Origin: an uncultured Ruminococcus sp.
GTDB lineage: Bacteria > Bacillota > Clostridia > Oscillospirales > Acutalibacteraceae
Length of the DNA: 64,000 bases
NCBI GenBank assembly: GCA_902762375.1
Contig: CACWNY010000027.1
Coordinates: forward strand, 11,400-75,399
Direction: 5' to 3'
Part shown: positions 1 to 64,000 of the stretch, piece by piece
Position numbering within the stretch: position 1 is the first letter of the stretch
How the letters are laid out: each line of letters begins with the position of its first letter
Made by a program: the position numbers and the translations under genes
Notes under the pieces: generated by a model
Told to the model about the DNA's origin: nothing
The model's input: the letters and a program-made list of their open reading frames with translations, nothing else
The model's database searches: none

Positions 1-1306
1 CACTTTCATAAGCTGTGCGGATAATACCCCAGTTATATCCTTCACCGTCATTGAGTTTACAGTAATCTACCGCAAATCTGACATCTGCCTCTTTTGCTGT
101 AGCAAACCAACCCATAATGGTATCATTATCGTGAGTACCGCTGTAAACAACGCTGTTCTCCGTATAATGTGACGGGAGATAATCATTTTCTTCACCGCTG
201 TCAAAGGCAAATTCAAGCACTTTCATTCCGGGATAGCCTGAGTCTTTGAGAAGTTGTACGACACCTGGAGTAAGTGTGCCTAAATCTTCGGCAACGATAG
301 GAAATTCTCCGATAGCCTTTTTCATTTTTTCGAAAAATTCTATACCGGGACCTTCAAGCCATTCTCCGTTGATTGCATTTTCAGCAGGGAAAGGAATGGC
401 ATAGTAGCTGTCAAATGCACGGAAATGGTCTATTCTGACAATATCAAACAGTTCGCTTGCACTCTTGATTCGTGCAAACCACCACTTATAATCGGTATCT
501 TCCAGATAATCCCAGTCGTAAAGCGGATTGCCCCAGAGCTGTCCTGTAGCGGAGAAATAATCAGGCGGACAACCTGCTACACAAACGGGTTTCTTTTCTT
601 CGTCAAGCCAGAAAACATCAGAATTTGCCCATGTGTCAGCACTGTCCATAGCCACATAGATGGGCATATCTCCCATGATTTTAATGCCAAGACCGTTGAC
701 ATATTTTCTGAATGCTGACCACTGTTCAAAGAATTTAAACTGTACGAATTTCCAGAAATCCATCTCCAGTTTATATTTCTCAGTGTATTTTTTGAGGGCT
801 TTGGGTTCACGCAGTTTAATTTCTTCGTCTTCCCACTCTGTCCATGCTTTCATATCGTTATTTTTCTTGACCGACATATACAAAGCATAATCTTCAATCC
901 AGTCCGCATTTTTCTTGACAAACTCTTTGTATTTAGGAGTAGCCTTGAAGTTTTTGAATGCACAACGCAGAACTTCAAATCTTGTTTCATAAATCTGTGC
1001 ATAGTCAACTTCTTCGGGATTTTCTCCCCATTTTCTGCCAAGCAAATCTTCTTTTTTCAGTAAACCGTCTTCCACAAGCATATCCAAATCTATCATGTAG
1101 GGATTGCCTGCATAGGTTGAGAACGACTGATAAGGGGAATCACCGTAACTTGTCGGACCTACAGGGAGTATCTGCCAGATTTTCTGTCCTGCTTTCTTGA
1201 GAAAGTCCGCAAAATCATAAGCTGTTTTTCCGATAGTTCCGAAACCGTAGGGGGTCGGCAGGGAGGATATTGCCATCAGCACACCTGCACATCTTTCTTT
1301 TGCCAT
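1..1306 (-). CDS. malQ: 4-alpha-glucanotransferase (amylomaltase, GH77), 3' end cut by window edge
   Basis: Hand translation of the minus strand from ATG at 1306 (GGAGATGA upstream) gives MAKERCAGVLMAISSLPTPYGFGTIGKTAYDFADFLKKAGQKIWQILPVGPTSYGDSPYQSFS..., and further on ...VVYSGTHDNDT. These are typical MalQ motifs. It is absent from the ORF track because it runs off the window. Confidence 0.85.
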   Translation of the reverse strand, partial: MAKERCAGVLMAISSLPTPYGFGTIGKTAYDFADFLKKAGQKIWQILPVGPTSYGDSPYQSFSTYAGNPYMIDLDMLVEDGLLKKEDLLGRKWGENPEEVDYAQIYETRFEVLRCAFKNFKATPKYKEFVKKNADWIEDYALYMSVKKNNDMKAWTEWEDEEIKLREPKALKKYTEKYKLEMDFWKFVQFKFFEQWSAFRKYVNGLGIKIMGDMPIYVAMDSADTWANSDVFWLDEEKKPVCVAGCPPDYFSATGQLWGNPLYDWDYLEDTDYKWWFARIKSASELFDIVRIDHFRAFDSYYAIPFPAENAINGEWLEGPGIEFFEKMKKAIGEFPIVAEDLGTLTPGVVQLLKDSGYPGMKVLEFAFDSGEENDYLPSHYTENSVVYSGTHDNDTIMGWFATAKEADVRFAVDYCKLNDGEGYNWGIIRTAYES

Positions 1307-1330
1307 CGTTATCATCTCCAATGTAAAAAT

Positions 1331-1506
1331 TTTCTACCTGAGCGGTTGAATATCAGGTAATTATTGTAAAAATCTGCTTACGCAGATTTTGTTTTGAATT
1401 TTTATCTGTTAAAGGGCTTCGCCCTTTAAAATCCCACAAGGGGCTTTGCCCCTTGACCCCACAAGCCTTTGAAAAGGCTTGACCGAAACTTTTAATTGTC
1501 ATAGCT
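1331..1506 (-). repeat. modular palindromic element (MPE) locus 1, monomer T-E-D-C-B-A
   Basis: TTTCTACCTGAGCGGTTGAA terminus. Hairpins: E AAAATCTGC..GCAGATTTT, D TAAAGGGC-TTC-GCCCTTTA, C CAAGGGGC-TTT-GCCCCTTG, B CAAGCCTTT-GAAA-AGGCTTG. A end CTTTTAATTGTCATAGC. Confidence 0.9.
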
Positions 1507-1714
1507 ATTATTCCTATGTATTTTACCATACACACAGAATTTTAGCAATAGAAATTAAAACATTTTATCAAAGTATTTTATTTTCTCCGTCACAATATGG
1601 CATAAATACAAAAATTTTACCTACCGTTTTGTACAAAATGATATACCATCAGATTATTTCTTGTGGTCATGATAACATGATATTGACTTTTACAGAAAAT
1701 CGTTTAAAATAGAT

Positions 1715-2569
1715 ATGATATATGTAACTGTGAGGAGAGGAGCTATAAATTTGTTTCAGATATTCAGCGAACACAAGGGTTTTTTGGGGCAAATTATCAT
1801 GCTTGCCAAAAATGAACTGGTAAAAACTTATAAAGGTTCGGTTATAGGCCCTTTATGGGCAGTAGTCAAACCATCGTTCACCCTTTTTGTATATTGGTTT
1901 GCTTTTGCGTTGGGTTTCAAAAAGGCTGGTCATGTTGATGTGGATATTAACGGTGTGACGGTTGCGTTTGACCGTTTCATGTTCATGCTTGTCGGATTTG
2001 TGCCGTGGTTTTTTATGAACGACAGCATTATTTTTGGCATGAAGTCAATAAGAACTAACCGTCATTTTGTCACGAAAATTTCTTTTCCTGTATCGACTAT
2101 CATGAGTTACACTATTCTTTCCAAATTGTATGTTCATGTGTTGTTGTGTGCCATCATGCTGATAATCGTGACGATTGTTCTGGGATTGAGTTTATATGCG
2201 TTACAGATTTTATTGATAATGCCGTTGATGTTTTTCTTTTTTCTCTTTTTGTCGTGGTCAACAGCACCGATGGGAGCGTTCAGTGCTGATTTTGAAAACA
2301 TGGTCATGTCGGTTATGTCGGGAATTTTCTGGCTTTCAGGAATTATTTATAATTCTTACGATATGGAAAGTGCCACATTGCGTCATGTTATGTATCTTAA
2401 TCCGATTAATTTCTTTGCCAATGCCTACCGCAAGGCAGTCTTATATAATCAGTTTATTTGGAACAGACCTGCCGAAATGGTTATATTTTTTGCGGAATTT
2501 GTGCTGGTATTTGTTCTGGGACTGTTCAATTATAACCGTCTGCGGAAAAAAATCCCTGATGTGCTTTAA
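1715..2569 (+). CDS. ABC-2 type polysaccharide/teichoic-acid export permease (Wzm/TagG-like)
   Basis: 284-aa ORF with the ...LAKNELVKTYKGSVIGPLWAVVKP... motif typical of ABC-2 exporters and about 6 hydrophobic helices. It sits directly upstream of the cognate ATPase. The exact start is uncertain. Confidence 0.8.
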   Translation: MIYVTVRRGAINLFQIFSEHKGFLGQIIMLAKNELVKTYKGSVIGPLWAVVKPSFTLFVYWFAFALGFKKAGHVDVDINGVTVAFDRFMFMLVGFVPWFFMNDSIIFGMKSIRTNRHFVTKISFPVSTIMSYTILSKLYVHVLLCAIMLIIVTIVLGLSLYALQILLIMPLMFFFFLFLSWSTAPMGAFSADFENMVMSVMSGIFWLSGIIYNSYDMESATLRHVMYLNPINFFANAYRKAVLYNQFIWNRPAEMVIFFAEFVLVFVLGLFNYNRLRKKIPDVL

Positions 2570-2580
2570 GTGAGGTTATT

Positions 2581-3336
2581 ATGTCAGACAATAAAACCAT
2601 GATTAAATTCCAGAATGTATCCAAACAGTATATTCTGTTCAAAAATGACCGTGAACGCTTTAAGGCATTGTTTTTCAAGCCCAAAAATGCCAAATACCAT
2701 ATGGCACTCAATGATGTATCAATAGAAGTATCTGAGGGAGAAAGTGTCGGTATTATCGGTGACAATGGTGCAGGAAAATCCACTTTGCTGAAAATGATTA
2801 CAGGTGTTGCCTTTCCCGATACAGGCACAGTGACGGTCAACGGTACTGTTGCAGCACTGCTGGAATTGACAGCAGGGTTCGCTCTGGAAATGACCGGCAG
2901 AGAAAATATCTATCTGCGAGGATATACACTGGGGTTAAAGGACGCTTATATCCAGAAAATTGAAGAAAAAATTATTGATTTTGCTGAACTTGGAGATTAT
3001 ATAGACCAGCCTGTAAGAACTTATTCCAGCGGTATGAAAATGCGGTTAGGGTTTGCGATTAATGTCAATATTGACCCTGATATTCTGGTGATTGATGAAG
3101 CCTTGAGTGTTGGTGATACTTCGTTCAAAAAGAAGTGCAAAAACAGAATTTCAGAAATTATCCGACAAGGCAAAACGGTACTTTATGTCAGTCATACAGA
3201 GGACAGTGTACGGGAAATGTGTACCAGAGCGATTTATCTTCGCAAAGGTACAGTAATTTATGAGGGTAATGTTGACGAGGCTTTCCGTCTGTACAAGGAG
3301 TACAAAGAAAAGCACCCTCCTAAAAAGAAAAAATAG
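2581..3336 (+). CDS. ABC exporter ATP-binding protein (Wzt/TagH-like)
   Basis: Walker A GDNGAGKST, signature YSSGMKMRLGFA, Walker B ILVIDEAL. Separated by 11 nt from the permease gene. Confidence 0.88.
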   Translation: MSDNKTMIKFQNVSKQYILFKNDRERFKALFFKPKNAKYHMALNDVSIEVSEGESVGIIGDNGAGKSTLLKMITGVAFPDTGTVTVNGTVAALLELTAGFALEMTGRENIYLRGYTLGLKDAYIQKIEEKIIDFAELGDYIDQPVRTYSSGMKMRLGFAINVNIDPDILVIDEALSVGDTSFKKKCKNRISEIIRQGKTVLYVSHTEDSVREMCTRAIYLRKGTVIYEGNVDEAFRLYKEYKEKHPPKKKK

Positions 3337-3340
3337 TCAT

Positions 3341-3484
3341 CTGTGCGGTTGGAATGATTTTCTCATCGTATAGCTGTGACAATTAAAAGTTTTGTCCACT
3401 TTTTCAAAAGTGGTGGGGTCAAGGGGCAAAGCCCCTTGTGGGATTTTTAAGTTGACAGTAACTATCTGGCTTTCAACCGCACAG
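3341..3484 (+). repeat. MPE locus 2, internally deleted monomer with both terminal inverted repeats
   Basis: Left CTGTGCGGTTGGAA and right TTTCAACCGCACAG are inverted with 1 mismatch. A, B(CCAC/GTGG) and C are present. D and E are deleted at TTTTTAAG|TTGACAG. Starts 5 nt after the ABC ATPase stop. Confidence 0.88.
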
Positions 3485-3500
3485 ATAGACAACTTTTAAT

Positions 3501-3523
3501 CAGATTTGCTTTTCGCAAATCTG
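3501..3523. repeat. orphan E-type hairpin
   Basis: CAGATTTGC-TTTTC-GCAAATCTG, 17 nt after locus 2. Confidence 0.6.
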
Positions 3524-3543
3524 GAAATGCGAGGTATGTATAC

Positions 3544-4293
3544 ATGGTAACAGCAGTAATTTTTGCAGGCGGTGTAGGGGCAAGAATGAGAACCGCCGAA
3601 ATTCCGAAACAGTTTCTACAGGTTGACGGAAAACCGATTATCATAAGAACTCTGGAAAATTTTCAGTATCATAAAGATGTGGATAATATTGTTATTGCCT
3701 GTCTGGAAACATGGATTGACCAGCTTTGGGCGGATATCAAAAGATATGGTATTACCAAAGTCAAAAAGGTAGTCAAAGGTGGACTTAACGGTCATCAGTC
3801 CATACACAACGGACTTTTGTGTGCTAAAGAGTTTTCCTCTAACGACAATGATATCGTGCTGATTTGTGACGGTGTAAGACCGCTTTTATCTGAAAATCTG
3901 ATTTCCAACTGTATCAAAAATGCCAGAGTTTTTGAAACCGCCGTTCCCGTAACAAGAAGTATCGATTCTGTTCTGGAAAGCAAAGACGGTATGACCTGTT
4001 GCAGAAGTCTGCCTCGTGGCGAAATGTTTATCACACAAGCTCCTCAGGGATATACTCTTCGAAAAATTCTCTGGGCTCACGATGAAGCCGAAAAAAGAGG
4101 GATTGACAACCCTATCTCCAGTTCCGAACTGCTGATTGAACTTGGTGAAAAAGTCCATATCTTTATCGGCGACAGGGATAATATCAAGGTGACTACTCCT
4201 GAAGATATGCGTTTCCTGAGAGCTTACTACTACTACAGAAGATATGAAATTTTTGCGAAAGAGGAATTAATGTATGACTTACCCAATCCTTGA
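3544..4293 (+). CDS. IspD/TarI-family cytidylyltransferase (candidate CDP-alditol synthase)
   Basis: N-terminus VIFAGGVGARMRTAEIPKQFLQVDGKPII is the IspD/TarI nucleotidyltransferase signature. Overlaps the next SDR gene by 20 nt. Confidence 0.75.
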   Translation: MVTAVIFAGGVGARMRTAEIPKQFLQVDGKPIIIRTLENFQYHKDVDNIVIACLETWIDQLWADIKRYGITKVKKVVKGGLNGHQSIHNGLLCAKEFSSNDNDIVLICDGVRPLLSENLISNCIKNARVFETAVPVTRSIDSVLESKDGMTCCRSLPRGEMFITQAPQGYTLRKILWAHDEAEKRGIDNPISSSELLIELGEKVHIFIGDRDNIKVTTPEDMRFLRAYYYYRRYEIFAKEELMYDLPNP

Positions 4294-5371
4294 TTGTATT
4301 CATCAGTATATCTACGAGGATATCTGTACACTTGCCACTGCTGACTTATCATGGGAAAAGCTGAAAAATAAAACTGTTCTTATCACTGGTGCTAACGGCT
4401 TTATCGCCTACTATCTGACAACAGCACTGCTGATACGAAACGATTTATATAACGATAATATTACTGTTCTTGCTTTAGTCCGAAATCAGGAAAAAGCTGA
4501 AAAGCGTTTCGGGGATATATTAAAGCGTGACGATATCAAATTGATTGTACAAGATGTCTGTGAGGATATTGCGACAGAAGATAAAGCCGATTATGTCATA
4601 CATTCTGCCAGTCAGGCAAGTGCCTATTTCTTTGAACATGACCCTGTCGGCACGATTGACGCTAATCTGACAGGTACTTATAAAGTTCTGGAATATTCCC
4701 GAAAATGTCATGCCGTAACACTGTTTGTTTCCAGTCTGAAAGTCTATGGCGACCTACATACGGGCAAAGCAAAAATTTCTGAGACGGATATCGGCTATCT
4801 TGACCCCACCAACTATAAAAACTGCTATGCACAAGGCAAAAGAGCTTCGGAAACTTTGTGTGCGTCCTTTCATAAACAGTACGGCATGAGTATCAAAATT
4901 GCCAGACCAAGCTATATTTACGGTGCGTCAAGTCTTGATGATGACAGAGTTTGGGCTCAGTTTATTGCCAATATCGTCAGAAATGAAAATATTCTCCTTA
5001 AAAGTGCAGGCACTCCGTATCGTTCTTTCTGTTATGTGACAGATACCGCCGTTGCCTTGCTGAAAATTCTCCTTGACGGTAAAGATATCTATCCTTACAA
5101 TATCTCTTCCGAAAATTCCAATGTCACTATACGGAATTTCGCTAAAACTGCTGTTGAGGCTTTCCCTGAAAGAAACCTCTCCCTTTCTTTTGCCAATAAG
5201 GAAGATGAAATCGAAAAAACAATCTCTATTATGGATAAAACACCCGAAATTCTTGACAGCACCCGTCTTAACGAACTGGGTTGGACTGCCAAAGTCAGTC
5301 TTACAGAGGGTATTCAGCGTGCAGTAAAAATTGTAGAACTTCAGTCGGGGAGTTCCTCCACGAACCCCTGA
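4274..5371 (+). CDS. NAD(P)-dependent SDR epimerase/dehydratase/reductase family protein
   Basis: Rossmann motif VLITGANGFIAYYL and catalytic YAQGK (YxxxK). The last 8 codons plus stop (SGSSSTNP*) are encoded by the G hairpin of a repeat element. Confidence 0.75.
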   Translation: MTYPILDCIHQYIYEDICTLATADLSWEKLKNKTVLITGANGFIAYYLTTALLIRNDLYNDNITVLALVRNQEKAEKRFGDILKRDDIKLIVQDVCEDIATEDKADYVIHSASQASAYFFEHDPVGTIDANLTGTYKVLEYSRKCHAVTLFVSSLKVYGDLHTGKAKISETDIGYLDPTNYKNCYAQGKRASETLCASFHKQYGMSIKIARPSYIYGASSLDDDRVWAQFIANIVRNENILLKSAGTPYRSFCYVTDTAVALLKILLDGKDIYPYNISSENSNVTIRNFAKTAVEAFPERNLSLSFANKEDEIEKTISIMDKTPEILDSTRLNELGWTAKVSLTEGIQRAVKIVELQSGSSSTNP

Positions 5372-5636
5372 TTTAAGGGCTGTCGCCCTTAAAAATCCCA
5401 CCCACTTTTCCCCAAAAAGTGGACAAAAAACTTTTATGGTTTTGGAAATGATTATCTGACTTTCAGCTATGACAACTGAAAGTTTTTGTCGAACTTTTTT
5501 CAAAAAGTTCGTGGGGTCAAGGGGCAATGCCCCTTGTGGGATTTTAAAGGGCAACGCCCTTTAACGAATAAAAATTCAAAACAAAATTTGCGTATGCAAA
5601 TTTTGACAATAATTACTTTCGTTTCGACCGCTCAGG
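5346..5636. repeat. MPE locus 3, head-to-head dimer (G-D-B-A | A-B-C-D-E-T)
   Basis: Left arm TCGGGGAGTTCCTCCACGAACCCCTGATTTAAGGGCTGTCGCCCTTAA..CCCACTTTTCCCCAAAAAGTGGAC. Right arm GCTATGACAACTGAAAGTTTTTGTCGAAC..GTTCG, C, D, E, then TTTCGACCGCTCAGG. Confidence 0.9.
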
Positions 5637-5671
5637 AAGAAATTATTCCTGACATCAAGGAGACGATTTAT

Positions 5672-6094
5672 ATGAAATCTGTCTTTTGCAGTGAGTTTAC
5701 CTACGACATCAACAATTCTTCTGAATCTGTAATGAAAAAGTTTCAGGAAAATACCGTTGCAGATAATCATTATCACTTTCATACCAAACATAACAGCACC
5801 AAAGATTTTATCGGAATATGTCATCAGAATAATTTTCAAATTAAAGCAATTATCAGTTCTTTTCCTGTAAAAAGAGAATTGTTCAATCCTATCATTGACG
5901 GAGTGACAGAAGAAACTAATAATATCACAAAGTTGCATATAAAAATGCACTGTAGAAAATTTGATTTGTTTTTTGCTGGAATATTTCTGATACTTTGCTG
6001 TTTTGCGACAATATTCATTGGTATCCATACTCATTCTGTAGCCAATTTGGTTATCTATCTTATTTCCATTTTGGGTCTGCTGATATTTTTATAA
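5672..6094 (+). CDS. hypothetical small membrane protein
   Basis: I trimmed ORF 5486..6094 to the ATG at 5672, preceded by AAGGAG. The upstream part of that ORF is repeat-derived. The C-terminus has two hydrophobic helices. No recognisable family. Confidence 0.4.
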   Translation: MKSVFCSEFTYDINNSSESVMKKFQENTVADNHYHFHTKHNSTKDFIGICHQNNFQIKAIISSFPVKRELFNPIIDGVTEETNNITKLHIKMHCRKFDLFFAGIFLILCCFATIFIGIHTHSVANLVIYLISILGLLIFL

Positions 6095-6141
6095 TCTACA
6101 TCAACTTTAAAGACACAAAAGAAAGAATAGAAAATATCCTG

Positions 6142-6236
6142 TCGGGGAGTTCCTCCCCGAACCCCTGATTTAAGGGCTGTCGCCCTTAAAAATCCCACCC
6201 ACTTTTTTGAAAAAAAGTGGACAAAAAACTTTTAAT
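6142..6236 (-). repeat. MPE locus 4, half element G-D-B-A
   Basis: Near-identical to the left arm of locus 3: TCGGGGAGTTCCTCCCCGAACCCCTGATTTAAGGGCTGTCGCCCTTAAAAATCCCACCCACTTTT.... Confidence 0.9.
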
Positions 6237-6270
6237 TGAACCTTAACTATGCACGAAAGGTGAAGAACAA

Positions 6271-8178
6271 ATGGAAATGTCGGAAATTCTGGGACAGTAT
6301 GAATTGGACTGGGCATACTATACGACAACTTTTGAGGACTATCCCTATGATAAACTGAAAAATAAAACTGTCTGTGTCAGCGGTACACAAGTATTCTTTG
6401 CTAAAGTTCTTACCTGCTTCTTGTTTGCTCTCAACGATAAGCAAAATCTGAATATCCATGTTGTCCTTGTTGCTCCTGATACAGGCGTTCTCAAAAAAAT
6501 GAACAACGCTTTGTTGAAACGCTCCGATTTCACTTTCTTCACCACAGATGAACTGCTGACAGAAAATTCTTTGTCTGATATAGATATCTGCCTTTATTCG
6601 GGCTGTTGTGCAAAATCTTTTGACAGTAACCCCCACGACTTCATACGGGAAACGCAACACCTGAAAACTTTACTGATTTCCCTTTCTGCACATCAATTAA
6701 AACAGTTTGTTCTTCTTTCAGATTATCGAACTTATGGCAATATTGAACGGGGTTACGCTGTTTCTGAAAATGAATACGGTTACATTGATTTGTCATCTGC
6801 CAGTGGCTGTATCAGTCAACTTTTGCAGACAATGGAAACTTTAGTTTGCGTCTATGCTAAAAAAAATAACTTCTTCTATACTGTCTTGCGTACAGGTGTT
6901 CTGCTTGGGGCTTGCACCGAATTTGATGACCATATCTTTAATCAGATGTTTCGCAGTGTCGCAAAAGGTGAACCCTTCGAAATTGTCAGCTCCCGTAAAA
7001 AATATTCCTTTACCTATATCCATGACCTGCTACATACTGTGTTCATGAGTATCACTACTTTACAGAAAAATCAGATTTATAATGTCGTCAGTAAAAACTG
7101 CACCATGTCTACAGGTATGCTCGTTGCCAGAATATTTGACCTCTACCCCGATGACTGTAAAATCCGTCTTACCTATAACGACTGTGACCCTTGCTATGCT
7201 ATCGCTCTCAATGACCAGAAACTTATCGCCAGAAACTGTCCTACAAGCGTCACTATGAACGAAATCATTCAATTAATGGTTTCCTCTCTGAAAAATGAAA
7301 GTAAACTCTTTCTTTACCAAAATTCTCATGAAGGAAAACTGGACTGTATTCAGAAAATTTTACTCGCCTATCTCCTTGAAGTCGACCGTATCTGTAAAAA
7401 ACATAACATCAGATATTTTCTGGGTGGCGGTACATTACTTGGTGCTATCCGTCATCACGGCTTTATCCCTTGGGACGATGATGCCGATATTATGATGCTC
7501 AGGGAAGATTACAATAAATTTCTTGAAGTTGTCGGTCAGGAATTGCCTGACGGTCTTTTCCTGCAAACTTCTTACACCGACAAGCACTGTCACTACCCTT
7601 TCGCTAAAATCCGTATCAACAATACTATATACGCTACACAATATTCTAAATCCCATACCGCTATGCACAATGGTATGAATTTCGATGTCTTTGCCCACGA
7701 CAAAACCGCTAATTCTAAGCTCGGTAAAAAACTGCACCTGCAATTTACTTTGCTGTTCCGTTCCATGATTTTTAACCGCTGGAATCACCGTCAGATTGAT
7801 AACAAACACAAATTCCAGAGTTTTTGTGCGAATATTCTTAAAGCTATTTTTCCTATTCCTGTTACAGAATGGCTTCAATATAAGTGCCTACGCTTCTTTG
7901 AACATAAAAAAAATGCACGCTTTCTCTATGACGGTATGGGGAGAAATGTCTATAAGGAAGATTTCCCCAAATATTTTCTTGACGATGTCATTGAGTGGGA
8001 TTTTGAGGGATATAAATTTCCTATTCCCAAAGAATACGATAAGTATTTACGCTATCTTTATGGAGATTACAATACACTTGTCTTTCCCTATAAAAGACAA
8101 ACCAGCCACGATATCGTTCTGCTGGATTTGGGAGAGTATTGTCATTTTCAGTTGCCTGATGATTTTCATCAGTTGTAA
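6271..8178 (+). CDS. fusion protein: degenerate SDR-like N-domain + LicD-family phosphotransferase C-domain
   Basis: N-terminus is a paralog of the 4274..5371 protein (YDKLKNKTVCVSGTQVFFAK vs WEKLKNKTVLITGANGFIAY). The C-terminal half has the LicD motif YFLGGGTLLGAIRHHGFIPWDDDADIMM. Confidence 0.75.
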   Translation: MEMSEILGQYELDWAYYTTTFEDYPYDKLKNKTVCVSGTQVFFAKVLTCFLFALNDKQNLNIHVVLVAPDTGVLKKMNNALLKRSDFTFFTTDELLTENSLSDIDICLYSGCCAKSFDSNPHDFIRETQHLKTLLISLSAHQLKQFVLLSDYRTYGNIERGYAVSENEYGYIDLSSASGCISQLLQTMETLVCVYAKKNNFFYTVLRTGVLLGACTEFDDHIFNQMFRSVAKGEPFEIVSSRKKYSFTYIHDLLHTVFMSITTLQKNQIYNVVSKNCTMSTGMLVARIFDLYPDDCKIRLTYNDCDPCYAIALNDQKLIARNCPTSVTMNEIIQLMVSSLKNESKLFLYQNSHEGKLDCIQKILLAYLLEVDRICKKHNIRYFLGGGTLLGAIRHHGFIPWDDDADIMMLREDYNKFLEVVGQELPDGLFLQTSYTDKHCHYPFAKIRINNTIYATQYSKSHTAMHNGMNFDVFAHDKTANSKLGKKLHLQFTLLFRSMIFNRWNHRQIDNKHKFQSFCANILKAIFPIPVTEWLQYKCLRFFEHKKNARFLYDGMGRNVYKEDFPKYFLDDVIEWDFEGYKFPIPKEYDKYLRYLYGDYNTLVFPYKRQTSHDIVLLDLGEYCHFQLPDDFHQL

Positions 8179-8235
8179 TCCATACCTCAAATCAATAAAT
8201 CAAAAAACATTTTCACAAATTGGAGGTTTCTCTAT

Positions 8236-8754
8236 ATGTCTGTTACTATACGCCCTATCACTGAGTACGATACTGATAATATCATCGCATGGAGAAATTC
8301 TGACGATGTAAAACGCTATTTTATCGATAGAACACCGCTAACCAAAGATGCTCATTTAAATTGGTTACATACTAAAGTTCAAAGTGGGAAAGTCGCTCAG
8401 TTCATCATTCACTCCGAAGAATTAAATAAAGATGTCGGTTCTGTGTATATTCGTGACATAGATACTCAACATCGAAAGGGAGAATTCGGTATATTTATTG
8501 GCATTCCCGAAGCAAGAAATAAAGGCATTGGTAGTAAAGCTACAAAACTTATCCTAGAATATGGATTTAAGGTATTAAAATTAAACCGTATCTATTTAAG
8601 AGTACTTTCCAAAAACATTGTTGCCATTTCATCTTATCAAAAGTCGGGGTTTATTCAAGACGGATTATTCAGGCAAGATGTTTTTGTGGACAAAAAATAT
8701 GAAGATGTCATTTTTATGTCAGTACTCCATGAAGATTACATCAAACATTCATGA
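8236..8754 (+). CDS. GNAT family N-acetyltransferase (PseH/RimL-like)
   Basis: 172 aa. IRPITEYDTDNIIAWRNSDDVKRYF...HLNWL and RNKGIGSKA are typical GNAT features. Confidence 0.8.
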   Translation: MSVTIRPITEYDTDNIIAWRNSDDVKRYFIDRTPLTKDAHLNWLHTKVQSGKVAQFIIHSEELNKDVGSVYIRDIDTQHRKGEFGIFIGIPEARNKGIGSKATKLILEYGFKVLKLNRIYLRVLSKNIVAISSYQKSGFIQDGLFRQDVFVDKKYEDVIFMSVLHEDYIKHS

Positions 8755-8775
8755 TAAAAAAGAGGTTTTTATTTT

Positions 8776-9735
8776 ATGAAAAAAACTTTATCGTTTGTTA
8801 TTCCCTGTTATCGCTCTGAAAATACTATCACACAAGTCGTCAACGATATTCAAACAACCGTTAGCCAACGCTCAAATGACTATGATTATGAAATTATTCT
8901 GGTATGTGACCATTCTCCTGATAATGTATTTTCTGTTATTACTCATCTTGCTCAGGAAAATGAAAATATCATAGGGATTGATTTATCCAGAAATTTCGGT
9001 CAGCATTCTGCTTTGATGGCGGGATTTCATCATGTGACAGGAGATATCATTGTATGTATGGACGACGATGGACAAACTCCCGCAGACCAGATGTTTAAAC
9101 TTATTGATACTTTGGATAACCGATGTGATATAGTTTTTGCACAGTACGATAATAAAAAACACTCTTCTTTCCGTAATTTCGGAAGTGCTGTCAATGATTT
9201 AATGGCAAGAATTTTAATTGATAAACCGAAAGACCTTAAAATTATGAGTTATTTTGCCTGTAAACGATATATTATTGACGAAATCAAACAATATAATAAC
9301 CCTTATCCTTATATCAGTGGTCTTTTGCTGAGAACAAGTAAAAATATTAAAAATGTAACCATTCACCATCAGGAAAGAATGTCGGGAACATCAGGTTATA
9401 CATTGAAAAAATTACTTGCTCTTTGGGTAAACGGTTTTACTTCATTTTCAGTTAAACCACTTCGTATTTCTACATTCATTGGCTTGCTAGTTGCTTCAAT
9501 CGGTGTTATATATGGCATCTATACTGTCATTAAACGATTACTTAATGCTAATGTTCCTATAGGATATAGTTCTCAAATGTCTGCTATTTTATTTATTGGT
9601 GGCATGATTATGATTATGCTGGGAATTATTGGAGAATATGTCGGCAGAATTTACATTAGTCTTAATAATTCCCCTCAATTTATTATCCGAGAAATTGTCA
9701 GTCAAAAAACTTTGAATGATAATGATAAAAATTAA
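8776..9735 (+). CDS. family 2 glycosyltransferase, polyprenyl-phosphate sugar transferase type (GtrB/CsbB-like)
   Basis: LSFVIPCYRSEN, the DDDGQ (DxD) motif and two C-terminal TM helices. Confidence 0.85.
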   Translation: MKKTLSFVIPCYRSENTITQVVNDIQTTVSQRSNDYDYEIILVCDHSPDNVFSVITHLAQENENIIGIDLSRNFGQHSALMAGFHHVTGDIIVCMDDDGQTPADQMFKLIDTLDNRCDIVFAQYDNKKHSSFRNFGSAVNDLMARILIDKPKDLKIMSYFACKRYIIDEIKQYNNPYPYISGLLLRTSKNIKNVTIHHQERMSGTSGYTLKKLLALWVNGFTSFSVKPLRISTFIGLLVASIGVIYGIYTVIKRLLNANVPIGYSSQMSAILFIGGMIMIMLGIIGEYVGRIYISLNNSPQFIIREIVSQKTLNDNDKN

Positions 9736-9785
9736 ACGGTATTTCTATAGGACTTTATGACCTTTGGTTTTAACTTGGAATTTTT

Positions 9786-10159
9786 GGGATTTTTAAGGGT
9801 GTTGCCCTTAAAAATCCCATGAGGCATATTATCCCTCAATCCCACGAACTTTTCATAGCTCACTTCGTCCGGAAGTCTTTATCTAAGTTTTAGCTATGAC
9901 AATTAAAAGTTTTTTGTCCACTTTTTTTCAAAAAAGTGGGCAGGGTTAAGGGGCGGCAGCCCCTTAGCAGGATTTTTAAGGGCGGCAGCCCTTAAACACA
10001 TCAAAATTCAAACAAAATTTGCGTAAGCAAATTTTGACAGTAACTATCTCTCTTTCAACCGCACAATTGGAAAGTTTTTTGTCCACTTTTGAGGGAAAAG
10101 TGGGCAGGGTCAAGGGGCGACAGCCTCTTGTAGGATTTTAAAGGGCAAAGCCCTTTAAA
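9786..10159. repeat. MPE locus 5, degenerate reverse arm + full forward element + tandem partial forward element
   Basis: Reverse arm has D TTAAGGGTGTTGCCCTTAA with decayed C and B, then linker CTCACTTCGTCCGGAAG..TATCTAAG. The full A-B-C-D-E-T copy ends at TTTCAACCGCACAA (10066). A second A-B-C-D copy runs to 10159. Confidence 0.88.
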
Positions 10160-10273
10160 AAGAACAAAAAACAGAAAATTACTTGTAATGATTTGTATGG
10201 TATGTTAAAATAAACAGCGATGGTCATAAAATGATTGTCAGAAAAGAATACAAACAGACAAAGGTGAATTTTT

Positions 10274-11929
10274 ATGAAAAGCTGGATAAACCAATCTATG
10301 ATTTATCACATTTACCCGTTAGGATTTTGTGGTTGCCCAGAATACAATGATGGTGTGCAAAGTTACCGTCTGGATAAGGTGATTGACTGGATACCGCATT
10401 TAAAAGAACTGAATATCAATGCTGTATATTTCGGACCTGTTTTTGAATCCACAAAACACGGCTACGATACCAAAGATTATTACAAAATAGATGTCAGATT
10501 AGGGGATAACCAATCGTTTAAAAAGATATGCGATGTTTTACACGCTAACGGAATTAAAGTCATTCTGGACGGTGTGTTTAATCATGTCGGAAGGGATTTC
10601 TGGGCGTTCAAAGATGTTCAGCAAAATAAACAGGGGTCAATATATTGTGGGTGGTTTCACAATCTGAATTTTGGCGGTCACAGTCCGATGGGTGACCCGT
10701 TCTGGTATGAGGGCTGGGGCGGTTATTATGACCTTGTGAAACTGAATTTACAAAATCCCTATGTTGTCGAACATTTGTTAGGTGCAGTGGGATTGTGGAT
10801 AGATGAATTTGGCATTGATGGATTAAGACTTGACGCTGCAGATTGTGTAGATATGAACTTTTTCAGACAGTTAAAGGATTTTTGCCATAAGAAAAGACCT
10901 GATTTCTGGTTGATGGGAGAGATTATACACGGCGATTATACACGATGGGCAAATGGTGATATGTTGGATTCAGTAACTAACTATGAATGTTACAAGGGAA
11001 TTTACTCCTCTCACAACGACCATAATTATTTTGAGATTGCTCATTCTTTGCAAAGGCAGTTTTCACAAGGCGGAATTTATTCCAATTTATGTCTGTACAG
11101 TTTTCTGGATAACCATGATGTGGACAGAATAGCCAGTCATCTGAAAGACAAAAATCATCTGAAAAATGCGTATACTATCATGTACGGTATGCCAGGAGTA
11201 CCGTCAATTTATTACGGCAGTGAGTGGGGCATTGAAGCAAGACGAACAAAAAATGATGACAAACCGTTGCGTCCTGAACTGAACTTAGGAAAAATTCCCA
11301 ATGCCAATGAGAAACTTAATCAGTATATAGGTAAGCTGGGAAAAATCAGAAAATCACTTGAAGCATTACAGTTCGGTGATTTTAAAAACGAATGTATCAG
11401 AAACGAACAGCTTGTATTTTCAAGGTCATACAATAGTCAGACTGTTTATGTTGCATTGAACCTTAGTGCCAATAACAGTGAAGTGGGATTTCAGGCGAAG
11501 GGCGGTTTCAGTAAATTGACAGATGTCCTTACAGGAAAAATTTTTGATAACACTGGATATGTGCATATTCCTATGGAGGGTTACAGTGCCAGAATACTTG
11601 TCATGAACAATGGAGAATTTTTCATTGATTTTGATGAAAAAGACGAAATTGTTACTGTTGATAAAAAAGAAACGCCTACTGTTGATGAAAAAGAAAAAGT
11701 CGTTGAAGAAAGTGTCAGACCGCTGACAGAAGTGAAAAAAGGAATGTACCGTCATTATACGGGAAAAGAATGTGAAGTACTTTGTGTATGTCAACATTCT
11801 GAAAGTAATGAAAAGCTGGTAATATATCTGGATAAGGAAAGCGGTAAGTATTGTGCATATCCTTACGAAAAATTTGTTGCTTTGACAGAAAAAAACGGTA
11901 AAACAGTAAGAATATTCGATAAAGAATAA
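10274..11929 (+). CDS. GH13 alpha-amylase-family glycosidase with C-terminal DUF1653-like domain
   Basis: GH13 regions DGVFNHVG, GLRLDAADCV, MGEIIHGD and FLDNHDVDR. The tail MYRHYTGKECEVLCVCQHSESNEKLVIYLD...YAYPYEKF resembles DUF1653. Confidence 0.8.
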   Translation: MKSWINQSMIYHIYPLGFCGCPEYNDGVQSYRLDKVIDWIPHLKELNINAVYFGPVFESTKHGYDTKDYYKIDVRLGDNQSFKKICDVLHANGIKVILDGVFNHVGRDFWAFKDVQQNKQGSIYCGWFHNLNFGGHSPMGDPFWYEGWGGYYDLVKLNLQNPYVVEHLLGAVGLWIDEFGIDGLRLDAADCVDMNFFRQLKDFCHKKRPDFWLMGEIIHGDYTRWANGDMLDSVTNYECYKGIYSSHNDHNYFEIAHSLQRQFSQGGIYSNLCLYSFLDNHDVDRIASHLKDKNHLKNAYTIMYGMPGVPSIYYGSEWGIEARRTKNDDKPLRPELNLGKIPNANEKLNQYIGKLGKIRKSLEALQFGDFKNECIRNEQLVFSRSYNSQTVYVALNLSANNSEVGFQAKGGFSKLTDVLTGKIFDNTGYVHIPMEGYSARILVMNNGEFFIDFDEKDEIVTVDKKETPTVDEKEKVVEESVRPLTEVKKGMYRHYTGKECEVLCVCQHSESNEKLVIYLDKESGKYCAYPYEKFVALTEKNGKTVRIFDKE

Positions 11930-11962
11930 ATAACAAGAAAAGAGAAATAATAATATTATTCT

Positions 11963-12403
11963 ATGATGAAACAAGTGGAAATATTTACAGACGGTTCATG
12001 TCTGGGTAATCCTGGAGCAGGAGGCTGGGGAGCAATACTGCGATACAAAAACACAGAGAAAGAAATTTCAGGCGGAGAAAAAGCCACTACCAACAATCGT
12101 ATGGAACTGACAGCCGTTATTGAGGCATTATCTTGTCTGAAAGAACGGTGTGAAGTCACTTTGTACAGTGATTCTCAATATGTCTGTAACGGACTGACAA
12201 AAGGCTGGGCGAAAAAGTGGAAACTCAATGGTTGGAAAAAAGCCGATAGAACACCTGCCTTAAATTCAGATTTGTGGGAAAAGTTGCTGGATTTGTATGA
12301 CTATCACAAAGTGAATATTATCTGGGTGAAAGGTCATGCAGGACACCCTGAAAATGAACGGTGTGACAGTCTGGCAGTAGCACAATCCAAAAAATACACA
12401 TAG
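11963..12403 (+). CDS. rnhA: ribonuclease HI
   Basis: [24 protein letters not shown]...TNNRMELTA...[14 protein letters not shown] is a canonical RNase H1 sequence. Confidence 0.92.
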
Positions 12404-12423
12404 TTTTCAAAAAATTTATCTAT

Positions 12424-12615
12424 CTGTGCGGTTGAAAATTAAATCGTTATTGTCAAAATTTGCTAACGCAAATTTTGGTTTGATTTTCAGGAGTTTAAGG
12501 GCTTCGCCCTTAAAAATCCCATCAGGGGCTTTGCCCCTGAACCCCACGAACTTTTTGAAAAAAGTTCGACAAAAACTTTTAATTGTCATAATAATCTCAA
12601 CTGTTCAGGTAGAAA
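12424..12615 (-). repeat. MPE locus 6, full monomer with both termini
   Basis: Left CTGTGCGGTTGAAA, then E, D, C (TCAGGGGC..GCCCCTGA), B (CGAAC..GTTCG), A, then right TCAACTGTTCAGGTAGAAA. Lies between the rnhA stop and the ldh RBS. Confidence 0.9.
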
Positions 12616-12642
12616 TCTATTATCTAAGGAGGAAATCAGATT

Positions 12643-13596
12643 ATGCTTATCAACATTCCTGACAACAGAAAAGTAGCAGTTATTGGTTGTGGATTTGTCG
12701 GTTCAGCATCAGCATTTGCGATTATGCAGAGCGGTCTTTTTTCGGAAATGGTGCTGATTGATTCAGACCGAAACAAGGCAGAAGGTGAAGCGTTGGATAT
12801 CAGTCACGGTTTACCATTTGCAAAACCGATGAAGATTTATGCAGGAGATTATGACGATATTGCCGATGCGTCTTTAATCGTTATTACGGCAGGTGCAGGA
12901 CAGAAACCAGGTGAAACCAGATTGGATTTGGTCAAGAAAAATGTCGGAATTTTCAAGTCCATCATTCCCGAAATTGCCAGAAGAAACAGGGACGCTATTT
13001 TACTGATTGTTGCCAATCCTGTGGATATTCTCACTTATACGGCAGCCAGAATCAGTGGTTATCCTGAAAGAAAAGTGTTCGGGTCAGGTACAGTGCTTGA
13101 CAGTGCCAGACTGAAATATCTGCTTGGTGAACATCTGAAAGTTGATAGCCGAAATGTTCACGCTTTTATCATAGGTGAACATGGTGACAGTGAGATTGTT
13201 GCATGGAGCAGTGCAGATGTGTCAGGTATTCCTATCAGCGACTTTTGCGAGATGAGAGGACATTTTCATCATGATGATTCTATGAAACAAATTGCAGAAG
13301 ATGTCAAAAACAGTGCGTATGAAATTATCGAAAAGAAAAAAGCGACTTATTATGGTATTGCAATGTCGGTTAAGCGTATCTGTGAGGCGATTGTAAGAGA
13401 TGAAAAATCTATTCTGCCTGTTTCGAGTATGCAGCACGGTCTGTACGGAATAGAAGATGTTGCGTTGAGTATTCCGGCGATTGTCGGTAAAGACGGTGTG
13501 GAGAAAGTTGTTCCGATTAAACTTAATGACGAGGAAGAAACGGCTTTGAGAAATTCTGCAGAAACTCTTAAAACAATTCTTGATGATTTGTTCTGA
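12643..13596 (+). CDS. ldh: L-lactate dehydrogenase
   Basis: VAVIGCGFVGSASAF, ITAGAGQKPGETRLDL, GEHGDSE. RBS AAGGAGG lies upstream. Confidence 0.92.
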   Translation: MLINIPDNRKVAVIGCGFVGSASAFAIMQSGLFSEMVLIDSDRNKAEGEALDISHGLPFAKPMKIYAGDYDDIADASLIVITAGAGQKPGETRLDLVKKNVGIFKSIIPEIARRNRDAILLIVANPVDILTYTAARISGYPERKVFGSGTVLDSARLKYLLGEHLKVDSRNVHAFIIGEHGDSEIVAWSSADVSGIPISDFCEMRGHFHHDDSMKQIAEDVKNSAYEIIEKKKATYYGIAMSVKRICEAIVRDEKSILPVSSMQHGLYGIEDVALSIPAIVGKDGVEKVVPIKLNDEEETALRNSAETLKTILDDLF

Positions 13597-13624
13597 AAAA
13601 ACGGGTTTTAGATATTTTCAACGA

Positions 13625-13662
13625 AAAAGACTTTGAGCTTTAACAACTCAAAGTCTTTTTTA
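13625..13662 (+). terminator. intrinsic terminator after ldh
   Basis: GACTTTGAG-loop-CTCAAAGTC followed by TTTTTT. Confidence 0.8.
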
Positions 13663-13833
13663 TGATATTATGGTTGAGAAAAAATAGTATCAAAAGCAAA
13701 AGATTAAAGACGGTGTTATTTTTTCAATGAAATTTAAAGAAGAAAAAATGTCGTAAAAGTGAGGCAACAGAGGAGGAAAACAGTGATATATGCAATTTTA
13801 TAAAAAAAAATTGCAAAAATTTCAAAAAAGGTA

Positions 13834-13862
13834 TTGCACACAAAGAAAAGATGTGCTATAAT
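13834..13862 (+). promoter_or_regulatory. promoter for gdhA
   Basis: TTGCAC, 17 nt, TATAAT. Confidence 0.5.
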
Positions 13863-13898
13863 TCCCATGTTGACAGCAAAAGAATAGAAATGAAATGA

Positions 13899-15296
<1,398 letters not shown>

Positions 15297-15330
15297 TTGA
15301 CAAGACACTCCTAAAAATAGATAAAATTAA

Positions 15331-15366
15331 AAAAGCTGTTTCCTTTTTTGGAAACGGCTTTTTTGT
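15331..15366 (+). terminator. intrinsic terminator after gdhA
   Basis: GCTGTTTCC-TTTTTT-GGAAACGGC followed by TTTTTT. Confidence 0.8.
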
Positions 15367-15450
15367 CTTGCATAAAAGAATTTTTCATGGTAAAATAAAT
15401 ACAATCCATAAAATTTCTGTATAAAATAAATAGAAAGAAGTGGTGATGAA

Positions 15451-15693
15451 TTGAAAAAGCGTTTTCGGAAATTGCTGGCTACTTTAGGGATAGGAACTTG
15501 TGTGGCAACCAATATTAACGGTTGTGTGTACGGACCTCCTCCCATAACGGACGACGGACCGCCAAAGACAGTACAGCCATCTGAAAAGACCAATAATGAT
15601 GACAAAAATATTTTTTCCCCTGAAGATAATATTCCCGAAGATGTATACGGACCTCCGTCCTATTGGGGAAATCCTGATGAAGAAGAACAATAA
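15451..15693 (+). CDS. small lipoprotein-like protein with terminal VYGPP motifs (candidate radical-SAM substrate)
   Basis: TTG start. Signal-like MKKRFRKLLATLGIGTC, then NINGCVYGPPP, and a C-terminal DVYGPPSYWGNPDEEEQ. Paralog of 16379..16873. Confidence 0.55.
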   Translation: MKKRFRKLLATLGIGTCVATNINGCVYGPPPITDDGPPKTVQPSEKTNNDDKNIFSPEDNIPEDVYGPPSYWGNPDEEEQ

Positions 15694-15719
15694 TATTTGA
15701 AAATTACAGAATATAAAAA

Positions 15720-15941
15720 TTTCCACCTGAGCAGTTGGCATTATTCTAAAGTGCATAATTATAGAAAAGCAACCTGTAGCTATGACAATTAAAAGTTTTG
15801 TCCACTTTTTCAAAAGTGGTGGGGTCAAGGGGCAAAGCCCCTTTTGGGATTTTTAAGGGCAAAGCCCTTAAACTCCCAAAAATCAAATCAAAATTTGCAT
15901 ATGCAAATTTTGACAATAATTACTTGCGTTTCAACCACTCA
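15720..15941 (+). repeat. MPE locus 7, full monomer
   Basis: Left TTTCCACCTGAGCAGTTGG, a 40-nt spacer, A-B-C-D-E, then right TTTCAACCACTCA. Lies between the 80-aa VYGPP gene and the 130-aa ORF. Confidence 0.9.
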
Positions 15942-15968
15942 TTTTAAAAATTTCAGGAGGAATTTGCT

Positions 15969-16361
15969 ATGCCACAACAAAGGCAATATTTTCGTGTAAT
16001 CGGAAAATACGACAAAATAATTTCTTTAGACGAAATATGGAAAATGCCTGCAACGATACATTTTCTTGACAGAGAAGACCGTCTTAAAACTGCCAAATCA
16101 TGCTTGGTAAAGAATGATGCTATTATGACGACAGTAGTTGTGGACAGACAGCACGAAGACGGTTATGAATTACACAGCATTACCAAAAGTGGTATTGTAT
16201 TTATTATGAATAAAGAAAAATATGAAAACGGAGAACCAAGTTTAATCACAATCTTAATTGCACGACCTACACAGCTTGAGAGATATAAACCTATTTATAT
16301 AGCTTCCGTATATACACGGCTTTTAGCAGATGACCATGAAGTTAGCGGACTGAATTTATAG
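15969..16361 (+). CDS. hypothetical protein
   Basis: 130-aa ORF with a strong RBS (CAGGAGG, 8 nt upstream). Its stop overlaps the alternative GTG start of the next ORF. No family recognised. Confidence 0.5.
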   Translation: MPQQRQYFRVIGKYDKIISLDEIWKMPATIHFLDREDRLKTAKSCLVKNDAIMTTVVVDRQHEDGYELHSITKSGIVFIMNKEKYENGEPSLITILIARPTQLERYKPIYIASVYTRLLADDHEVSGLNL

Positions 16362-16378
16362 TGAAAAGAGGTTATATT

Positions 16379-16873
16379 ATGAAAAAGAAAAGAAGATTTC
16401 AAATGGCAGTGGCAAGCATAGCATTAGCGACTTTTGGTATGAGTGGTTGTGAAGTAAACACGAATATGACAGTATATGGTCCCCCACCATCTGAAGTTAC
16501 TACACAGAGTGAAACAGCAAAAGCAACAGAACAACAGACACAAAATACAACTATCGCTACAGATAATGCGACAAGTCCGACAAATGCAACAAACACTACA
16601 ACTACCAATCCGCCTACCGAAATGGTTACCGAAGAACAATCGGAAGTGGAAACTATGACAGAAACTGTTACCGAAACCGTCACCAAATTTGTACCTGTAG
16701 AAGAAGAAACAGAAGAAAGCACACAAGAAGAACCCCCAACACAAACTATTACAGAAGAAGTTGCCACAGAACCGCCTACATATGAAGAAAATTCTACAGA
16801 AGATATGCTACCATTTGACCCTACTGAAAATATGCCCGTAGCTGTATATGGTCCACCATCATGGTTTGAATGA
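16379..16873 (+). CDS. Thr/Glu-rich lipoprotein with terminal VYGPP motifs (candidate radical-SAM substrate)
   Basis: ATG at 16379 after AAGAGG. MKKKRRFQMAVASIALATFGMSGC lipobox, then TVYGPPP, a T/E-rich spacer and a C-terminal AVYGPPSWFE. Ends 8 nt before the radical SAM gene. Confidence 0.6.
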   Translation: MKKKRRFQMAVASIALATFGMSGCEVNTNMTVYGPPPSEVTTQSETAKATEQQTQNTTIATDNATSPTNATNTTTTNPPTEMVTEEQSEVETMTETVTETVTKFVPVEEETEESTQEEPPTQTITEEVATEPPTYEENSTEDMLPFDPTENMPVAVYGPPSWFE

Positions 16874-16881
16874 GGTGAATT

Positions 16882-17949
16882 ATGTCTGAACAAATCAAAC
16901 TCAACCATCTGGAACAGTTACGGCAGTACAGACAGAAACTTCGCCGTGAACCTGTATTAAAATACTTATTTCTGGAACTGACATTGCGTTGCAATGAACA
17001 TTGTCGGCATTGTGGAAGCCGTTGTGGAGATGTCTGCACACAGGAAATGACCAGAAAGCAATATTTTACTTTTCTGGATAAAATCAAAGCAGATTTTCCA
17101 CAGTTACCCATGCTTTGTATTACAGGTGGAGAACCGCTGTTGCGTGAGGACTTTTTCGACATCATGGATTATGCCAACCGTCTGGGATTTGTATGGGGAA
17201 TGACAAGTAACGGTACACTGATTACTCCGCAGGTTGCCAAAAAACTGGAAGAAGTCGGTATGAAAACGATTTCAGTCAGTATTGACGGTTTAGAACAAAC
17301 ACATGACGATTTTCGCCAAAGTAAAGGCGGTTTTCGAAAAAGTGTTGAGGGAGTAAAAAATCTGTTGAAACACGATTTTAAATCTGTACAAGTAACTACA
17401 GTTGTTACCAAGAAAAATATTGGTGAACTGGAAGAATTGTTTTCTCTGATGTGTGACTTAGATGTAGATTCATGGCGTGTCATCAACATTGAACCTATCG
17501 GCAGAGCTTTGACTTTGGACGGTTATACGCTGGATAGGGTAGATTACCGTTATCTGTTCGGGTTTATCCGACAGAAACGCCGTGAAGGTTATCCTGTGAT
17601 GTACGGTTGTCAGCACTATCTTGGCATAGAATACGAAAGGGAAGTCCGTGACTGGTATTTTCTTTGCAATGCAGGAATTTATGTAGCGAGTGTTATGGCG
17701 AATGGAGATATCGGAGCGTGTCTGGATATCGAAAGACGCAGGGAAACCATACAAGGAAATATTTTCAAAGACGATTTCACAGAAGTATGGTACAATCGTT
17801 TTCAAATTTTTCGCAAACCGCTTGCCGACAGAAATCAGCAGTGTGCAGATTGTTCATCAAGAAATTTCTGTGAGGGTGGTGCTTATCATAGTTGGGATTA
17901 TGACAATAACAAACCTCTTGTTTGTTTCAAAGATATTTTATTTAAGTAG
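16882..17949 (+). CDS. radical SAM enzyme with C-terminal SPASM/twitch-like Cys cluster
   Basis: CNEHCRHC (CxxxCxxC), GGEPLL, and C-terminal CNAG...GDIGAC...CADCSSRNFCEGG. Confidence 0.85.
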   Translation: MSEQIKLNHLEQLRQYRQKLRREPVLKYLFLELTLRCNEHCRHCGSRCGDVCTQEMTRKQYFTFLDKIKADFPQLPMLCITGGEPLLREDFFDIMDYANRLGFVWGMTSNGTLITPQVAKKLEEVGMKTISVSIDGLEQTHDDFRQSKGGFRKSVEGVKNLLKHDFKSVQVTTVVTKKNIGELEELFSLMCDLDVDSWRVINIEPIGRALTLDGYTLDRVDYRYLFGFIRQKRREGYPVMYGCQHYLGIEYEREVRDWYFLCNAGIYVASVMANGDIGACLDIERRRETIQGNIFKDDFTEVWYNRFQIFRKPLADRNQQCADCSSRNFCEGGAYHSWDYDNNKPLVCFKDILFK

Positions 17950-17970
17950 AAAGTTTCCCCTCTAAAATAA

Positions 17971-18180
17971 TCCCACCTGAAACGGTGACAACCAAAAGTT
18001 TTCCAACTGTGCAGTTGAAAGTCAAATAGTTACTGTCAAAATTTGCTCACGCAAATTTTGTTTGAAATTTTGAGAAGTTTAAGGGCTTCGCCCTTAAAAA
18101 TCCCACAAGGGGCTTTGCCCCTTGACCCCACCACTTTTGAAAAAGTGGACAAAACTTTTAATTGTCATAGCTATCATAGC
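17971..18180 (-). repeat. MPE locus 8, monomer with duplicated terminus
   Basis: TCCCACCTGAAACGGTGA plus CCAACTGTGCAGTTGAAA termini, then E-D-C-B-A. The end is duplicated: GTCATAGCTATCATAGC. Confidence 0.88.
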
Positions 18181-18523
18181 TATACATGATAAAATTCACA
18201 TTTATAGGGAGATTTCCGAATATCTGAAAAAAGTGCAAATTTTAACTGTAAACATATTGAAAAAAAATAGTGATTATGATAAAATAGTGAATAAGCATAG
18301 TTGTATTTTCAGTATATAAATTGTTTGTTTATACAGTCAGATATTGTCGGTTTCAGCAATCATTTGCGATATCTGTAATTTTCATGACAAGCACTCACTT
18401 TCACTTCCCGATAGCAGAAATAACCGTAATCACCCTGAAATTGCGGGAATTTTTTGTATAGCGGAAAAACAGTATTTTCTAAAATATGACTGTGTAACAA
18501 TATTCTTTTAAGGAGGTTTTTAA

Positions 18524-21500
18524 GTGAGATTTCTGAAAAAAGGTTTAGCAGTAGTACTTGCCTCAATTATGTTGCAGAGTACGGTATGGACTTCTGTTTC
18601 AGCATTCAATACAGAAGTTTCGGAAGTTTCAGCAGGCACTTCATCTGTAGAGAGTGGTGTCAATCCTGTAAAGATAGTACTGGATAACACCAGTCTTTAT
18701 CTTTACGAAGGCGAAAGCGGTCAGATAGGAGCAACATTAAGTCCTGAAGATGCCACAGAAACAATTACATGGTCAACCAATAATACAAAGGTTGCTACTG
18801 TTGACGCAAACGGAAAAGTTTTTGGTGTCAGTAAAGGTACAGCAACCATTACCGCAAAAACAACCAACGGTCTTACGGCATCATGTACAGTGAATGTCAG
18901 CACTATGCCACAGGAAGTTTTTCTGGATAAGACATCTTTGACAATGGTAGTCAAAGAAAACTATCAGCTTATACCAAGTGTTTCTCCTGATGACGCTTAC
19001 GCTACTTATAACTGGTCATCAAGTGATGTCAGCACTGTGAAAGTAGACGAAAACGGTTTGCTGACAGCATTAAAAGTAGGTACAGCTACCATAGCGGTTA
19101 CCACTTCCAACGGTATCAGTACATTATGTACGGTAAAGGTAATTGCTCTTCCCACGAAAATCACGCTGGATAAGACCGAAGTTACCTTGCGTCCCGAAGA
19201 AACATTGACATTGAGAAAAAGTGTGACCCCGTCTAACGCAACAGCAGACTATGTGTGGAAAAGCAGTAACACTAAAGTGGCAACGGTTGACCAGACAGGT
19301 AAAGTGACAGGTGTAGCTTTGGGAGAAGCAGAAATCACAGTGACTTCCAGTAACGGAATTGTTGCCCAGTGTCATGTTGATGTCAAGAGATATCCTGATT
19401 CTATTGCTTTTGTTTATAAGAATGTGTCTATCTCTACCGATGCCCCCAACAATAAAGCAGACTTACAGACGATAATTTCTCCTGAAGATTCTTATACCAA
19501 GCTGGTATGGAAAAGCAGTGACACTAAAGTGGCAACTGTTGACCAGACAGGTAAGGTCACGGGAAGAAATGTAGGACAATGTACCGTTACCGTAACAACC
19601 GATAATGGTAAAAGTGATACCTGTACAGTAAATGTATCCAAAGAATCCGTTACGATTGATGATATTCCCAAAGATGAATCATTCCTTATGTATATCGGCA
19701 CAACAGAACAGTTTACCGCAACGGTATTACCCGAAGGTTCAACTTGTACATGGTCGAGCAATAATCCTGATGTTGTCAGCGTAGATGAAAACGGTTTGCT
19801 GACAGGTAAATCGTGGGGTGTTGCTATTATTACAGCCAGCATATCTGATAATGTGTCGGATTCCCGCATAGTGGTTTGTGGTGAAGAACCAAAATCCATT
19901 TACATGACGATTGACGGACAGAAAATTGCTGACGGTGCAACAATTTCGGTAGATGCACAGGATTATTTGATGATTGTTCCTGAACTGGAAACAGAATGGG
20001 CAGTTTCCAAAGTTGTATGGACCTATGAAAAAAATAATACAATTTCTTTTACCGTCAAAAAGGATACAAGTGTCGTTACCCTCAGAGGACTGAAGCCTGG
20101 TACTTGTAAACTCACAGTAACTACCGAAAACGGTAAAACAGCTCAGTGTACCATCAAAGTAGTAGCTGTCGTACAAAGTATTGACATTACCAATACCCCT
20201 CAACCTATCAAAATGAATGTGGGACAGAAGATAACACTCAATAAAAAAATAACACCTTCAGTTGCGGTTAGTAATTATACATGGAAAAGCAGTAATGAAG
20301 AAGTTGCTACTGTCAATGCAAGCGGTATGGTGACGGCAATGAAAGTCGGTGTTACCGAAATCAGCGTTACAGCTGATAATGGTGTCAGTGCATCTTGTGA
20401 AGTACAGGTTTGTCCGTTACCCGATGCGATTACGATTGTACCATCTAAGGTTTCGTTGTCACTCAACGAAGTAGCCACTGAAGGTCAGACAGTAAAGCCG
20501 TCTAATACACAGTTGTCTATTCGCTATACTCCTGAAAATGCGTATTCACCTACCTTAAAATGGGCAAGCAGTGACACTTCTGTTGTTGCCGTTAATTCTA
20601 CTACTTATGTGATAACCGCCAAAGATACAGGAAAAGCTGAAGTTACGGTTACCACATCAAACAGTAAAACAGCTACCTGTGAAGTAGAAGTTACAGCAAA
20701 ACCGTCATCGGTTCGTTTTGCAGAAAGTCCCAGCAAATACTGGATAAGAGTGGGTGAAAAAGCAACTCTTACACCTATACCTACTCCTGCACATGCCATT
20801 ACCAGCTACAAATGGTCAAGCAGTACTCCCGAAGTAGCAACAATAGATGAGAACAGTGGTTTGATTACCGCTAAGAAATTCGGAGAAACTACTATCACTG
20901 TAGAAACAGATAACGGTAAAAAAGCAACATTCAAACTCAAGGTTTACGCAAAACCGACAAAAGCCTATTTTGAACAGTCAGCAATGTCTATGTATGTTAC
21001 ACAGGAATTTACCTTTAAACCATTGTTAAGTCCTGAAAATTCTATTACAAGCGGTTATGAATGGGAAAGTTCAGATACATCAGTTGCCACAGTTGACAAA
21101 AACGGAAAGGTAATTGCTAAGAAAATCGGTAATACCGTTATCAGTGCAACCAACGACCTCGGACAATCCGCAAAATGTATTATTACGGTTTATCCTGTTC
21201 CTGAAACAGTAACGCTGAACCAGACAAGTGCTGATATCAATGTTTATAAGACAGTCACGCTTGTACCGTCCATTACGCCTGAAAATGCGTTGACAGCTTA
21301 CACATGGAAAAGCAGTGACACATCTATTGCTACCGTTGACGAAAACGGTAAAGTTAAAGGTGTAGCCGTAGGAACAGCTACCGTCACAGTCAGCACATCA
21401 AACAATAAGACAGCCACTTGTAAAATTAATGTCAAGAAAGCACCAACGAATGTATCATTTGAAAAAACTACTTTGAAACTCGGTGAAGGACAAACTTCTG

Positions 21501-22654
21501 TATTGACACCGATACTTACCCCAAGCAATGCCTATACAAAGTATTCATGGACAAGTAGTGACACAACCGTTGCTACAGTCAATTCACAAGGCAAAGTTGC
21601 GGCAAAGAAAGCAGGTAAATCCGTCATTACCGTAGAAACTCTCAACGGTAAAACAGCTACCTGTACTGTTACTGTAAGTAAAGGACCATCAAGCGTAGCT
21701 ATTGATAAAACAACAGTACAGATGGGTGTAGGCAGAACCTATCAGCTTAATGCTTCTATTACGCCCAGTAATGCTGTTACTTATTGTAGTTGGAGTACCA
21801 GTAAGAAATCGATTGCCACAGTCAGCGGTAAAGGTCTTGTTACCGCAAAAGGTGTTGGTACAGCTGTAATTACCGTAAAGACATCGAATGGTAAGACAGC
21901 AGAATGTAAAGTTACTGTAAAAGCAGCACCAACAGAAATCACTTTGAATAAAACCGCACTGGATTTAGGTCTGGGACAGACTTATACCTTGCAGACAGCA
22001 TTGACCCCTACTAATGCTTATGTAATGAACACATGGAGCAGTAGTAACAGTAATATTGTTTCGGTAAATTCTGTAGGAAAGATTGCCGCAAAGAGTGTCG
22101 GAAAGGCTACCATTACGGTAAAAACCTATAACGGTCTTACTGCACAGTGTGTTGTTACTGTAAAGACAGCTCCTGAAAGTGTTGCGATTAACAAGACTGC
22201 CATCAATATTGCGGTAGGACAAGATGTCACATTGACTTCATCTCTTACACCTTCAGACGCATACACTTATTGTAGCTGGAGTAGCAGTGATAAGAATATT
22301 GCCACTGTTTCTTCAAGCGGTAAGGTTACAGGTGTAAAAGTCGGTACAGCGGTCATCACCGTAAAGACTTCCAACGGAAAAACCGCTACTTGTAAAGTGA
22401 CTGTCAAAAAAGCTCCCACTGCGATTGCTTTGAGTAAAACAGCAGTTACCCTCAATGTTGGAGAAAAAACAACACTCACTAAAACTTTAACACCATCAAA
22501 CGCATTTTCCACTTATAAATGGAAAAGCAGTAACACACTCGTTGCCACAGTAAACAGTAACGGTGAAATAACTGCCAAAGGAAAAGGTACAGCGACTATC
22601 ACAGTAACTACTTTCAACGGACAGAAAGCTACTTGTAAAGTCACTGTAAAATAA
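18524..22654 (+). CDS. secreted protein with 16 tandem Big_2 (bacterial Ig-like) domains
   Basis: GTG start after AAGGAGG. Signal peptide MRFLKKGLAVVLASIMLQSTVWTSVSA. I counted 16 repeats of the ...W.SS....ATVD..G.VT....G.A.ITV.T.NG.TA.C.V.V pattern. Confidence 0.85.
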   Translation: MRFLKKGLAVVLASIMLQSTVWTSVSAFNTEVSEVSAGTSSVESGVNPVKIVLDNTSLYLYEGESGQIGATLSPEDATETITWSTNNTKVATVDANGKVFGVSKGTATITAKTTNGLTASCTVNVSTMPQEVFLDKTSLTMVVKENYQLIPSVSPDDAYATYNWSSSDVSTVKVDENGLLTALKVGTATIAVTTSNGISTLCTVKVIALPTKITLDKTEVTLRPEETLTLRKSVTPSNATADYVWKSSNTKVATVDQTGKVTGVALGEAEITVTSSNGIVAQCHVDVKRYPDSIAFVYKNVSISTDAPNNKADLQTIISPEDSYTKLVWKSSDTKVATVDQTGKVTGRNVGQCTVTVTTDNGKSDTCTVNVSKESVTIDDIPKDESFLMYIGTTEQFTATVLPEGSTCTWSSNNPDVVSVDENGLLTGKSWGVAIITASISDNVSDSRIVVCGEEPKSIYMTIDGQKIADGATISVDAQDYLMIVPELETEWAVSKVVWTYEKNNTISFTVKKDTSVVTLRGLKPGTCKLTVTTENGKTAQCTIKVVAVVQSIDITNTPQPIKMNVGQKITLNKKITPSVAVSNYTWKSSNEEVATVNASGMVTAMKVGVTEISVTADNGVSASCEVQVCPLPDAITIVPSKVSLSLNEVATEGQTVKPSNTQLSIRYTPENAYSPTLKWASSDTSVVAVNSTTYVITAKDTGKAEVTVTTSNSKTATCEVEVTAKPSSVRFAESPSKYWIRVGEKATLTPIPTPAHAITSYKWSSSTPEVATIDENSGLITAKKFGETTITVETDNGKKATFKLKVYAKPTKAYFEQSAMSMYVTQEFTFKPLLSPENSITSGYEWESSDTSVATVDKNGKVIAKKIGNTVISATNDLGQSAKCIITVYPVPETVTLNQTSADINVYKTVTLVPSITPENALTAYTWKSSDTSIATVDENGKVKGVAVGTATVTVSTSNNKTATCKINVKKAPTNVSFEKTTLKLGEGQTSVLTPILTPSNAYTKYSWTSSDTTVATVNSQGKVAAKKAGKSVITVETLNGKTATCTVTVSKGPSSVAIDKTTVQMGVGRTYQLNASITPSNAVTYCSWSTSKKSIATVSGKGLVTAKGVGTAVITVKTSNGKTAECKVTVKAAPTEITLNKTALDLGLGQTYTLQTALTPTNAYVMNTWSSSNSNIVSVNSVGKIAAKSVGKATITVKTYNGLTAQCVVTVKTAPESVAINKTAINIAVGQDVTLTSSLTPSDAYTYCSWSSSDKNIATVSSSGKVTGVKVGTAVITVKTSNGKTATCKVTVKKAPTAIALSKTAVTLNVGEKTTLTKTLTPSNAFSTYKWKSSNTLVATVNSNGEITAKGKGTATITVTTFNGQKATCKVTVK

Positions 22655-22673
22655 AACATAGCATAAAAAACAA

Positions 22674-22718
22674 AAAACACCTGATGATTTTTAAGAAATC
22701 ATCAGGTGTTTTCTTTTT
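22674..22718 (+). terminator. intrinsic terminator after the Big_2 gene
   Basis: ACACCTGATGATTT-loop-AAATCATCAGGTGT followed by TTTCTTTTT. Confidence 0.85.
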
Positions 22719-22742
22719 AAGGGCGTTTATAGATTGTCAAAT

Positions 22743-22900
22743 CAGCGGTTGGAATGATATTTTCATCGTATAGCTATGACAATTAAAAGTTTTTGTCCAC
22801 TTTTTTCAAAAAGTGGTGGGGTTCAGGGGCAAAGCCCCTGATGGGATTTTTAAGGGCAAAGCCCTTAAACTCCCCAAAGGCAAAGCCCTTAAACTCCCAA
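22743..22900 (+). repeat. MPE locus 9, monomer lacking E, with a D-region micro-duplication
   Basis: CAGCGGTTGGAATGAT terminus, then A-B-C-D. GGCAAAGCCCTTAAACTCCC is repeated twice. Confidence 0.85.
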
Positions 22901-22937
22901 AATTTTGTCAAAAGTTAAGGACATTGCCTTTTGAGAG

Positions 22938-23543
22938 CTAATTACTTATAGAAGTCATTTTTTCGGGGTCGAATTTACCTTTCAGACAGTAAGTAATAAA
23001 TTCATGTTCCAGACAATCACCGTTTGCTTCCATATTGATGTTAGCAATATCAGGATAATAATAACGATTGTGGATAATAACAGGAATTTCTTTACCGAAA
23101 CGGTGACTTAAAATCTGTGACTTATGGATATCTCTGACAGAATAAATCAGTTGTTCCGTCAGTCTTTCCACACTTTCTGTTGCAGGAATACGCTGTTGTC
23201 TGAACCATTCCCGAAGCATATTTCTGGTAAAACCGTCCTCTCCAAAACAGAACAGTTCATTTTGTAACCAAAATTCATAATTCCAACGGATTTCAATATC
23301 CTCTACATTTCGGCAAAGTTCATCGTGATAGTGAGTTTCGGTGTTGTAGTCAAAATACAGACGGATATCCTGTTGATTATCGTAATCGAAGTCAATAAAA
23401 AACGATATGGCATAGACATCGTCATCTTTCCAACGGGAAAATTCCTCCAGAAAGGCAAACCATATTTCACGGCTGATATTCAATGGCGAAAAATGATTAT
23501 TGTTAATATATTCATCGTTAAACAAAAGGTCATAAAGTCCCAT
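22938..23543 (-). CDS. hypothetical protein
   Basis: 201-aa ORF. Its start lies 4 nt after the recO ORF stop, with GAAAGGGTGA upstream. No family recognised. Confidence 0.55.
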   Translation of the reverse strand: MGLYDLLFNDEYINNNHFSPLNISREIWFAFLEEFSRWKDDDVYAISFFIDFDYDNQQDIRLYFDYNTETHYHDELCRNVEDIEIRWNYEFWLQNELFCFGEDGFTRNMLREWFRQQRIPATESVERLTEQLIYSVRDIHKSQILSHRFGKEIPVIIHNRYYYPDIANINMEANGDCLEHEFITYCLKGKFDPEKMTSISN

Positions 23544-23547
23544 AACT

Positions 23548-24420
23548 TCACCCTTTCAGACTGTCAAAATTTGCTGACGCAAATTTTGAGTTGATTTTTG
23601 GGAGTTTAAGGGCTTCGCCCTTAAAAATCCCACAAGGGGCTTTGCCCCTTGACCCCACAAGCCTTTGAAAAGGCTTGACCGAAACTTTTAAGTGGGTGTA
23701 CAGCAGATATTCTTCCGTACAGCGGTTCAATAGGCTTAACTTTTCAGGCGGTAAACTGAAATTAAAAAGTTTATTATATTCGCAGTAAATACAATGTCGT
23801 AATGCTGTTGTAACGCTTTTTCCTGTAAAAATTGCATATTCTTTTATTTCGGAGATACAATTACCACAAATAAGTTTTCCGCTTTTGGGGAGGAAATACA
23901 TTTCCTCTTGTTCGTAAGCGTTGCACTGACAACAACATACCAAATCAGGCATATATCCGCTGAGTACCATTAACTGTAATTCTACAACTGATTTTATCAG
24001 CGGTGCTGGACGCTTATTTGTATCCAGCATATATAGGGCGTTGAGTATCAATCGAAGATAGCTTTCTGCTTCCGTTTCCTGTGGTGCAAGATAACGGGCA
24101 AGTTCACAGAAATATTCCGCCAACGACATCTTGACAATATCTGTTCTCAAATGAGCAAATATCTTTTCACTTACAGCGTCATCAATTATGTACGCTTCCC
24201 GACGCTTATATAAAGAAAGCTGTGCATAACACAACAGTCGGGTAGCTTGTCCTTTGGTGCTTTTCAGACTTTTGCAGTTCTTGACAAATGCTCTGATAAC
24301 ACCAAGTTTTCTTGTCAGAACGGTAACCAGTCGGTCTTTTTCTCCTACACTCTGTTCACCGATAATCAGTCCGTCAGTTTCTATCTTCAAACTATTCACC
24401 TTTGTCTTTTTGCGTATCAT
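23548..24420 (-). CDS. recO: DNA repair protein RecO, C-terminus replaced or extended by repeat-element sequence
   Basis: RecO N-terminal OB region (GLIIGEQSVGEKDRLVTVLTRKLGVIRAF) and Zn-finger CCQC...CGNC. The last ~45 aa (VSVKPFQRLVGSRGKAPCGIFKGEALKLPKINSKFASANFDSLKG) are encoded by repeat locus 23560..23692. Confidence 0.85.
   Translation of the reverse strand: MIRKKTKVNSLKIETDGLIIGEQSVGEKDRLVTVLTRKLGVIRAFVKNCKSLKSTKGQATRLLCYAQLSLYKRREAYIIDDAVSEKIFAHLRTDIVKMSLAEYFCELARYLAPQETEAESYLRLILNALYMLDTNKRPAPLIKSVVELQLMVLSGYMPDLVCCCQCNAYEQEEMYFLPKSGKLICGNCISEIKEYAIFTGKSVTTALRHCIYCEYNKLFNFSLPPEKLSLLNRCTEEYLLYTHLKVSVKPFQRLVGSRGKAPCGIFKGEALKLPKINSKFASANFDSLKG
23560..23692 (-). repeat. MPE locus 10, E-D-C-B-A, lying entirely inside the recO ORF 3' end
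   Basis: CAAAATTTGCTGACGCAAATTTTG, TTAAGGGCTTCGCCCTTAA, CAAGGGGCTTTGCCCCTTG, CAAGCCTTTGAAAAGGCTTG, GAAACTTTTAAG. Confidence 0.9.
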
Positions 24421-24541
24421 TATGAAAATATTCGGGAAAATCTGCCTGTAATTCTTCTTTTTCTTTCAGAGCGGTATAATGCAGATAATCCAGAATGTTT
24501 CCTGTTTCAGAAAATGTCGCCCACGCTTCATAAAGTTCCAT
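24392..24541 (-). CDS. yqzL: YqzL-like small protein (49 aa)
   Basis: Hand-translated: MELYEAWATFSETGNILDYLHYTALKEKEELQADFPEYFHNDTQKDKGE*. The W..FS.TGNI..YL motif and the position just upstream of recO match Bacillus yqzL. Overlaps the recO start by 29 nt. Too short for the ORF track. Confidence 0.55.
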   Translation of the reverse strand: MELYEAWATFSETGNILDYLHYTALKEKEELQADFPEYFHNDTQKDKGE

Positions 24542-24609
24542 AATTACACTCACACCTCTTTCAAATTTGCTAAAGATAGTATGAGCTGTATAACCATAAT
24601 TATAGATAT

Positions 24610-24744
24610 GTCAAAATTTGCTTTTGCAAATTTTGGATTTTTTTGGGGAGTTAAAGGGCTTCCGCCCTTTAAAATCCTGACAAGGGGTTTCACCCCTTGT
24701 CCCCACAAACTTTTTGAAAAAAGTTTGACCAAAAACTTTTAATT
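24610..24744 (-). repeat. MPE locus 11, E-D-C-B-A
   Basis: The B stem is the CAAAC/GTTTG variant. C is CAAGGGGTTTCACCCCTTG. Confidence 0.9.
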
Positions 24745-24826
24745 TTTCACAACTGAATGTCATCATTGAACAATAATCTCATATAACAAAAATCAGATAA
24801 CAGAAATTCTGTTATCTGAAAAAACA

Positions 24827-25522
24827 TCAGCAACCTTCCTGACGGAAAACTACCGCAAAAGTGCCGAAAATGATTTTAATATCTACCCACATATTTCTTT
24901 CCATTATGTATTTTCTGTCAAGAGCCATCCAGCCTTCAAAAGAAATCGAATTTCTGTCAGGTTCAATCTGCCAGTAGCAGGTAAGACCAGGAGTAACCAG
25001 TAATCTTAATTTATGGGTTTCGTTATACTCTGCCACTTCTTTCGGGAGAGCGGGTCTGGGACCTACAAAAGACATATCTCCTTTGAGAATATTCAGTAAC
25101 TGAGGGAGTTCGTCCAGACTGGTTGAACGCAAAAATTTACCGATTTTCGTAATTCTGGGGTCATTCTTGATTTTAAATACAGGGCCGTCCATTTCATTCT
25201 GTTTCTGTAAAGCCTGTAACTTCTGTTCAGCGTCGGGACACATTGTTCGGAATTTGTATACTCTGAATGACTTTCCATGTTTTCCACACCGTTCCTGTGT
25301 AAAGAAAGGGGAATGTCTGTCTTCCAGAAAAATCAGCAACGAAATTATCAGAAAAACAGGAACCAGCACAATTAAAGCAATAAACGACATCACAATATCA
25401 AACAGTCTTTTGCAAAAATTATAAAAAGGCTTTTCCTGAAATGTAAAACTATCAACATTTTCCACAAGTTGGCTATCTCTGACAAGCGTTTCTTTACTCA
25501 TTATTGTATACTCCACATTCAT
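24827..25522 (-). CDS. undecaprenyl-phosphate sugar phosphotransferase (WbaP/CpsE/EpsL family)
   Basis: DELPQLLNILKGDMSFVGPRP and one N-terminal TM helix. Start set to ATG 25522 after GGAGGGA. Confidence 0.85.
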   Translation of the reverse strand: MNVEYTIMSKETLVRDSQLVENVDSFTFQEKPFYNFCKRLFDIVMSFIALIVLVPVFLIISLLIFLEDRHSPFFTQERCGKHGKSFRVYKFRTMCPDAEQKLQALQKQNEMDGPVFKIKNDPRITKIGKFLRSTSLDELPQLLNILKGDMSFVGPRPALPKEVAEYNETHKLRLLVTPGLTCYWQIEPDRNSISFEGWMALDRKYIMERNMWVDIKIIFGTFAVVFRQEGC

Positions 25523-25556
25523 ACAAATTCCCTCCTGTCTTGAACACAAACAGGTT

Positions 25557-26315
25557 CTAAATCCAGAAGTTCAGAAACTTTTTGGGTTTCTTCACTACAC
25601 TTAAATCAATATCTTCTCCATTGAACACTTTTTCGCTGTTATCTGTCAGCCACTGTACATAATCCTCTCCGAATGCTCTACGGACAACTTCATATCCTTC
25701 TTTTACATTAGGAATGCGATGTTCGTCTGAGTGGCTGTCACTACATATAAAATGCACTAAATCCCACTTCAGATATTTCATTGCTGTCCTTTTACGGACA
25801 CTGTTCTTTATCAGCGTTTCTGCATTGATATGTGCCAGACAACCGTCCATAACCAAATCATACAACAAGGTAGGGTCTTCCGCAAAATAACCGTACCGTT
25901 CCACATGAGCCAGTATAGGGGTATATCCCATACCTAAAAGACTGGTCAATGCTTCTTTAATTCCATACGGTTTCATTTTTGTAGAAAACTCTATCAGCAT
26001 ATAGTCGCTACCCTCAAAACAGAGTGGCTGTAAATCTTCCAGTTCCAGTAGTTTCAGTGAAAAGTAGACTTCTGACCCTGTTTTCAGCGTCATATCCAGT
26101 TTCTGACATTCTTCATTCGACAATAATATCTGCTTGCTTTCTTCTCTTTTCTGAAGAAATTCTTCATAGGTCATTTCGTCAATCTTAAAATGCGGTGTGA
26201 ACATGACTTTATCCACACCCTGTTCTTTCTGCATTTTAAGCATATTCAAAGAAATTTCAAGATTTTTTGACCCATCATCTATTCCAGGCAATATATGACA
26301 ATGTAAGTCAATCAT
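25557..26315 (-). CDS. tyrosine-protein phosphatase, PHP family (CpsB/YwqE-like)
   Basis: MIDLHCHILPGIDDGS..., DSHS.... Confidence 0.87.
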   Translation of the reverse strand: MIDLHCHILPGIDDGSKNLEISLNMLKMQKEQGVDKVMFTPHFKIDEMTYEEFLQKREESKQILLSNEECQKLDMTLKTGSEVYFSLKLLELEDLQPLCFEGSDYMLIEFSTKMKPYGIKEALTSLLGMGYTPILAHVERYGYFAEDPTLLYDLVMDGCLAHINAETLIKNSVRKRTAMKYLKWDLVHFICSDSHSDEHRIPNVKEGYEVVRRAFGEDYVQWLTDNSEKVFNGEDIDLSVVKKPKKFLNFWI

Positions 26316-27082
26316 TTACTCTCTTCCTCACTACTACCACCGTTACCGTAATTGTAATTATAATAATAGTAGTCATAAGAATAGTAATCATGATAAGCCG
26401 TCTTAGATTTATCTTTATAAGCCGTAACAATCGCACCGAAAATCTTTGTACCTGCATTTTCTAAGTTTTTCTTTGCCTTGATGGCATATTTCTTTTCGGT
26501 GGAATTATGTCTGACAACCATGAAAGTTGCGTCCATATATTTTCCCAGAACGGCTGCGTCACTGATAATAAATGCGGGCGGAGTATCATAGACAATATAA
26601 TCGTACTCTTTTTCCAGTGCGGCAATAACTTCCTGCATACCTTTACTGGAAAGCAATTCTGTCGGGTTCGGCGGTGAAATACCTGCCAGAAGTAAACTCA
26701 GGTTCGTTCCGTTGACTTTCTTGATAGCGTCTGCAAGAGATACTTCCCCTTTAAGTACATTGGTAAGTCCCATTGCATTACGCTTCTGCGATATAAAGCG
26801 GTGCATACCTGGTCTTCTCAGGTCACACTCTACCAGACATACCTTTTTTCCCAGCTCTGCCAAAGATATCGACAAATTCAGACTGCAATTTGTTTTTCCT
26901 TCATTTGCCAGAGATGAGGTAATCATAATATTTTTACATTTCTGTGCAACGGTGATGAACTCTATATTGGTAGCCAGCATTTTGAACGATGCTACATAAT
27001 CAGACGGTGCTTTCTCGTCCATGATGCTGAACAGTTCTTTGACAACGGGTCTATTTTTTGATTCTCTCTTATTCTTACTCAT
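26312..27082 (-). CDS. BY-kinase, tyrosine-protein kinase (CpsD/YwqD-like)
   Basis: Walker A NEGKTN, LVECDLRRP, and a C-terminal Tyr cluster YHDYYSYDYYYYNYNYG. 4-nt overlaps with both neighbouring genes. Confidence 0.87.
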   Translation of the reverse strand: MSKNKRESKNRPVVKELFSIMDEKAPSDYVASFKMLATNIEFITVAQKCKNIMITSSLANEGKTNCSLNLSISLAELGKKVCLVECDLRRPGMHRFISQKRNAMGLTNVLKGEVSLADAIKKVNGTNLSLLLAGISPPNPTELLSSKGMQEVIAALEKEYDYIVYDTPPAFIISDAAVLGKYMDATFMVVRHNSTEKKYAIKAKKNLENAGTKIFGAIVTAYKDKSKTAYHDYYSYDYYYYNYNYGNGGSSEEESK

Positions 27083-27798
27083 TTGCTGAAGTCCTTTCCA
27101 TCAACATAAGGGATAACCCCCATCATCGGTAAACCAAGTGTATTGGTGATATCGCTTTCTGTTTTGAACTTCTTATTGAAGAGTTCTTTCAAAAATACGA
27201 TAACCAGCATAAAGGCAAGTCCTCCCATCGCACCAAGTAAAGCATTCTTCTTGGCATTAGGACCTATCGGTCTGCCGTTATTGGCAATTCTGGAATCGTC
27301 AACAACCTTTACTGAACCCGCTTCAACAACATCTTTGATTTTGGGTTGTGCCACTATAACAACATTGGCAATAACTTTCTTTGCAAAACTGGGGTCAGTA
27401 CTTTTCATGGATATTTCAATAACCTGCGTTTCGTTGACAGGTGCTACCGTAATGGAATTGGCAAGGGCTTCGTAGGTCATGTTAAGCTGCATTTTGTCGA
27501 TAACAGGTTGCAAGACGGAATTGGACTTGATAATAACCGAATAAGTATTGGCAAGTGACTGTGCTGCGGTCAGTTCACTGTTATTGACACTTCTTTCAGA
27601 TGTGTCTGAACGGTTGTTGTTGACGATAAGCTGAGCACTTGCTTTGTACTGTTTGGGAATAAACTGTGTTGTTCCCACATAGGCACCCACTCCGAAAACG
27701 ATTGCTGACAAAACTAAAGGAATGACATTCTTGCGTAATATCCTGAAAATAAAGGATAAATCAATTTCCATCTCTTTAGTTTCTTCTCTCTTCTCCAT
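27079..27798 (-). CDS. Wzz-family chain-length/kinase modulator (CpsC/YwqC-like)
   Basis: Two TM helices flank a Wzz-like loop. It is the first gene of the CpsC-CpsD-CpsB-transferase module. Confidence 0.8.
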   Translation of the reverse strand: MEKREETKEMEIDLSFIFRILRKNVIPLVLSAIVFGVGAYVGTTQFIPKQYKASAQLIVNNNRSDTSERSVNNSELTAAQSLANTYSVIIKSNSVLQPVIDKMQLNMTYEALANSITVAPVNETQVIEISMKSTDPSFAKKVIANVVIVAQPKIKDVVEAGSVKVVDDSRIANNGRPIGPNAKKNALLGAMGGLAFMLVIVFLKELFNKKFKTESDITNTLGLPMMGVIPYVDGKDFSK

Positions 27799-27831
27799 CT
27801 AAATTCCCCTTTTATTTTTATCTTTTACGAA

Positions 27832-27860
27832 ATTATACAATATTCCGTCAGAACAGTCAA
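27832..27860 (-). promoter_or_regulatory. promoter for the cpsC/D/B/transferase operon
   Basis: Minus strand TTGACT, 17 nt, TATAAT. Lies 34 nt upstream of the start at 27798. Confidence 0.5.
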
Positions 27861-28010
27861 GCCAATAGAAACATCTTGTAGCAATTTGTAAAAATCTCAT
27901 CTTTTTGCAAGGGATTTTTATCAATTTTTAGCACAATAATCAGTTGACCTCAACATAATCATCATTCTGATGACCGTTTTTTCTCATTTTTTCACAATTT
28001 TTTTGTTTAT

Positions 28011-28541
28011 TTATTTCTTGTTGCTGTCAAATATATCCAAAAAGACTTTTGCGGCAATATCTGCATTCTCTCCAATAACCATGAATACATACCCTTGTGA
28101 AAATTCCAGTTCATAATTCCGAATATACTCACTTTCTTTTGGACTTTCCTGAAATCCTTTCAACTTTGCGGTAATGTGTTCTGATACAGACGCTTTGATT
28201 TTCTCTTCATAATCTTCACTGCTGAGCTTGAAACAGGCAATTTCCATAGCTGACGCATTGGATTGTGCAATATATACCGACGCTTGAGTAATTCCGTCTT
28301 CAGGCACATCGAAGTGTCCTGAAATTTCACCGTTTCCAAGTTCTCTTATTCCTTTATAGCCCATTTTTTCAATTACTGTTTTGTTTATCTGTGCTACCGA
28401 AATTTCTGTCGCTGATGACCCTCCGTCTTCCCCACGACCGTTCACCCAAAAGACATATACCGAACTTAGTATGGCAGCTATCGCCACTAAGGCTATTACC
28501 ACAAAAGTAACGAATTTTTTCGTAGCAGAAGTCAATTTCAC
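28011..28541 (-). CDS. membrane-anchored protein, DUF4358-like
   Basis: N-terminal TM anchor. The ASVYIAQSNASAMEIACFKL...GYVFMVIGENA pattern resembles DUF4358. Start is either GTG 28541 or, with better RBS spacing, TTG 28535. Confidence 0.5.
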   Translation of the reverse strand: MKLTSATKKFVTFVVIALVAIAAILSSVYVFWVNGRGEDGGSSATEISVAQINKTVIEKMGYKGIRELGNGEISGHFDVPEDGITQASVYIAQSNASAMEIACFKLSSEDYEEKIKASVSEHITAKLKGFQESPKESEYIRNYELEFSQGYVFMVIGENADIAAKVFLDIFDSNKK

Positions 28542-28560
28542 ACCTCTTTTCCGTTAATTT

Positions 28561-28834
28561 TGCAGAGGTTTCACCCCTGCACCCCTGAGTTAAGGGCTTT
28601 GCCCTTAACAATCCCCACAAACTTTTTGAAAAAAGTTTGACCAAAAACTTTTAAGGCTCACTTTATTCGGAATGTTTATCTGAGTGTCAGCTATGACAAT
28701 TAAAGTTTTTTGTCCACTTTTTTTCAAAAAAGTGGTGGGGTCAAGGGGCAAAGCCCCTTGTCAGGATTTTTAAGGGCGGAAGCCCTTAAACTCCCTCCAA
28801 AAAATCTAAAATTTGCGAAAGCAAATTTTGACAT
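28561..28834. repeat. MPE locus 12, head-to-head dimer
   Basis: Left arm has a G-like GCAGAGGTTTCACCCCTGC, then D and B(CAAAC). Linker GGCTCACTTTATTCGGAATGTTTATCTGAG. Right arm is A-B(CCAC)-C-D-E. Confidence 0.9.
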
Positions 28835-28917
28835 AGATACAAATGTGACAAACTCTCTGTTACCTCAAGTCTGCCACATTTAATCATACACCTTTATCAA
28901 TAAATAATCAATAAATA

Positions 28918-30867
28918 TTACTGAATTGTCTTATTCTCAATTTCTTCCTTGAGCTTTGCTTTGAAATCCTCTACACTGAACGCTCCTAAATCGCCTGCTT
29001 TTCGTGAACGGATAGAAATTGTTCCGTTTTCGATATCTTTATCGCCTACCAGAACCATATACGGTATCTTCTCCAGTTGTGCTTCACGGATTTTGTAACC
29101 AATTTTCTCACTTCTGGTATCAACTTCACAACGAACACCCATTGCCTGTAACTCTTTCTCCACTTCTTTCAGACGGTCGATATGTCTGTCAGCGATGGGC
29201 AACAGTTTTACCTGTATCGGGGCAAGCCACAACGGAAATGCTCCTGCATATTTCTCAATCAATAATGCCAGTGTTCTTTCATAGCAACCGATTGATGTAC
29301 GGTGAATAATATACGGATTTTTCTTTGTACCGTCCTTATCAACATACTTCATGCCGAATTTTTCTGCTAACATCTGGTCAATCTGAATAGTAATCAGCGT
29401 ATCTTCTTTGCCGTATACATTCTTTATCTGAATATCCAGTTTAGGGCCATAAAATGCTGCCTCTCCTATACCGATTTCGTAATCAATTCCCAAATCATCA
29501 AGAATATTCTGCATTTTACTCTGTGCTTCGTTCCACTGTTCTTCCGTTCCGATATATTTTGCACGGTCGTTCTTATCCCACTGTGAAAATCTGTACGATA
29601 CATCTTCATACAGTCCAAGTGTCTTCAGCATGAAAATTGCCAGCTCCAAACAACCTTTGAACTCATCTTCCAACTGTTCGGGTGTACACATCAGGTGTCC
29701 TTCCGAAATCGTGAACTGTCTTAAACGGATAAGTCCGTGCATTTCTCCGCTTGCCTCGTTACGGAATAATGTTGATGTTTCATTATAGCGTAACGGCAAA
29801 TCACGATAAGAACGCTCTCTGTTAAGATATGCCTGATACTGGAAAGGACAAGTCATCGGTCTTAATGCGAAAACTTCCTTGTCTTTCGTTTCGTCACCAA
29901 GCACGAACATACCGTCCTGATAATGGTCCCAGTGTCCCGAAATCTTATACAGGTCACTCTTTGCCATAAATGGTGTCTTTGTCAGTAACCAGCCTCTCTT
30001 CTGTTCCTCGTCCTCCACAAAACGCTGTAACAACTGTACCACTCTTGCTCCTTTCGGTAACAGAATTGCCAGTCCCTGACCGATAATGTCCACTGTCGTG
30101 AACAGTTCCAGTTGTCTGCCCAATTTATTGTGGTCACGCATTAAGGCTTCTTCTCTTTGCTTGAGGTATTCTTCCAGTGCGGACGCTTTCGGGAATGCTG
30201 TTCCATATACACGGCATAACTGTTTATTGTTGCTGTCCCCTCTCCAGTAAGCACCCGTGCAATTCAACAGTTTGAATGCTTTGACTACTCCTGTCGACAT
30301 CAGATGAGGTCCTGCACATAAATCCGTAAAATCGTCCTGTCTGTAAAAACTGATGGGTTCTCCTTTAGAGGCGTGTTCCTGTGCCAGTTCTACTTTGTAA
30401 GGTTCGCCCATTTCGGAAAGCATTTTTATTGCCTCGTCAGGGGATAATTCAAATTTTTCCACCGCAATGTTGCTTTTGACAATCGCTTTCATTTCCTTTT
30501 CGATGTTTTCCAAATCACTTGCCGAAAATGGTTTTTCTACTTCAAAATCATAATAGAAACCGTTGTCAATCGCAGGTCCTATGGCAAGTTTTGCGTTGGG
30601 GTACAGTCTTTTGACCGCCTGTGCCAGAATGTGTGACGCTGTATGCCAGAATGTTTTTTTACCGTCTTTATCGTCAAAATTAAGGATTTCTACTTCACAT
30701 TCACTGTCGGCATTAAGCACCGTTCTTAAATCCACAACTGCACCATCTACCTTGCCGACACACGCATTTTTATAAATTCCTCCACCAAGCGATTTCGCTA
30801 CTTCTCCGACAGTTACTCCATTGTCATACTCTCTTACACTGCCGTTTTTCAATCTGACTTTTACCAT
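28918..30867 (-). CDS. thrS: threonine--tRNA ligase
   Basis: 649 aa with TGS, editing, class II core and anticodon-binding regions (FWHTASHILAQA, RDHNKLG, FRNEASGEMHGLIRLRQFT). Preceded by a Thr T-box leader. Confidence 0.95.
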   Translation of the reverse strand: MVKVRLKNGSVREYDNGVTVGEVAKSLGGGIYKNACVGKVDGAVVDLRTVLNADSECEVEILNFDDKDGKKTFWHTASHILAQAVKRLYPNAKLAIGPAIDNGFYYDFEVEKPFSASDLENIEKEMKAIVKSNIAVEKFELSPDEAIKMLSEMGEPYKVELAQEHASKGEPISFYRQDDFTDLCAGPHLMSTGVVKAFKLLNCTGAYWRGDSNNKQLCRVYGTAFPKASALEEYLKQREEALMRDHNKLGRQLELFTTVDIIGQGLAILLPKGARVVQLLQRFVEDEEQKRGWLLTKTPFMAKSDLYKISGHWDHYQDGMFVLGDETKDKEVFALRPMTCPFQYQAYLNRERSYRDLPLRYNETSTLFRNEASGEMHGLIRLRQFTISEGHLMCTPEQLEDEFKGCLELAIFMLKTLGLYEDVSYRFSQWDKNDRAKYIGTEEQWNEAQSKMQNILDDLGIDYEIGIGEAAFYGPKLDIQIKNVYGKEDTLITIQIDQMLAEKFGMKYVDKDGTKKNPYIIHRTSIGCYERTLALLIEKYAGAFPLWLAPIQVKLLPIADRHIDRLKEVEKELQAMGVRCEVDTRSEKIGYKIREAQLEKIPYMVLVGDKDIENGTISIRSRKAGDLGAFSVEDFKAKLKEEIENKTIQ

Positions 30868-30911
30868 AATTTTTTACCTGTCCTTTCAAAAATTATTCGT
30901 ATGGTTCTCAT

Positions 30912-31002
30912 AACTAAAGTTTAGGTCAAGCCTTTTTAAAGGCTTGTAGGGGTCAAGGGGACAAAGTCCCCTTGTGGGATTGTTAAGGGCAATGCCCTTA
31001 AC
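30912..31002 (+). repeat. MPE locus 13, partial A-B-C-D inside the thrS 5' UTR
   Basis: GGTCAAGCCTTTTTAAAGGCTTG, CAAGGGGACAAAGTCCCCTTG, TTAAGGGCAATGCCCTTAA. Sits between the T-box terminator and the thrS start. Confidence 0.88.
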
Positions 31003-31210
31003 CTAAAAAAGTCCTGTCCCACACAACATGGGACAAGACTTTAACTATCTCGTGATTCCACCCAATTTCAGTATGTAAACCATACCCTCATTGACACATA
31101 TAACGGTGTTCACCGTTACACCTTTTTCGGTGTACAGCTCAAAGGCGGTAAATTATAGCCGATAATGATATCACTTTCAGCTTTTCGTGATACTCTCTGT
31201 CAAAATCATT
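31003..31210 (-). promoter_or_regulatory. T-box leader (Thr specifier) of thrS
   Basis: On the minus strand: AGAGAG stem I base, candidate specifier ACC (31149..31147), T-box AAATTGGGTGGAATCACG (31068..31051), and terminator GTCTTGTCCCA-loop-TGGGACAGGAC+TTTTTT (31041..31003). Confidence 0.8.
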
Positions 31211-31257
31211 TCTATAATTCGTGTCCTTATCTTCGCTTTTGGTTATTCGTTTTCTCT

Positions 31258-31286
31258 ATCATAACACTTACAGGGCAATTAGTCAA
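31258..31286 (-). promoter_or_regulatory. sigma-A-type promoter for the thrS leader
   Basis: Minus strand TTGACT, 17 nt, TATGAT. Confidence 0.55.
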
Positions 31287-31298
31287 GTGCTTTTTTTA

Positions 31299-31439
31299 TC
31301 AAAATTTGCTTTCGCAAATTTTGTTTTGTATTTTGGGAGTTTAAGGGCTTCGCCCTTAAAAATCCTGCTAAGGGGCTGCCGCCCCTTAACCCCGCCCACT
31401 TTTTTGAAAAAAAGTGGACAAAAAACTTTTAATTGTCAC
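31299..31439 (-). repeat. MPE locus 14, E-D-C-B-A
   Basis: C is the CTAAGGGGCTGCCGCCCCTTAA variant and B is CCAC/GTGG. Lies 13 nt upstream of the thrS promoter -35. Confidence 0.9.
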
Positions 31440-31460
31440 CGCCTAATGATTGCGTAACAA

Positions 31461-32615
31461 TCAATCGTCTTCCAGACTGATTTCATCAATCAGTTTGTCG
31501 ATATCTTCCAGACTTTTTTCAATTTCGCCATCCGCAGATGGAGAGTTTATCTCTCTGTTAAAATATTCTTCTGACCACGGACTGTAATTTTCAGGATTTT
31601 GTGCTTCTTTTTCCATGTTTTCAATCACACTGTCCACTTCATCAAGGTCTTTATTCACATCATCTTCCACATCACTGACATCAATCGTATGGATTTCCGT
31701 ATCTGACAGCTTGTCCTGTGAAACTTCATCTTTATATTCCGTTTTTTCTTCAATCTGCAAACTGCCCTTGCCTATATAATGGTCATCTGTTTTCATTTCA
31801 GTGTCAACGCTTTTGGCATGAACTGTCATTTCTATCATCATACAAAGAATATATAAACCTATCAGCATAAAGGTTACTGTATCCAGTGAACCCAGAATAT
31901 CATACATTCCCGAATTGTCATACTGTTTGAGAGCATCTGCAACGGTATATACTGTTACTGTGACAAAACCAGGCATACCGTAAAGCAATGTTCCTTTTAC
32001 GGTATTCTTGAAAGCTACTCCCTGATACATCATCGAAAGGTGAAGTAATGCCAGTGTCAGAAAAGCCATATAGAACAGATTTGTCATATCGTATTCATGG
32101 ATAGAGTGTTTGGTGTAGCTGATAAAAGTTGTCACCAGTTGTATACAAGCCCATATTGCGGTCAATGATGAAAATATACCTGTTTTCCTGACCAGATTTT
32201 TTCCTGAAAACGACGATATTCCCATAAGTAACAGAATAACTCCACCCAATATTCCGAATATCGCATTAATCATCAGGACAACGGGAGTGTTACCTGTCGC
32301 ATTCGCTGAAAATAATGCTCCTGCCTGCATACCTGCATTGAAAATCAGTGTCCCTGCGGAAAGTATACCGAGTACTCCTGCCAGTAAATTGCTTTTTGGC
32401 TGATAATACTGCGATGTTTTCTTGTCGGCAACGCAAAGTATCAGCAAAACAATATATAACAATGCCACCAGTCCTGCATAGACAAGCCATATCCTGCCAC
32501 TGTTGAGAAAATTTTTGTCAATTCCTTTGTCGACAAACAATAGCTGATATACCCTCAGCACTACCGAAACTATTGCTACCGGGATAAAAAAAATCCATGA
32601 GTATTTCATTCTCAT
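31461..32615 (-). CDS. hypothetical polytopic membrane protein with acidic C-terminal tail
   Basis: About 8 hydrophobic helices followed by a D/E-rich ~100-aa tail. No family recognised. Confidence 0.55.
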   Translation of the reverse strand: MRMKYSWIFFIPVAIVSVVLRVYQLLFVDKGIDKNFLNSGRIWLVYAGLVALLYIVLLILCVADKKTSQYYQPKSNLLAGVLGILSAGTLIFNAGMQAGALFSANATGNTPVVLMINAIFGILGGVILLLMGISSFSGKNLVRKTGIFSSLTAIWACIQLVTTFISYTKHSIHEYDMTNLFYMAFLTLALLHLSMMYQGVAFKNTVKGTLLYGMPGFVTVTVYTVADALKQYDNSGMYDILGSLDTVTFMLIGLYILCMMIEMTVHAKSVDTEMKTDDHYIGKGSLQIEEKTEYKDEVSQDKLSDTEIHTIDVSDVEDDVNKDLDEVDSVIENMEKEAQNPENYSPWSEEYFNREINSPSADGEIEKSLEDIDKLIDEISLEDD

Positions 32616-32747
32616 ACTAACACCTCGTTATTGATTTATTGGTCAATTTTATTCATAACCTGTCCCTAAGGCTAATAAATATTGGTATACAATCATTTTA
32701 TTCTAATATCTTTGAGATGTCAATACAAAAATTACCGTATTTACCGT

Positions 32748-33779
32748 ATGTTCAAAAAGAAAGGATTTTTGATGATGAAAAAAAACTTAATTTCTATTGG
32801 TCTGCTGATTGTGGCAATCGCTGTCATTCCTTTGCTGGCACTGATGGTCAGTCCTGCAAAATCTCCCGACACTACCGTAAAACCTGCCATTTCCGAAATT
32901 TCTCCCACAACATCACCCACTCTTTCAGAAACAAATACAACAGACAGTTTCAGAATTTTTGATAAGGCACTGCAAGAAGTAATTACTGTAAATGATTTTG
33001 ATTTCTGCATAGGGGCAATCGCTACCGAAACAGATACGGATATCCCCAAAGAAGCACTCAAGGCGGAAATTGTTGCCGTGCATACTTATTATGCCTATCT
33101 GCGTCAGCAAAGCCGTCAGCAAAATAAGGATTTCGACTTTGAATGTGACAGCAAAACCTGGAAAGTGTATGTCAGCAAAAACCAGCTCAAGGAAAAACTC
33201 CGTGATACCTTTGAGGACTACTATAACACTTTAGAAAGTGCTGTACAGGAAGTCAGTAATTTCCTGATTTTCTATGATGGCAAACTCTGTATGACACCTT
33301 ATTTTGATATTTCAGTCGGAAATACTTTCAGCTACAGCGAAATTTATAACGAAACTATTCCTTATCTTCGCAGTGTCCCCTCCCCTTTCGACACGCTCGC
33401 CAACAATTATACCACTCAACTTACCCTTTCTTTTAACGAACTCGATAAAATAATGTCAGAAAAATTTTCAGACTATCAATCTGCTGAAAATCATTCTGAC
33501 AACCTCAAAAATATTTCTGAAAGCGAAAATGGTGCCGTTCTGAAAATGACTGTCGGTAATCATACTTTAAGCGGAAAGGATTTTGCGGATATCGTTCATC
33601 TTAGAAGTAATGCTTTTACTGTGGATTTTCAAAATAATCAATATCTCTTCACCGTGTACGGCTATGGAGAGAATATCGGTCTGAGTAAATTCGGAGCTTG
33701 TAAACTTGCTGAACAAGGATACGATTTTCAGGCTATTCTGCATTACTATTATACAGATATTACGCTTTCTGAAAACTGA
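32748..33779 (+). CDS. SpoIID/LytB-domain protein (stage II sporulation protein D-like)
   Basis: EALKAEIVAVHTYYAY and C-terminal GLSKFGACKLAEQGYDFQAILHYYYTDITL resemble SpoIID. The start could be 32748 or 32772; the ORF track gives 32682. Confidence 0.7.
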   Translation: MFKKKGFLMMKKNLISIGLLIVAIAVIPLLALMVSPAKSPDTTVKPAISEISPTTSPTLSETNTTDSFRIFDKALQEVITVNDFDFCIGAIATETDTDIPKEALKAEIVAVHTYYAYLRQQSRQQNKDFDFECDSKTWKVYVSKNQLKEKLRDTFEDYYNTLESAVQEVSNFLIFYDGKLCMTPYFDISVGNTFSYSEIYNETIPYLRSVPSPFDTLANNYTTQLTLSFNELDKIMSEKFSDYQSAENHSDNLKNISESENGAVLKMTVGNHTLSGKDFADIVHLRSNAFTVDFQNNQYLFTVYGYGENIGLSKFGACKLAEQGYDFQAILHYYYTDITLSEN

Positions 33780-33804
33780 ACACCAAAAACTTTGCCTGCC
33801 GTCA

Positions 33805-33950
33805 AGCTATGAAAATTAAAAGTTTTGTCCACTTTTTCAAAAGTGGTGGGGTCAAGGGGCAAAGCCCCTTGTGGGATTTTAAAGGGCGAAGCCCTTTAAT
33901 GGATAAAAACTCAAAACAAAATCTGCGTAAGCAGATTTTGACAATCATTT
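33805..33950 (+). repeat. MPE locus 15, A-B-C-D-E
   Basis: AGCTATGAAAATTAAAAGTTTTGTCCAC.., with E as CAAAATCTGCGTAAGCAGATTTTG. Lies between the convergent spoIID-like and queF genes. Confidence 0.9.
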
Positions 33951-33956
33951 AACGCT

Positions 33957-34451
33957 TTAACGATTGTTGACCGTTTCAGGATTCATATCGTGATGGGAAA
34001 GTCTGTCCCATGCCAGTTTTTCCCATTTGGTATCAGGCTTGCCGTAATTACAGTAGGGGTCGATGGAAAGTCCGCCTCGTGGCAAAAATTTTCCCCATAC
34101 TTCAATATATTTCGGTTGCATAAGTTTAATCAAATCTTTCATGATAATATTCACACAGTCTTCATGAAAATCTCCGTGATTGCGGAAACTGAACAGGTAT
34201 AATTTCAGTGATTTGCTTTCTACCATAAGTTTATCAGGAATGTAGGAAATGTAAATGGTAGCAAAATCAGGCTGACCCGTAATCGGACAAAGACTGGTAA
34301 ATTCGGGACAGTTGAATTTGACAAAATAATCATTTTCGGTATGTTTATTCGGGAAAGTTTCCAGAATTTGCGGGGAATAATCTGTACTGTAACGAACATT
34401 ACGGTTACCCAAAAGTGAAATATTTCCCATTTCGTTTTCATTTCTCATCAT
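33957..34451 (-). CDS. queF: NADPH-dependent 7-cyano-7-deazaguanine (preQ0) reductase
   Basis: [27 protein letters not shown]...[20 protein letters not shown]. Confidence 0.92.
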
Positions 34452-35142
34452 TCTGTCCCCCTTTCATCAGTGGGTCGGTAAGACCGTTTTTCTTGAAAGC
34501 GTCTATCCTGTCACGACAAGTACCGCACAAACCACACGGCTTGTCGTTGCCCTCATAACAACTCCATGTCAGTTCATAGGGAACATTTAAAGCTATTCCT
34601 GTTTTAATGACATCTGCCTTTTTCATTCCCACAAAAGGAGCTATCACACTTAACTGCTTACCACTTCCCAGAAAAATAGCTGTGTTGATAGCTTCGTTAA
34701 ATTCTTGACTGCAATCGGGATAGGCATTGCCTGCACTGTCGTCACTATGTATCCCATAATAAATAACATCGCAATCATTCGCCAGTGCCACACTTGCACT
34801 GACAGATAAAAAAAGTCCGTTACGAAACGGTACATAGGTCGAAACAGGCATACCATCAGTAGATTTCAGTTGTTCGGCATAGCTTTCTTTGGGAATTTCT
34901 TTTTCAGAACTTGTCAGCAGTGAACAGTCAGAATTTTCAAATATCTTGCTGACATCAATTTCTATATGTTGCACACGGTAATATTCGGTAATCTTTTTTG
35001 CCGAAAGCAATTCTCTGAAATGTTTCTGTCCGTAGCTTACCGACAAGGCAATCACATTTTCGCTACCGTATTTTTCTACTGCCAGTGCCAGACAAGTTGT
35101 GCTGTCTGTACCACCACTGAACAACACCAATGCTTTACTCAT
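34438..35142 (-). CDS. queC: 7-cyano-7-deazaguanine synthase
   Basis: [16 protein letters not shown] and C-terminal [10 protein letters not shown]. Confidence 0.92.
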
Positions 35143-35168
35143 AATCTTACATACTCCTTAGTTATTTA

Positions 35169-35364
35169 GTCGGGGACGCTGTCCCCGAACCCCTGTTTAA
35201 GGGCTACCGCCCTTAAAAATCCTGTCCACTTTTTTGAAAAAAAGTGGACAATAAACAATCCGAACGAAGTGAGCCAGAAAAGTTTTTGTCAAACTTTTTT
35301 CAAAAAGTTTGTGGGGTTCAGGGGCAACGCCCCTGATGAAATTGTTAAGGGCAAAGCCCTTAAC
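35169..35364. repeat. MPE locus 16, dimer inside the que operon (between folE and queC)
   Basis: Left arm is G TCGGGGACGCTGTCCCCGA, D and B(CCAC). The linker is in inverted orientation (ATCCGAACGAAGTGAGCC). Right arm is A-B(CAAAC)-C-D. Confidence 0.9.
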
Positions 35365-35384
35365 AGAAACAATACCTTTTAATT

Positions 35385-35948
35385 TCAGTCGAATTTCAGA
35401 AGGTCTTTGAGTTCGGAATCAGTCCTGAATTTTCCACGATAGGTGGTCGTAATGGTTTTTGACGATGAGTTTCTGATACCTCTTGCGGTCATACAACTAT
35501 GACAACCGCTTATCGCTACACCTATATCTTCACTTCCGCTGGCTTCGGCAACAATTTCGGCAATATCTTCACCTAGCTTTTCCTGTAACTGCAAGCGTTT
35601 TCCCGCCATATCACACATTCTGGCAATCTTACTCAACCCTAAAACTTTTCCATTAGGAATATACGCAACATTCACTCTCATATCATACATCAATGCCATA
35701 TGATGTTCACAATAACTGAAAACTGTGATATCTTTCATAACGATAGCATTTTCACTTTCAGAATGGTAATCAAAAGTCTTTCCGAACATTTCCGCAATTT
35801 CATGGTTGCTATAGGCGATACCCTCCAGCATTTCTTCCAGCATTTCGGCAACTCTCTGCGGTGTTTCACGCAATCCCTCACGATTAGGGTCTTCACCTAT
35901 TGCCTCTAAAATACCGACAATGTGTTTTTCTATTGCTTGTTTATCCAT
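35385..35948 (-). CDS. folE: GTP cyclohydrolase I
   Basis: DPNREGLRETPQRVA...FSYCEHHM...LQLQEKL. Start set to ATG 35948 after AAGAGGTG; the longer track ORF overlaps queE. Confidence 0.9.
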   Translation of the reverse strand: MDKQAIEKHIVGILEAIGEDPNREGLRETPQRVAEMLEEMLEGIAYSNHEIAEMFGKTFDYHSESENAIVMKDITVFSYCEHHMALMYDMRVNVAYIPNGKVLGLSKIARMCDMAGKRLQLQEKLGEDIAEIVAEASGSEDIGVAISGCHSCMTARGIRNSSSKTITTTYRGKFRTDSELKDLLKFD

Positions 35949-35952
35949 AAAG

Positions 35953-36618
35953 TTAAACACCTCTTTCGTTGGGATTCCAGATAAATTTATGTAACTGTAA
36001 TTGTAGTCTGACTTTGTTGAGATGATTTTGTAGCATAAAGCTGACGATTTCCTGTGGATTGATTTTTCCGAAAACAGGACTAAGATAGACATGACATTTT
36101 TCTGTAAGTGAATACTGTCGGATAATTTTCAAGGCTGTTTGTAGGTCTTTTTCACTGCCGACAACAAATTTTACTGTATCGTCTTTTTGCAATAACGCAA
36201 AATTATCCATACACATCTTATCTTCCATACCGCTTGACAGAGATTTATAATCCATCGTGAATAAAGGACGATATGGTAAAACAGAAAATTCATCAAGCGG
36301 AATACTGCCGTTAGTTTCTATTTCGACACTAAGTCCTTTTTCGCCAAGTAAATTAATCAGTTCGGCAATATCATTTTGCAACAATGGTTCACCGCCTGTA
36401 AGTGTGACATTCTCTATATTCTGAGCGATAATCCAATGGGCAAGTTCATCAGGAGTGTAGAGTGTAAACGGAACATCGGGCATATTCGCCCATTGTGTGT
36501 CGCAGTAGGAACAGTGAAGATTACAGCCTTTAAAACGAACAAACACCGCCACTGTGCCTGCCCGACTGCCCTCACCATTAATACTGACGAATTTTTCCAC
36601 AACATTCAGCATAAACAA
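35953..36618 (-). CDS. queE: 7-carboxy-7-deazaguanine synthase (radical SAM)
   Basis: FVSINGEGSRAGTVAVFVRFKGCNLHCSYCDT. Confidence 0.9.
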   Translation of the reverse strand: MFMLNVVEKFVSINGEGSRAGTVAVFVRFKGCNLHCSYCDTQWANMPDVPFTLYTPDELAHWIIAQNIENVTLTGGEPLLQNDIAELINLLGEKGLSVEIETNGSIPLDEFSVLPYRPLFTMDYKSLSSGMEDKMCMDNFALLQKDDTVKFVVGSEKDLQTALKIIRQYSLTEKCHVYLSPVFGKINPQEIVSFMLQNHLNKVRLQLQLHKFIWNPNERGV

Positions 36619-37037
36619 TCCTCCTCATAGCAGGCACAGTTGTTCGGTGTTTCGTATACGGTAACTTTAGAAACAGGTAATCCCTTGTTCTTGAGCATAG
36701 TAAAAAAGTGTCTGGCAAAGTTTTCCGCAGTGGGACGGAAAGAAACTTCTGTAAGAGAAAAGTTTTCCTCTTGTAAAGCAAGCAAAGTTGTCGGTTTAAG
36801 GGAATTTTTTTCGTAAATTAAAGTATGGTCAAAACTGTCGGCAATGTCTTTCAGAACAGTTTTGAAGTCGCCGAAATCAATTATCATTCCGTTTTCAGGT
36901 GTGTTTTCCTGCAAGGTCAAAGAACGGATTTCTGCCTCAATCACCCAGCGGTGACCGTGAATATTAGCACATTTTCCGTTGTAATTTTTCAGAAAATGCG
37001 AACTGTCAAAATGAGCCGAAGTTTTTAATGTATACAT
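36606..37037 (-). CDS. queD: 6-carboxy-5,6,7,8-tetrahydropterin synthase
   Basis: SAHFDSSHFLKNYNGKCANIHGHRW. Confidence 0.9.
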   Translation of the reverse strand: MYTLKTSAHFDSSHFLKNYNGKCANIHGHRWVIEAEIRSLTLQENTPENGMIIDFGDFKTVLKDIADSFDHTLIYEKNSLKPTTLLALQEENFSLTEVSFRPTAENFARHFFTMLKNKGLPVSKVTVYETPNNCACYEEDCLC

Positions 37038-37044
37038 GAAGTCA

Positions 37045-37172
37045 CCTCAAAAAATAAGCGTCTGCCACTAAGCAGACGCACCGTTTTTGGACACACTAAC
37101 AAAAAGCACAGTTTTATTATGTGCTTTCTGCCCTAGTTTTGTTTAAAGACAGGATGGTGCAAACGAACTGTC
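37045..37172 (-). promoter_or_regulatory. preQ1-I riboswitch with terminator hairpins upstream of queD
   Basis: Minus strand 37172..37131 reads GACAG-UUCGUUUGCACCAUC-CUGUC-UUUAAACAAAACUAGGG. This fits the preQ1-I shape (5-bp P1, loop starting UUC, A-rich tail ending AAAACUAGG). It is followed by AGCACA..UGUGCUUUUU and GCGUCUGC..GCAGACGC+U-tract. Confidence 0.62.
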
Positions 37173-37233
37173 TTATTACCATTTCTGTCAATTATAACAT
37201 TTTGAAAGAATTTGTCAATATTATGGCAAAAAA

Positions 37234-37447
37234 TTTCTACCTGAGCGGTTGAAAATCAGGTAATGATGGTCAAAATCTGCTTACGCAGATTTTGTTTTGA
37301 ATTTTTATCCATTAAAGGGCTTCGCCCTTTAAAATCCTGACAAGGGGACTTTGTCCCCTTGACCCCTACCACTTTTGAAAAAGTGGACAAAACTTTTAAT
37401 TGTCATAGCTAGAGGTTGTTTTTCATCATTACGGATTTCTGAAATAT
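37234..37447 (-). repeat. MPE locus 17, monomer T-E-D-C-B-A plus long A-side extension
   Basis: Starts with TTTCTACCTGAGCGGTTGAAA. The extension GCTAGAGGTTGTTTTTCATCATTACGGATTTCTGAAATATT parallels locus 20 and runs up to the hydrolase stop codon. Confidence 0.88.
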
Positions 37448-38209
37448 TCAGTTCAGAAAACTGATTATCAGACTGATAGCTGTATCTGCCTTTTTGGGGT
37501 CAGAAAAACGATGGTCAGCATTTTGTACTGTTTCAAGGGGAATACCGTTGTTTTCGGCAAATGTCTTTACCACTTCATAAGAAACGACTTCATCTTTGTT
37601 TCCCTGTACAATCAGCATATTATCGCTATAAGAATGATAATTGTTTTGTGTGATATCCGATTTTTTCAAATCATCAATAAAATCTTTTGTGACTTTAACT
37701 TTTCTGTCAAACCCAAGCAGGACAGGTTTACCTTTCTGAATAGTTTTCAGATTTTCAGTGACCATGAGTGCATTGGTTGTTGTTTCATACATATTCACCG
37801 CAGGACAACGCAATGCTATTTTAGTAAACGGATTATCATTTTCGGCAATATATTTCAGCAAAAGATATCCGCCGAAACTTGTTCCGCAACCGTAAAGCTG
37901 TTGTGCCTTGAAATTTTCTCTGGCATAGTGGACAACAATATCCAGATAGACAAGACAATCTTTAAGTAATAATTTATTTCTTGCATCATCACCGTGACAC
38001 GGCAAGTCAAAAATCAGCAATGCTCTTTCACGGTGCTTTTTCTGTGACCTTTCAGCAATCTTTTCGGCAAATTTGTTATCCTTGAACCCACTGAAACCGT
38101 GACAGAAAATAATAATCTCCTGAATTGTTCTGGGATTGTCGCAGTAAAGTTTACACCGTATACTGAACCCTTTCTGATTGATATTGAAATATTTTATCAT
38201 ATTTACCAC
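37448..38209 (-). CDS. alpha/beta-fold hydrolase
   Basis: HGFSG oxyanion region, nucleophile elbow GTSFGG, and C-terminal NADHRF (His). Confidence 0.7.
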   Translation of the reverse strand: MVNMIKYFNINQKGFSIRCKLYCDNPRTIQEIIIFCHGFSGFKDNKFAEKIAERSQKKHRERALLIFDLPCHGDDARNKLLLKDCLVYLDIVVHYARENFKAQQLYGCGTSFGGYLLLKYIAENDNPFTKIALRCPAVNMYETTTNALMVTENLKTIQKGKPVLLGFDRKVKVTKDFIDDLKKSDITQNNYHSYSDNMLIVQGNKDEVVSYEVVKTFAENNGIPLETVQNADHRFSDPKKADTAISLIISFLN

Positions 38210-38243
38210 ACCTTAGCTGTTGTTTTGTTCAGTGTAACATAAT

Positions 38244-38282
38244 TGCCGTTTCGTTGCAAGTACTTTGCAACGAAACGGCAAA
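38244..38282. terminator. 17-bp perfect hairpin between the GT1 gene and the hydrolase gene
   Basis: TTGCCGTTTCGTTGCAA-GTAC-TTTGCAACGAAACGGCAA. The T-run sits on the 5' side for the minus-strand genes, so terminator function is uncertain. Confidence 0.4.
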
Positions 38283-38291
38283 AATAATGGT

Positions 38292-39680
38292 TCATTGAAG
38301 ATTTCTGATTAACTTCTGATAATTTTTCTTAGATACGGCTTTGCTGATGGGAGTAGACAAGATACCCGCCGTCACACCGATAATCCACACAAACCGCCAC
38401 GAAACCAGTAAACCAAAAAGCACAATAAGAACAACAACTATCAGCCAGTACAGAATACGGAACAAACCGTCCATTTTATGTAATTCTTTGAGGATATCTT
38501 TGGAATGAGAGGTATGGGGAGCGTTTTCGATAAATTCTGCAATACCTGTTGTTCCGCAACAACTACGGAAATCCTCACTGTATAATTCAGCGGATTGGCT
38601 GTAGGAAGTGTGGTTGAGAATTTCCTGTACGGCATTTCGGATAGCGTCTGCCGAATTTTCTTCAAGCATTACTCCTGCACCGACTTCTTTGGTCTTTCGG
38701 GCAACGGCATACTGTTCGCCCGTCTGAGGGTACAGAACCATAGGTGTTGCCATATACAGACTTTCCGATACACTATTCATTCCACAATGAGTAATGAATA
38801 CGCTCGTTTTGGCAAGAATTTCCAACTGATTGACATAGGGATAGGCTTTGACATTTTCGGGAAGTTTGCCTAACAGGTTGATATCCATGCTTTTTCCCAC
38901 AGAAATGATAATTTCAACGGGTAAGTCTTTCAACGCTTCAATACAGTTGGTGTAAAAATCGGGGCGTTCATTGATAACCGTTCCCATAGAAATATAGACA
39001 AGCGGTTTCTCTGTGTTTTTATGAGGAATTTCCTTGCTGAATACGGAAGGTCCTGCAAATAAATAATGGTCGGAATAACTTTCCACACAAGGCTGGAATT
39101 TTCGGGAAGTGTAGACAACGGTATCGGTATCGTTATCATTCTGTACCAGTGACAATGTGCTTTTGACATGATAGCCATAAGGTTTCAAGGTTTTGAGTTC
39201 TCTGGAAATTTTAGGAAGTCCTAAAATCATATCTGCCAGTTCTGACGGTGTATGTTTCATATACTTTGAGGACATTTCATTAAAAGCAAATGTACTTGTC
39301 GATACCACCATAGGAACATGATGTTTCCATGCGTTCAGTTTCCCCCAGAAACAAGCACTGTCCGTATAAACAACATCAGGAGCAAAGTCTTTGAACTCTT
39401 TTTCCAGAAAGTCATTCAGTTTTAAGGTAATGCGGATATCCTGTATACTCATTTCTGTCAAGGAAACATTTTTTAATGCTTTTTCTTCTTCTTTGGTCAG
39501 TTTGGGAAGATAGTCCTCACAAGAGATGAACTCTGCCCCTGTTGAACGGATTTTTTCGGCAAATTCGTTGAAAGAATAAAAACGAACCTGATTTCCACGA
39601 TTAACCAATTCACTGGCAACAGGCAACATCGGATTTGTGTGACCGTGTGCGGGAATACAGAACATTGCTATTTTTTTCAT
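38292..39680 (-). CDS. GT1 (MGT/UDP-glycosyltransferase family) glycosyltransferase with C-terminal double-TM anchor
   Basis: MFCIPAHGHTNPMLPVASEL, ITHCGMNSVSESL. The last ~60 aa are hydrophobic (LYWLIVVVLIVLFGLLVSWRFVWIIGVTAGIL). Confidence 0.75.
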   Translation of the reverse strand: MKKIAMFCIPAHGHTNPMLPVASELVNRGNQVRFYSFNEFAEKIRSTGAEFISCEDYLPKLTKEEEKALKNVSLTEMSIQDIRITLKLNDFLEKEFKDFAPDVVYTDSACFWGKLNAWKHHVPMVVSTSTFAFNEMSSKYMKHTPSELADMILGLPKISRELKTLKPYGYHVKSTLSLVQNDNDTDTVVYTSRKFQPCVESYSDHYLFAGPSVFSKEIPHKNTEKPLVYISMGTVINERPDFYTNCIEALKDLPVEIIISVGKSMDINLLGKLPENVKAYPYVNQLEILAKTSVFITHCGMNSVSESLYMATPMVLYPQTGEQYAVARKTKEVGAGVMLEENSADAIRNAVQEILNHTSYSQSAELYSEDFRSCCGTTGIAEFIENAPHTSHSKDILKELHKMDGLFRILYWLIVVVLIVLFGLLVSWRFVWIIGVTAGILSTPISKAVSKKNYQKLIRNLQ

Positions 39681-39898
39681 TTCTCTCCACCACCTTTCTG
39701 ATTATTGAATGCCACTCCGAAAAGTCCGTCAAAGGCTTCTTTCGGCAAAATAGCGATACCTCTTTCTTCATCGCCTAAAAGCAACAGTGTATCCCCTGAT
39801 TTAATGTTGAACACATCTCTTGCCTGTTTCGGTATGACAATCTGTCCTTTTTCTCCTACTGTAGCTGTCCAGGCGTATTTTCCTTTCGGTGCTGTCAT
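39677..39898 (-). CDS. AbrB/MazE/SpoVT-family DNA-binding protein
   Basis: ATVGEKGQIVIPKQARDVFNIKSGDTLLLLGD is a swapped-hairpin barrel motif. Start ATG 39898 follows AGGAG. Its stop overlaps the GT1 start (ATGA). Confidence 0.7.
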   Translation of the reverse strand: MTAPKGKYAWTATVGEKGQIVIPKQARDVFNIKSGDTLLLLGDEERGIAILPKEAFDGLFGVAFNNQKGGGEK

Positions 39899-39932
39899 CT
39901 TACTCACTCCTAAAGTATGATTTGTTATACAA

Positions 39933-39961
39933 ATTATACTTATCATTCGCTATGTTGTCAA
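39933..39961 (-). promoter_or_regulatory. promoter for the abrB-like/GT1 operon
   Basis: Minus strand TTGACA, 17 nt, TATAAT. A small palindrome TTTGT-TAT-ACAAA lies just downstream. Confidence 0.5.
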
Positions 39962-40381
39962 GTCTTTTCAAAATATTTGTTGTTTTAGATTATTTATTTT
40001 CTTGAATAAAATAAATTTTATTCTTATTTGCTATACATCTTCTGCCTGATAATTTCACAGTAAATATTCACATATTCTTTACAAAATCCATATGATTTAT
40101 TCTTTTCTGTGACAACTTCAAACAAACAAAGAATGGGTAAGTTAGAATTTTTGTAATTTCGAACAAATGTTCAGAAATTGCTTGATTTTTCCATCAGAAT
40201 TTGCTACAATATCAGCGAAAGGACAAACAATAGTTTTATTGAAAATGTATATTATTGTTTTTCTTTTCAAACGATGATAATTTTTTCTTGAGATAGCCAG
40301 ATGATAATGGTCAGTATTATTTTGTTATCCGCTTTCAGTGAAAAATTATCTAATATTATTGTGAACAGGAGGTTTACACAC

Positions 40382-40615
40382 TTGCAATATGATGTATGGG
40401 CAACAGAATATGAAACACAGACAACTGTCCTGAAGAACCGTATCACCAATCTCAAACAACAGAAAAAACATTGCCGTCTGATGAAACAGTCCGAAGAACT
40501 TTCCAGCAGAATCGACTCTCTTTATACGATGTATCTGGAAAGCAAACATACGGGAGAATTACTCAGACAGCGTGCTATAAAGGAACATTATCATGAAAGT
40601 ATTTCCCAGCGATAA
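40382..40615 (+). CDS. hypothetical coiled-coil protein
   Basis: Part of ORF 40301..40615. TTG at 40382 lies 8 nt after CAGGAGG. Overlaps the next gene. No family recognised. Confidence 0.35.
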   Translation: MQYDVWATEYETQTTVLKNRITNLKQQKKHCRLMKQSEELSSRIDSLYTMYLESKHTGELLRQRAIKEHYHESISQR

Positions 40616-40898
40616 TGTCAGACTGGAAAGTCTGTCGCAGGCAATGGCATACAGAAATTACTGTCTTTCGCATAACGACAACAAGGCTGAAATCGAAAGA
40701 ATGAAACGACATCTCTACAAAGCCCTTGAAATTGAACTTACCGAAAAACAACGCTACTGTATCACACAGTACTATCTTAAAGGACGCAAAATGAAAGATA
40801 TTGCTGAAGATTTACAGGTCAATCCTAGTGTTGTCAGCCGTCATATTTCCAGAGGTATCAATAAAATCAAAAAGACATTGCCTTATTCCAATAAATAA
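40593..40898 (+). CDS. small sigma-70 region-4-like HTH protein
   Basis: ELTEKQRYCITQYYLKGRKMKDIAEDLQVNPSVVSRHISRGINKIKK resembles sigma region 4 / LuxR-type HTH. Confidence 0.55.
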   Translation: MKVFPSDNVRLESLSQAMAYRNYCLSHNDNKAEIERMKRHLYKALEIELTEKQRYCITQYYLKGRKMKDIAEDLQVNPSVVSRHISRGINKIKKTLPYSNK

Positions 40899-40915
40899 AG
40901 AGTGTATTAGGTGAC

Positions 40916-40951
40916 AAAATGCCGTCTGTTATAACAGACGGCATTTTTTTG
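40916..40951 (+). terminator. intrinsic terminator after the sigma-r4-like gene
   Basis: AAAATGCCGTCTG-loop-CAGACGGCATTTT followed by a T-run. Confidence 0.8.
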
Positions 40952-40952
40952 T

Positions 40953-41227
40953 GTTAAGGGCGTTGCCTCTGTTAAGGGCGTTGCCCTTAACAATCCCATG
41001 AGGGGCTTTGCCCCTCAACCCCACGAACTTTTTAAAAAAAGTTCGACAAAAACTTTCAAGGCTCACTTCGTTCGGAAATCTTTATTTAAAGTGTTGGCGG
41101 TGAAACTTAAAAGTTTTTTGTCCACTTTTTTTCAAAAAAGTGGGCAGGGTTAAGGGGCGGCAGCCCCTTAGCAGGATTTTTAAAGGCGGCAGCCCTTAAA
41201 TCAGGAGTTCGGGGAGGAACTCCCCGA
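40953..41227. repeat. MPE locus 18, dimer (D-D-C-B-A | A-B-C-D-G)
   Basis: Left arm has a duplicated D and B(CGAAC). Linker GGCTCACTTCGTTCGGAAATC. Right arm has B(CCAC), C, D, and the G hairpin TTCGGGGAGGAACTCCCCGAA, which abuts the rplL terminator. Confidence 0.9.
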
Positions 41228-41262
41228 AAAAAAAGAAGTCGGTAAATTGCTTTACCGACACT
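41227..41262 (-). terminator. intrinsic terminator after rplL
   Basis: Minus strand GTCGGTAAA-GCAA-TTTACCGAC followed by TTCTTTTTTTT. Confidence 0.8.
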
Positions 41263-41281
41263 TTTCTTTATGGAAACGAAA

Positions 41282-41650
41282 TTATTTGATTTCAACTTCT
41301 GCTCCAGCTTCTTCAAGTTCTTTCTTGAGAGCTTCAGCATCGTCTTTGGAGATAGCTTCTTTGATAGCTTTGGGAGCACTTTCAACGAGTTCTTTGGATT
41401 CTTTAAGTCCAAGACCTGTAATCTTTCTGACAGCTTTGATAACGCCCATTTTACTTGAACCGAAAGATTTAAGAATAACATCAAATTCTGTTTTCTCTTC
41501 AACGGGAGCAGCTTCAACGGGAGCAGCAGCAACCGCAGCAGCAGCGGATACACCAAATTCGTCTTCAACAGCGTGAACAAGTTCAGCCAGTTCAAGAACG
41601 GTGAGTGTTTTCAATGTTTCAATAATACCTGTAATTTTTTCAGATGCCAT
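41282..41650 (-). CDS. rplL: 50S ribosomal protein L7/L12
   Basis: [25 protein letters not shown]...LKESKELVE.... ATG 41650 follows GGAGG. Confidence 0.95.
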
Positions 41651-41692
41651 GATAAAAACCTCCATATTAATAAATTAGTTTTGTGTTAATGA

Positions 41693-42214
41693 TTATTCGG
41701 CAGTTTCTTCAGTAGTGCCTTCGGTCTGTTTGTCCACGATAGCCTGTACGGCACGAGCAAACGCAGAAATAGGTGCCTGGAATGCACCAAGTACATTTGC
41801 CAGCAATACTTCACGGGACGGCAGTTTTGCCAGACTTTGAATTTTCTCCAGACTGATAACATCGTTATCCATATAGCCTGATTTTACTTCAAACTTGTCA
41901 TTCTTGTCGGCAAACTTGCAAAGAATACGAGCAGCAGCAACATAGTCTTCATCACAGGTTGCCAGTGCAGTAGTTCCTTCCAGAACGCCTTTCATATCCC
42001 CAAGACCTGCATTGTCAGCAGCACGGGACAAAAGCGTATTTTTAACAACGGTATATTTTACACCGTTCTCTCTTAACTCCTTACGAAGTTTTGTGTCATC
42101 CTCAACGGTGATACCCTCATATTTTACGACTACACCTGCGATAGAGTTCTGTAATCTTTCTGTGAGAGTAGCAACAATTGCTTTCTTTTGTTCAAGAACT
42201 TTTTGACTTGCCAA
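41693..42214 (-). CDS. rplJ: 50S ribosomal protein L10
   Basis: ASQKVLEQKKAIVATLTERLQNSIAGVVVKYEGITVEDDTKLRKELRE.... TTG start at 42214 lies 7 nt after GGAGGTG. The upstream part of the track ORF is leader sequence. Confidence 0.9.
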   Translation of the reverse strand: MASQKVLEQKKAIVATLTERLQNSIAGVVVKYEGITVEDDTKLRKELRENGVKYTVVKNTLLSRAADNAGLGDMKGVLEGTTALATCDEDYVAAARILCKFADKNDKFEVKSGYMDNDVISLEKIQSLAKLPSREVLLANVLGAFQAPISAFARAVQAIVDKQTEGTTEETAE

Positions 42215-42420
42215 AGTAATTTCACCTCCATAAAAAGTAACTGAATATCTCAAAGTGAAGTACTCACCGCCTATAGAGACGGGAGCTTCCTTTAATCCGC
42301 CCAACCTTGCAAAGGATTTCATTTTACGGGAATCAGTTTCCGAGGCTATGGGTTTTTTATGAGGCAAACCCTTCCCGTACTCCTTACGGTACTGCTGTCT
42401 TACGAACAACTTTTGAAAAC
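42215..42420 (-). promoter_or_regulatory. candidate ribosomal protein L10 leader
   Basis: About 200 nt of structured untranslated leader between a good promoter and the TTG start of rplJ. Position is consistent with the L10(L12)4 autoregulatory leader of Firmicutes. I did not verify the motif. Confidence 0.35.
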
Positions 42421-42424
42421 CTAT

Positions 42425-42453
42425 ATTTTAGCAACATATATTTATGTTGTCAA
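42425..42453 (-). promoter_or_regulatory. promoter for rplJ-rplL
   Basis: Minus strand TTGACA, 17 nt, TAAAAT. Confidence 0.45.
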
Positions 42454-42530
42454 GGAAAAAGTCAACCTTACGGCTGACGGGCAATTCATCTCCGACCTCT
42501 ATAGGTCGGAATTTCTTTGCCGTTTCAAGA

Positions 42531-42563
42531 TAAAAGTGCCTTTTCCTGACAAGAAAAGGCACA
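42531..42563 (-). terminator. terminator/attenuator hairpin between rplA and the rplJ promoter
   Basis: Minus strand GTGCCTTTTC-loop-GAAAAGGCAC followed by TTTTATCTT. Confidence 0.6.
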
Positions 42564-42709
42564 CAACATACACACTTCGTCAAAATAACTTCTGACAAAT
42601 TTCTGCGACCCATTCTCGGCAGGTAGGAAAATTCCTTTTATCATAACACACCTGCTGTCTTTGAACAGCTTTATATACCGTTACATTAAAGTAAGGATTT
42701 GTAAAATGA

Positions 42710-43405
42710 TTAACCACCAATTCTGTTGGAATTAATGCGGACACCAGGTCCCATTGTACAGGAAACCGTACAGGAACGGATATACTGACCTTTAGTGGCA
42801 GCGGGTTTAGCTTTAAGAATTGCTTCAAGCAATGTATTGAAGTTTTCAGCAAGTTTTTCTTTACCGAATGACGCTTTACCTATCGGACAGTGAATGATGT
42901 TTGTTTTGTCAAGACGGTACTCAATCTTACCTGCTTTTGCCTCTTTGATAGCTTTGGCAATATCAGGGGTTACTGTACCTGCTTTCGGGTTGGGCATCAA
43001 GCCACGAGGTCCCAAAATTCTACCAAGACGACCTACCAGACCCATCATGTCAGGGGTTGTGATAAGTACATCAAAATCCATCCAGCCTTCCTGCTGAATT
43101 TTCCGTGTCATATCTTCTGCTCCGACATAATCTGCACCAGCTTCTTTTGCAAGGTCTACATTGCCACCTTTACATACAGCCAGTACTCTTACGCTTTTAC
43201 CTGTACCGTTGGGTAATACGATAGCTCCTCTTACCTGTTGGTCTGCGTGACGGCTGTCTACACCCAGTTTGACATGAACTTCTACTGTTTCATCAAATTT
43301 AGCGGTAGCGGTCTTGACAACCAAATCCAACGCTTCATCTGACTCATATAATTTTGTTCTGTCGATAAGTTTTGCACTTTCGACATATTTTTTACCGTGT
43401 TTCAA
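42710..43405 (-). CDS. rplA: 50S ribosomal protein L1
   Basis: [19 protein letters not shown]...[25 protein letters not shown] start at 43405 follows GGGAGGA. Confidence 0.9.
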
Positions 43406-43483
43406 TTTCGTTCCTCCCTGTGGTAAAATCGGATTGTTTCCTCCCACTATTTCTACTCACGCACCCAATACGGGCAACCAACA

Positions 43484-43909
43484 TCAGTCTACTACTTCTA
43501 CACCCATACTGCGGGCTGTTCCAGCTATCATGCTCATCGCACTTTCCAGCGAAGCCGCATTCAGGTCAGGCATTTTCTGTGTAGCGATTTGTTCAATCTG
43601 CGTGCGGGTAATCTTTGCAACTTTTGTTTTGTTCGGCACACCTGAACCACTCTGAATGTTACAAGCCTTTTTAATTAATACGGCAGCAGGCGGTGTCTTT
43701 GTCACAAACGAGAAAGAACGGTCTGCGTATACTGTGATGACGACAGGAATAATCATTCCTATATCACCTTTAGTGCGTTCGTTAAATTCTTTGGTGAACG
43801 CCATAATGTTTACACCATGCTGACCGAGTGCCGGTCCTACAGGCGGTGCCGGAGTAGCTTTACCGGCAGGGATTTGCAGTTTAATAAAACCTACAACCTT
43901 TTGAGCCAT
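43484..43909 (-). CDS. rplK: 50S ribosomal protein L11
   Basis: [40 protein letters not shown]. Confidence 0.95.
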
Positions 43910-44049
43910 TATTTTTGCACCTCCATTTGTGGTAATCGTCGGAATGTTTTGCTTTATGGATTTACATTCCTCCCACAGGGGATAATTTCCTTTTTGAATC
44001 TCCCCTTATCTAATAACTGTATTTTCTTACAGATTATCAGCATGAATTT

Positions 44050-44577
44050 TTAGTCTGACAATAACTGAACCTGACTGAGTTCCAATTCTGCCACAGTTTC
44101 TCTTCCAAACATCGAAACCGTTACTTTGACAATATTCTTGTCAATCGCAATTTCCTGTACAGTCCCTACAAAGTCCTCTAAAGGTCCGCTGACAATGCGT
44201 ACATTATCTCCGACACTGTACAATACTTCAACACTTTTTACCTCTACGCCCATCTTGATAACTTCTTCTTCGGTAAGAGGAACAGGCGTTGTTGATGAAC
44301 CGACAAATCCCGTACAACCTCGTATATTACGCACGACATACCATGTTTCATCGGTATATACCATCTTGATAAAGACATATCCGGGAAAAAGTTTCCGTTC
44401 AACCTCTTTTACCTTTCCTTTTTCTCCGATTTCGGTTACCTTTTCGGTAGGGATTTTGACATCTTGAATAACATCCTGAAGATTTCTGTTTTCGACAGTT
44501 TTCTCCAATGTGGAGGCGACTTTGTTCTCATACCCTGAATAGGTGTGTACAACATACCATTTTGCCTCATCTGCCAC
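44050..44577 (-). CDS. nusG: transcription termination/antitermination factor NusG
   Basis: KWYVVHTYSGYENKV...FPGYVFIKM...KOW region GDNVRIVSGPLEDFVGTV. Confidence 0.95.
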   Translation of the reverse strand: MADEAKWYVVHTYSGYENKVASTLEKTVENRNLQDVIQDVKIPTEKVTEIGEKGKVKEVERKLFPGYVFIKMVYTDETWYVVRNIRGCTGFVGSSTTPVPLTEEEVIKMGVEVKSVEVLYSVGDNVRIVSGPLEDFVGTVQEIAIDKNIVKVTVSMFGRETVAELELSQVQLLSD

Positions 44578-44599
44578 TACACATCTTCCTCTCTGCTAT

Positions 44600-44905
44600 T
44601 TAGCCTGCCGATGTTTCCATTACGAGATTAAGCAAAGCAAAAAGTCCCCTGTCAAGACCGAAAATCAGCAATCCCATCACAATAATTATCACCAATACGA
44701 TTCCACAGTTTTTAAATACGGATTTTGGTGTCGGCCATGTGATTTTCTTGATTTCCGCCTTACACTCACGAAAGTATTTTGCTATTCTGGAAAAAATGTT
44801 AGGCTTTTTATTTTTCTTACTGTCAGTCTTTTTGGTGTCTTTAGCTTTTTTGTCGATTTTGTCCGACTTCTTTTCAGCTTTTACACCGACTTCTTTTTCA
44901 GCCAT
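44600..44905 (-). CDS. secE: preprotein translocase subunit SecE
   Basis: Lys-rich N-terminus, then FRECKAEIKKITWPTPKSV plus a single TM helix. Conserved position between rpmG and nusG. Confidence 0.82.
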   Translation of the reverse strand: MAEKEVGVKAEKKSDKIDKKAKDTKKTDSKKNKKPNIFSRIAKYFRECKAEIKKITWPTPKSVFKNCGIVLVIIIVMGLLIFGLDRGLFALLNLVMETSAG

Positions 44906-44924
44906 AACTTTTCTACCTCCGTGA

Positions 44925-45074
44925 TTATTTAGTTTCCTTGTGAACAGTATGTTTGTTACAGAATCTGCAATGTTTCTTCATTTCAAGTCTTTCGGGGTCA
45001 TTTTTCTTGTTTTTCATCGTGTTGTAGTTACGCTGTTTACATTCTGTACAAGCTAATGTTATTTTTACTCTCAT
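44925..45074 (-). CDS. rpmG: 50S ribosomal protein L33
   Basis: Hand-translated: [56 protein letters not shown] lies 8 nt upstream. Below the ORF-track size cutoff. Confidence 0.9.
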
Positions 45075-45157
45075 TCTGACGGCACCTCCGATATTGCGGT
45101 AATTTTAGCCTCCCTCAAAACAGGCACAAAAAAATAAGCCTCTTCTGAGGTATAATT

Positions 45158-45186
45158 ACTATATCACATATCTTTTCTTTCGTCAA
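45158..45186 (-). promoter_or_regulatory. promoter for rpmG-secE-nusG
   Basis: Minus strand TTGACG, 17 nt, TATAGT. Confidence 0.45.
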
Positions 45187-45208
45187 GTCTTTTTGCAAAC
45201 TTTTTTCC

Positions 45209-45499
45209 GTTAAGGGCGTTGCCCTTAACAATCCCATGAGGGGCGTTGCCCCTGAACCCCACAAACTTTTTGAAAAAAGTTTGACAAAAACTTTCAAGGC
45301 TCACTGCGTTCGGATTTTCCGCTAAGGCTTAGCTGTGACACTTAAAAGTTTTTTGTCCACTTTTTTTCAAAAAAGTGGGCAGGGTTAAGGGGCGGCAGCC
45401 CCTTAGCAGGATTTTTAAGGGCGGCAGCCCTTAAACTTAAAGGGTTATTAAGGGGCGGCAGCCCCTTAGCAGGATTTTTAAGGGCGACAGCCCTTAAAC
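45209..45499. repeat. MPE locus 19, dimer with 63-bp tandem duplication of C-D
   Basis: Left arm is D-C-B(CAAAC). Linker GGCTCACTGCGTTCGGATTTTCC. Right arm is A-B(CCAC)-C-D-C-D. It abuts the stop codon of the HMGL-like gene. Confidence 0.9.
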
Positions 45500-46483
45500 T
45501 TAAAGAGTGTTGTCAAGGAGTTCATGGTAATATCTGGAGTAGTCGGTACGGTTGTCCTTGATGAACTTGATGGCGGCTGACGGGTGAGTGTTGAGAATAC
45601 CTGTCAGTAAATAGGGAATGTCATAGCCCCATACATTGCCTTCTTCTTTGAGCTTGACCATGTGTTTTTCGACAAAGTTCAGCAAGGGGAAAAGTTTGTA
45701 TTTGGGATTTCGCAGAAAACTTAACAAGGATTCTGTAAAACAGTTGCCTGCCCCACGCCCCATTCCGCTTATTGTAGAATCCAACATCTTGGCATTGTGC
45801 ATAAGAGCAGTTATGGTGTTGGCAAATGCAAGCTGTTGGTTGTTGTGAGCGTGCATACCGATTTTTTTATTGAATTTATCTCCGATTTCTACATACTGGT
45901 CAGTCAGACGGGCTATCTGTTCGGGATAGAAACAACCGAAACTATCAACAATATAAATGTAATCTGTACTGCTACGGGCAATTTCATTCAGACCGTTGAT
46001 AAGTTCTTCACTGCCTATTTTCGATACCGCCATAAGATTACAGGACACTTCATAACCTTTATTTTTAGCGTCCTCAATCATTTCGATTGCAGTCGGGATA
46101 GAGTTGATATAGGTAGCCACTCTAATCATGTCAACAGGACTGTCGCTTTTATCAAGAATATCCCTATGATAATTGGTTCTGCCAACATCAGCCATAACCG
46201 AAATCTTTAAATTGCTGTCATTGTCACCGACAATCGCACGGATATCGTCATCTTTACAGAATTTCCATTTTCCGTACTCACTCTCATCAAAAATATCTCT
46301 GTCTGCCTTATACCCGAACTCCATATAATCAATACCCGATAAAATACAGGTTCTGTATAAATCCCTGACAAACTCATCAGAAAAACGAAAATTGTTGACC
46401 AGTCCACCATCTCTTAATGTACAGTCAAGCACTTTCAAAGACGGACTGTAAGAAACTAAATTAGCATTGGTAATTTGTGCCAT
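45500..46483 (-). CDS. HMGL-like (pyruvate carboxyltransferase/aldolase TIM-barrel) family protein
   Basis: VLDCTLRDGGL and GMHAHNNQQLAFANT motifs. ATG 46483 follows GGAGG. Confidence 0.7.
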   Translation of the reverse strand: MAQITNANLVSYSPSLKVLDCTLRDGGLVNNFRFSDEFVRDLYRTCILSGIDYMEFGYKADRDIFDESEYGKWKFCKDDDIRAIVGDNDSNLKISVMADVGRTNYHRDILDKSDSPVDMIRVATYINSIPTAIEMIEDAKNKGYEVSCNLMAVSKIGSEELINGLNEIARSSTDYIYIVDSFGCFYPEQIARLTDQYVEIGDKFNKKIGMHAHNNQQLAFANTITALMHNAKMLDSTISGMGRGAGNCFTESLLSFLRNPKYKLFPLLNFVEKHMVKLKEEGNVWGYDIPYLLTGILNTHPSAAIKFIKDNRTDYSRYYHELLDNTL

Positions 46484-46607
46484 ATGAAAACCTCCATAAA
46501 AACGCTTATTTACTTTAGCACATAAAACTTTTACACTTTTATCTGCTAAATTATTCCTGATTTCATTGTTAATTATATACAGGCAAATAGATAATGTCAA
46601 GAAAAAT

Positions 46608-46842
46608 TTTCTACCTGAGAGTTAAAAATCAAATAGTTATTGTCAAAATTTGCTTTGCAAATTTTGTTTTGAATTTTTATCTGTTAAAGGGCTTCGCCCT
46701 TTAAAATCCCACAAGGGGTTTCACCCCTTGACCCCACCACTTTTTGAAAAAAGTGGACAAAAACTTTTAATTGTCATAGCTAAAGGTTGTTTTTCTCTAA
46801 TCAGGCATTTCAGAAAATTATTTCAACCGTTACAGGTGGAAA
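46608..46842 (-). repeat. MPE locus 20, complete 235-bp monomer with ~20-bp imperfect terminal inverted repeats
   Basis: Left TTTCTACCTGAGAGTTAAAAA and right TTTCAACCGTTACAGGTGGAAA. The internal order is E-D-C-B-A followed by a 50-nt A-side extension. Confidence 0.9.
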
Positions 46843-46943
46843 TTTTTTGATTTTTTGTCGAATAAGAAAAGTTTGTCTATTGCAGGAAAATTAAGACAAT
46901 GCTATAATCATAGAAAATGATAGATTTACGGAGAAAAACAGCT

Positions 46944-49307
46944 ATGACAGATTACGAAAAAGGACTGTCCGAACAAGAAGTCCGAAAGCGTTTGGAAAAC
47001 GGTCAATATAACAAAGCGGATAATTTTGAAACCAAGTCATTTTTACAGATTTTAAAAGATAATGTCTGTACGCTGTTCAATGCGATGAATTTATTTTTAG
47101 CGATAGCGGTTATCAGTGTAGGGTCATATAAAAACATTATGTTTATGATGGTAGTGATTATCAATGCTCTGATAGGTACTGTTCAGGAACTGCGGGCAAA
47201 AAAAACTATCGAAAAACTTTCCATTGTCGGCAAACAGAAAATCAAAGTCTTGCGTGACGGCAAGATTATCGAAGTCGATACAGAAGAACTGGTACTTGAC
47301 GATATATTTTTTCTGGAAAATGGCAATCAGGTTCCTACAGACTGTGTTGTGATAGAGGGCAGTTGTGAAGTCAATGAGTCCTTACTGACGGGAGAATCTG
47401 ATGCTGTGTTCAAAAATCCCGCTGACAAATTAATTTCAGGAAGTTTCATTGTCAGCGGAAAATGTAAGGTACAGGCGGAAAAAGTCGGTGGGGATAACTA
47501 TGCTTCTCATATTTTCAAAGGAGCAAGATATGTCAAAAAGGTCAATTCCCAGATTATGCAATCGCTTAATCTGATTATTAAAACAATGTCCATTGTCATT
47601 CTCCCTGTAGGAACACTGCTTTTTTTAAGACAGTATTTTGTCAGTAACGATATCCGACAATCTGTGATAGGTTCAGTCGGAGCATTGATTGGTATGATAC
47701 CCGAAGGTCTGATACTCCTGACAAGTACGGTTCTGGCGGTGGGGGTTATCCGTCTGTCAAAACAGAAAGTTCTCACACAGGAAATGCTTTGTATCGAAAC
47801 TTTAGCAAGAGTAGATGTCTTATGCCTGGATAAAACAGGTACGATTACCGAAGGTTGTATGGAAGTCAGCAAAATTATTCCTACAAATAACAGTACATCT
47901 GAACAACTGGAAAAGGCTTTATATGCACTTGGTCAGTGTTCACAGGATAATAACCCTACTATCAATGCAATCCGTGAGAAATTTTCAGGAAATACTACGC
48001 TTACACCTCAAAATATTATGCCTTTTTCGTCCGAAAAAAAATGGTCGGGAATTTATTTCGGTGAGGATATCGGCACTTATCTTATCGGTGCAGAAGAATT
48101 TTTATTGGGTGGTAAAAACAGTGAAATTCAGAAGATTATCAGAGATATTCCCAAAGGCTATCGTGTGATTACTGTAGCTTATTCGGAAAACAATTTTCAA
48201 GAAAGAAATCTGCCCGAAAATGTCGTACCGCTTGGTATAGTTGTGCTGAGGGATAAAATTCGTAAGGAAGCAAAAGCAACACTGGAATATTTTGACAAAC
48301 AAGGTGTGACAATTAAAGTGATTTCGGGGGATAATCCCGAAACGGTTTCCGCTGTAGCAGAACAGGCTGGGGTCAAAAACTATGATAAAGTAGTTGACGC
48401 AACTACCTTACAGACAGAAGAAGATATCTTTGACGCTGTAGAAAAATACACCGTATTCGGCAGGGTAACACCGAAACAGAAATTACAGATGGTGAAAGCC
48501 TTACAGAAACACTCCCACACAGTAGCAATGACAGGTGACGGTGTTAATGATGTACTGGCACTAAAAGAGGCAGATTGTTCCATTGCGATGGCAAGTGGTA
48601 GTGAGTCGGCAAGGTGTGTTGCCCAACTGGTTTTGCTCGATTCCAATTTTGCCTCCATGCCGAAAGTTCTGGCCGAAGGCAGACGCTCTATCAATAATAT
48701 CCAGCGTTCCGCCTCACTGTTTCTGGTCAAGACCATATTTTCTACAATACTTGCTGTTATTTTTGTGTTCTGGGGTCAACAGTACCCTTTCTCTCCCATT
48801 CAGATGACTTTGGTCAATGCGTTCTGTATCGGTTTCCCGTCATTCGTGCTGGCTCTTGAACCCAATGAAGATATGGTCAAAGGTAATTTCCTGATGAACA
48901 TTCTCAACAAAGCCGTTCCAGGAGGTATAACGGTTGTATTTGCGGTTGTCATGGTGAAAATTCTGGAAATATTCTGTCAGTTCGATGCAGAATTTTCTTC
49001 TACTCTCGCCGTTTCACTGACTGCCTTTACAGGATTGATGGTCATTTTCAAAACAAGTCTGCCGTTTAATCTTATCCGCAGTCTGATGTTTGCCATTTCG
49101 GTAAGCGGTATGGTATTCGGAATTACTTACTCCAAATTCGTTATCCGAAAATTTATAGGTATTCATAACTTTTTCGGATTTGTGGATATGTCACAGACTT
49201 TTTTAGTTTATTTTCTGATTGGTGCAGGCGTAAGTATAGGGATTTTTTTGACGGTTACTTTCCTTCGAAAAAAATTATTTGACAGGTTTAAGGGCTGCCA
49301 CCCTTAA
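46944..49307 (+). CDS. cation-transporting P-type ATPase
   Basis: TGES, CLDKTGTITEG, MTGDGVNDVLALKEADCSIAM. Start at 46944 or 46917. The last codons FKGCHP* lie in the D hairpin of a repeat element. Confidence 0.87.
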   Translation: MTDYEKGLSEQEVRKRLENGQYNKADNFETKSFLQILKDNVCTLFNAMNLFLAIAVISVGSYKNIMFMMVVIINALIGTVQELRAKKTIEKLSIVGKQKIKVLRDGKIIEVDTEELVLDDIFFLENGNQVPTDCVVIEGSCEVNESLLTGESDAVFKNPADKLISGSFIVSGKCKVQAEKVGGDNYASHIFKGARYVKKVNSQIMQSLNLIIKTMSIVILPVGTLLFLRQYFVSNDIRQSVIGSVGALIGMIPEGLILLTSTVLAVGVIRLSKQKVLTQEMLCIETLARVDVLCLDKTGTITEGCMEVSKIIPTNNSTSEQLEKALYALGQCSQDNNPTINAIREKFSGNTTLTPQNIMPFSSEKKWSGIYFGEDIGTYLIGAEEFLLGGKNSEIQKIIRDIPKGYRVITVAYSENNFQERNLPENVVPLGIVVLRDKIRKEAKATLEYFDKQGVTIKVISGDNPETVSAVAEQAGVKNYDKVVDATTLQTEEDIFDAVEKYTVFGRVTPKQKLQMVKALQKHSHTVAMTGDGVNDVLALKEADCSIAMASGSESARCVAQLVLLDSNFASMPKVLAEGRRSINNIQRSASLFLVKTIFSTILAVIFVFWGQQYPFSPIQMTLVNAFCIGFPSFVLALEPNEDMVKGNFLMNILNKAVPGGITVVFAVVMVKILEIFCQFDAEFSSTLAVSLTAFTGLMVIFKTSLPFNLIRSLMFAISVSGMVFGITYSKFVIRKFIGIHNFFGFVDMSQTFLVYFLIGAGVSIGIFLTVTFLRKKLFDRFKGCHP

Positions 49308-49590
49308 AAATCCTGCTAAGGGGCTGCCGCCCCTTAACCCCGCCCACTTTTCCCCCAAAAGTGGACAAAAAACTTTTATGGCTCACTTCGTTCGGATTGC
49401 TATCTCAAAGTATAGCGATGACAATTAAAAGTTTTTGTCGAACTTTTTTCAAAAAGTTCGTGGGGTTCAGGGGCAAAGCCCCTGATGGGATTTTTAAGGG
49501 CAAAGCCCGATTTTTAAGGGCAAAGCCCTTAAACTCCCCGAAATTCCAAACAAAATTTGCGTAAGCAAATTTTGACATTATCTGTTCTGA
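49287..49590. repeat. MPE locus 21, head-to-head dimer
   Basis: Left arm is D-C-B(CCAC). Linker GGCTCACTTCGTTCGGATTGCTATCTCAAAG. Right arm is A-B(CGAAC)-C-D with a 20-bp duplication, then E. The left D hairpin contains the ATPase stop codon. Confidence 0.9.
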
Positions 49591-49704
49591 CAAAGACGAA
49601 TGTTATAAAAGAAAAACGGTAAATTGTATTTTTGAAAAATACAATTTGCCGTTTCTTTTCATAGCCGTACTGGGGAAAAATCCCCATACCCCATTATAAA
49701 CTCA

Positions 49705-51498
49705 TTACTGAATAGGTTCAAAATCCGCTACACCGTGTTTGCAAAGCGGACAGATGAAATCATCAGGCAAATCGCCTTCGTGAACATATCCGCATACTTT
49801 ACATACCCAACCTTTTTTACCTTCGGTCTGGGGTTTGGGTTTGACATTGTTCTGATAATAGGTATAAGTCATCGTTTCCTTATCAGAAACAACTCTCGCC
49901 TCACTCACACTACAAATGAACATACCATGTGTATCAAGGTCGATATAGTCCTCAACTTTCAGCGACATAAAAGAATTGATATACTTGTTCAGGAATACAA
50001 GACCGTTGTCAGAACGGAGTTTTTCATAATCAACAAACTTATCCGTATTTCTGCCACTCTGGAAACCGAAATTCTCAAATACACTGAACGGTGCCTCTAC
50101 CGAAAGACAGTTGACATTCATCATACCTGTCTGTTTGATGACATGATGAGAATAATTCTGTTTGTTGATGCAGACAGCAACTCTGTTAGGTGTACTTGTG
50201 ACCTGCGTTACAGTATTGACAATAAGACCGTTATCCTTTTTGCCGTCATTGGAAGTCACTACATACAGACCATAGCCGATATTAAAGAGAGCTTTAAGGT
50301 CATTTTTATTAGCGGTTTCCTCGTGTTGAGCCATATAGTCCATACAAAGTTCGTTGGCAAGTTTTTCAAGCTGGTCTTTGCTGTCCTGATTGAGTGCGGA
50401 AAGAATTTTAACATTGTTTTCCGTATAGGTAATTTTCTTACAGCCTTCAAGCATTTTCCTGATGACCTTGTTCGCCATAGGAGCCCACGAGCCGTTTTCA
50501 ATAATAGCAACTGTTCTGTTCTGGAAATTGCGTTCGGTGAGGTGTTCGATGAACTCTCGCATAAAGGGGAAAATATCCGCATTGTAGGTAGTGGTAGCCA
50601 GTACAATTCTGCCATAACGGAAAGCGTCCTCTACAGCTTCTGCCATGTCGCACCTTGCCAAATCGTTGACAACAACTTTCGGACAACCCTTTACCCTTAA
50701 TTTTTCTGCCAGAATTTCCACAGCTTTTTTGGTATTGCCGTATACGGAAGTGTAGGCAATCATCACACCGTCACTTTCTACACCATAACTTGACCATGTG
50801 TTGTACAGTCCTAAATAGTAACCCAGATTTTCTGTCAGTACAGGACCATGTAACGGACAAATGATTTCGATATCCAGTTTAGTTGTCTTTTTGAGCAATG
50901 CCTGTACCTGCATACCGTATTTTCCGACAATACCTATATAGTAGCGTCTTGCCTCACAAGCCCAGTCTTCGTCAACATCTAAAGCACCGAATTTTCCGAA
51001 ACCGTCTGCCGAAAACAGTACCTTATCCTTGCTGTCATAAGTGACAATAACTTCGGGCCAATGTACCATAGGTGCAGTAACAAAAGTCAGGGTATGTGTA
51101 CCTAAGTCTAAGGTATCTCCCTCACCCACAACAATTCTTCTTTCTGCAAAGTCCGTACCGAAAAAGTTTTTCATCATGTTGAATGCCTTTGCCGAAGATA
51201 CAACTGTTGCCTCAGGATAGTTCTTTAAGAACACCTCGATATTAGCAGAGTGGTCTGGTTCCATATGCTGAACAACAAGATAGTCAGGGTTTCTGCCTTG
51301 CAGAGCGTCTTCGACATTGTTCAGCCATTCGTGGGTGAAGTTGCGGTCAACCGTATCCATAACCGCAATTTTTTCGTCCATGATAACATAGGAGTTGTAC
51401 GCCATACCGTTGGGAACATCATACTGTCCCTCAAACAGGTCAATTTTATGGTCGTTTACGCCTACATACTTGATGTCATTGGTGATATTCATTTGCAA
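49705..51498 (-). CDS. multidomain flavodiiron protein (metallo-beta-lactamase + flavodoxin + flavin-reductase-like + rubredoxin)
   Basis: HMEPDHS diiron site, flavodoxin-like YTSVYGNTKK, a flavin-reductase-like middle domain, and C-terminal rubredoxin WVCKVCGYVHEG...CPLCKH. Confidence 0.85.
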   Translation of the reverse strand: MQMNITNDIKYVGVNDHKIDLFEGQYDVPNGMAYNSYVIMDEKIAVMDTVDRNFTHEWLNNVEDALQGRNPDYLVVQHMEPDHSANIEVFLKNYPEATVVSSAKAFNMMKNFFGTDFAERRIVVGEGDTLDLGTHTLTFVTAPMVHWPEVIVTYDSKDKVLFSADGFGKFGALDVDEDWACEARRYYIGIVGKYGMQVQALLKKTTKLDIEIICPLHGPVLTENLGYYLGLYNTWSSYGVESDGVMIAYTSVYGNTKKAVEILAEKLRVKGCPKVVVNDLARCDMAEAVEDAFRYGRIVLATTTYNADIFPFMREFIEHLTERNFQNRTVAIIENGSWAPMANKVIRKMLEGCKKITYTENNVKILSALNQDSKDQLEKLANELCMDYMAQHEETANKNDLKALFNIGYGLYVVTSNDGKKDNGLIVNTVTQVTSTPNRVAVCINKQNYSHHVIKQTGMMNVNCLSVEAPFSVFENFGFQSGRNTDKFVDYEKLRSDNGLVFLNKYINSFMSLKVEDYIDLDTHGMFICSVSEARVVSDKETMTYTYYQNNVKPKPQTEGKKGWVCKVCGYVHEGDLPDDFICPLCKHGVADFEPIQ

Positions 51499-51523
51499 AA
51501 CCTCCGTAATCTGTAAAATGAAT

Positions 51524-51689
51524 CCAACTGTGCGGTTAAAAATCCAATAGTTACTGTCAAAATTTGCTTACGCAAATTTTGTTTGGATTTGGGGAGTTTA
51601 AGGGCTTTGCCCTTAAAAATCCCACAAGGGGCTTTGCCCCTTGACCCCACAAGCCTTTGAAAAGGCTTGACCGAAACTTTTAATTGTCA
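51524..51689 (-). repeat. MPE locus 22, T-E-D-C-B-A
   Basis: CCAACTGTGCGGTTAAAAA terminus. B is the CAAGCC/GGCTTG variant. Confidence 0.9.
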
Positions 51690-51878
51690 TTTGTCCTCAT
51701 TGTAGCATATTCATTTCTGTTTTTCAACAAAAATTGGAAAATCAATTTGCAAATTTTGTGTGAATTTAAAAAATTCTTTTTCAGAAAAAATCCGCATAAT
51801 TCTGTCAAAGAAAAATCGCTGTGTTAATTCGGCGATTATGAGGCAAAATAACATCAGCACGAAAACGGAGGTGTTATT

Positions 51879-53072
51879 TTGAAAAAATTTGTCAGATTGT
51901 TTACCACAGTGACAACATTCTTTTGTGCAATAATTTTCACGGCAGGTACTGTACTGGGAAATATCTTGCCGTCTGATTATTATACTGACCGTCTGGGGTC
52001 ACAATCTCTTGCAGTATACGGTGTCACTCTCAATACCTACAAAAACGAAAATCAGGAAATTTCGGGAAAGTTGATGTTCGGGAATATTTTTCCGATTAAA
52101 ACCGTCAATATTCAGCTCAAACCCAACGAAACCGTTATTCCCTGTGGAAACCCGTTTGGTATACGCCTGTTTACAGAAGGTGTGATGGTAGTCAAAACGG
52201 AAAAAATGACCGTAAACGGTAAAACCTATCACCCTGCAAAAGAGGCTGGGATAGAAACAGGTGATGTAATTACTTATGCCAACGGAAAAAAAATCACCTG
52301 TACAGAAGATTTACCTGTAGCGGTCAACGAAAGCAAAGGAAAACCCGTCACATTACGGATAGTCCGCAACCATAAGACCATAGCCAAAACTGTTATGCCT
52401 GTCAAGACCAACGAAAACTATAAAATCGGAATATGGGTGCGTGACAGTTCGGCTGGCATAGGTACAATGACTTTTTATCACAGCGAAAGTCATGCTTTTG
52501 GTGGATTAGGTCACGGGATTTGCGATACCGATACAGGACAGCTCATGCCATTGGCACAGGGAGAAGTCACAGGTGCAGAAATCGAAAGTATCACCAAAGC
52601 TAAATCAGGTGTAGCAGGAACACTTAACGGACATCACTGTGAAAATTTATGTAAAGGTTATGTAATAAGCAACTGTGAAGCAGGTATTTTCGGTTATATA
52701 CAGACTTCCCCTGTCAACCATCAACCATTGCCCATCGCTTACAAACAGCAACTTCAGACAGGAAAAGCAAAAATAATCACCACTATCGACAATACCTCTC
52801 CAAAATATTACGATGTAGAAATATGTTCCATCAACTATAACGAAAGCAACAAAACCAAAAATATCGTCATTCAGGTCACAGACAAAGAACTTTTACGCAA
52901 GACCAACGGTATTGTACAAGGTATGAGTGGAAGTCCCATTATACAGAACAATCGTTTAGTAGGAGCAGTCACTCATGTATTTGTCAACGAACCCTCCAAA
53001 GGTTACGGTATTTTTGCCGAAAACATGATTTCCGCTTTCAACACCGAAAGCCTTAAATCTTCGCCGTGTTAA
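51879..53072 (+). CDS. spoIVB: SpoIVB peptidase (S55)
   Basis: PDZ region (GIETGDVITYANGKKI) and S55 catalytic region GIVQGMSGSPIIQNNRLVGAVTHVF. TTG start follows GGAGGTG. The stop TAA lies in the D hairpin of a repeat element. Confidence 0.87.
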   Translation: MKKFVRLFTTVTTFFCAIIFTAGTVLGNILPSDYYTDRLGSQSLAVYGVTLNTYKNENQEISGKLMFGNIFPIKTVNIQLKPNETVIPCGNPFGIRLFTEGVMVVKTEKMTVNGKTYHPAKEAGIETGDVITYANGKKITCTEDLPVAVNESKGKPVTLRIVRNHKTIAKTVMPVKTNENYKIGIWVRDSSAGIGTMTFYHSESHAFGGLGHGICDTDTGQLMPLAQGEVTGAEIESITKAKSGVAGTLNGHHCENLCKGYVISNCEAGIFGYIQTSPVNHQPLPIAYKQQLQTGKAKIITTIDNTSPKYYDVEICSINYNESNKTKNIVIQVTDKELLRKTNGIVQGMSGSPIIQNNRLVGAVTHVFVNEPSKGYGIFAENMISAFNTESLKSSPC

Positions 53073-53295
53073 GGGCGTTGCCCTTAACAGTTCCATCAGG
53101 GGCGTTGCCCCTGAACCCCACGAACTTGCCCTCAAAAGTTCGACAAAAACTTTCAAGGTTTACTCCATTCGGATTGTTTATCTAAGTATCAGCTATGACA
53201 ATTAAAAGTTTTTTGTCCACTTTTTTTCAAAAAAGTGGGCGGGGTTAAGGGGTGGCAACCCCTTAGCAGGATTTTTAAGGGCAAAGCCCTTAAAT
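53068..53295. repeat. MPE locus 23, head-to-head dimer
   Basis: Left arm is D (containing the spoIVB stop codon), C, and B(CGAAC with loop GCCCTC). Linker GGTTTACTCCATTCGGATTGTTTATCTAAG. Right arm is A-B(CCAC)-C-D. Confidence 0.9.
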
Positions 53296-53301
53296 AAACG
53301 G

Positions 53302-53730
53302 CTATTCAAGAGGAGCTAAGCCGTATTCGGAAAGTTTTATGTTGGTATTGATAACAGAAATGTGGTGTGCAATAGAAAAGGCTATGATGGAATCTCTGGT
53401 ATCACGGACATACAACGGAGCATAACCGCTTTTTTTGAGAAGTTGCTGAGTTTCGTCTGTCGTCAGCGATAAACCGAAACATAACATAATTACCTTATCT
53501 CTGGAAATTTTCTTGTTTGATTTTCCCTGAAGAATTTCATAGCAATATTCCCGTTTCATACCTGAATTTTTGACCACATCTTTTTTTAGGATATGTTTCT
53601 TTGCCATGAAATAATTGATAAGTTCGGTGAGTGTACCGAAAAAAATTTCGTTGTCGTTTTCCTGAAAGTAGTCCTCTACCGTTTTTTTGGATTTCAGAAT
53701 TTTCATCAGTTCATCTGTACTTTTTTTCAT
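53302..53730 (-). CDS. putative HTH-type regulator (XRE-like)
   Basis: ATG 53730 follows AAAGGA. LKKDVVKNSGMKREYCYEILQGKSNKKISRDKVIMLCFGLSL is an HTH-like segment. Divergent from the Ser/Thr kinase gene. Confidence 0.5.
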   Translation of the reverse strand: MKKSTDELMKILKSKKTVEDYFQENDNEIFFGTLTELINYFMAKKHILKKDVVKNSGMKREYCYEILQGKSNKKISRDKVIMLCFGLSLTTDETQQLLKKSGYAPLYVRDTRDSIIAFSIAHHISVINTNIKLSEYGLAPLE

Positions 53731-53806
53731 ATTGCTATTCCTTTCTCTGACAAGTTGTGATAAAATATTTCTATTAGCATTTTGGAAAACAGGCGGTGAT
53801 TTTTGT

Positions 53807-54853
53807 ATGAATACTGAACAGTTATGGGATTTTTCGATTGTGAGCAGAATTTCAAAGGATATCCGACTGATACGCAACAACATCAGCAATGAAATGATGA
53901 TACAGCGTTTCTCTGCCATAGATACCTATGATACTCTGAAAGCTATCGTTACTATCAGACACCCTAATCTGATGACAGTTTATGATGTGGTCAAAAAAGA
54001 CGGTGTATGTGTAAGTATCTGCGAATTTATCAGCGGTACAACATTGCAATTCCATGTGGAAAATACAGGAATTTATCCTGTTGATACGGTGAAAAAAATT
54101 ATGTATCAGGTCTGTGACGGATTGTCTGTGTTACATAAGAACGGCATTGTTCACCGTGATATCAAACCCGAAAATATTATGATGGATAACAACGGTAATG
54201 TCAAAATTATTGATTACGATATTACACGAATCATCAAATCGCAACAAAATCACGATACCAATATTTTAGGTACGGCAGGTTATGCCTCTCCTGAACATTT
54301 CGGCTTTTCGCAGACCACCCACAAAGCGGACATTTATTCTTGTGGTGTATTGATGAACTATCTGCTGACGGCAAAACTCCCTAACGAAAAACTCTATCAG
54401 GGAAATCTGACCCCTGTTATTCAGAAATGTATCGAAATTGATGAGAAAAACCGTTTCGACAGCATTGACGATTTGAAAAAGGCAATTCTCAAAGAAAAAG
54501 CAAATATCAGTGAAATTCAATTCCGTCCTTTACCAGGATTTCGTGGCAAACATATTTTACCCAAAATTCTCATGACGATTGTTATTCTTATGTGGTTTTT
54601 GATTTTTTTTAATTTTATCAGGTCATTTCCGTCATTTCTTAATCCGGGAAAATATGATAATCCTCGTTTACAAATTATAAATTTTATTAATATTTTGTTT
54701 TTCTGGAGTGCTATACCCTATTTTCTGTTTGGTGATATTTTCAGATTGTCAGAAAAAATTTATCCTAAAAATCCAAAAACAGGACGATTTATTCAAAAGG
54801 CTTTGGGTTACATCAGCTTTATCTTAGGAATTATCCTTACTTATTTCAGGTAA
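53807..54853 (+). CDS. Ser/Thr protein kinase with C-terminal membrane domain
   Basis: HRDIKPENIMM, DYDIT (DFG-like), GTAGYASPE. The last ~90 aa are hydrophobic. Confidence 0.8.
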   Translation: MNTEQLWDFSIVSRISKDIRLIRNNISNEMMIQRFSAIDTYDTLKAIVTIRHPNLMTVYDVVKKDGVCVSICEFISGTTLQFHVENTGIYPVDTVKKIMYQVCDGLSVLHKNGIVHRDIKPENIMMDNNGNVKIIDYDITRIIKSQQNHDTNILGTAGYASPEHFGFSQTTHKADIYSCGVLMNYLLTAKLPNEKLYQGNLTPVIQKCIEIDEKNRFDSIDDLKKAILKEKANISEIQFRPLPGFRGKHILPKILMTIVILMWFLIFFNFIRSFPSFLNPGKYDNPRLQIINFINILFFWSAIPYFLFGDIFRLSEKIYPKNPKTGRFIQKALGYISFILGIILTYFR

Positions 54854-54970
54854 TATGATTATAACACATAAAAATCAAAAAATGTATGCTGTCAGCATAC
54901 CAAAAAATTAAAGTAATCTTGTATGATATAGCTACAAGGTTACTTTTTTATTTTACAGGAGGTAATGACC

Positions 54971-55885
54971 ATGAAAAAAAGAAAATATATTGCTATTATT
55001 TTAGCAGGAATGATGTTATTGTCGGCAACAGCGGTACTTGGCGGTTGTGGAAAAGAAACAGAAACTGTCGCACAGACCTCAAGCATTATATTGTACGATG
55101 ACACAAGCGAGGAAGAAACTGAAGAAGAAACTGAGGAAGAAACCGAAGAGGACACCGAAGAAGAAACTGAAGAAGAAACTGAAAAGAAAACCGAAGCTCC
55201 TACCGAAAAACCTACACCGAAACCGACAGAAAAACCTACTTCAAAACCTACAAACAAAACAAGTACCTCAAATACATCAATTCTTTCAGCAGAGGATTTA
55301 GAAAGCGTATTAGATGAAGATATCCAAAAAACTACTGACACCCTTAAAGAAAGATTTTCACAAATTTCTGTCAATTCCTATACTGATTATATCAACAATT
55401 ATAGTACAATAGAAAAATTATATGAGGATATTGCTACAGAAACTCAAAAATTATGTGGAAGATTATATCAATACACCTATGAATATGCAATAGTGATTAT
55501 GTCATCAGAAAAATCAAGCAAGAAAAAATATAGTGATTTTGAAGAAATAGAAGATTACATATATGAAGATGCGTGTGACGAAATCAACGATGAAATTTAT
55601 GAGGGATTACTTGACGATATGCAGGACGCTTTCTATGAAGGTGTATTGGATAAAGACGATGATAGCAGTTCATTCGATGACTGGTGGGAAACAAAATCTA
55701 ATGAATATGATATTTGGTATGATACAAGGTCAAGTGTATATGACAGTTATTATGATACAAAATCTGATATTTATGATTTCTGTTATGATATGAGAAGTTG
55801 TTTGTATGATGATAAAACTGACCGTGCTGAAAAGAAAATGGAAAAATTCAAAGAAAAAGTTGAAAAAGTCAATAGTGGTTTATAA
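54971..55885 (+). CDS. lipoprotein with acidic E/T-rich repeat linker
   Basis: MKKRKYIAIILAGMMLLSATAVLGGC lipobox, an (EETE)n and (TEKPT)n low-complexity stretch, and a D/Y-rich C-terminal domain. Confidence 0.6.
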   Translation: MKKRKYIAIILAGMMLLSATAVLGGCGKETETVAQTSSIILYDDTSEEETEEETEEETEEDTEEETEEETEKKTEAPTEKPTPKPTEKPTSKPTNKTSTSNTSILSAEDLESVLDEDIQKTTDTLKERFSQISVNSYTDYINNYSTIEKLYEDIATETQKLCGRLYQYTYEYAIVIMSSEKSSKKKYSDFEEIEDYIYEDACDEINDEIYEGLLDDMQDAFYEGVLDKDDDSSSFDDWWETKSNEYDIWYDTRSSVYDSYYDTKSDIYDFCYDMRSCLYDDKTDRAEKKMEKFKEKVEKVNSGL

Positions 55886-55913
55886 AAATTAAATAAAACT
55901 GTATCAGATGATG

Positions 55914-55947
55914 AAAATGCCGTTATGATAACGGCATTTTTATTTTT
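55914..55947 (+). terminator. intrinsic terminator after the lipoprotein gene
   Basis: AAAATGCCGTTA-TGA-TAACGGCATTTT followed by TATTTTT. Confidence 0.8.
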
Positions 55948-55954
55948 GGTATTA

Positions 55955-56092
55955 TATCAAAATTTGCTTACGCAAATTTTGTTTAATTTTGGGTAGTTTA
56001 AGGGCTTTGCCCTTAAAAATCCCACAAGGGGCTTTGCCCCTTGACCCCACAAGCCTTTGAAAAGGCTTGACCGAAACTTTTAATTGTCATAG
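55955..56092 (-). repeat. MPE locus 24, E-D-C-B-A
   Basis: Nearly identical to locus 22 over E-D-C-B(CAAGCC)-A. Confidence 0.9.
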
Positions 56093-56116
56093 TCATACGA
56101 TGGGATTTTATCAATA

Positions 56117-56147
56117 ATTACGCATTACGCATTACGAATTACGAATT
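56117..56147. repeat. 7-bp tandem repeat (ATTACGC x2, ATTACGA x2)
   Basis: Read directly: ATTACGCATTACGCATTACGAATTACGAATT. Ends about 18 nt upstream of the putative -35 of FHA-rodA. Confidence 0.8.
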
Positions 56148-56164
56148 TATTAACACCCTGTTTC

Positions 56165-56193
56165 TTGACATAGAGGAAATAAAGGGATAAGAT
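56165..56193 (+). promoter_or_regulatory. promoter for FHA-rodA/pbp
   Basis: TTGACA, 17 nt, TAAGAT. Confidence 0.4.
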
Positions 56194-56223
56194 GTAAGCA
56201 TAAAAAGGAAAGAGGGTGTGTTA

Positions 56224-57921
56224 ATGGAATTTTTAGAGTTATTCAATTTACCGTATTTCGGAGCAATTATTGATTTGGCACTGTTTACTATCAGAATACT
56301 GTTGCCGATATTAGGGATAATTATTGTGTTTCAGTGTTTCAGTTCTATGAGAAGACACCGTCGTGACGAACACGCACTAGTTATGCTTGTTGATAAAGAT
56401 AGTGGAGAAAGCAAACCCGTTCTGTACTGGGAAAATTCCATCGGCAGAAACCGTGACAGCGATATCCGTATTACTGATGAAAGTGTTTCCCGTGACCACG
56501 CTGTTTTACTCAGGAGGAAAGAGGGTTGGTTTGTGAATGATGTCGGTTCAAAGAACGGTACATATGTCAACCATACCCGCATACAAGGGCGAACACCTGT
56601 TATGATAGATGATGTGATTACTGTCGGAGATAAGTCCTATCTGTTCAAACGGACAGACGATGTGGTAGTTTCCCGAAATTCGTGGTTTTTCAACCGTCCG
56701 ACAAACAAAAAAGCTATCAGTACATCATCATTACTGCTGTTGATATCCTTGTTTCACTTTTTTCTTGCGGTAGAGGGAAGTCTTTGTGATGAAAAGCAAG
56801 ATTTTCAACCGTTTCTGATATGGGGACTGTTTACAGGATTAAGCTGGGGATTTTTTGCCTTTTCCCGAAAAGTACTGGGACGGGTCAACTTTGAAATTGA
56901 AGCACTGGCACTTTTCATGACTGGAACAGGTGTGATGATGTTGGTGCGTCAGGTATTGCGACAGAGTATTACTCAGACCATCGCCACTGCAATAGGAATG
57001 ATAGGCTTTTGCATTATCATCAAGATGATAGAAGACCCTGACCGCATAGAAAAATTCCGTATACCGTTATATATTCTTGCGGTAGGAATGTTAGGGGCAA
57101 ATATTCTGTTTGCAAGAGTAACCAACGGTGCAGCAAACTGGCTGAGCATAGGTGGAATTTCGGTACAGCCGTCAGAATTTGTCAAAGTCATCTATGTTTT
57201 GCTGAGTGCGTCAGTACTGGACAGACTGCTGACAAAAAGCAACTTGATACAGTTTATCGGATTTTCGATAATCTGTGTCGGAGCATTGATATTAATGAGT
57301 GACTTAGGTACGGCACTGATATTTTTCTGTACATTTTTATTCATATCGTTCATGCGTAGCGGAAACTTACACACGGTTATCTTAGCTTTGGTGGCGGCGG
57401 TACTGGGAGCGATATTCATTATATCGTTCAAGCCGTATATTGCTGACCGTTTCAGTGCATGGGGAAAATGTTTTGAACTTGCAGACACCACAGGCTATCA
57501 ACAGGCAAGAGTGCTGACCTATTCCGCCAGTGGTGGAGTAATCGGAGTAGGTGTAGGAAACGGTTATCTGAAGTATATCTTTGCCTCAGAGAGTGACCTT
57601 GTTTTCGGACTGCTTTCGGAAGAAGTCGGAATTGTAATAGCGATAAGCATGGTAATCTGTATTATCGGGTTGGTGATTTACGCCAGAGCCATTACGACAA
57701 GAAGTCGAAGTACCTTTTATTCCATATCCGCTTCCTGTGCGTCAGGGCTTATGCTGGTACAGACAGCACTGAATGTATTCGGGGCAACAGACATTCTACC
57801 ACTTACAGGAGTGACTTTACCGTTCATCAGTTTGGGTGGGTCAAGTATCATTTCGTGTTGGTGTATGCTGGCGTTCATCAAATCGGCAGACGAACGCACC
57901 TACGGTCTGAAAACCCGCTAG
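56224..57921 (+). CDS. FHA-domain fusion to SEDS glycosyltransferase (FtsW/RodA/SpoVE family)
   Basis: FHA: ENSIGRNRDSDIRITDESVSRDHAVLL...NGTYVN. SEDS: IGGISVQPSEFVK...DLGTALIF...LPLTGVTLPFISLGGSS. Confidence 0.85.
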   Translation: MEFLELFNLPYFGAIIDLALFTIRILLPILGIIIVFQCFSSMRRHRRDEHALVMLVDKDSGESKPVLYWENSIGRNRDSDIRITDESVSRDHAVLLRRKEGWFVNDVGSKNGTYVNHTRIQGRTPVMIDDVITVGDKSYLFKRTDDVVVSRNSWFFNRPTNKKAISTSSLLLLISLFHFFLAVEGSLCDEKQDFQPFLIWGLFTGLSWGFFAFSRKVLGRVNFEIEALALFMTGTGVMMLVRQVLRQSITQTIATAIGMIGFCIIIKMIEDPDRIEKFRIPLYILAVGMLGANILFARVTNGAANWLSIGGISVQPSEFVKVIYVLLSASVLDRLLTKSNLIQFIGFSIICVGALILMSDLGTALIFFCTFLFISFMRSGNLHTVILALVAAVLGAIFIISFKPYIADRFSAWGKCFELADTTGYQQARVLTYSASGGVIGVGVGNGYLKYIFASESDLVFGLLSEEVGIVIAISMVICIIGLVIYARAITTRSRSTFYSISASCASGLMLVQTALNVFGATDILPLTGVTLPFISLGGSSIISCWCMLAFIKSADERTYGLKTR

Positions 57922-57930
57922 TATGTCATA

Positions 57931-58222
57931 TTCGGGGACGCTGTCCCCGAACCCCCTGTTTAAGGGCTGCCGCCCTTAAAAATCCTGCCCACTTTTTTGA
58001 AAAAAAGTGGACAAAAAACTTTTATGGTTTTGTAGCGTTCGGATTGTTATCTCAAGGTATAGCTATGACAATTAAAAGTTTTTGTCGAACTTTTGAGGGC
58101 AAGTTCGTGGGGTTCAGGGGCAAAGCCCCTGATGGGATTTTTAAGGGCGAAGCCCTTAAACTCATCAAAATCCAAACAAAATTTGCGTCAGCAAATTTTG
58201 ACAATGACTATTTGATTTTCAA
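57931..58222. repeat. MPE locus 25, dimer between FHA-rodA and pbp
   Basis: Left arm is G TTCGGGGACGCTGTCCCCGAA, D and B(CCAC). The linker is a variant, GTAGCGTTCGGATTGTTATCTCAAGG. Right arm is A-B(CGAAC with loop GAGGGC)-C-D-E plus a decayed terminus. Confidence 0.9.
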
Positions 58223-58239
58223 CATTTAGGAGTATTGTT

Positions 58240-59613
58240 ATGACGAAAATTCATTTCAGAACAATTCTTGTATTGATTATTGCGTTAGCTGTCATTTTCG
58301 GAATGGGTCTTTTTGTCTGGCGGATAGTCAGTAATTCCAGCGAGTGGATACAGCATACCTATAACGGACATCTTTCGGGAAACGGCGGACTTGCCGAAGC
58401 AGGAATGATTTATGACCGCAACGGTAATGTGCTGGCATATTCAGAAGATAAACTCCGTCTTTACAACTATGACGAAGTTACCCGACTGTCAACACTTCAT
58501 GTGGTAGGTGACGACAGTATGAATATTTCGTCAGCCATTCAGAGTTCCTACCGTTCTTATCTGACAGGATATAATTTCTTTTTCGGGCTTGGCTTACCAA
58601 AGACTTTACGCAGGGGAAATGATATCACCTTGAATATAGACAGCAATGCCTGTAATACTGCCTATTATGCTCTGAACGGCTATAACGGTGCGGTTGTGGT
58701 TTATAATTATAAAACAGGAGAAGTCCTTTGCAGTGTCAGTACACCCACTTACGACCCGTTAAATCCCCCTGAAATCACCGAAGAAAATGAAAGTGAATAT
58801 GATGGAATTTATGTCGATAAAGTGCTTGCAGGACGATATGCTCCAGGTTCTACATTCAAAATAGTCACGCTTGCCTGTGCTTTGGAAAACATTCCGAATG
58901 TGGAAAACGAAATTTTCTCTTGCAACGGTGCAAAGAAAATCGGCGAAAAAGAAGTTACCTGTATGCATGTTCACGGTGATTTGAATTTGAAAGAGGGTCT
59001 GTCACAATCGTGTAATATTGTTTTCGCAGAACTTGCCGAACGGCTGGGCAAAGATAAAATGACACAAACCGCTGAAAAACTGGGATTTAATACTTCCTAT
59101 GAAATCAACGGTACCTACACCGCCAAAGGAAATTACAATGTAGAAAAAGCTAATAAAAATGATTTGGCATGGTCGGGAATAGGACAGTATACCGTAGAAG
59201 CCAATCCTATGCAGATGGCGATTATGTGCGGTGCGATTGCCAACGGTGGAACGGCAATTCTTCCTGATGAGATTAAAAGTGGTGTGACAAAATCCTTTGT
59301 CAGTAACGGTCAGAAAAATTTAATCAGCAGTGATATGGCTCAGAAACTTGACGAATATATGCGATATGATGTTACCAACTATTACGGAGATGACCTTTTT
59401 CCTAGCCTGACGGTCTGTGCGAAAACAGGAACGGCAGAAGTCGGAGAAGGAAAAGAACCTCACGCATGGATGATAGGTTATGCACAAGATGAGGACGCAC
59501 CTCTTGCTTTTGCGGTGATTGTCGAAAACGGTGGTTACGGGTACAGTACAGCAGGTCCTGTCGCTGTAGCCGCTATGGAGGCTTGTGCGTTGATTACCCG
59601 CAACAATCAGTAG
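58240..59613 (+). CDS. class B penicillin-binding protein (transpeptidase)
   Basis: N-terminal TM anchor, with STFK, SQSCN (SxN) and KTGTAE motifs. Confidence 0.87.
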   Translation: MTKIHFRTILVLIIALAVIFGMGLFVWRIVSNSSEWIQHTYNGHLSGNGGLAEAGMIYDRNGNVLAYSEDKLRLYNYDEVTRLSTLHVVGDDSMNISSAIQSSYRSYLTGYNFFFGLGLPKTLRRGNDITLNIDSNACNTAYYALNGYNGAVVVYNYKTGEVLCSVSTPTYDPLNPPEITEENESEYDGIYVDKVLAGRYAPGSTFKIVTLACALENIPNVENEIFSCNGAKKIGEKEVTCMHVHGDLNLKEGLSQSCNIVFAELAERLGKDKMTQTAEKLGFNTSYEINGTYTAKGNYNVEKANKNDLAWSGIGQYTVEANPMQMAIMCGAIANGGTAILPDEIKSGVTKSFVSNGQKNLISSDMAQKLDEYMRYDVTNYYGDDLFPSLTVCAKTGTAEVGEGKEPHAWMIGYAQDEDAPLAFAVIVENGGYGYSTAGPVAVAAMEACALITRNNQ

Positions 59614-59842
59614 TTTAAGGGCTGCCACCCTTAAAAATCCTGCTAAGGGGCTGCCGCCCCTTAACCCTGCCCACTTTTTTTGAAAAAAAGTGGACAAAAA
59701 ACTTTTATGGTTCACTTCGTTCAGATTGTTTATCACACATTGGGCTATGACAATTAAAAGTTTTTGTCGAACTTTTTTCAAAAAGTTCGTGGGGTTCAGG
59801 GGCAAAGCCCCTGATGGGATTTTTAAGGGCAACGCCCTTAAA
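59614..59842. repeat. MPE locus 26, dimer between pbp and cobB
   Basis: Starts directly after the pbp TAG stop. Left arm D-C-B(CCAC) is almost identical to the left arm of locus 21. Right arm is A-B(CGAAC)-C-D. Confidence 0.9.
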
Positions 59843-59874
59843 GACATAACTCTGCAATCGAAAGGAGAAACACT

Positions 59875-60603
59875 ATGTCAGAAAATAAAATCGCTGAGTT
59901 GCAGAAAATTATTGACAACAGCAACAGAATTGTCTTTTTCGGCGGTGCGGGTGTCAGCACAGAATCGGGTATTCCTGATTTTCGCAGTGTGGACGGTCTT
60001 TACAATCAAAAATATGACTATCCTCCTGAAGAAATTTTAAGCCATACTTTCTTTGTTCGCCATACCAAAGAATTTTATGACTTCTACCGTGACAAAATGC
60101 TCTGCTTTACCGCTAAACCTAACAAGGCTCACCTCTTTCTTGCACAACTCGAACAAAAAGGTAAACTTCTGGCGGTCATTACCCAAAACATTGACGGTCT
60201 GCACCAACAGGCAGGTAGTAAAACCGTCTATGAACTTCATGGCAGTGTACACCGTAATTTTTGTACGCAGTGCAGTAAATTCTATGACGGTGAGTTCATC
60301 GCCAATTCTACAGGTATTCCCAAATGTACGGCTTGTCACGGACTGATTAAACCTGATGTCGTTCTTTATGAGGAAGGTCTTGACGATTATACCGTCACCC
60401 AAAGTGTAAAAGCCATTCAAAAAGCCGACTGCATGATAATTGCAGGAACAAGTCTTAGCGTCTATCCTGCTGCGGGACTTATCCATTATTTTCGTGGAAA
60501 ACACCTTGTTCTCATCAACAAAGGCAACACTGCTATGACAACCAATGCTGATTTAGTGATTAATTCCGCTGTCGGAGAAGTACTCTCCCAAATCAAACTC
60601 TGA
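59875..60603 (+). CDS. cobB: NAD-dependent protein deacylase (Sir2 family)
   Basis: FFGGAGVSTESGIPDFRS, QNIDGLH, and Zn motif CTQC...CTAC. Confidence 0.9.
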   Translation: MSENKIAELQKIIDNSNRIVFFGGAGVSTESGIPDFRSVDGLYNQKYDYPPEEILSHTFFVRHTKEFYDFYRDKMLCFTAKPNKAHLFLAQLEQKGKLLAVITQNIDGLHQQAGSKTVYELHGSVHRNFCTQCSKFYDGEFIANSTGIPKCTACHGLIKPDVVLYEEGLDDYTVTQSVKAIQKADCMIIAGTSLSVYPAAGLIHYFRGKHLVLINKGNTAMTTNADLVINSAVGEVLSQIKL

Positions 60604-60605
60604 AC

Positions 60606-60644
60606 AAAAAGACCGCTTGTTCAAAAAGGACAGCGGTCTTTTTA
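60606..60644 (+). terminator. intrinsic terminator after cobB
   Basis: GACCGCTTGT-loop-ACAGCGGTC followed by TTTTT. Confidence 0.8.
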
Positions 60645-60715
60645 GTTGCAATATTTTTACAAAAATGGTATCATAAATATTATAAAACAGTATTGTCAGC
60701 AAGGAGGAAACATCT

Positions 60716-61180
60716 ATGGGCAAAATGACAGTGTATCACGGGAGTTATACCCGTGTGGAATATCCGAAAATTATCAGGGGTAAGAATACCAAAGATTTCG
60801 GTTATGGATTTTACTGTACTGTTATTCGTGAGCAGGCAGAAAGATGGGCAAGACGCTATAATACTCCTTTCGTCAATACCTATACAGTAAGAATGAATAC
60901 CGCTTTGCATATTTTGGAGTTCAAAGAAATGACAGATGAATGGCTGGATTTTATCATTGACTGTCGCAGCGGAAAAACACATCACTATGATATTGTGATA
61001 GGAGCAATGGCGAATGACCAGATTTACAATTACATTTCCGATTACATAGACGGTATTCTGACAAGAGAACAGTTCTGGATTTTGGCAAAGTTCAAATATC
61101 CCACACATCAGATAAATTTCTGTACACCGTCAGCTTTAAAATGTCTGACCTTTGTCAGCGGAGAGGAGTGTAAAAAATGA
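60716..61180 (+). CDS. DUF3990-like protein
   Basis: VYHGSYTRVEYPKI...KDFGYGFYCT...QAERWA resembles DUF3990. Overlaps the next gene by 4 nt. Confidence 0.5.
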   Translation: MGKMTVYHGSYTRVEYPKIIRGKNTKDFGYGFYCTVIREQAERWARRYNTPFVNTYTVRMNTALHILEFKEMTDEWLDFIIDCRSGKTHHYDIVIGAMANDQIYNYISDYIDGILTREQFWILAKFKYPTHQINFCTPSALKCLTFVSGEECKK

Positions 61181-61632
61181 TTGGTCGTGAAAATCAGAAA
61201 GACAACGATTTATTTTTCACCTGCAGTCTGATAGATTACATAGCCAGAAAAACCAAAAACAAGAGAGTTACTGTTGTTGATAAGTTGGGTAAAGAAACGA
61301 TAGCTAAAATTTATGATTTGGCAGATGTCTACCACAGCGACAATATAGAAACAGTCAGCGATGATTTTATCGCACAGGCAAATATTTCTATAGGTAACTT
61401 TGACAATGTAAAATCCGCAAAATATGCCGTACCCAGTCATTGGGATATCGGAAAGGTATATAAACGACTTGTGTTGGGAATTGTCAGAGAAAAGGGACTG
61501 TCTATTGTTGACGCACTGTTTGAAGCCTATCATTCCTTTGTCAGCGACAAAATTGACGACTATAACAGCAGTTTCTATTACGACAGCCCCCAGAATATTT
61601 TAAATGCTTATCTCTACAATGAAATAGAGTAA
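61177..61632 (+). CDS. DUF3791-like protein
   Basis: 151-aa ORF translationally coupled to the DUF3990-like gene, a pairing I recall as typical. Weak family recall. Confidence 0.45.
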   Translation: MIGRENQKDNDLFFTCSLIDYIARKTKNKRVTVVDKLGKETIAKIYDLADVYHSDNIETVSDDFIAQANISIGNFDNVKSAKYAVPSHWDIGKVYKRLVLGIVREKGLSIVDALFEAYHSFVSDKIDDYNSSFYYDSPQNILNAYLYNEIE

Positions 61633-61640
61633 CGCTTTAA

Positions 61641-61676
61641 CTGTAGTCTGATAATTTCAGATTACAGTTCTCTTTT
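61641..61676 (+). terminator. hairpin between convergent genes
   Basis: CTGTAGTCTGA-TAATT-TCAGATTACAG followed by TTCTCTTTT. Overlaps the stop codon of the minus-strand permease gene. Confidence 0.55.
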
Positions 61677-62339
61677 GCTGTACACCTTCACCGAAATCAG
61701 CCACGAAATGAAGTATAAAAGCAACATAATCCCGACAAAAATTATTGTCACAGGAATATTTCCAGCAGATTGTACGGCAAAGGGATTTTCATTGTCAGAT
61801 GTACCAGCAGAAAGAATCATAGAAACAAGACCTGAATAAACACCTATCATCACCAGAAGTGCTATTCTTGCTTTCTGATAACCGAACTTGAATGTCAGCG
61901 GAAAAATAATACAGGGCATAACCGACATTCCCATTATCATCGGAACATTGCTGATTATCGTATTCAACATTTCGGCTGTACCTACCTGCCATTTGATATT
62001 GGAAATCACTGTCAGTACAGAAGATGCCAACCATAACACAACATTACTGCCTATGATAAAAAAATATTTTTCCGTTACAAATGTTTTTCGGGAAATCGGA
62101 AAAGTATCGCAATAGATATGCCATTTGGTTGTTTCATCGTAGGTCAATGTAGACATCGTTGCCATCATAAAGAAAAATATACCGTACATACAAGCGGTTG
62201 CCAATACCGAAATTCCCAGCAAAGCAACACTACCCGCAACCGTAAACAACAACGCTATTATGAATAAAAGTGTGTTTCTCTTTAAAACAAAATAAAAATC
62301 TTTCAACAATAAGCCTTTCATGAATATTTCACCTTTCAT
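61662..62339 (-). CDS. ABC-2-like membrane permease
   Basis: About 6 TM helices. It is the last gene of an ATPase / membrane protein / membrane protein operon. Confidence 0.55.
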   Translation of the reverse strand: MKGEIFMKGLLLKDFYFVLKRNTLLFIIALLFTVAGSVALLGISVLATACMYGIFFFMMATMSTLTYDETTKWHIYCDTFPISRKTFVTEKYFFIIGSNVVLWLASSVLTVISNIKWQVGTAEMLNTIISNVPMIMGMSVMPCIIFPLTFKFGYQKARIALLVMIGVYSGLVSMILSAGTSDNENPFAVQSAGNIPVTIIFVGIMLLLYFISWLISVKVYSKREL

Positions 62340-63127
62340 TATATATCGTCAAGAAAATCCGCAAAATCGTCAAAGAAAGAAATGTAATTGCCTAATGTTC
62401 CTGCTATGACTTTTGCCGATAGTTTCAAAATCTTTTCCGCTAACATTCCCACCAGAACAGACCCCACAAAAGCAATAATACATAATACAGAAGTCTGCAA
62501 TATAGACGGCAAATGTAATTTACCATCTATGATTTCGATAAAGTCGAAAATTTTGTAGAGAGCAAAAATATAAAACGATAAGTATACACCTGATGTCAGC
62601 ACCACAAACAACACGATAATTCCCAATGCTATTGCAATTAAAATCATCAGGATAAAATACAGTTTTCCGTGAGTATCCATGCCTGCTATTGCCATATTCA
62701 TCACAGACTGAATTTTCGGGGTAATCAGATACCATATTACCGCACTGAAATAAAACAGGATATTGTCTGTCAAAAAATCCTGTAATATGTTTTTGATAAA
62801 CGAATCGTCATCATCATGCAAAATAACGGGAATAATCAGTTTCTGCACATTGAACAGCAAGGCAAATACAATGACATACAGTATAATCATATCTTTAGGA
62901 GCCTGATAGGTACAGAATGCCATTATCTGTAAAATATCCGAAAATCCGAAAAAGAGTGTACTTTCAATAATATCTGCGGAAGATTGTGTCAAGGAAATAT
63001 CATACCACGGAGAATAAATATTGCTGACAATCATAACTGCAAAATACAACACCGCAAAAAAACAGAATTTCAGATTATCCACAACAAAATCTTTGACCGT
63101 TTCCCACACCTCAGAAATAAACTGCAC
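62339..63127 (-). CDS. hypothetical polytopic membrane protein
   Basis: 262 aa and multiple TM helices. Its stop overlaps the start of the next gene. Confidence 0.5.
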   Translation of the reverse strand: MQFISEVWETVKDFVVDNLKFCFFAVLYFAVMIVSNIYSPWYDISLTQSSADIIESTLFFGFSDILQIMAFCTYQAPKDMIILYVIVFALLFNVQKLIIPVILHDDDDSFIKNILQDFLTDNILFYFSAVIWYLITPKIQSVMNMAIAGMDTHGKLYFILMILIAIALGIIVLFVVLTSGVYLSFYIFALYKIFDFIEIIDGKLHLPSILQTSVLCIIAFVGSVLVGMLAEKILKLSAKVIAGTLGNYISFFDDFADFLDDI

Positions 63128-63132
63128 TTGCC

Positions 63133-63984
63133 TCAGTCCTCCTTTACCATAAAGATAAACAAGTCCTCTACATCAACAGCCGATACTTTTAACCCTTGCG
63201 GTATATTTCTGCGTTCCATAAGCACATTAATACCGTAAGGTGTTTTCTTTTTGCCGACGATTGCAGAACTGTCCAGTCTGTTCAGTTCGTCTTTGGTACA
63301 GTTAATCACACCGTACTTTTCGATAAGCAAATCCTTTTCATCACAAAGCATTAATTCTCCGTTGTGCATAAAAGCGATATAATCACAGATTTTGTCCAAA
63401 TCACTGACAATATGTGACGATACCAAAATAGAATGGTCTGCGTTACGGGTGAACTCCATGAAAATATCGTTGACTTCATCACGCATTACAGGGTCAAGAC
63501 CGTTGGTGGCTTCGTCTAAAATCAACAGTTTCGGGTTGTGAGAAAGGGCAATCGCTAACCCTAATTTCATTTTCATACCTTTGGAAAATTCTTTGAAAGT
63601 CTTGTTTTCGGGAACTTTCAGTTTTTGAAGATAACCCAAAAATGTTTTTTCATTCCAGTGGGTAAAGATATTTTTCATTATCTTATTGATTTCTTTCGCT
63701 TTGAGATATTCGGGAATACACGGTTCGTCAAGCACTACACCGATATCGTCTTTGACAGAAGTGAGTTCTTTTTGACTGTCTTTACCAAGTACAGTAATTG
63801 TACCGTTGTCTTTTTTTATCATATTGAGAATAAGTTTGATAAGTGTCGTTTTTCCTGCACCGTTTTCGCCGATAAGTCCCATGATACTGCCTGACGGCAA
63901 CTCCAGATTGAAATTCTCAATCTGGAAATCCTTATAGTATTTCGACAGTTTCTGAATAGTAATAGCGTTGTTATTCATATTCAT
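63133..63984 (-). CDS. ABC transporter ATP-binding protein
   Basis: GENGAGKTT, FSKGMKMKLGLA, LLILDEAT. Confidence 0.87.
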   Translation of the reverse strand: MNMNNNAITIQKLSKYYKDFQIENFNLELPSGSIMGLIGENGAGKTTLIKLILNMIKKDNGTITVLGKDSQKELTSVKDDIGVVLDEPCIPEYLKAKEINKIMKNIFTHWNEKTFLGYLQKLKVPENKTFKEFSKGMKMKLGLAIALSHNPKLLILDEATNGLDPVMRDEVNDIFMEFTRNADHSILVSSHIVSDLDKICDYIAFMHNGELMLCDEKDLLIEKYGVINCTKDELNRLDSSAIVGKKKTPYGINVLMERRNIPQGLKVSAVDVEDLFIFMVKED

Positions 63985-64000
63985 TTTCCTCCATAATTGT

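What the first reader, a model, noticed from the sequence alone, without database searches (positions are those of the whole stretch)
15451..17949. Radical SAM/SPASM enzyme paired with two paralogous lipoprotein-like proteins that carry VYGPPP and VYGPPS(W/Y) motifs at both ends
The 164-aa protein (16379..16873) ends 8 nt before a 355-aa radical SAM gene (CNEHCRHC, with an auxiliary cluster region C-x17-C...CxxCxxxxxC). The 164-aa protein and the 80-aa protein (15451..15693) align at both ends. Their N-termini are ATLGIGTC-VATNINGC-VYGPPP versus ATFGMSGC-EVNTNMT-VYGPPP. Their C-termini are EDVYGPPSYWGNPDEEEQ versus VAVYGPPSWFE. Unrelated low-complexity acidic or Thr-rich spacers lie between. 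Conserved short motifs next to an rSAM/SPASM maturase, with no RRE-sized N-extension on the enzyme, are the hallmark of RiPP-like or protein-modifying systems. Here the substrates also carry lipoprotein-type signals, which suggests a modified surface-tethered product. I vaguely recall clostridial families that pair lipoprotein-like precursors of about 80 aa with a dedicated radical SAM maturase, but I cannot verify membership. A 130-aa unknown ORF and an MPE copy lie between the two precursor-like genes.
Basis: partly seen in the sequence, partly recalled or inferred. Interest (0 to 1): 0.8.

Follow-up and report, generated by a model that had tools for sequence, protein, structure and literature searches.

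The report
Radical SAM enzyme with YGPP-motif surface proteins
A radical SAM enzyme gene sits next to two small exported proteins that carry repeated Val-Tyr-Gly-Pro-Pro motifs; this pairing recurs in hundreds of gut and rumen bacteria and very likely marks an uncharacterised system that chemically modifies cell-surface proteins.

Summary
Two ORFs (80 aa and 164 aa) each carry two VYGPP motifs. The 164-aa gene ends 8 nt before a 355-aa radical SAM/SPASM gene.

The pairing is strongly conserved. Of 76 homologous loci with enough upstream DNA, 73 have a YGPP protein directly upstream. A fourth has one with an in-frame stop, and two have it downstream. All six YGPP proteins picked by motif alone are followed by the enzyme. 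No other gene is conserved. The motif sits on lipoprotein, DUF805 membrane and dockerin carriers, and is sometimes fused to the enzyme itself.

The enzyme's best family is TIGR04133, the curated but uncharacterised "rSAM/lipoprotein system". It scores 294 bits against a cutoff of 425, so it is a sister clade. True TIGR04133 enzymes in Bacteroidota sit beside lipoproteins with an invariant M-Y-G-[VT]-[RP]-x-P motif. Tyr-Gly is therefore the shared core.

I conclude it is a two-gene protein-maturation module acting on exported proteins before secretion. X-Y-G is the site of tyramine-excising "splicease" radical SAM enzymes, which makes splicing the leading chemistry (about 0.4). A Tyr cross-link is the main rival. 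No modification has been shown.

The parts
15451..15693 (+). 80-aa YGPP-motif precursor-like protein with a signal peptide. The family-typical lipobox-like Cys is C25 (NINGC).
   Evidence: ORF and translation. Aligns at both ends with the 164-aa protein. Annotated 'hypothetical' in a near-identical MAG, MBQ7522090.1. Matches the YGPP profile family (P0186).
15496..15549 (+). Motif unit 1 of the 80-aa protein: N-I-N-G-C-V-Y-G-P-P-P. The VYGPP core is at 15526-15540 and the unit overlaps the lipobox.
   Evidence: N at position -6 and [NP] at -4 are kept even inside the lipobox across the family.
15613..15666 (+). Motif unit 2 of the 80-aa protein: F-S-P-E-D-N-I-P-E-D-V-Y-G-P-P-S-Y-W. The core is at 15643-15657.
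   Evidence: Fits the consensus [FY]-[DE]-P-x-x-N-x-[PN]-x-x-[VLIA]-Y-G-P-P-[ESP]-[WYM]-F.
15777..15883 (+). It carries a terminator-like hairpin just downstream of the 80-aa gene. It is context, not part of the system.
   Evidence: 107-nt inverted repeat with 18067-18173, 95% complementary. Four copies in the window. Terminator-like site at 15825-15847.
15969..16361 (+). 130-aa ORF of unknown function with a strong ribosome-binding site. It is lineage-specific and not part of the conserved module.
   Evidence: No Pfam or NCBIfam hit. No homolog in any of the 87 loci held at that point. Found only in a near-identical MAG.
16379..16873 (+). 164-aa YGPP-motif lipoprotein-like precursor with a canonical lipobox (FGMSGC, Cys24), a Thr/Glu-rich spacer and one motif at each end.
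   Evidence: Its position directly upstream of the rSAM gene matches 73 of 76 related loci.
16442..16495 (+). Motif unit 1 of the 164-aa protein: N-T-N-M-T-V-Y-G-P-P-P. The core is at 16472-16486.
16814..16867 (+). Motif unit 2 of the 164-aa protein: F-D-P-T-E-N-M-P-V-A-V-Y-G-P-P-S-W-F-E. The core is at 16844-16858.
   Evidence: The same C-terminal unit is conserved in L001 while the spacer differs.
16882..17949 (+). 355-aa radical SAM/SPASM enzyme, the putative maturase, with no N-terminal RRE-sized domain.
   Evidence: Pfam Radical_SAM and SPASM. TIGR04133 is the best hit over the full length at 294.5 bits. 11 invariant Cys, including 7 in the SPASM half. AF2 model with pTM 0.79; nearest solved folds are SkfB and SuiB.
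18067..18173 (-). Right, inverted copy of the dispersed repeat, downstream of the rSAM gene. It is context.

Best explanation
This is a two-gene protein-maturation module.

**Proposed mechanism.** The cytoplasmic radical SAM/SPASM enzyme (16882-17949) recognises each ~20-residue unit [FY]-[DE]-P-x-x-N-x-[PN]-x-x-[VLIA]-Y-G-P-P-[ESP]-[WY]-F in the still-unfolded precursors (the 164-aa and 80-aa proteins). It modifies the invariant Tyr-Gly core by 5'-deoxyadenosyl-radical chemistry. The precursor is then exported through its own signal peptide and lipobox, so the modified, disordered, acidic protein ends up tethered on the cell surface. No leader peptide, RRE, protease or transporter is needed or present.

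**What is shown and what is inferred.**
- Shown: the gene pairing, the motif, its conservation and the fusions.
- Inferred: that the motif is the substrate, that modification precedes export, and the chemistry.

**Chemistry I commit to as most likely (about 0.4).** Splicease-type excision of a tyramine equivalent at X-Y-G. This would give an alpha-keto-beta-amino amide (here keto-beta-Val) at each motif: an electrophilic warhead that inhibits serine and cysteine proteases, displayed on the surface.

- Next most likely (about 0.3): a Tyr-centred C-C or C-O cross-link within the motif.
- The confidence given below is for the module-level claim, that the enzyme modifies the YG motif of its neighbours.
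For: 1. **Forward co-occurrence.** In 80 genome loci found with the enzyme, 73 of the 76 with enough upstream DNA have a YGPP ORF ending next to the rSAM start on the same strand, and 65 of these have two or more motifs. L009 has the partner with an in-frame stop. L053 and L074 have a YGPP lipoprotein downstream. Background is 9 YGPP in 168,565 aa.
2. **Reverse co-occurrence.** All six YGPP proteins chosen from a motif-profile search are immediately followed by an rSAM/SPASM gene.
3. **Minimal module.** Only these two gene families are conserved in the neighbourhoods; the next family occurs in 10 of 80 loci.
4. **The association follows the motif, not the carrier.** The motif occurs on lipoproteins, on DUF805 membrane proteins with 6-8 repeats (their enzymes are 52-53% identical to ours), and on dockerin-bearing secreted proteins of Ruminococcus flavefaciens.
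5. **Rosetta-stone fusions.** P0250 and P0254 are the rSAM plus a C-terminal tail with IYGPPEM or LYGPPPM. P0246 has an N-terminal VYGxxTP x3 followed by the rSAM.
6. **Closest family.** TIGR04133 is the best hit for all 15 tested members, at about E-88 against E-44 to E-50 for the next family. Bona fide TIGR04133 enzymes (566-573 bits) have a lipoprotein 4-12 nt upstream with M-Y-G invariant in 26 unique partners. One of them reads MYGPPVYFED. Y-G is therefore the cross-phylum invariant.
7. **Known chemistry at this motif.** X-Y-G, typically MYG or LYG, is the documented target of rSAM/SPASM spliceases. These act independently of a leader, can modify whole proteins, and were themselves mined by searching for YG-rich ORFs next to rSAM-SPASM genes (PMC11414181; PMC11626197; PMC9811515; PMC10849128).
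Against: - No modification has been observed; everything rests on comparative genomics.
- The enzyme is not a member of any characterised maturase family. It scores 114.7 bits against a cutoff of 725 on TIGR04103, which I take from memory to be the PlpX-type model. It scores about as well on MftC (125.5) and WgkB (121.7). Sequence therefore does not single out splicing.
- Known spliceases use a Y protein or a leader helix as activator. No counterpart was found here.
- The invariant Pro-Pro after Y-G is not part of the splicease rule.
- An AF2 model of the natural fusion P0250 left the motif tail at pLDDT 31-45, so it gave no docking signal.
- The fusion proteins come from a metagenome-derived library and could not be checked for assembly or gene-calling errors.
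- One clade above the TIGR04133 cutoff (P0299, L086) sits among Cys/Asp-rich peptides without YG. Substrate use in this enzyme lineage is therefore not uniform.
Confidence: 0.78

Rival explanations
1. The enzyme-substrate pair is the same, but the chemistry is a cross-link rather than splicing. The enzyme would abstract a hydrogen and join the Tyr ring or Tyr C-beta to a neighbouring residue. Examples are a three-residue cyclophane over Y-G-P, as in triceptides, or a bond analogous to the Trp-Lys link that WgkB makes in W-G-K. This would rigidify each motif and make the surface protein resistant to proteases.
For: - The motif has the form aromatic-Gly-X followed by invariant Pro-Pro.
- WgkB (121.7 bits) and MftC (125.5 bits) score as well as or better than the PlpX-type model.
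- The cyclophane-forming YhhB appears among the hits of a related enzyme.
- The nearest solved folds are the cross-linking RiPP maturases SkfB and SuiB.
- Invariant Pro residues are more easily explained if they take part in or shape a ring.
Against: - All those family scores are far below their cutoffs (650, 265).
- In Bacteroidota partners the residues after Y-G vary (V-R-P-P, V-P-F-P, T-P-Y-A) while the preceding residue is Met. No fixed cross-link partner other than Y-G is conserved across the whole lineage.
Confidence: 0.3
2. The YGPP proteins are not substrates. The rSAM enzyme would make or mature something else, such as a heme-type or other cofactor (it resembles AhbD and NirJ). The adjacent lipoprotein would be a functionally linked but unmodified partner, such as a receptor, scaffold or regulator.
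For: The second-best NCBIfam hits are heme b synthase AhbD (151 bits) and NirJ-type enzymes. No modification has been demonstrated.
Against: - Those scores are far below their cutoffs (500-650), and such hits are generic among SPASM enzymes. True TIGR04133 enzymes show the same pattern.
- No heme or cofactor genes are conserved nearby.
- The association tracks a 5-residue motif across three unrelated carrier architectures and across two phyla, and the motif is sometimes fused to the enzyme. That is the behaviour of a substrate motif.
Confidence: 0.08
3. It is a conventional RiPP cluster. The small proteins would be leader-core precursors whose motif-containing peptides are cut out and released as diffusible natural products.
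For: The small size (80 aa) and repeated core-like motifs next to an rSAM/SPASM enzyme resemble multi-core RiPP precursors.
Against: - No protease, transporter or RRE is conserved in 80 loci.
- The N-termini are signal peptides or lipoboxes, not leaders.
- Partners reach 340 aa and can carry dockerin or DUF805 domains, which indicates anchored proteins.
Confidence: 0.07
4. It is a chance resemblance or low-complexity artefact. The YGPP motifs would be fortuitous features of proline- and acid-rich linkers with no link to the neighbouring enzyme.
For: The spacers are low-complexity Thr/Glu/Asp/Pro-rich sequence.
Against: - Four motifs are seen where about 0.013 are expected.
- The extended 18-residue consensus is conserved while the spacers are not.
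- Co-occurrence is near-universal.
Confidence: 0.01

Closest known systems
TIGR04133 / TIGR04134 'rSAM/lipoprotein system' (NCBIfam hypothetical equivalogs: 'TIGR04133 family radical SAM/SPASM protein' and 'radical SAM-associated putative lipoprotein')
   Same: - TIGR04133 is the best-scoring family for the enzyme over its full length.
- The architecture is the same: a small lipoprotein gene ending a few nt before the rSAM/SPASM gene.
- Partners of true members carry hydrophobic-Y-G-x-[PR]-P soon after the lipobox, and one reads MYGPPVYFED.
- The function is equally uncharacterised; the literature search found 0 papers.
   Different: - The enzyme scores 294.5 bits against a cutoff of 425 and is 37% identical to P0299, the one above-cutoff member it was aligned with.
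- The partners give no TIGR04134 hit.
- The Firmicutes partners carry 2-7 copies of a longer unit (FDPxxN...VYGPPEWF) instead of a single MYG site.
- They have alternative carriers (DUF805, dockerin).
- The taxa are rumen and gut Clostridia rather than Bacteroidota.
Spliceotide maturases ('spliceases': PlpX/PcpX with a Y protein; RhaX, RcsX, RasX as binary systems)
   Same: [quoted passage not shown]
- The substrate site is X-Y-G, with X = Met or Leu natively and many residues tolerated.
- Precursors can hold several sites.
- They act without a leader on ~11-25-residue tags inside whole proteins.
- They were discovered by mining YG-rich ORFs next to rSAM-SPASM genes.
   Different: - Membership is not demonstrated: 114.7 bits against 725 on TIGR04103, my proxy for the PlpX family IPR026482.
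- There is no Nif11/NHLP leader and no Y protein.
- The substrates carry Sec or lipoprotein signals.
- An invariant Pro-Pro follows Y-G.
- The -135 Da product has not been observed.
Anaerobic sulfatase-maturing enzyme (anSME, TIGR03942)
   Same: It is an rSAM/SPASM enzyme without an RRE. It modifies a short motif in a full-length, signal-bearing protein in the cytoplasm before export (established knowledge).
   Different: - The motif is different: C/S-x-P-x-R converted to formylglycine.
- TIGR03942 is not among the top 25 hits of the window enzyme.
- No sulfatase gene is conserved nearby.
Mycofactocin maturase MftC and tryglysin maturase WgkB
   Same: They are SPASM rSAM enzymes acting at a Val-Tyr (MftA C-terminus; from memory) or at aromatic-Gly-X (W-G-K; from memory). 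Their HMM scores are comparable (125.5 and 121.7 bits).
   Different: - Both scores are far below cutoff (265 and 650).
- Their substrates are small cytoplasmic or secreted peptides handled by RRE/PqqD-like partners or quorum-sensing operons, not repeat-bearing surface proteins.

Membership tests
Radical SAM / SPASM superfamily | CxxxCxxC SAM-cluster motif and a Pfam Radical_SAM hit above the gathering score | tested here: met
   C37-x3-C41-x2-C44. PF04055 scores 79.9 bits against 29.5.
Radical SAM / SPASM superfamily | C-terminal SPASM domain with seven Cys for two auxiliary clusters | tested here: met
   PF13186 scores 30 bits against 21.5. C243, C262, C280, C321, C324, C330 and C348 are invariant in 15 homologs.
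TIGR04133 (rSAM_w_lipo) | Whole-protein HMM score at or above the curated cutoff of 425 bits | tested here: not met
   294.5 bits. All 15 family members are likewise below cutoff, with a best E-value of 3.2e-89. True members score 566-573 bits.
TIGR04133 (rSAM_w_lipo) | TIGR04133 is the best-matching family over the full length | tested here: met
   Residues 9-350 align to model positions 6-346 of 350. The next family, AhbD, scores 151 bits.
TIGR04133/TIGR04134 system | A putative lipoprotein gene lies immediately adjacent to the enzyme gene | tested here: met
   The 164-aa protein with lipobox FGMSGC ends 8 nt upstream. True members show the same arrangement.
TIGR04134 (lipo_with_rSAM) | Partner scores at or above 39.8 bits on TIGR04134 | tested here: not met
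   No hit for either window protein, even at E up to 10. The positive control, the L084 partner, scores 80 bits. The Alistipes-type partner of a true TIGR04133 enzyme also gives no hit.
TIGR04133/TIGR04134 system | Partner carries a hydrophobic-Y-G-x-[PR]-P motif after the lipobox. This feature is derived here; it is not part of the curated definition. | tested here: met
   M-Y-G is invariant in 26 unique Bacteroidota partners. The window proteins have C-V-Y-G-P-P-P and T-V-Y-G-P-P-P.
Spliceases (spliceotide rSAM maturases) | X-Y-G splice motifs in a protein encoded next to an rSAM-SPASM gene | tested here: met
   There are four VYG sites in the two window proteins. Y and G are 100% conserved in 227 motif instances. 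The rule is taken from PMC10849128 and PMC9811515.
Spliceases (spliceotide rSAM maturases) | Enzyme belongs to the PlpX family (IPR026482, per PMC11002830). I use TIGR04103 as a proxy; that equivalence is from memory. | tested here: not met
   TIGR04103 scores 114.7 bits against a cutoff of 725.
Spliceases (spliceotide rSAM maturases) | Activating Y protein (RRE-like) or leader helix | tested here: inconclusive
   No third conserved gene is present. The enzyme has only about 30 residues before the SAM motif, modelled as one long N-terminal helix H3-22. Whether the FDPxxN segment or the signal peptide substitutes is unknown.
Spliceases (spliceotide rSAM maturases) | Loss of a tyramine equivalent (-135.06 Da) giving an alpha-keto-beta-amino amide | not testable with these tools
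   This needs co-expression and LC-MS/MS.
Anaerobic sulfatase maturase (TIGR03942) | HMM above cutoff and a sulfatase substrate with C/S-x-P-x-R | tested here: not met
   It is not in the top 25 families for the window enzyme. There is no such motif in the partners and no conserved sulfatase neighbour.
Heme b / heme d1 rSAM enzymes (AhbD, NirJ) | HMM above cutoff (500-650 bits) and a heme-pathway gene context | tested here: not met
   Scores are 151 to 125 bits. The neighbouring genes are lactate and glutamate dehydrogenase and a large Ig-repeat protein. No conserved pathway genes are present.
Classical leader-dependent RiPP cluster | Leader/core precursor with an RRE, a leader protease and/or an exporter | tested here: not met
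   There is no RRE-sized domain on the enzyme. No conserved protease or transporter occurs in 80 loci. The N-termini are signal peptides.

The most novel reading that the evidence does not exclude
TIGR04133-like enzymes, both the Bacteroidota MYG clade and this Firmicutes VYGPP clade, would be a large, unrecognised branch of leader-independent tyramine spliceases that act on full-length exported proteins.

Gut and rumen anaerobes would then coat their surface with arrays of alpha-keto-beta-amino-amide warheads. The anchor would be lipid, a DUF805 membrane domain or, in Ruminococcus flavefaciens, a cellulosome dockerin. Such arrays would inhibit host, dietary or competitor serine and cysteine proteases, and would be a post-translational analogue of dockerin-borne serpins.
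Probability: 0.3. Interest if true: 0.85.

Novelty: new variant of a known kind. Interest (0 to 1): 0.72.

Why it matters
The module is widespread. At least 983 YGPP proteins were found under a capped search. Its Bacteroidota sister system includes sequence clusters with more than 1,000-2,000 members in human-gut metagenomes.

If the enzyme really modifies these proteins, it would be a rare case of radical SAM chemistry applied to whole, exported cell-surface proteins rather than to small peptides. It would give a defined ~20-residue tag for such chemistry. It would also assign a function to a curated 'hypothetical equivalog' pair (TIGR04133/TIGR04134), on which a full-text search found no paper.

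If the chemistry is tyramine splicing, it would extend beta-amino-acid/ketoamide protein modification to dominant gut and rumen anaerobes and to cellulosome components. The suggested role would be protection of the surface against proteases. The prediction is directly testable by one co-expression and mass-spectrometry experiment.

Tried and rejected
- **Family scans of the small proteins.** NCBIfam and Pfam gave no hits for the three small proteins. At E up to 10 only low-complexity noise appeared.
- **Literature.** TIGR04133, 'radical SAM-associated putative lipoprotein' and splicease+lipoprotein returned no paper. YGPP+radical SAM and SPASM+lipoprotein+Ruminococcus returned only irrelevant papers.
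- **Splicease sequences.** I tried to obtain PlpX, RhaX and RcsX sequences from supplements for a direct comparison. None are held. Scott et al. 2022 (Chem 8:2659), which classifies splicease types, is not held. I therefore cannot exclude that this clade is already listed there.
- **Enzyme structure.** The AF2 model (pTM 0.79) and Foldseek against the PDB returned only generic rSAM/SPASM RiPP maturases (SkfB, SuiB). This does not discriminate between chemistries.
- **Fusion structure.** In the AF2 model of the natural enzyme-motif fusion P0250, the tail has pLDDT 31-45, which is uninformative.
- **The 130-aa ORF.** It is not conserved anywhere, so I rejected it as part of the module.
- **The inverted repeats.** I considered that the inverted 107-nt repeats make the cassette a mobile unit. 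The same element occurs twice more in the window in unrelated places, so it is a dispersed intergenic repeat. Mobility is neither supported nor excluded. Rfam gave no hit.
- **Script limitations.** My first regex (YG.P) and my strict lipobox regex under-counted Bacteroidota partners. The ~72 of 73 figure for those loci rests on reading the printed ORFs by eye.

Full report
**1. Observation**

- An 80-aa ORF lies at 15451-15693 (TTG start).
- A 164-aa ORF lies at 16379-16873 (ATG preceded by AAGAGG).
- A 355-aa ORF lies at 16882-17949 and starts 8 nt after the 164-aa stop.
- Each small protein has one VYGPP just after its signal peptide (C-V-Y-G-P-P-P and T-V-Y-G-P-P-P) and one near its C-terminus (VYGPPSYW and VYGPPSWFE).
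- BLASTP aligns both ends (E 9e-7 and 3e-6), while the spacers between them are unrelated.
- The 355-aa protein has CNEHCRHC, C262-x17-C280 and C321-x2-C324-x5-C330, and matches Pfam Radical_SAM and SPASM.
- YGPP occurs 9 times in 168,565 residues of long ORFs from related loci. The two small ORFs are the only ORFs of 40 aa or more in the six frames of the window that contain it.

Chance is excluded.

**2. Comparative genomics starting from the enzyme**

The enzyme has thousands of relatives. The closest (60-85% identity) come from rumen and gut Clostridia: Ruminococcus, Oscillospiraceae, Lachnospiraceae and Butyrivibrio. All are annotated only as 'radical SAM protein'.

I fetched 80 genome loci and scanned their ORFs.

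- Of the 76 loci with enough upstream DNA, 73 have a YGPP-containing ORF on the same strand ending at or just before the rSAM start. Of these, 65 have two or more motifs.
- Of the three exceptions, L009 has the partner interrupted by one in-frame stop. L053 and L074 have a small YGPP lipoprotein downstream.
- All-against-all clustering of neighbourhood ORFs finds only two conserved families, the enzyme (80 of 80) and the YGPP proteins. Other recurrent 'families' are antisense or alternate-frame ORFs inside the rSAM gene. The next real family occurs in 10 loci.
- There is no conserved protease, transporter or RRE protein.
- Tandem paralogous partners, as in the window, are common. Examples are L034, L036, L050 and L052.

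**3. The motif**

From 72 unique partners (227 motif instances) the unit is [FY]-[DE]-P-x-x-N-x-[PN]-x-x-[VLIA]-Y-G-P-P-[ESP]-[WYM]-F.

- Flanking the anchoring Y-G-P-P, the residue before Tyr is Val in 64-72% of instances (otherwise Leu, Ala or Ile), and Asn at -6 is frequent.
- The first unit usually overlaps the lipobox (…N-M-N-G-C-V-Y-G-P-P…) and still keeps N at -6.
- All four window motifs fit.
- Partners are 64-339 aa, acidic, rich in Thr, Ser and Pro, and almost free of Cys. They carry 1-7 motifs, and the spacers are not conserved.

**4. Comparative genomics starting from the motif**

A profile of full-length partners found 983 proteins (capped candidate list). Every one that carries a source name is called 'hypothetical', apart from one 'DUF805 domain-containing protein'.

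- Six were chosen for having long contigs. All six are immediately followed by an rSAM/SPASM gene.
- A sub-group has a DUF805 membrane domain followed by 6-8 perfect units (P0143, P0137). Their adjacent enzymes are 52-53% identical to the window enzyme.
- By the positive-inside rule, read by eye (K/R-rich N-terminus, RRLRDGGKS loop, three hydrophobic segments), this tail should face outward.
- Ruminococcus flavefaciens partners carry a type I dockerin between motifs.

The motif therefore rides on three different surface-display devices, and the enzyme gene follows the motif in each.

**5. Fusions**

The 50%-representative search found 366 clusters at E ≤ 1e-30. It returned enzymes fused to the motif.

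- P0250 is the rSAM followed by …DNMPAVIYGPPEMLEE… and a zinc ribbon.
- P0254 is the rSAM, a zinc ribbon and …FQTLYGPPPMNY….
- P0246 has VVYGCATP, VRVYGVATPDFF and IEVYGTPSSSFY ahead of the rSAM.

These are Rosetta-stone support for a direct functional link. The caveat is that they come from metagenomic gene calls I could not verify.

**6. Relation to the known family**

NCBIfam's best model for the enzyme is TIGR04133 ('rSAM_w_lipo', a hypothetical equivalog). It aligns over the full length at 294.5 bits, below the 425-bit cutoff. All 15 tested clade members behave the same way. The next models (AhbD, NirJ, MftC, WgkB, TIGR04103) score 110-150 bits.

I identified true members through P0299 (457 bits). 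I then retrieved named TIGR04133 proteins, mostly from Alistipes, which JGI labels 'rSAM/lipoprotein system'. Their contexts and 80 metagenome loci show the following.

- A lipoprotein gene (LLGFSTAC lipobox) ends 4-12 nt before the enzyme gene.
- It carries one conserved site, [RP]-[IV]-x-[VL]-M-Y-G-[VT]-[RP]-x-P. M-Y-G is invariant in 26 unique partners.
- A second partner type reads C…M-Y-G-T-P-Y-A-E-Y followed by a CarboxypepD_reg-like domain. Only this type reaches the TIGR04134 cutoff (80 bits against 39.8).
- One Bacteroidota partner reads MYGPPVYFED, essentially the Firmicutes motif.

The window system is therefore a sister clade of the curated system. Tyr-Gly, with a hydrophobic residue before it and Pro within three residues after it, is the element shared across both phyla.

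One clade above the TIGR04133 cutoff (L086) instead sits among Cys/Asp-rich peptides with two further rSAM genes. The lineage is not uniform.

**7. Mechanism**

Shown: the association, the motif and the fusions. The rest is inferred.

- The enzyme lacks a signal peptide and, as a radical SAM enzyme (established knowledge), needs SAM, reductant and three Fe-S clusters. It must therefore act in the cytoplasm.
- Its partners carry Sec or lipoprotein signals and are predicted to be disordered. Modification should therefore precede export, as with anaerobic sulfatase maturase (established knowledge).
- With no RRE or leader, recognition probably lies in the unit itself, in FDPxxN…VYGPP.

For the chemistry, the literature offers a striking match.

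- rSAM/SPASM 'spliceases' excise a tyramine equivalent (C8H9NO, -135.06 Da) at X-Y-G sites, natively MYG or LYG. They join the two flanking carbonyls into an alpha-keto-beta-amino amide, a pharmacophore that inhibits serine and cysteine proteases.
- They work on tags of 11-25 residues placed inside whole proteins.
- They were found by mining YG-rich ORFs beside rSAM-SPASM genes.
- Sources: PMC11414181, PMC11626197, PMC9811515, PMC10849128, PMC11002830.

I therefore rank splicing first, at about 0.4.

Against this, the enzyme is not in the PlpX family by HMM and no activator element was found. The invariant Pro-Pro also suggests a structural or ring-forming role. A Tyr cross-link of triceptide or WgkB type is the main rival, at about 0.3.

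Structure prediction and fold search did not discriminate between these options.

**8. Other elements in the interval**

The 130-aa ORF has a strong ribosome-binding site. It has no homolog outside a near-identical MAG and no family hit, so it is a lineage-specific insertion between two tandem partner genes.

The 'MPE' is a dispersed multi-hairpin repeat of about 110-150 nt with four copies in the window. Two copies, in inverted orientation, bracket orf130, the 164-aa gene and the rSAM gene. It contains terminator-like hairpins and has no Rfam match.

**9. Novelty and verdict**

The kind of system, an rSAM/SPASM enzyme with an adjacent lipoprotein, is already flagged in TIGRFAMs/NCBIfam but is uncharacterised. 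I found no paper on it.

This clade falls outside both curated models. It has a distinct multi-copy motif, new carrier architectures and fusions. The analysis also identifies Y-G as the common core linking it to the Bacteroidota system and, by motif, to spliceases.

I rate it a new variant of a known kind. One caveat: Scott et al. 2022, which I could not read, may already list related clades. The decisive experiment is a single co-expression with mass-spectrometry readout.

Noticed in passing
window ~3370-3470 (+), 15777-15915 (+), 18035-18173 (-), 33805-33940 (+): A dispersed intergenic repeat of about 110-150 nt, made of 3-4 short hairpins. Its core is …GTCCACTTTTTCAAAAGTGGTGGGGTCAAGGGGCAAAGCCCCTT…AAGGGCGAAGCCCTT…AAAATTTGCGTAAGCAAATTTT. 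It has four copies in the window and carries terminator-like stems. Rfam gave no match in the stretch searched (15000-19000, two copies). Two copies in inverted orientation (107 nt, 95% complementary) bracket orf130, the 164-aa gene and the rSAM gene.
   Followed up: partly
window 15969-16361 (+): A 130-aa ORF with a strong AGGAGG ribosome-binding site, inserted between the two YGPP genes. It has no Pfam or NCBIfam hit and no homolog in any of the 87 loci held at that point. It is present only in a near-identical Clostridia MAG (MBQ7522089.1).
   Followed up: partly
proteins P0255, P0257, P0262, P0277 (representative library): Relatives of the enzyme (41-47% identity) are fused to a ~200-aa C-terminal domain with a JAB/MPN-like H-x-H-P…S-x-x-D signature. 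This suggests a sub-clade that couples radical SAM chemistry to a metalloprotease or deubiquitinase-like activity.
   Followed up: no
L086 1989-4584: An enzyme scoring above the TIGR04133 cutoff (464 bits) is surrounded by at least seven small Cys/Asp-rich peptide ORFs with a shared (V)SEL(V/L)FL leader-like segment, and by two further radical SAM genes. There is no YG lipoprotein. This looks like a conventional multi-precursor RiPP cluster inside the same HMM family.
   Followed up: partly
L046-L079 (for example L052 626-3994, L079 3007-3996): Ruminococcus flavefaciens-type loci hold up to four tandem YGPP proteins. Several have a type I dockerin between motifs (Pfam PF00404, E 1e-9 to 4e-6), so the putative modified proteins would be cellulosome components.
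   Followed up: partly
window 18524-22654 (+): A 1376-aa secreted protein built of about 15 tandem repeats of ~90 aa resembling Ig-like (Big_2-type) domains, immediately downstream of the cassette. It was not analysed and is not conserved next to the module in other loci.
   Followed up: no
L009 3685-3987: The YGPP partner upstream of an intact rSAM gene carries a single in-frame TAG/TGA-type stop between the signal peptide and the first motif (…PPGEIP*PVYGPPP…). It may be a pseudogene, a sequencing error or a recoding event.
   Followed up: no
L080 (contig labelled 'uncultured Alistipes sp.'): This locus has a Firmicutes-type enzyme (61% identity) and a dockerin-type YGPP partner on a contig binned as Bacteroidota. 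It is probably a mis-binned contig, and less likely a horizontal transfer.
   Followed up: no

What the first reader, a model, noticed from the sequence alone, without database searches (positions are those of the whole stretch)
23548..23700. RecO reading frame runs through an entire element: about 45 element-encoded C-terminal residues and an element-provided stop
RecO-like sequence ends near ...EEYLLYTHLK. The frame then continues through locus 10 (A-B-C-D-E) as VSVKPFQRLVGSRGKAPCGIFKGEALKLPKINSKFASANFDSLKG*, giving 290 aa against my recollection of roughly 240-260 aa for typical RecO. The next gene starts 4 nt after this stop, with its RBS at the element edge. Either the insertion replaced the native RecO C-terminus and the protein tolerates it, or recO is impaired. 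The same peptide-like strings (GALPLNPTNFLKKVRQKL, KGEALKL...) recur in many spurious ORFs of the track.
Basis: partly seen in the sequence, partly recalled or inferred. Interest (0 to 1): 0.65.

Follow-up and report, generated by a model that had tools for sequence, protein, structure and literature searches.

The report
Deletion fuses recO to hairpin repeat
In this rumen-bacterium contig, 107 bases are missing that other assemblies of the same strain carry, so the DNA-repair gene recO has lost its last 17 codons and stop and runs in frame into a neighbouring hairpin repeat; the odd tail is a contig-specific lesion or assembly error, not a tolerated insertion.

Summary
The ORF is real as described: 23548..24420 (-), 290 aa at most, with a 48-residue non-RecO tail and the next gene 4 nt after the stop.

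Independent assemblies of the same strain are 100% identical over 6.7 kb on one side, with 0 mismatches over 5.9 kb on the other. They carry a normal 249-aa recO, its own TAA, 53 nt of spacer and outer repeat module, then the identical element and the same downstream gene. The window simply lacks 107 nt: 17 codons, the stop and those 53 nt. So a deletion fused recO to an element that was already there.

- The stop (TGA) lies 12 nt beyond the element, inside the next gene's ribosome-binding site.
- The lost segment is a confident C-terminal helix containing 2 of the family's 22 invariant residues. All 121 homologues keep it, and 12 of the 13 closest proteins have the native end.
- AlphaFold2 predicts the new tail to be disordered.
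- The window carries 7 more small indels against those assemblies, all in or next to element copies and mostly at the same element end.

This is either a real hot spot or a pipeline artefact; read mapping would settle it. If real, recO is probably crippled. Interest is low to moderate.

The parts
23548..24420 (-). Maximal recO ORF (290 aa). The likely start is the TTG at 24390, giving 280 aa.
23695..24420 (-). The part that is truly RecO (residues 1-242): OB fold, helical domain and Cys4 zinc finger (C163, C166, C185, C188).
   Evidence: 100.000% identical to L043 and L044
23694..23695 (-). Deletion junction (...GTACACC|CACTTAAAAG...). Relative to L043/L044, 107 nt are missing: codons for IEHHFQTLQFYHTFSES, the TAA stop, and 53 nt of spacer plus the outer repeat module. 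There is 0 nt of microhomology.
23551..23694 (-). The 48 codons of non-RecO tail (H243-G290). About 44 come from the repeat and the last 3-4 from unique flank. AlphaFold2 predicts the tail to be disordered.
23562..23694 (.). Core of the multi-hairpin intergenic repeat. On the + strand: A 23564-23589, B 23605-23625, C 23633-23651, D 23658-23677, E 23678-23694. As RNA on the recO strand it folds at -66 kcal/mol, z -5.9.
23548..23557 (-). GAAAGGGTGA: the Shine-Dalgarno-like sequence of the downstream gene. It contains the TGA (23548-23550) that ends the fused ORF and is unique flank, not repeat.
22938..23543 (-). Downstream 201-aa gene with no family match. It is syntenic and identical in L043.
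23633..23651 (-). Hairpin C followed by TGGGATTTTT. This is a terminator-like site on the recO strand and now lies inside the fused ORF.
   Evidence: consensus scan only

Best explanation
A recent deletion allele of recO, specific to this lineage or sub-population.

In the ancestral arrangement recO (249 aa) ends with its own TAA. About 56 nt later comes a multi-hairpin intergenic repeat, and the next gene follows immediately. In the DNA behind this contig, 107 nt were lost by a blunt join with no homology. One end of the loss lies in recO codon 243. The other lies exactly at the conserved left end of the repeat core (...TAGCTGTGA^CACTTAAAAG).

By a 1-in-3 chance the join is in the one frame that is open through the repeat. 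Translation therefore runs on for 48 codons and stops at a TGA inside the next gene's ribosome-binding site.

The product lacks the last helix of RecO and carries a basic tail predicted to be disordered. It is most likely a null or hypomorphic RecO, not a functional chimera.

- **Shown:** the deletion relative to the same strain, the loss of conserved residues, and the rarity of the allele.
- **Inferred:** that the deletion exists in cells rather than only in the assembly, that the repeat end is a breakage hot spot, and that function is lost.
For: - **Same strain, native recO.** L043 matches the window at 100.000% over 6696 bp (window 30390..23695), with 0 mismatches over 5947 bp (23694..17739). 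L044 is 100% identical over 2704 bp. Both carry the native recO end plus the same element.
- **The arrangement is old.** A strain about 6% diverged (L056) has the same native arrangement.
- **The allele is rare.** Twelve of 13 members of the 90% cluster have the native C-terminus. Only P0128, which is this contig's protein, has the tail.
- **The lost segment is conserved.** L240 and F242 are invariant and T239 is at least 90% conserved among 121 homologues. These are 2 of only 22 invariant columns. All 121 keep an F-x-[T/A/S]-L-x-F motif.
- **Structure.** The native AlphaFold2 model has mean pLDDT 94 with a helix at 238-247. In the fused model residues 249-282 have pLDDT below 50.
- **Function of that region in E. 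coli.** The native model superposes on E. coli RecO 3Q8D over 249 columns, TM 0.77-0.83. [quoted passage not shown]
- **The junction needs real reads.** It shares no k-mer with either flank or with other repeat copies. A de Bruijn graph assembler could only output it if reads contained it (inference).
- **The same repeat end varies naturally.** Diverged strains carry different outer modules joined to the same core, and tandem module duplications occur.
Against: - The allele is seen in a single contig. No independent protein or contig carries the junction.
- Against base-identical assemblies the window has 8 indels and only 5 mismatches in about 57 kb, and all 8 indels are in or at repeats. The two other assemblies differ by 3 SNPs yet show no indel between them over 12.7 kb with 7 repeat loci. 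That asymmetry fits a pipeline-specific problem.
- No reads were available.
- Loss of function is inferred from conservation and models, not measured.
Confidence: 0.55

Rival explanations
1. Assembly or post-assembly artefact. The organism has the native 249-aa recO, and the 107-nt gap was introduced when this contig was built or polished through repeat-rich DNA, together with the seven other repeat-associated indels.
For: - Eight indels against 5 mismatches in about 57 kb, compared with assemblies that are otherwise base-identical. Every indel lies in or at a repeat copy, and six are losses in the window.
- At least two of the 5 mismatches (15844, 15861) also lie inside a repeat, which suggests cross-talk between copies.
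- Three other assemblies (ERZ28613636, ERZ27279989, ERZ1029111) give the native allele.
- The fused protein occurs once in about 15 billion sequences.
Against: - All six deletion junctions have 0-1 nt of microhomology. One side of the recO junction is unique coding sequence, so k-mer collapse or path switching between repeat copies cannot create it.
- A 9-nt tandem duplication is likewise not a typical graph artefact.
- The breakpoints cluster at single phosphodiester positions (three at AATTG^TCA), which looks enzymatic rather than algorithmic.
Confidence: 0.38
2. One reading: a mobile element inserted into the 3' end of recO, replaced the native C-terminus and supplied the stop, and the chimeric RecO is tolerated and functional, as with Rickettsia palindromic elements.
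For: - The repeats are numerous, and the copy upstream of recO is absent from more distant relatives, so the family can move.
- In-frame MITE fusions are known from the literature (PMC10969869).
- A few RecO homologues tolerate 12-27 extra residues after the last helix.
Against: - The element is already in place downstream of an intact recO in the same strain. The difference is a deletion, not an insertion.
- The stop lies outside the element.
- The native helix is lost rather than displaced, and no homologue lacks it.
- The tail is predicted to be disordered.
Confidence: 0.04
3. The fusion is selected for a regulatory effect. Ribosomes now read through the hairpins and terminate 4 nt before the next start codon, which would couple translation of the 201-aa gene to recO and prevent terminator-like hairpin C from forming.
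For: - The stop overlaps the next gene's Shine-Dalgarno sequence, with a 4-nt spacing.
- A terminator-like hairpin C with a U-run lies on the recO strand.
- The repeat folds strongly as RNA.
Against: - The allele is unique to one contig and destroys invariant RecO residues.
- The native arrangement with the same spacing of element to start codon is conserved across strains.
- There are no expression data.
Confidence: 0.03

Closest known systems
Rickettsia palindromic elements (RPE) and other MITEs that form in-frame fusions with host ORFs (review PMC10969869)
   Same: A roughly 130-nt palindrome-rich repeat is translated as part of a housekeeping protein, and the repeat has one frame free of stops.
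   Different: RPEs insert inside genes and the native sequence resumes after them; they are also conserved in orthologues. Here nothing inserted. A deletion joined the gene to a pre-existing downstream repeat, the native C-terminus is lost, and the allele is seen in one contig only.
Modular intergenic repeats: pneumococcal BOX (boxA-B-C), E. coli REP/BIME, Neisseria Correia elements, ERIC
   Same: Short non-coding units built from several hairpin modules. Module content and orientation vary, copy number is very high, and the position is intergenic and often next to gene ends.
   Different: There is no sequence match to any Rfam family or to text in the searched literature. The density, about 34 loci in 64 kb, is unusually high. 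Terminal inverted repeats and target duplications are not clear, and no cognate transposase or RAYT was identified.
IS/transposon 'adjacent deletions' that start exactly at an element end and extend into flanking DNA (textbook knowledge; not tested here)
   Same: One deletion end sits at a fixed position at the conserved end of the repeat core and the other at a variable distance in flanking DNA. A 9-nt duplication at the same position in another copy resembles a staggered cut that was filled in.
   Different: No transposase is known for these repeats. Some breakpoints lie 4 or 9 nt away or inside the element. The events may not be biological at all.
RecO of E. coli (PDB 3Q8D) and D. radiodurans (1U5K/1W3S)
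   Same: The native allele models as the same three-domain fold, TM 0.70-0.83, including a final helix. In E. coli the C-terminal helices form the pocket that binds the SSB tail (PMC3152348).
   Different: The window allele lacks that final helix. Whether this clade's RecO binds the SSB tail there is not known; D. radiodurans RecO does not.

Membership tests
RecO (TIGR00613; Pfam RecO_N PF11967 + RecO_C PF02565) | N-terminal OB-fold domain | tested here: met
   PF11967 matches residues 13-82, E 4e-13. Strands are modelled with pLDDT above 90.
RecO (TIGR00613; Pfam RecO_N PF11967 + RecO_C PF02565) | Helical domain with a Cys4 zinc finger | tested here: met
   PF02565 matches residues 92-241, E 2e-21. 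C163, C166, C185 and C188 are invariant among 121 homologues.
RecO (TIGR00613; Pfam RecO_N PF11967 + RecO_C PF02565) | Complete C-terminal end: last helix with the F-x-T-L-x-F-Y motif | tested here: not met
   The TIGR00613 match stops at model position 221 of 239. The motif is present in 121 of 121 homologues but absent from the window protein. It is present in the same strain's other assemblies.
In-frame repeat insertion of the RPE type | Element lies inside the ORF and native coding sequence resumes after it | tested here: not met
   After the repeat comes the next gene's Shine-Dalgarno sequence and start codon. The native 17 codons are deleted, not displaced.
In-frame repeat insertion of the RPE type | Fusion shared by orthologues or other strains | tested here: not met
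   One of 13 cluster members has it, none of 120 other homologues does, and the junction-peptide search found no second case.
MITE | Small, non-coding, many copies per genome | tested here: met
   About 34 loci in 64 kb, with cores of about 130 nt. Copies also occur in three rumen MAGs.
MITE | Terminal inverted repeats | tested here: inconclusive
   In some copies the outer modules share GCGGTT...ATAG(C/T)TAT in inverted orientation. They are variable and missing from many copies, including the right side of the recO copy.
MITE | Target-site duplication flanking each copy | tested here: inconclusive
   The flanks TAGCTATGA (left) and TAACTATTTGA (right) are similar in all copies rather than copy-specific. 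No clean duplication is seen.
MITE | Presence/absence polymorphism between relatives | tested here: met
   The element upstream of recO is present in all strains of the species and absent from relatives whose RecO is 77-81% identical (L002, L003). A different element in the opposite orientation lies at the recO stop in a second haplotype.
MITE | Cognate transposase with matching ends | not tested
   No transposase was sought. None is obvious among the window's ORFs of 180 aa or more (one search lists them only).
Intrinsic terminator | GC-rich hairpin directly followed by a U-run | tested here: inconclusive
   Hairpin C followed by TGGGATTTTT on the recO strand, and hairpin A followed by GTTGATTTTT on the other strand, pass the consensus scan. 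In both the T-run is offset from the stem.

The most novel reading that the evidence does not exclude
The left end of this repeat family (AATTG^TCATAGCTA^T) may be a site of active, probably enzymatic, DNA breakage. If so, it generates homology-free deletions and a 9-bp staggered-cut duplication faster than point mutations accumulate: 8 indels against 5 substitutions in about 57 kb between otherwise identical genomes. The recO lesion would be collateral damage from this process. More speculatively, the crippled RecO could itself be the cause, making this lineage a mutator for hairpin-associated deletions.
Probability: 0.15. Interest if true: 0.6.

Novelty: new member of a known kind. Interest (0 to 1): 0.27.

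Why it matters
**For annotation.** The 280/290-aa 'RecO' of this MAG should be flagged as a 3'-truncated fusion allele, or a possible assembly error. It is not a RecO variant with a new domain. Repeat-encoded peptide strings in this clade are translation artefacts.

**For biology.** If reads confirm the junction, this is a natural recO hypomorph or null in a rumen Oscillospirales population (closest named RecO hits: Acutalibacteraceae MAGs). It would also be a concrete example of a very dense hairpin repeat family eroding the ends of neighbouring genes.

**The broader pattern.** All differences between near-identical assemblies fall at one repeat end. That is worth a dedicated look, because it is either a new mutational hot spot or a systematic assembly hazard for repeat-rich MAGs.

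Tried and rejected
- **Genome-contig scan with RecO.** Every hit came from the repeat-encoded peptide KAPCGIFK. The apparent upstream extensions in L006 and L011 are not RecO. The window's species is not among the representatives for the RecO-specific patterns.
- **Two JGI metagenome scans.** The junction pattern found 0 hits, and a 19-mer upstream of it gave 9 chance hits in unrelated genes.
- **Exact look-up of P0128.** Nothing on record.
- **Junction-spanning 82-aa peptide search.** It returned only one repeat-derived 'hypothetical protein'.
- **Look-up of the downstream 201-aa protein.** No further contig variants appeared.
- **Rfam, at gathering and E-value thresholds.** No family matches the repeat. 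Two miRNA-precursor hits well below the gathering score are chance hairpins.
- **Literature.** String searches for repeat sequences and peptides found nothing, and no paper describes these repeats in Ruminococcus or Acutalibacteraceae.
- **Family searches on the downstream gene.** Pfam and NCBIfam gave nothing above noise.
- **Mechanisms considered and rejected for the deletion.**
  - Replication slippage or k-mer collapse: microhomology is only 0-1 nt.
  - Adaptor or vector trimming: the six deleted segments share no common sequence.
  - Insertion polarity, with the window ancestral: the deleted codons are conserved across the family.

Full report
**1. What is in the window**

The minus strand carries an ORF at 23548..24420 of 290 codons. 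Its C-terminal 48 residues read HLKVSVKPFQRLVGSRGKAPCGIFKGEALKLPKINSKFASANFDSLKG. The protein is RecO:
- RecO_N matches residues 13-82 and RecO_C matches 92-241.
- TIGR00613 matches residues 14-238 but only reaches model position 221 of 239.

The next ORF (22938..23543, 201 aa, no family match) starts 4 nt after the TGA.

The tail is encoded by one copy of a multi-hairpin repeat. This repeat occurs at about 34 loci in the 64-kb window, in both orientations and with variable module content. In this copy the hairpins lie at A 23564-23589, B 23605-23625, C 23633-23651, D 23658-23677 and E 23678-23694. As RNA on the recO strand it folds at -66 kcal/mol, z = -5.9.

**2. Where RecO ends, and what orthologues have**

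Six hundred and nine homologues were found. The best 120 are mostly 245-261 aa, with a few longer. Aligned, they all continue after ...EEYLL-x-x with a short segment of consensus xExxFxTLxFYKxIxx. The window protein diverges after T242.

In the 121-sequence alignment, numbered on the native 249-aa protein:
- L240 and F242 are invariant and T239 is at least 90% conserved. These are 2 of only 22 invariant columns in the whole protein.
- All 121 sequences keep an F-x-[T/A/S]-L-x-F core. A few carry 12-27 extra residues after it, but none lacks it.

**3. The decisive comparison: the same strain, other assemblies**

The 90% cluster around the closest hit has 13 members. Twelve end natively (...YT[I/T]EHHFQTLQFY[H/R]TFS..). 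Only P0128 (280 aa, one 79,168-bp contig, NCBI+ENA) has the tail. P0128 is the window's protein called from the TTG start.

P0121 (249 aa) is identical to the window protein up to T232/T242. It lies on three contigs. Two of them were retrieved and aligned:
- L043 (ENA ERZ28613636, scaffold_524) matches the window at 100.000% over 6696 bp up to position 23695, and with 0 mismatches over 5947 bp from 23694 onward.
- L044 (ERZ1029111) is 100% identical over 2704 bp.

In both, recO ends IEHHFQTLQFYHTFSES-TAA. Then come 53 nt (GGTTCATTTATTCGTAATGCGGTTAGAATGATATTCTCATCGTATAGCTGTGA). After that comes the very same element, base for base, from CACTTAAAAGTTTCGG; L043 continues through it into the same downstream gene, whereas L044 ends inside the element.

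The window therefore lacks exactly 107 nt. No element inserted. A deletion joined recO codon 242 to an element that was already there. A strain about 6% diverged (L056) has the same native arrangement, so that arrangement is old and the deletion is new.

**4. The stop and the frame**

Copies of the repeat share sequence up to ...GCAAATTTTGACA(A/G)T. Beyond that the recO copy is unique (CTGAAAGGGTGAAGTTATG) and is identical in L043. The TGA lies 12 nt past the element, inside the Shine-Dalgarno-like GAAAGGGTGA of the next gene. The stop is therefore not element-provided.

Only one of the three frames is open through this copy. The others stop after 1 and 23 codons. A long tail is thus about a 1-in-3 consequence of any fusion.

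The likely true start is the TTG at 24390, preceded by AAAGGTGA and matching the orthologue N-terminus MKIxTDG. That gives 280 aa for the fused protein against 249 aa native.

**5. Consequence for the protein**

- AlphaFold2 on the native sequence with 121 homologues gives mean pLDDT 94, with a final helix at 238-247.
- The model matches RecO structures, including E. coli 3Q8D over 249 columns, TM 0.77-0.83.
- In the fused protein residues 249-282 have pLDDT below 50. The tail neither packs nor replaces the helix.
- For E. coli RecO, the paper describing 3Q8D states that the SSB-tail pocket is formed mostly by C-terminal helices, that Arg-229 of 242 lines it, and that the extra C-terminal helix distinguishes it from D. 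radiodurans RecO (PMC3152348).

I infer that the fused allele is a hypomorph or null. This is inference, not measurement.

**6. Is the deletion real?**

I compared the window with independent assemblies of the same strain over about 57 kb (L043, L059 and L060 from one scaffold; L058 from a 79,030-bp MEGAHIT contig). There are only 5 mismatches but 8 indels, and every indel lies in or at a repeat copy:

| Window position | Change in the window |
|---|---|
| 1508 | -91 nt |
| 3452 | -53 nt |
| 6239 | -15 nt |
| 12590 | -37 nt |
| 18165 | +9 nt, tandem TCATAGCTA |
| 23694 | -107 nt (recO) |
| 35250 | -32 nt |
| 49508 | +20 nt, tandem |

- Five of the eight have a breakpoint within AATTG^TCAT^AGCTA^, the conserved left end of the repeat core. 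Three are at the identical position.
- All six deletions have 0-1 nt of microhomology.
- L058 and L059 differ from each other by 3 SNPs but by no indel over 12.7 kb containing 7 repeat loci. The window is the outlier.

Two readings remain.
- **(a) Biological.** The repeat end is a breakage hot spot and this lineage has accumulated blunt deletions, one of which hit recO. The junctions share no k-mer with their flanks or with other copies, so a graph assembler could not invent them. Breakpoints coincide to the nucleotide. A 9-nt duplication looks like a filled-in staggered cut. Diverged strains naturally carry different outer modules joined at the same point.
- **(b) Technical.** The pipeline that produced this contig mishandled repeats. 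This is supported by the one-sidedness of the differences, the lack of SNPs, mismatches at 15844 and 15861 that sit inside a repeat, and the uniqueness of the fused protein among about 15 billion sequences.

Without reads I put (a) at about 0.55 and (b) at about 0.38.

**7. Other recO 3' ends in the species**

A second haplotype (L001, L054, L055, L057; about 90-98% DNA identity over the locus) has a different repeat in the opposite orientation. It starts right at the stop, so the TAA sits in hairpin B (CAA GGT TAA GGGCGTTGCCCTTAAC). The stop is at the same codon as in haplotype 1 (AGT TAA GGTTC), so it is ancestral rather than donated.

A relative whose RecO is 77% identical (L003) has a conventional terminator hairpin between recO and a repeat. 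The gene end is thus a habitual neighbour of these repeats, but only the window allele has lost coding sequence.

**8. Comparison with known systems**

The outcome resembles RPE- or MITE-type in-frame fusions (PMC10969869). It fails their defining features: there is no insertion within the ORF, the native sequence does not resume, and the fusion is not conserved.

The repeat itself is BOX/BIME/MITE-like: modular hairpins, high copy number, and presence/absence between relatives. It has no Rfam match, no literature match, and no clear terminal inverted repeats or target duplications.

The geometry of the deletions recalls IS-mediated adjacent deletions. That comparison rests on my own knowledge and was not tested.

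**9. Verdict**

The mechanism is wrong: it is a deletion, not an insertion.
- The feature is a contig-specific 3' truncation-fusion of recO, or an assembly error. It is ordinary in kind and of low to moderate interest.
- The more interesting lead is the clustering of all inter-assembly differences at one end of a very dense repeat family.

Noticed in passing
window 1508, 3452, 6239, 12590, 18165, 23694, 35250, 49508: Against independent assemblies of the same strain (5 mismatches in about 57 kb), the window has 8 indels, all in or at copies of the hairpin repeat. Six are deletions with 0-1 nt of microhomology. Five have a breakpoint inside AATTG^TCAT^AGCTA^ at the left end of the repeat core. 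One is a 9-nt tandem duplication of TCATAGCTA at that exact spot. This is either a mutational hot spot or a systematic assembly hazard.
   Followed up: partly
whole window, e.g. 1369-1502, 12431-12590, 15777-15941, 18034-18172, 51557-51690, 58064-58223: A very dense family of modular multi-hairpin intergenic repeats, at about 34 loci in 64 kb. Modules A-E plus variable outer modules occur in both orientations, often head-to-head. The family has no Rfam match or literature match. It is also present in the rumen MAGs RUG11850, RUG11803 and RUG158.
   Followed up: partly
L001, L054, L055, L057 (recO 3' end); L003:1600-1788: Other strains of the species carry a different repeat in the opposite orientation, abutting recO so that the TAA stop lies in the stem of hairpin B. 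L057 has three tandem copies of module D. A relative whose RecO is 77% identical has a normal terminator hairpin before its repeat.
   Followed up: partly
window 24392-24553 (-): A small ORF (53 aa from GTG; called as 49 aa in other assemblies, MELYEAWATFSETGNILDYLHYTALKEKEELQADFPEYF...) immediately upstream of recO and overlapping its start. The coding sequence is conserved even in L002 and L003, whose RecO is 77-81% identical, so it is probably a real small gene of unknown function.
   Followed up: no
window 22938-23543 (-): The 201-aa gene downstream of recO has no Pfam or NCBIfam match (best E-value 0.04, noise). It is identical and syntenic in the other assemblies.
   Followed up: partly
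window 22754-22782 (-); homologous outer modules at about 3345-3376 and in L043:6765-6803: The outer module type GCGGTT.GAATGAT.TT.TCATCGTATAGCT.TGACAAT contains a near-consensus promoter-like site (TTGTCA-17 nt-TATCAT) on its reverse strand. It points out of the repeat, antisense to the 3' end of the neighbouring gene. The recO deletion removed this module.
   Followed up: no
window 22852-22902: A 24-nt tandem duplication of the hairpin B region (GGCAAAGCCCTTAAACTCCCCAAA twice) within a repeat copy. It is shared with the other assemblies, so module duplications occur naturally.
   Followed up: no
window 18524-22654 (+): A 1376-aa protein made of Big_2 immunoglobulin-like repeats with a 243-nt DNA periodicity. 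It looks like an ordinary cell-surface protein.
   Followed up: no

What the first reader, a model, noticed from the sequence alone, without database searches (positions are those of the whole stretch)
24610..24744. Compensatory stem substitutions define subfamilies: the hairpin-forming ability is conserved, not the sequence
The B hairpin occurs in four stem versions, and both halves change together. They are CCAC/GTGG (loci 2, 7, 8, 9, 14, 15, 17, 20), CGAAC/GTTCG (6, 3b, 21b, 25b, 26b, 18a, 23a), CAAGCC/GGCTTG (1, 10, 13, 22, 24) and CAAAC/GTTTG (11, 12a, 16b, 19a). C varies the same way (CAAGGGGC..GCCCCTTG, TCAGGGGC..GCCCCTGA, TTAAGGGGC..GCCCCTTA, TGAGGGGC..GCCCCTCA). D varies (TTAAGGGC vs TAAAGGGC) and E varies (AAATTTGC vs AAATCTGC), and loops differ freely (AAA, GAA, GGCA, TGTC, AAC). 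B and C variants are linked; for example CAAGCC goes with CAAGGGGCTTTGCCCCTTG. This pattern indicates selection on secondary structure in ssDNA or RNA.
Basis: seen in the sequence. Interest (0 to 1): 0.75.

Follow-up and report, generated by a model that had tools for sequence, protein, structure and literature searches.

The report
Mobile mosaic repeat of DNA hairpins
The region is one copy of a small mobile DNA repeat, built from four short perfect hairpins, that fills most gaps between genes in an uncultured rumen Ruminococcus-like bacterium. Its hairpin stems do change on both sides together, as in the classic REP/BIME and MITE repeats of other bacteria.

Summary
Window 24612-24727 holds four perfect hairpins (E, D, C, B). 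About 36 related cassettes lie in the 64 kb: 126 perfect hairpins against about 5 in shuffles.

Formal covariation is strong. In 150 copies from the window and related genomes, 98.8% of stem cells are paired and 23 of 26 pairs change on both sides (0 of 500 shuffles). It is not only clonal amplification:
- Orthologous copies in a species about 8% diverged show 3 stem pairs changed, all compensated, and none uncompensated.
- D, C and B variants reassort freely, yet the two arms of a hairpin are almost never split.

The element is a mosaic, non-autonomous mobile repeat. Some copies have terminal inverted repeats and 8-bp target duplications, and related genomes have empty sites, including one for this copy. 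It resembles MITEs and BIMEs. No Rfam family matches and no transposase was found.

The constraint is on Watson-Crick pairing on both strands. Whether it acts on DNA or RNA is unresolved, and non-selective arm-to-arm correction is not excluded.

The D-C hairpin pair with its linker also occurs in a Nitrospirota genome. C-type arrays occur in small mobilizable plasmids next to mob genes.

Verdict: real, a new member of a known kind, of moderate interest.

The parts
24570..24611 (+). Degenerate left-end (F / terminal inverted repeat) remnant of the finding's copy
   Evidence: It aligns with the F module CTGAGCGGTTGAAA..TAATTATTGTCA of other copies, keeping only TGAGC..TAATTAT..TGTCA. This is an inference.
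24612..24635 (+). Hairpin E: CAAAATTTGC.tttt.GCAAATTTTG, followed by a T-rich linker
   Evidence: Flagged as weakly terminator-like.
24651..24672 (+). Hairpin D: TTAAAGGGC.ttcc.GCCCTTTAA, followed by the linker AATCCT
24679..24701 (+). Hairpin C: GACAAGGGGT.ttc.ACCCCTTGTC. The stem is 2 bp longer than the family norm. It is followed by the linker CCCA.
24706..24727 (+). Hairpin B: CAAACTTTT.tgaa.AAAAGTTTG
24728..24744 (+). Conserved tail ACCAAAAACTTTTAATT (family consensus ACAAAAACTTTTAATTGTCATAGCTA)
1369..1481 (+). E-D-C-B cassette
3337..3523 (-). TIR-bounded short copy (C-B) with an adjacent E hairpin; nested
5372..5605 (.). Head-to-head composite: D-B, then about 67 nt, then B-C-D-E on the other strand
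6142..6220 (+). X-D-B cassette (X = TCGGGGAG.ttc.CTCCCCGA)
9785..9879 (+). A D palindrome extended to 15 bp (TGGGATTTTTAAGGG..CCCTTAAAAATCCCA) plus a degenerate C and B
9918..10160 (-). Two tandem cassettes (E-D-C-B and D-C-B)
12420..12612 (+). Full TIR-bounded copy (193 bp) carrying E-D-C-B, with flanking 8-mers AAATTTAT / AAATCTAT
15723..15946 (-). Full TIR-bounded copy (224 bp) carrying E-D-C-B, with flanking AAAATTT(C) repeats
18037..18148 (+). E-D-C-B cassette
22797..22869 (-). D-C-B cassette, downstream of the canonical terminator at 22674-22712
23564..23677 (+). E-D-C-B cassette lying inside the 3' end of the recO reading frame
28589..28829 (.). Head-to-head composite; orthologous copy in RUG11850 (L062)
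30927..31002 (-). D-C-B cassette
31300..31417 (+). E-D-C-B cassette
33829..33940 (-). E-D-C-B cassette
35170..35365 (.). Head-to-head composite; orthologous copy in RUG11850 (L064), where B is CGAAC/GTTCG instead of CAAAC/GTTTG
37271..37386 (+). E-D-C-B cassette. The RUG11850 ortholog carries an element of another subfamily in the opposite orientation.
40970..41228 (.). Head-to-head composite, preceded by the T module at 40916-40947
45209..45498 (.). Head-to-head composite with a D-C duplication. The C hairpin in its left half (45209-45283) is TGAGGGGC..GCCCCTGA, with a G.G mismatch.
46644..46756 (+). E-D-C-B cassette
49287..49574 (.). Head-to-head composite. The stop codon of gene 46917-49307 lies in the D hairpin.
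51558..51669 (+). E-D-C-B cassette
53067..53294 (.). Head-to-head composite
55958..56069 (+). E-D-C-B cassette, preceded by the T module at 55914-55940
57931..58200 (.). Head-to-head composite (X-D-B facing B-C-D-E)
59614..59842 (.). Head-to-head composite

Best explanation
Shown:
- The region is one copy of a very abundant, non-coding, non-autonomous mobile repeat in the chromosome of an uncultured rumen Ruminococcus-like bacterium (Acutalibacteraceae).
- The repeat is a mosaic of short perfect palindromes (E, D, C, B, plus the optional modules X, T and F) in a fixed order, joined by conserved C-rich linkers.
- Some copies are bounded by terminal inverted repeats of about 18-45 bp and by 8-bp AT-rich target duplications. 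Others are head-to-head composites.
- Single hairpin-plus-linker modules are gained, lost and exchanged.
- Copies are present or absent at orthologous sites in related genomes.
- Stems are kept Watson-Crick while their sequence changes, both between subfamilies and in place at orthologous loci.

Inferred:
- The TIR-bounded copies are moved in trans by a DDE-type transposase that I did not find.
- Hairpin formation itself is what is preserved. Elements whose palindromes can extrude as hairpins or cruciforms multiply or persist, and broken ones are lost or repaired.
- The constraint is symmetric between strands. I therefore place it most simply on DNA, meaning single-stranded or cruciform DNA during mobilisation or replication.
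- As a by-product, any transcript crossing a copy in either direction folds into a very stable four-hairpin block, as with REP/BIME, Correia and BOX elements.
For: Abundance and non-randomness:
- 126 perfect hairpins against 5.2 in shuffles.
- The D-C pattern occurs 24 times against 0 expected.
- 38-40 model or HMM hits in 64 kb.

Covariation:
- Across genomes: 98.8% paired against 84.4%; 23 of 26 pairs changed on both sides against 12.2; 53 extra pair types against 40.1; score 0.341 against 0.106; 0 of 500 shuffles; slid controls at most 0.06.
- In the window alone: 17 of 26 against 8.5, score 0.334 against 0.103.

Change in place:
- Against RUG11850, E changed from AAAA/TTTT to GGAA/TTCC and B from CAAAC/GTTTG to CGAAC/GTTCG, with no uncompensated change in 9 intact hairpins. 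Other intergenic DNA differs by 9.1% and coding DNA by 8.2%.
- Low-count compensated E variants occur in RUG11850: CCC/GGG, CC/GG and CGG/CCG.
- Further complementary variants occur in L072 and L158.

Reassortment without split arms.

Mobility:
- TIRs and 8-bp flanking repeats.
- Filled against empty sites: L034/L010 and L040/L026.
- The finding's own copy is absent upstream of recO in L159 and L158 and present in the same-species contig L160.
- A one-module indel between L033 and L025.

Strand symmetry and DNA level:
- No wobble excess: G.T 13 against A.C 17.
- No consistent orientation relative to genes.
- This copy and several others lie beyond canonical intrinsic terminators.
- Related hairpin arrays sit near oriT and mob genes of small plasmids, where DNA is single-stranded.
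Against: - No transposase, RAYT or other partner protein was found. 29 window proteins are housekeeping, and a motif screen of 993 ORFs was empty.
- A transposase that binds TIRs has no obvious need for internal hairpins.
- Rare variants are almost as frequent in stems (0.89%) as in loops and linkers (1.08%). Recent copies therefore show little stem-specific purging.
- When oriented by local transcription, transition mismatches are G.U 15 against A.C 7. This trend toward RNA-level tolerance is not significant.
- The orthologous sample is small (9 hairpins).
- Palindromes extended into their linkers suggest a mutational rather than selective origin of perfect pairing.
Confidence: 0.5

Rival explanations
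1. Non-selective palindrome maintenance. A change in one arm is either removed or copied onto the other arm by intrastrand template switching at the hairpin. Alternatively, whole hairpin modules are overwritten by short-patch gene conversion from the many other copies. Complementarity is then a by-product of mutation and repair, not of function.
For: - Stems have grown into the normally unpaired linker: a 15-bp stem at 9785-9819, a 12-bp stem at 35223-35250 and a 10-bp C stem in the finding's copy.
- The orthologous E change involves 4 substitutions in 22 nt at only about 8% divergence. That is easier as one or two templated events than as four independent ones.
- The orthologous B switch is between two abundant subfamily types, which fits conversion.
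- Transversion-type pair flips (AT to TA, CG to GC) are as common as transition types.
- Loops are at the physical minimum of 3-4 nt.
- Rare-variant rates in stems and in unpaired sites are similar.
Against: - It does not explain why linkers, G/C cores and module order are conserved across genera and phyla.
- It does not explain why hairpin modules at orthologous sites diverge less than neighbouring intergenic DNA (5.4% against 9.1%).
- Conversion alone cannot create new complementary variants.
- Subfamilies with enlarged loops (B with ccccc or gccctcaa) persist without being made fully palindromic again.
Confidence: 0.25
2. The selected structure is RNA. The cassettes are transcribed in 3' untranslated or intercistronic regions and act as terminators, 3'-end stabilisers or insulators in both directions. 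Strict Watson-Crick pairing at the family level follows because copies insert in both orientations.
For: - Many copies start at or within a few bases of a stop codon, and some supply the stop codon itself (5372, 49287, 53067, 59614).
- E (sense strand) and C (antisense strand) are followed by T-rich runs and score as terminator-like. Twelve terminator-like sites were found against 2.0 expected in 22600-25000.
- The T module is a textbook bidirectional terminator shape, and it sits at the centre of composites in related genomes.
- Composites never lie between divergent genes.
- In the transcript sense, G.U 15 against A.C 7.
- The RNA fold is -54.5 kcal/mol.
Against: - The G.U excess is not significant, and some mismatches come from the same copy.
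- The finding's own copy and others (22797, 40970, 55958) lie downstream of separate canonical terminators, so they may be little transcribed.
- Single cassettes also sit between divergent genes (15802, 46644, 51558).
- Only 2 of 886 cells in the window are G.U.
- B and D have no U-tail.
Confidence: 0.2
3. There is no structural constraint. The variants are a few master copies that happened to be palindromic and were clonally amplified.
For: - Clear subfamilies with many near-identical copies.
- Copies differ by only about 1% in private variants.
- In the window alone, the count of extra pair types is not above shuffles: 26 against 27.3.
Against: - Every master, and every variant in other genomes, is itself perfectly complementary despite differing at up to 3 pairs per stem.
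- Type-level measures are significant across genomes.
- Compensated changes occur in place at orthologous sites.
- Reassortment of modules breaks the clonal picture.
Confidence: 0.03
4. The palindromes are double-stranded binding sites for dimeric DNA-binding proteins (for example nucleoid proteins or a regulator), and no hairpin is ever formed.
For: - Perfect two-fold symmetry.
- Conserved G/C cores.
- Independence of orientation.
Against: - A sequence-specific dimer would not tolerate the many alternative stem sequences at the same position.
- Spacers of 3-4 nt and four different palindromes in a fixed order with polar loops fit stem-loops better than operators.
Confidence: 0.04

Closest known systems
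REP / BIME elements of enterobacteria and pseudomonads (palindromic units, REPINs)
   Same: - Short extragenic palindromes present in hundreds of copies.
- Combined in mosaics with other short motifs and in alternating orientation.
- Stems conserved through compensatory changes.
- Often located just after stop codons.
The comparison rests on established knowledge of REP/BIME. For RAYT and REPIN see PMC5581495.
   Different: - No GTAG-type 5' tetranucleotide.
- Four to seven different palindromes in a fixed order instead of one unit type.
- Perfect rather than imperfect stems.
- Some copies have TIRs and 8-bp target duplications.
- No RAYT was found.
- The host is a Clostridia lineage.
Bacterial MITEs (Correia/NEMIS of Neisseria, RUP of Streptococcus pneumoniae, ERIC/IRU, bcr1 of Bacillus cereus)
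   Same: - 150-300 bp and non-coding.
- Terminal inverted repeats and target-site duplication.
- Insertion polymorphism between close relatives.
- Intergenic location and strong folding.
   Different: - The interior is an ordered array of independent perfect hairpins that reassort as modules.
- Many copies lack TIRs and end in a hairpin.
- No cognate insertion sequence was identified.
- The density of about one per 1.8 kb is unusually high.
BOX elements of Streptococcus pneumoniae
   Same: - Found in Firmicutes.
- Modular build with a variable number of internal modules.
- Predicted stable secondary structure.
- Unknown mobilising enzyme.
   Different: - No sequence relationship was tested or seen.
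- BOX modules are 45-60 bp and are not individual perfect palindromes.
Hairpin arrays beside oriT/mob in small rolling-circle or mobilizable plasmids (pTX14-2 family, pRGF00221, pPvu1)
   Same: Tandem GGGG(C)-triloop-(G)CCCC hairpins, each followed by ACCCCA, are 84-91% identical over about 50 nt to tandem C modules of the family.
   Different: - One array per plasmid rather than a dispersed repeat.
- The function of the plasmid arrays (single-strand origin, part of oriT, or a hitch-hiking repeat) is not known to me and was not tested.
- The D module was not found in plasmids.

Membership tests
MITE (miniature inverted-repeat transposable element) | Small (under about 300 bp), non-coding, multi-copy | tested here: met
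   Copies are 150-290 bp, with about 36 in 64 kb. ORFs crossing them are read-through of neighbouring genes.
MITE (miniature inverted-repeat transposable element) | Terminal inverted repeats | tested here: met
   Five copies are bounded by CTACCTGAGCGGTTGAAA-like inverted ends. Many other copies lack one or both ends.
MITE (miniature inverted-repeat transposable element) | Target-site duplication | tested here: met
   The 8-bp flanking repeats match 8/8 (L071), 7/8 (window 12420-12612), 8/8 after a 1-nt shift (window 15723-15946), 6/8 (L034) and 4/8 in one nested copy. The AGAAAATTA repeat at the L040/L026 filled and empty site fits too. Caveat: the AT-rich target resembles the outer end of the element.
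MITE (miniature inverted-repeat transposable element) | Presence/absence polymorphism at orthologous sites | tested here: met
   L034 against L010, L040 against L026, and window 24.6 kb against L159 and L158.
MITE (miniature inverted-repeat transposable element) | A cognate autonomous insertion sequence with the same ends | tested here: inconclusive
   None was seen in the window or in L004-L072 (about 0.45 Mb). One inverted pair of ends 1.9 kb apart (L020) encloses a two-component system, not a transposase. Whole genomes were not available.
REP / REPIN-RAYT system | Short extragenic palindromes, highly repeated | tested here: met
REP / REPIN-RAYT system | A conserved GTAG-like tetranucleotide at the 5' foot of the hairpin | tested here: not met
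   The hairpin feet are flanked by A-rich or CCC(C)A linkers. No GTAG appears in the consensus.
REP / REPIN-RAYT system | A single-copy RAYT (Y1/HUH transposase) gene flanked by the repeats | tested here: inconclusive
   No ORF among 993 carries both HUH and YxxxNP motifs, and Pfam scans of 29 window proteins found none. Only a fraction of any genome was held, and the screen is crude.
REP / REPIN-RAYT system | Insertion without target-site duplication | tested here: not met
   The TIR-bounded copies have 8-bp duplications.
Any Rfam RNA family | A match to a curated covariance model | tested here: not met
   No gathering-level hits in the window. Only chance-level hits at E of 0.036 or higher in 57800-58400.
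Integron attC array / CRISPR array | Regular alternation of repeats with cassettes or spacers, and associated integrase or cas genes | tested here: not met
   The repeats separate ordinary housekeeping genes and operons (ThrRS, RecO, LDH, GDH, queCF). Spacing is irregular, and no integrase or cas genes were found.

The most novel reading that the evidence does not exclude
The D and C hairpins with their C-rich linkers may be members of an ancient, horizontally travelling class of single-stranded-DNA signals. They could be, for example, a lagging-strand priming (sso-like) site or a substrate of an HUH nuclease. Such signals would be carried by small mobilizable plasmids and would have been repeatedly captured and amplified in chromosomes of unrelated phyla (Clostridia of low and high GC, Nitrospirota). 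The rumen Ruminococcus lineage would then be one extreme bloom of a widespread system that has not been described.
Probability: 0.15. Interest if true: 0.75.

Novelty: new member of a known kind. Interest (0 to 1): 0.45.

Why it matters
- It documents an undescribed repeat family that occupies roughly a quarter of the non-coding DNA of a rumen bacterium related to the starch degrader Ruminococcus bromii.
- The family visibly fragments metagenome assemblies of this group. Many contigs of the sister MAGs end inside a copy.
- It remodels gene ends. It extends recO and supplies stop codons for other genes.
- It differs between strains that share 98% identical proteins, so it is a practical strain marker and a source of regulatory variation.
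- It offers a clean natural data set for asking whether perfect DNA palindromes are kept by selection or by self-templated repair. There are hundreds of young copies, orthologous old copies and reassorting modules.
- The cross-phylum and plasmid occurrences of the same hairpin-plus-linker modules, if followed up, could reveal how such repeats spread.

Tried and rejected
- Rfam: gathering thresholds on the whole window and permissive thresholds on one composite gave nothing.
- tRNA and tmRNA scan: none.
- A metagenome scan seeded with the neighbouring flavodiiron protein returned 80 loci, but the protein is too conserved. 79 come from unrelated Clostridia and carry no element. They serve only as a negative control, and the scan did not give the orthologs I wanted.
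- IMG/VR scan for the D-C pattern: 0 hits, so there is no sign of a phage vector.
- BLAST hits to 'Bacteriophage sp.' records looked like support for small ssDNA replicons. The one I inspected is a bacterial chromosomal fragment (ruvA, ruvC, xylulokinase), so I dropped the idea.
- The promoter idea for the B-side tail (TGGACA..TAGCTA): orientation relative to genes is inconsistent, so it was dropped.
- The candidate insertion sequence between inverted ends in L020 is a two-component system.
- The RAYT motif screen was empty.
- The 'rare double change' count on the multi-genome alignment is confounded by species-specific subfamilies and by module swaps, so I did not use it as evidence.
- Literature searches by keywords and by sequence strings found no description of this family.
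- The D module was not found in plasmids.
- Integron and CRISPR readings were rejected on gene content and spacing.
Full report
**1. What is at the coordinates**

Window 24612-24727 reads as four consecutive perfect hairpins:
- E: CAAAATTTGC.tttt.GCAAATTTTG
- D: TTAAAGGGC.ttcc.GCCCTTTAA
- C: GACAAGGGGT.ttc.ACCCCTTGTC
- B: CAAACTTTT.tgaa.AAAAGTTTG

They are followed by the conserved tail ACCAAAAACTTTTAATT. As single-stranded DNA the stretch folds at -40.4 kcal/mol (shuffles -16.5 +/- 2.8, z -8.5). The opposite strand as RNA folds at -54.5 kcal/mol (z -6.5).

The copy lies between a canonical intrinsic terminator of the upstream sugar-transferase gene (24819-24793 on the minus strand, with a T-run) and the start of recO at 24420.

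**2. Is it more than chance?**

Yes. The window has 126 perfect hairpins with stems of at least 8 bp and loops of 3-5 nt. Dinucleotide shuffles give a mean of 5.2 and a maximum of 11. They group into 34 clusters, about 36 cassettes, covering 3.7 kb. That is 5.8% of the window and about 27% of its non-coding DNA.

A pattern spanning D, its linker and the start of C occurs 24 times, with 0 expected.

- Part of the 'free' loop variation is just the other strand. Once copies are oriented, the D and C loops are all T/C-rich.
- B-C linkage is partial.
- Linkers and G/C cores are strongly conserved.
- A few mismatched stems exist.

**3. Formal covariation**

I built a covariance model of D-C-B (87 positions, 26 pairs) from six gapless window copies. 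I searched the window plus 69 loci from related genomes, which gave 228 matches.

On the best 150 matches:

| Measure | Observed | Shuffles |
|---|---|---|
| Stem cells paired | 98.8% | 84.4 +/- 0.3% |
| Pairs changed on both sides (of 26) | 23 | 12.2 +/- 1.2 |
| Extra pair types | 53 | 40.1 +/- 1.7 |
| Covariation score | 0.341 | 0.106 |

No shuffle out of 500 reached any of these values. Sliding the partners by 1-3 columns drops the score to 0.06 or less.

In the window alone: 98.4% paired, 17 of 26 pairs against 8.5 +/- 1.3, and score 0.334 against 0.103. The count of extra pair types is not significant there (26 against 27.3).

The alignments were fitted to the model, which favours the structure somewhat. 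The hairpins are also visible without any model.

**4. Is it only a few amplified master copies?**

No, for four reasons.

(a) The two measures that count each pair type or position once are significant across genomes.

(b) Orthologous copies changed in place. The closest reference genome, the MAG 'Ruminococcus sp. RUG11850', matches window 25092-30616 at 92% and 35251-37244 at 90%.
- At the shared composite near 28.7 kb, the E stem is AAAATTTGC/GCAAATTTT in the window and GGAATTTGC/GCAAATTCC in RUG11850.
- At 35.3 kb, B is CAAAC/GTTTG against CGAAC/GTTCG, while C and D, loops included, are identical.
- Over these alignments, substitutions are 8.2% in coding DNA, 9.1% in other intergenic DNA and 5.4% in element modules.
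- In nine intact hairpins, three pairs changed, all compensated, and none was uncompensated.
- A decayed hairpin next to them does show single uncompensated changes.

(c) More complementary variants appear in every further genome examined:
- CCAAAGGC/GCCTTTGG, GGGT/ACCC and TGAAC/GTTCA in L072.
- CCC/GGG, CC/GG and CGG/CCG at the foot of E in RUG11850.
- GAGAATTTGC/GCAAATTCTC in L158.

(d) D, C and B variants occur in nearly all combinations, so neighbouring hairpins 6-9 nt apart reassort. The two arms of one hairpin, 3-4 nt apart, are split in only one clear case: TGAGGGGC..GCCCCTGA in the left half of the composite at 45209.

A caution: rare variants are almost as frequent in stems (0.89%) as in unpaired positions (1.08%). 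Among young copies there is therefore little sign of stem-specific purging.

**5. DNA or RNA?**

In the orientation of the element, mismatches of the wobble type (G.T or T.G, 13) are no more common than A.C or C.A (17) or other types (18), among 3331 pair cells. Only 2 of 886 cells in the window are G.U.

Copies lie in both orientations relative to flanking genes, and in co-directional, convergent and divergent gaps. This strand symmetry fits a DNA-level constraint.

It would also arise under RNA-level selection on a family that inserts both ways. When I oriented the transition mismatches by the inferred local transcription direction, they split G.U 15 against A.C 7. That is a trend and is not significant, and several mismatches share a copy.

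For an RNA role:
- E (sense) and C (antisense) are followed by T-rich runs.
- A further module, T (AAAATGCCrTT..AAyGGCATTTT), has the shape of a bidirectional terminator.

Against an RNA role:
- This copy and several others lie beyond separate canonical terminators.

I leave the level unresolved and lean toward DNA.

**6. What the thing is**

Genes in the window are ordinary chromosomal genes: ThrRS, RecO, LDH, GDH, RNase H, queC/queF, capsule genes and a Big_2 surface protein.

The source is a rumen metagenome lineage. The ThrRS protein is found unchanged on an ENA rumen scaffold. The element pattern hits rumen 'Ruminococcus sp.' and Acutalibacteraceae MAGs.

Alignment with long flanks shows that the cassette extends into a conserved tail and, in many copies, into a left module F. 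Five copies (152-226 bp) are bounded by inverted ends resembling CTACCTGAGCGGTTGAAA. Their 8-bp flanking repeats match 8/8, 7/8, 8/8 after a 1-nt shift, 6/8 and 4/8.

Filled and empty orthologous sites exist:
- L034 against L010, and L040 against L026.
- The finding's own copy is absent between the same terminator hairpin and recO in L159 (RecO 81% identical).
- It is absent upstream of recO in L158 (77%).
- It is present in a same-species contig, L160 (98%).

Other forms and dynamics:
- Nine head-to-head composites have B facing B across about 75 nt.
- Cassettes may begin with a fifth hairpin, X.
- There are tandem D-C duplications.
- One extra hairpin-plus-linker module of 31 nt separates two orthologous loci (L033 against L025).
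- At window 37.3 kb the sister species carries an element of another subfamily in the opposite orientation.
- At the recO 3' end, two strains with 98% identical RecO carry different insertions.

Taken together, this is a mosaic, non-autonomous mobile repeat with features of both MITEs and BIMEs. No transposase or RAYT was found, but only a fraction of any genome was available.

**7. Distribution**

- Of 80 loci (about 0.9 Mb) from other Clostridia carrying a close homolog of a neighbouring gene, only the nearest (L072) has the element.
- IMG/VR has no match.
- The D-linker-C core also occurs in high-GC Clostridia MAGs (L025, L033).
- It occurs as several intergenic copies in two contigs of a 'Candidatus Magnetobacteriaceae' MAG. 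That contig's PurB has Nitrospirota best hits, so the contig is not a Clostridia contaminant.
- Tandem C-type hairpins, each followed by ACCCCA, are 84-91% identical over about 50 nt to arrays in small plasmids. In the Bacillus thuringiensis pTX14-2 family they lie upstream of mobV, about 70 nt from an oriT-like inverted repeat. In the 1.7-kb plasmid pRGF00221 they form a three-hairpin array. In Proteus pPvu1 a single imperfect hairpin lies 13 bp upstream of mobC.
- Whether those plasmid arrays are functional single-strand signals or hitch-hiking repeats is not known to me.

**8. How it most likely works**

Shown:
- The element is mobile, mosaic and highly abundant.
- Stems covary and are kept paired in place.
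- The constraint is Watson-Crick and strand-symmetric at the family level.

Inferred:
- Copies with TIRs are moved in trans by a DDE-type transposase.
- Hairpin formation is the preserved property, most simply in DNA.
- Transcripts crossing a copy are capped by a very stable hairpin block.

The main rivals are non-selective arm-to-arm correction or module conversion, supported by palindromes that have grown into their linkers (9785-9819, 35223-35250), and RNA-level function.

**9. Comparison and novelty**

The closest known kinds are REP/BIME, bacterial MITEs (Correia, RUP, ERIC, bcr1) and BOX. Compensatory conservation of stems in such repeats is long established, so the phenomenon is not new in kind.

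What appears undescribed, according to the library searches, is the following:
- the family itself;
- its ordered set of distinct perfect palindromes inside TIR-bounded units;
- its density of about one copy per 1.8 kb;
- the recurrence of its modules in other phyla and in plasmids.

I rate it a new member of a known kind, with interest 0.45.

Noticed in passing
window 23548-24420 (minus strand), overlapping the element at 23564-23677: The recO reading frame runs about 40 codons into an element copy, giving 290 aa against about 247-250 aa in homologs. A same-species contig (L160, RecO 98% identical) ends recO at a TAA inside a differently oriented D hairpin, giving 259 aa. The repeat therefore rewrites the C-terminus differently in different strains.
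   Followed up: partly
window 49287-49307, 53067-53072, 5369-5372, 59611-59614: Several genes end exactly at or inside the D hairpin, whose TTAA core gives a TAA stop on either strand. The gene at 46917-49307 takes its stop codon from the right arm of D.
   Followed up: partly
window 9785-9819 and 35223-35250: Family palindromes have been extended into the normally unpaired linker, giving stems of 15 bp and 12 bp. This looks like templated palindrome growth.
   Followed up: partly
L014 3925-4010 and 7129-7210 (Nitrospirota MAG): A B-like AT-rich hairpin sits inside the loop of a C hairpin, so hairpins are nested within hairpins. L158 likewise has a 24-nt insert in a C loop.
   Followed up: no
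L152 (pTX14-2) 590-690; L155 (pRGF00221) 441-520; L153 (pPvu1) 901-925: Arrays of GGGG(C)-triloop-(G)CCCC hairpins, each followed by ACCCCA, lie beside mob genes or an oriT-like repeat in small plasmids of Bacillus and Proteus, and in a 1.7-kb gut plasmid. They are about 84-91% identical to tandem C modules.
   Followed up: partly
L157 (GenBank MT838741, 'Bacteriophage sp.', unverified): This 'phage' record encodes RuvA, RuvC and a xylulokinase, and carries a three-hairpin C array between ruvA and ruvC. It looks like a bacterial chromosomal fragment, not a phage.
   Followed up: partly
L004-L071 (contigs of MAGs RUG11850 and RUG11803): Many contigs begin or end within a few bases of an element copy, and close relatives of recO sit on contigs of 1-1.8 kb. 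The repeat evidently breaks short-read assemblies of this lineage.
   Followed up: no
window 40916-40947, 55914-55940; L023, L027, L030, L031, L044, L048, L070: There is a further shared palindrome, AAAATGCCrTT..AAyGGCATTTT, shaped like a bidirectional intrinsic terminator. It lies next to cassettes in the window and at the centre of D-to-D composites in related MAGs.
   Followed up: partly
window about 19000-24000: Cumulative GC skew peaks here, and gene orientation switches from mostly plus to mostly minus at about 22.7 kb. This would fit converging replication forks or a rearrangement. Single cassettes are 3 plus and 5 minus before this point and 7 plus and 2 minus after it, which is not significant.
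   Followed up: no
window 18524-22654: A 1376-aa protein with about 15 Big_2 immunoglobulin-like repeats, probably a surface protein, flanked by element copies.
   Followed up: no
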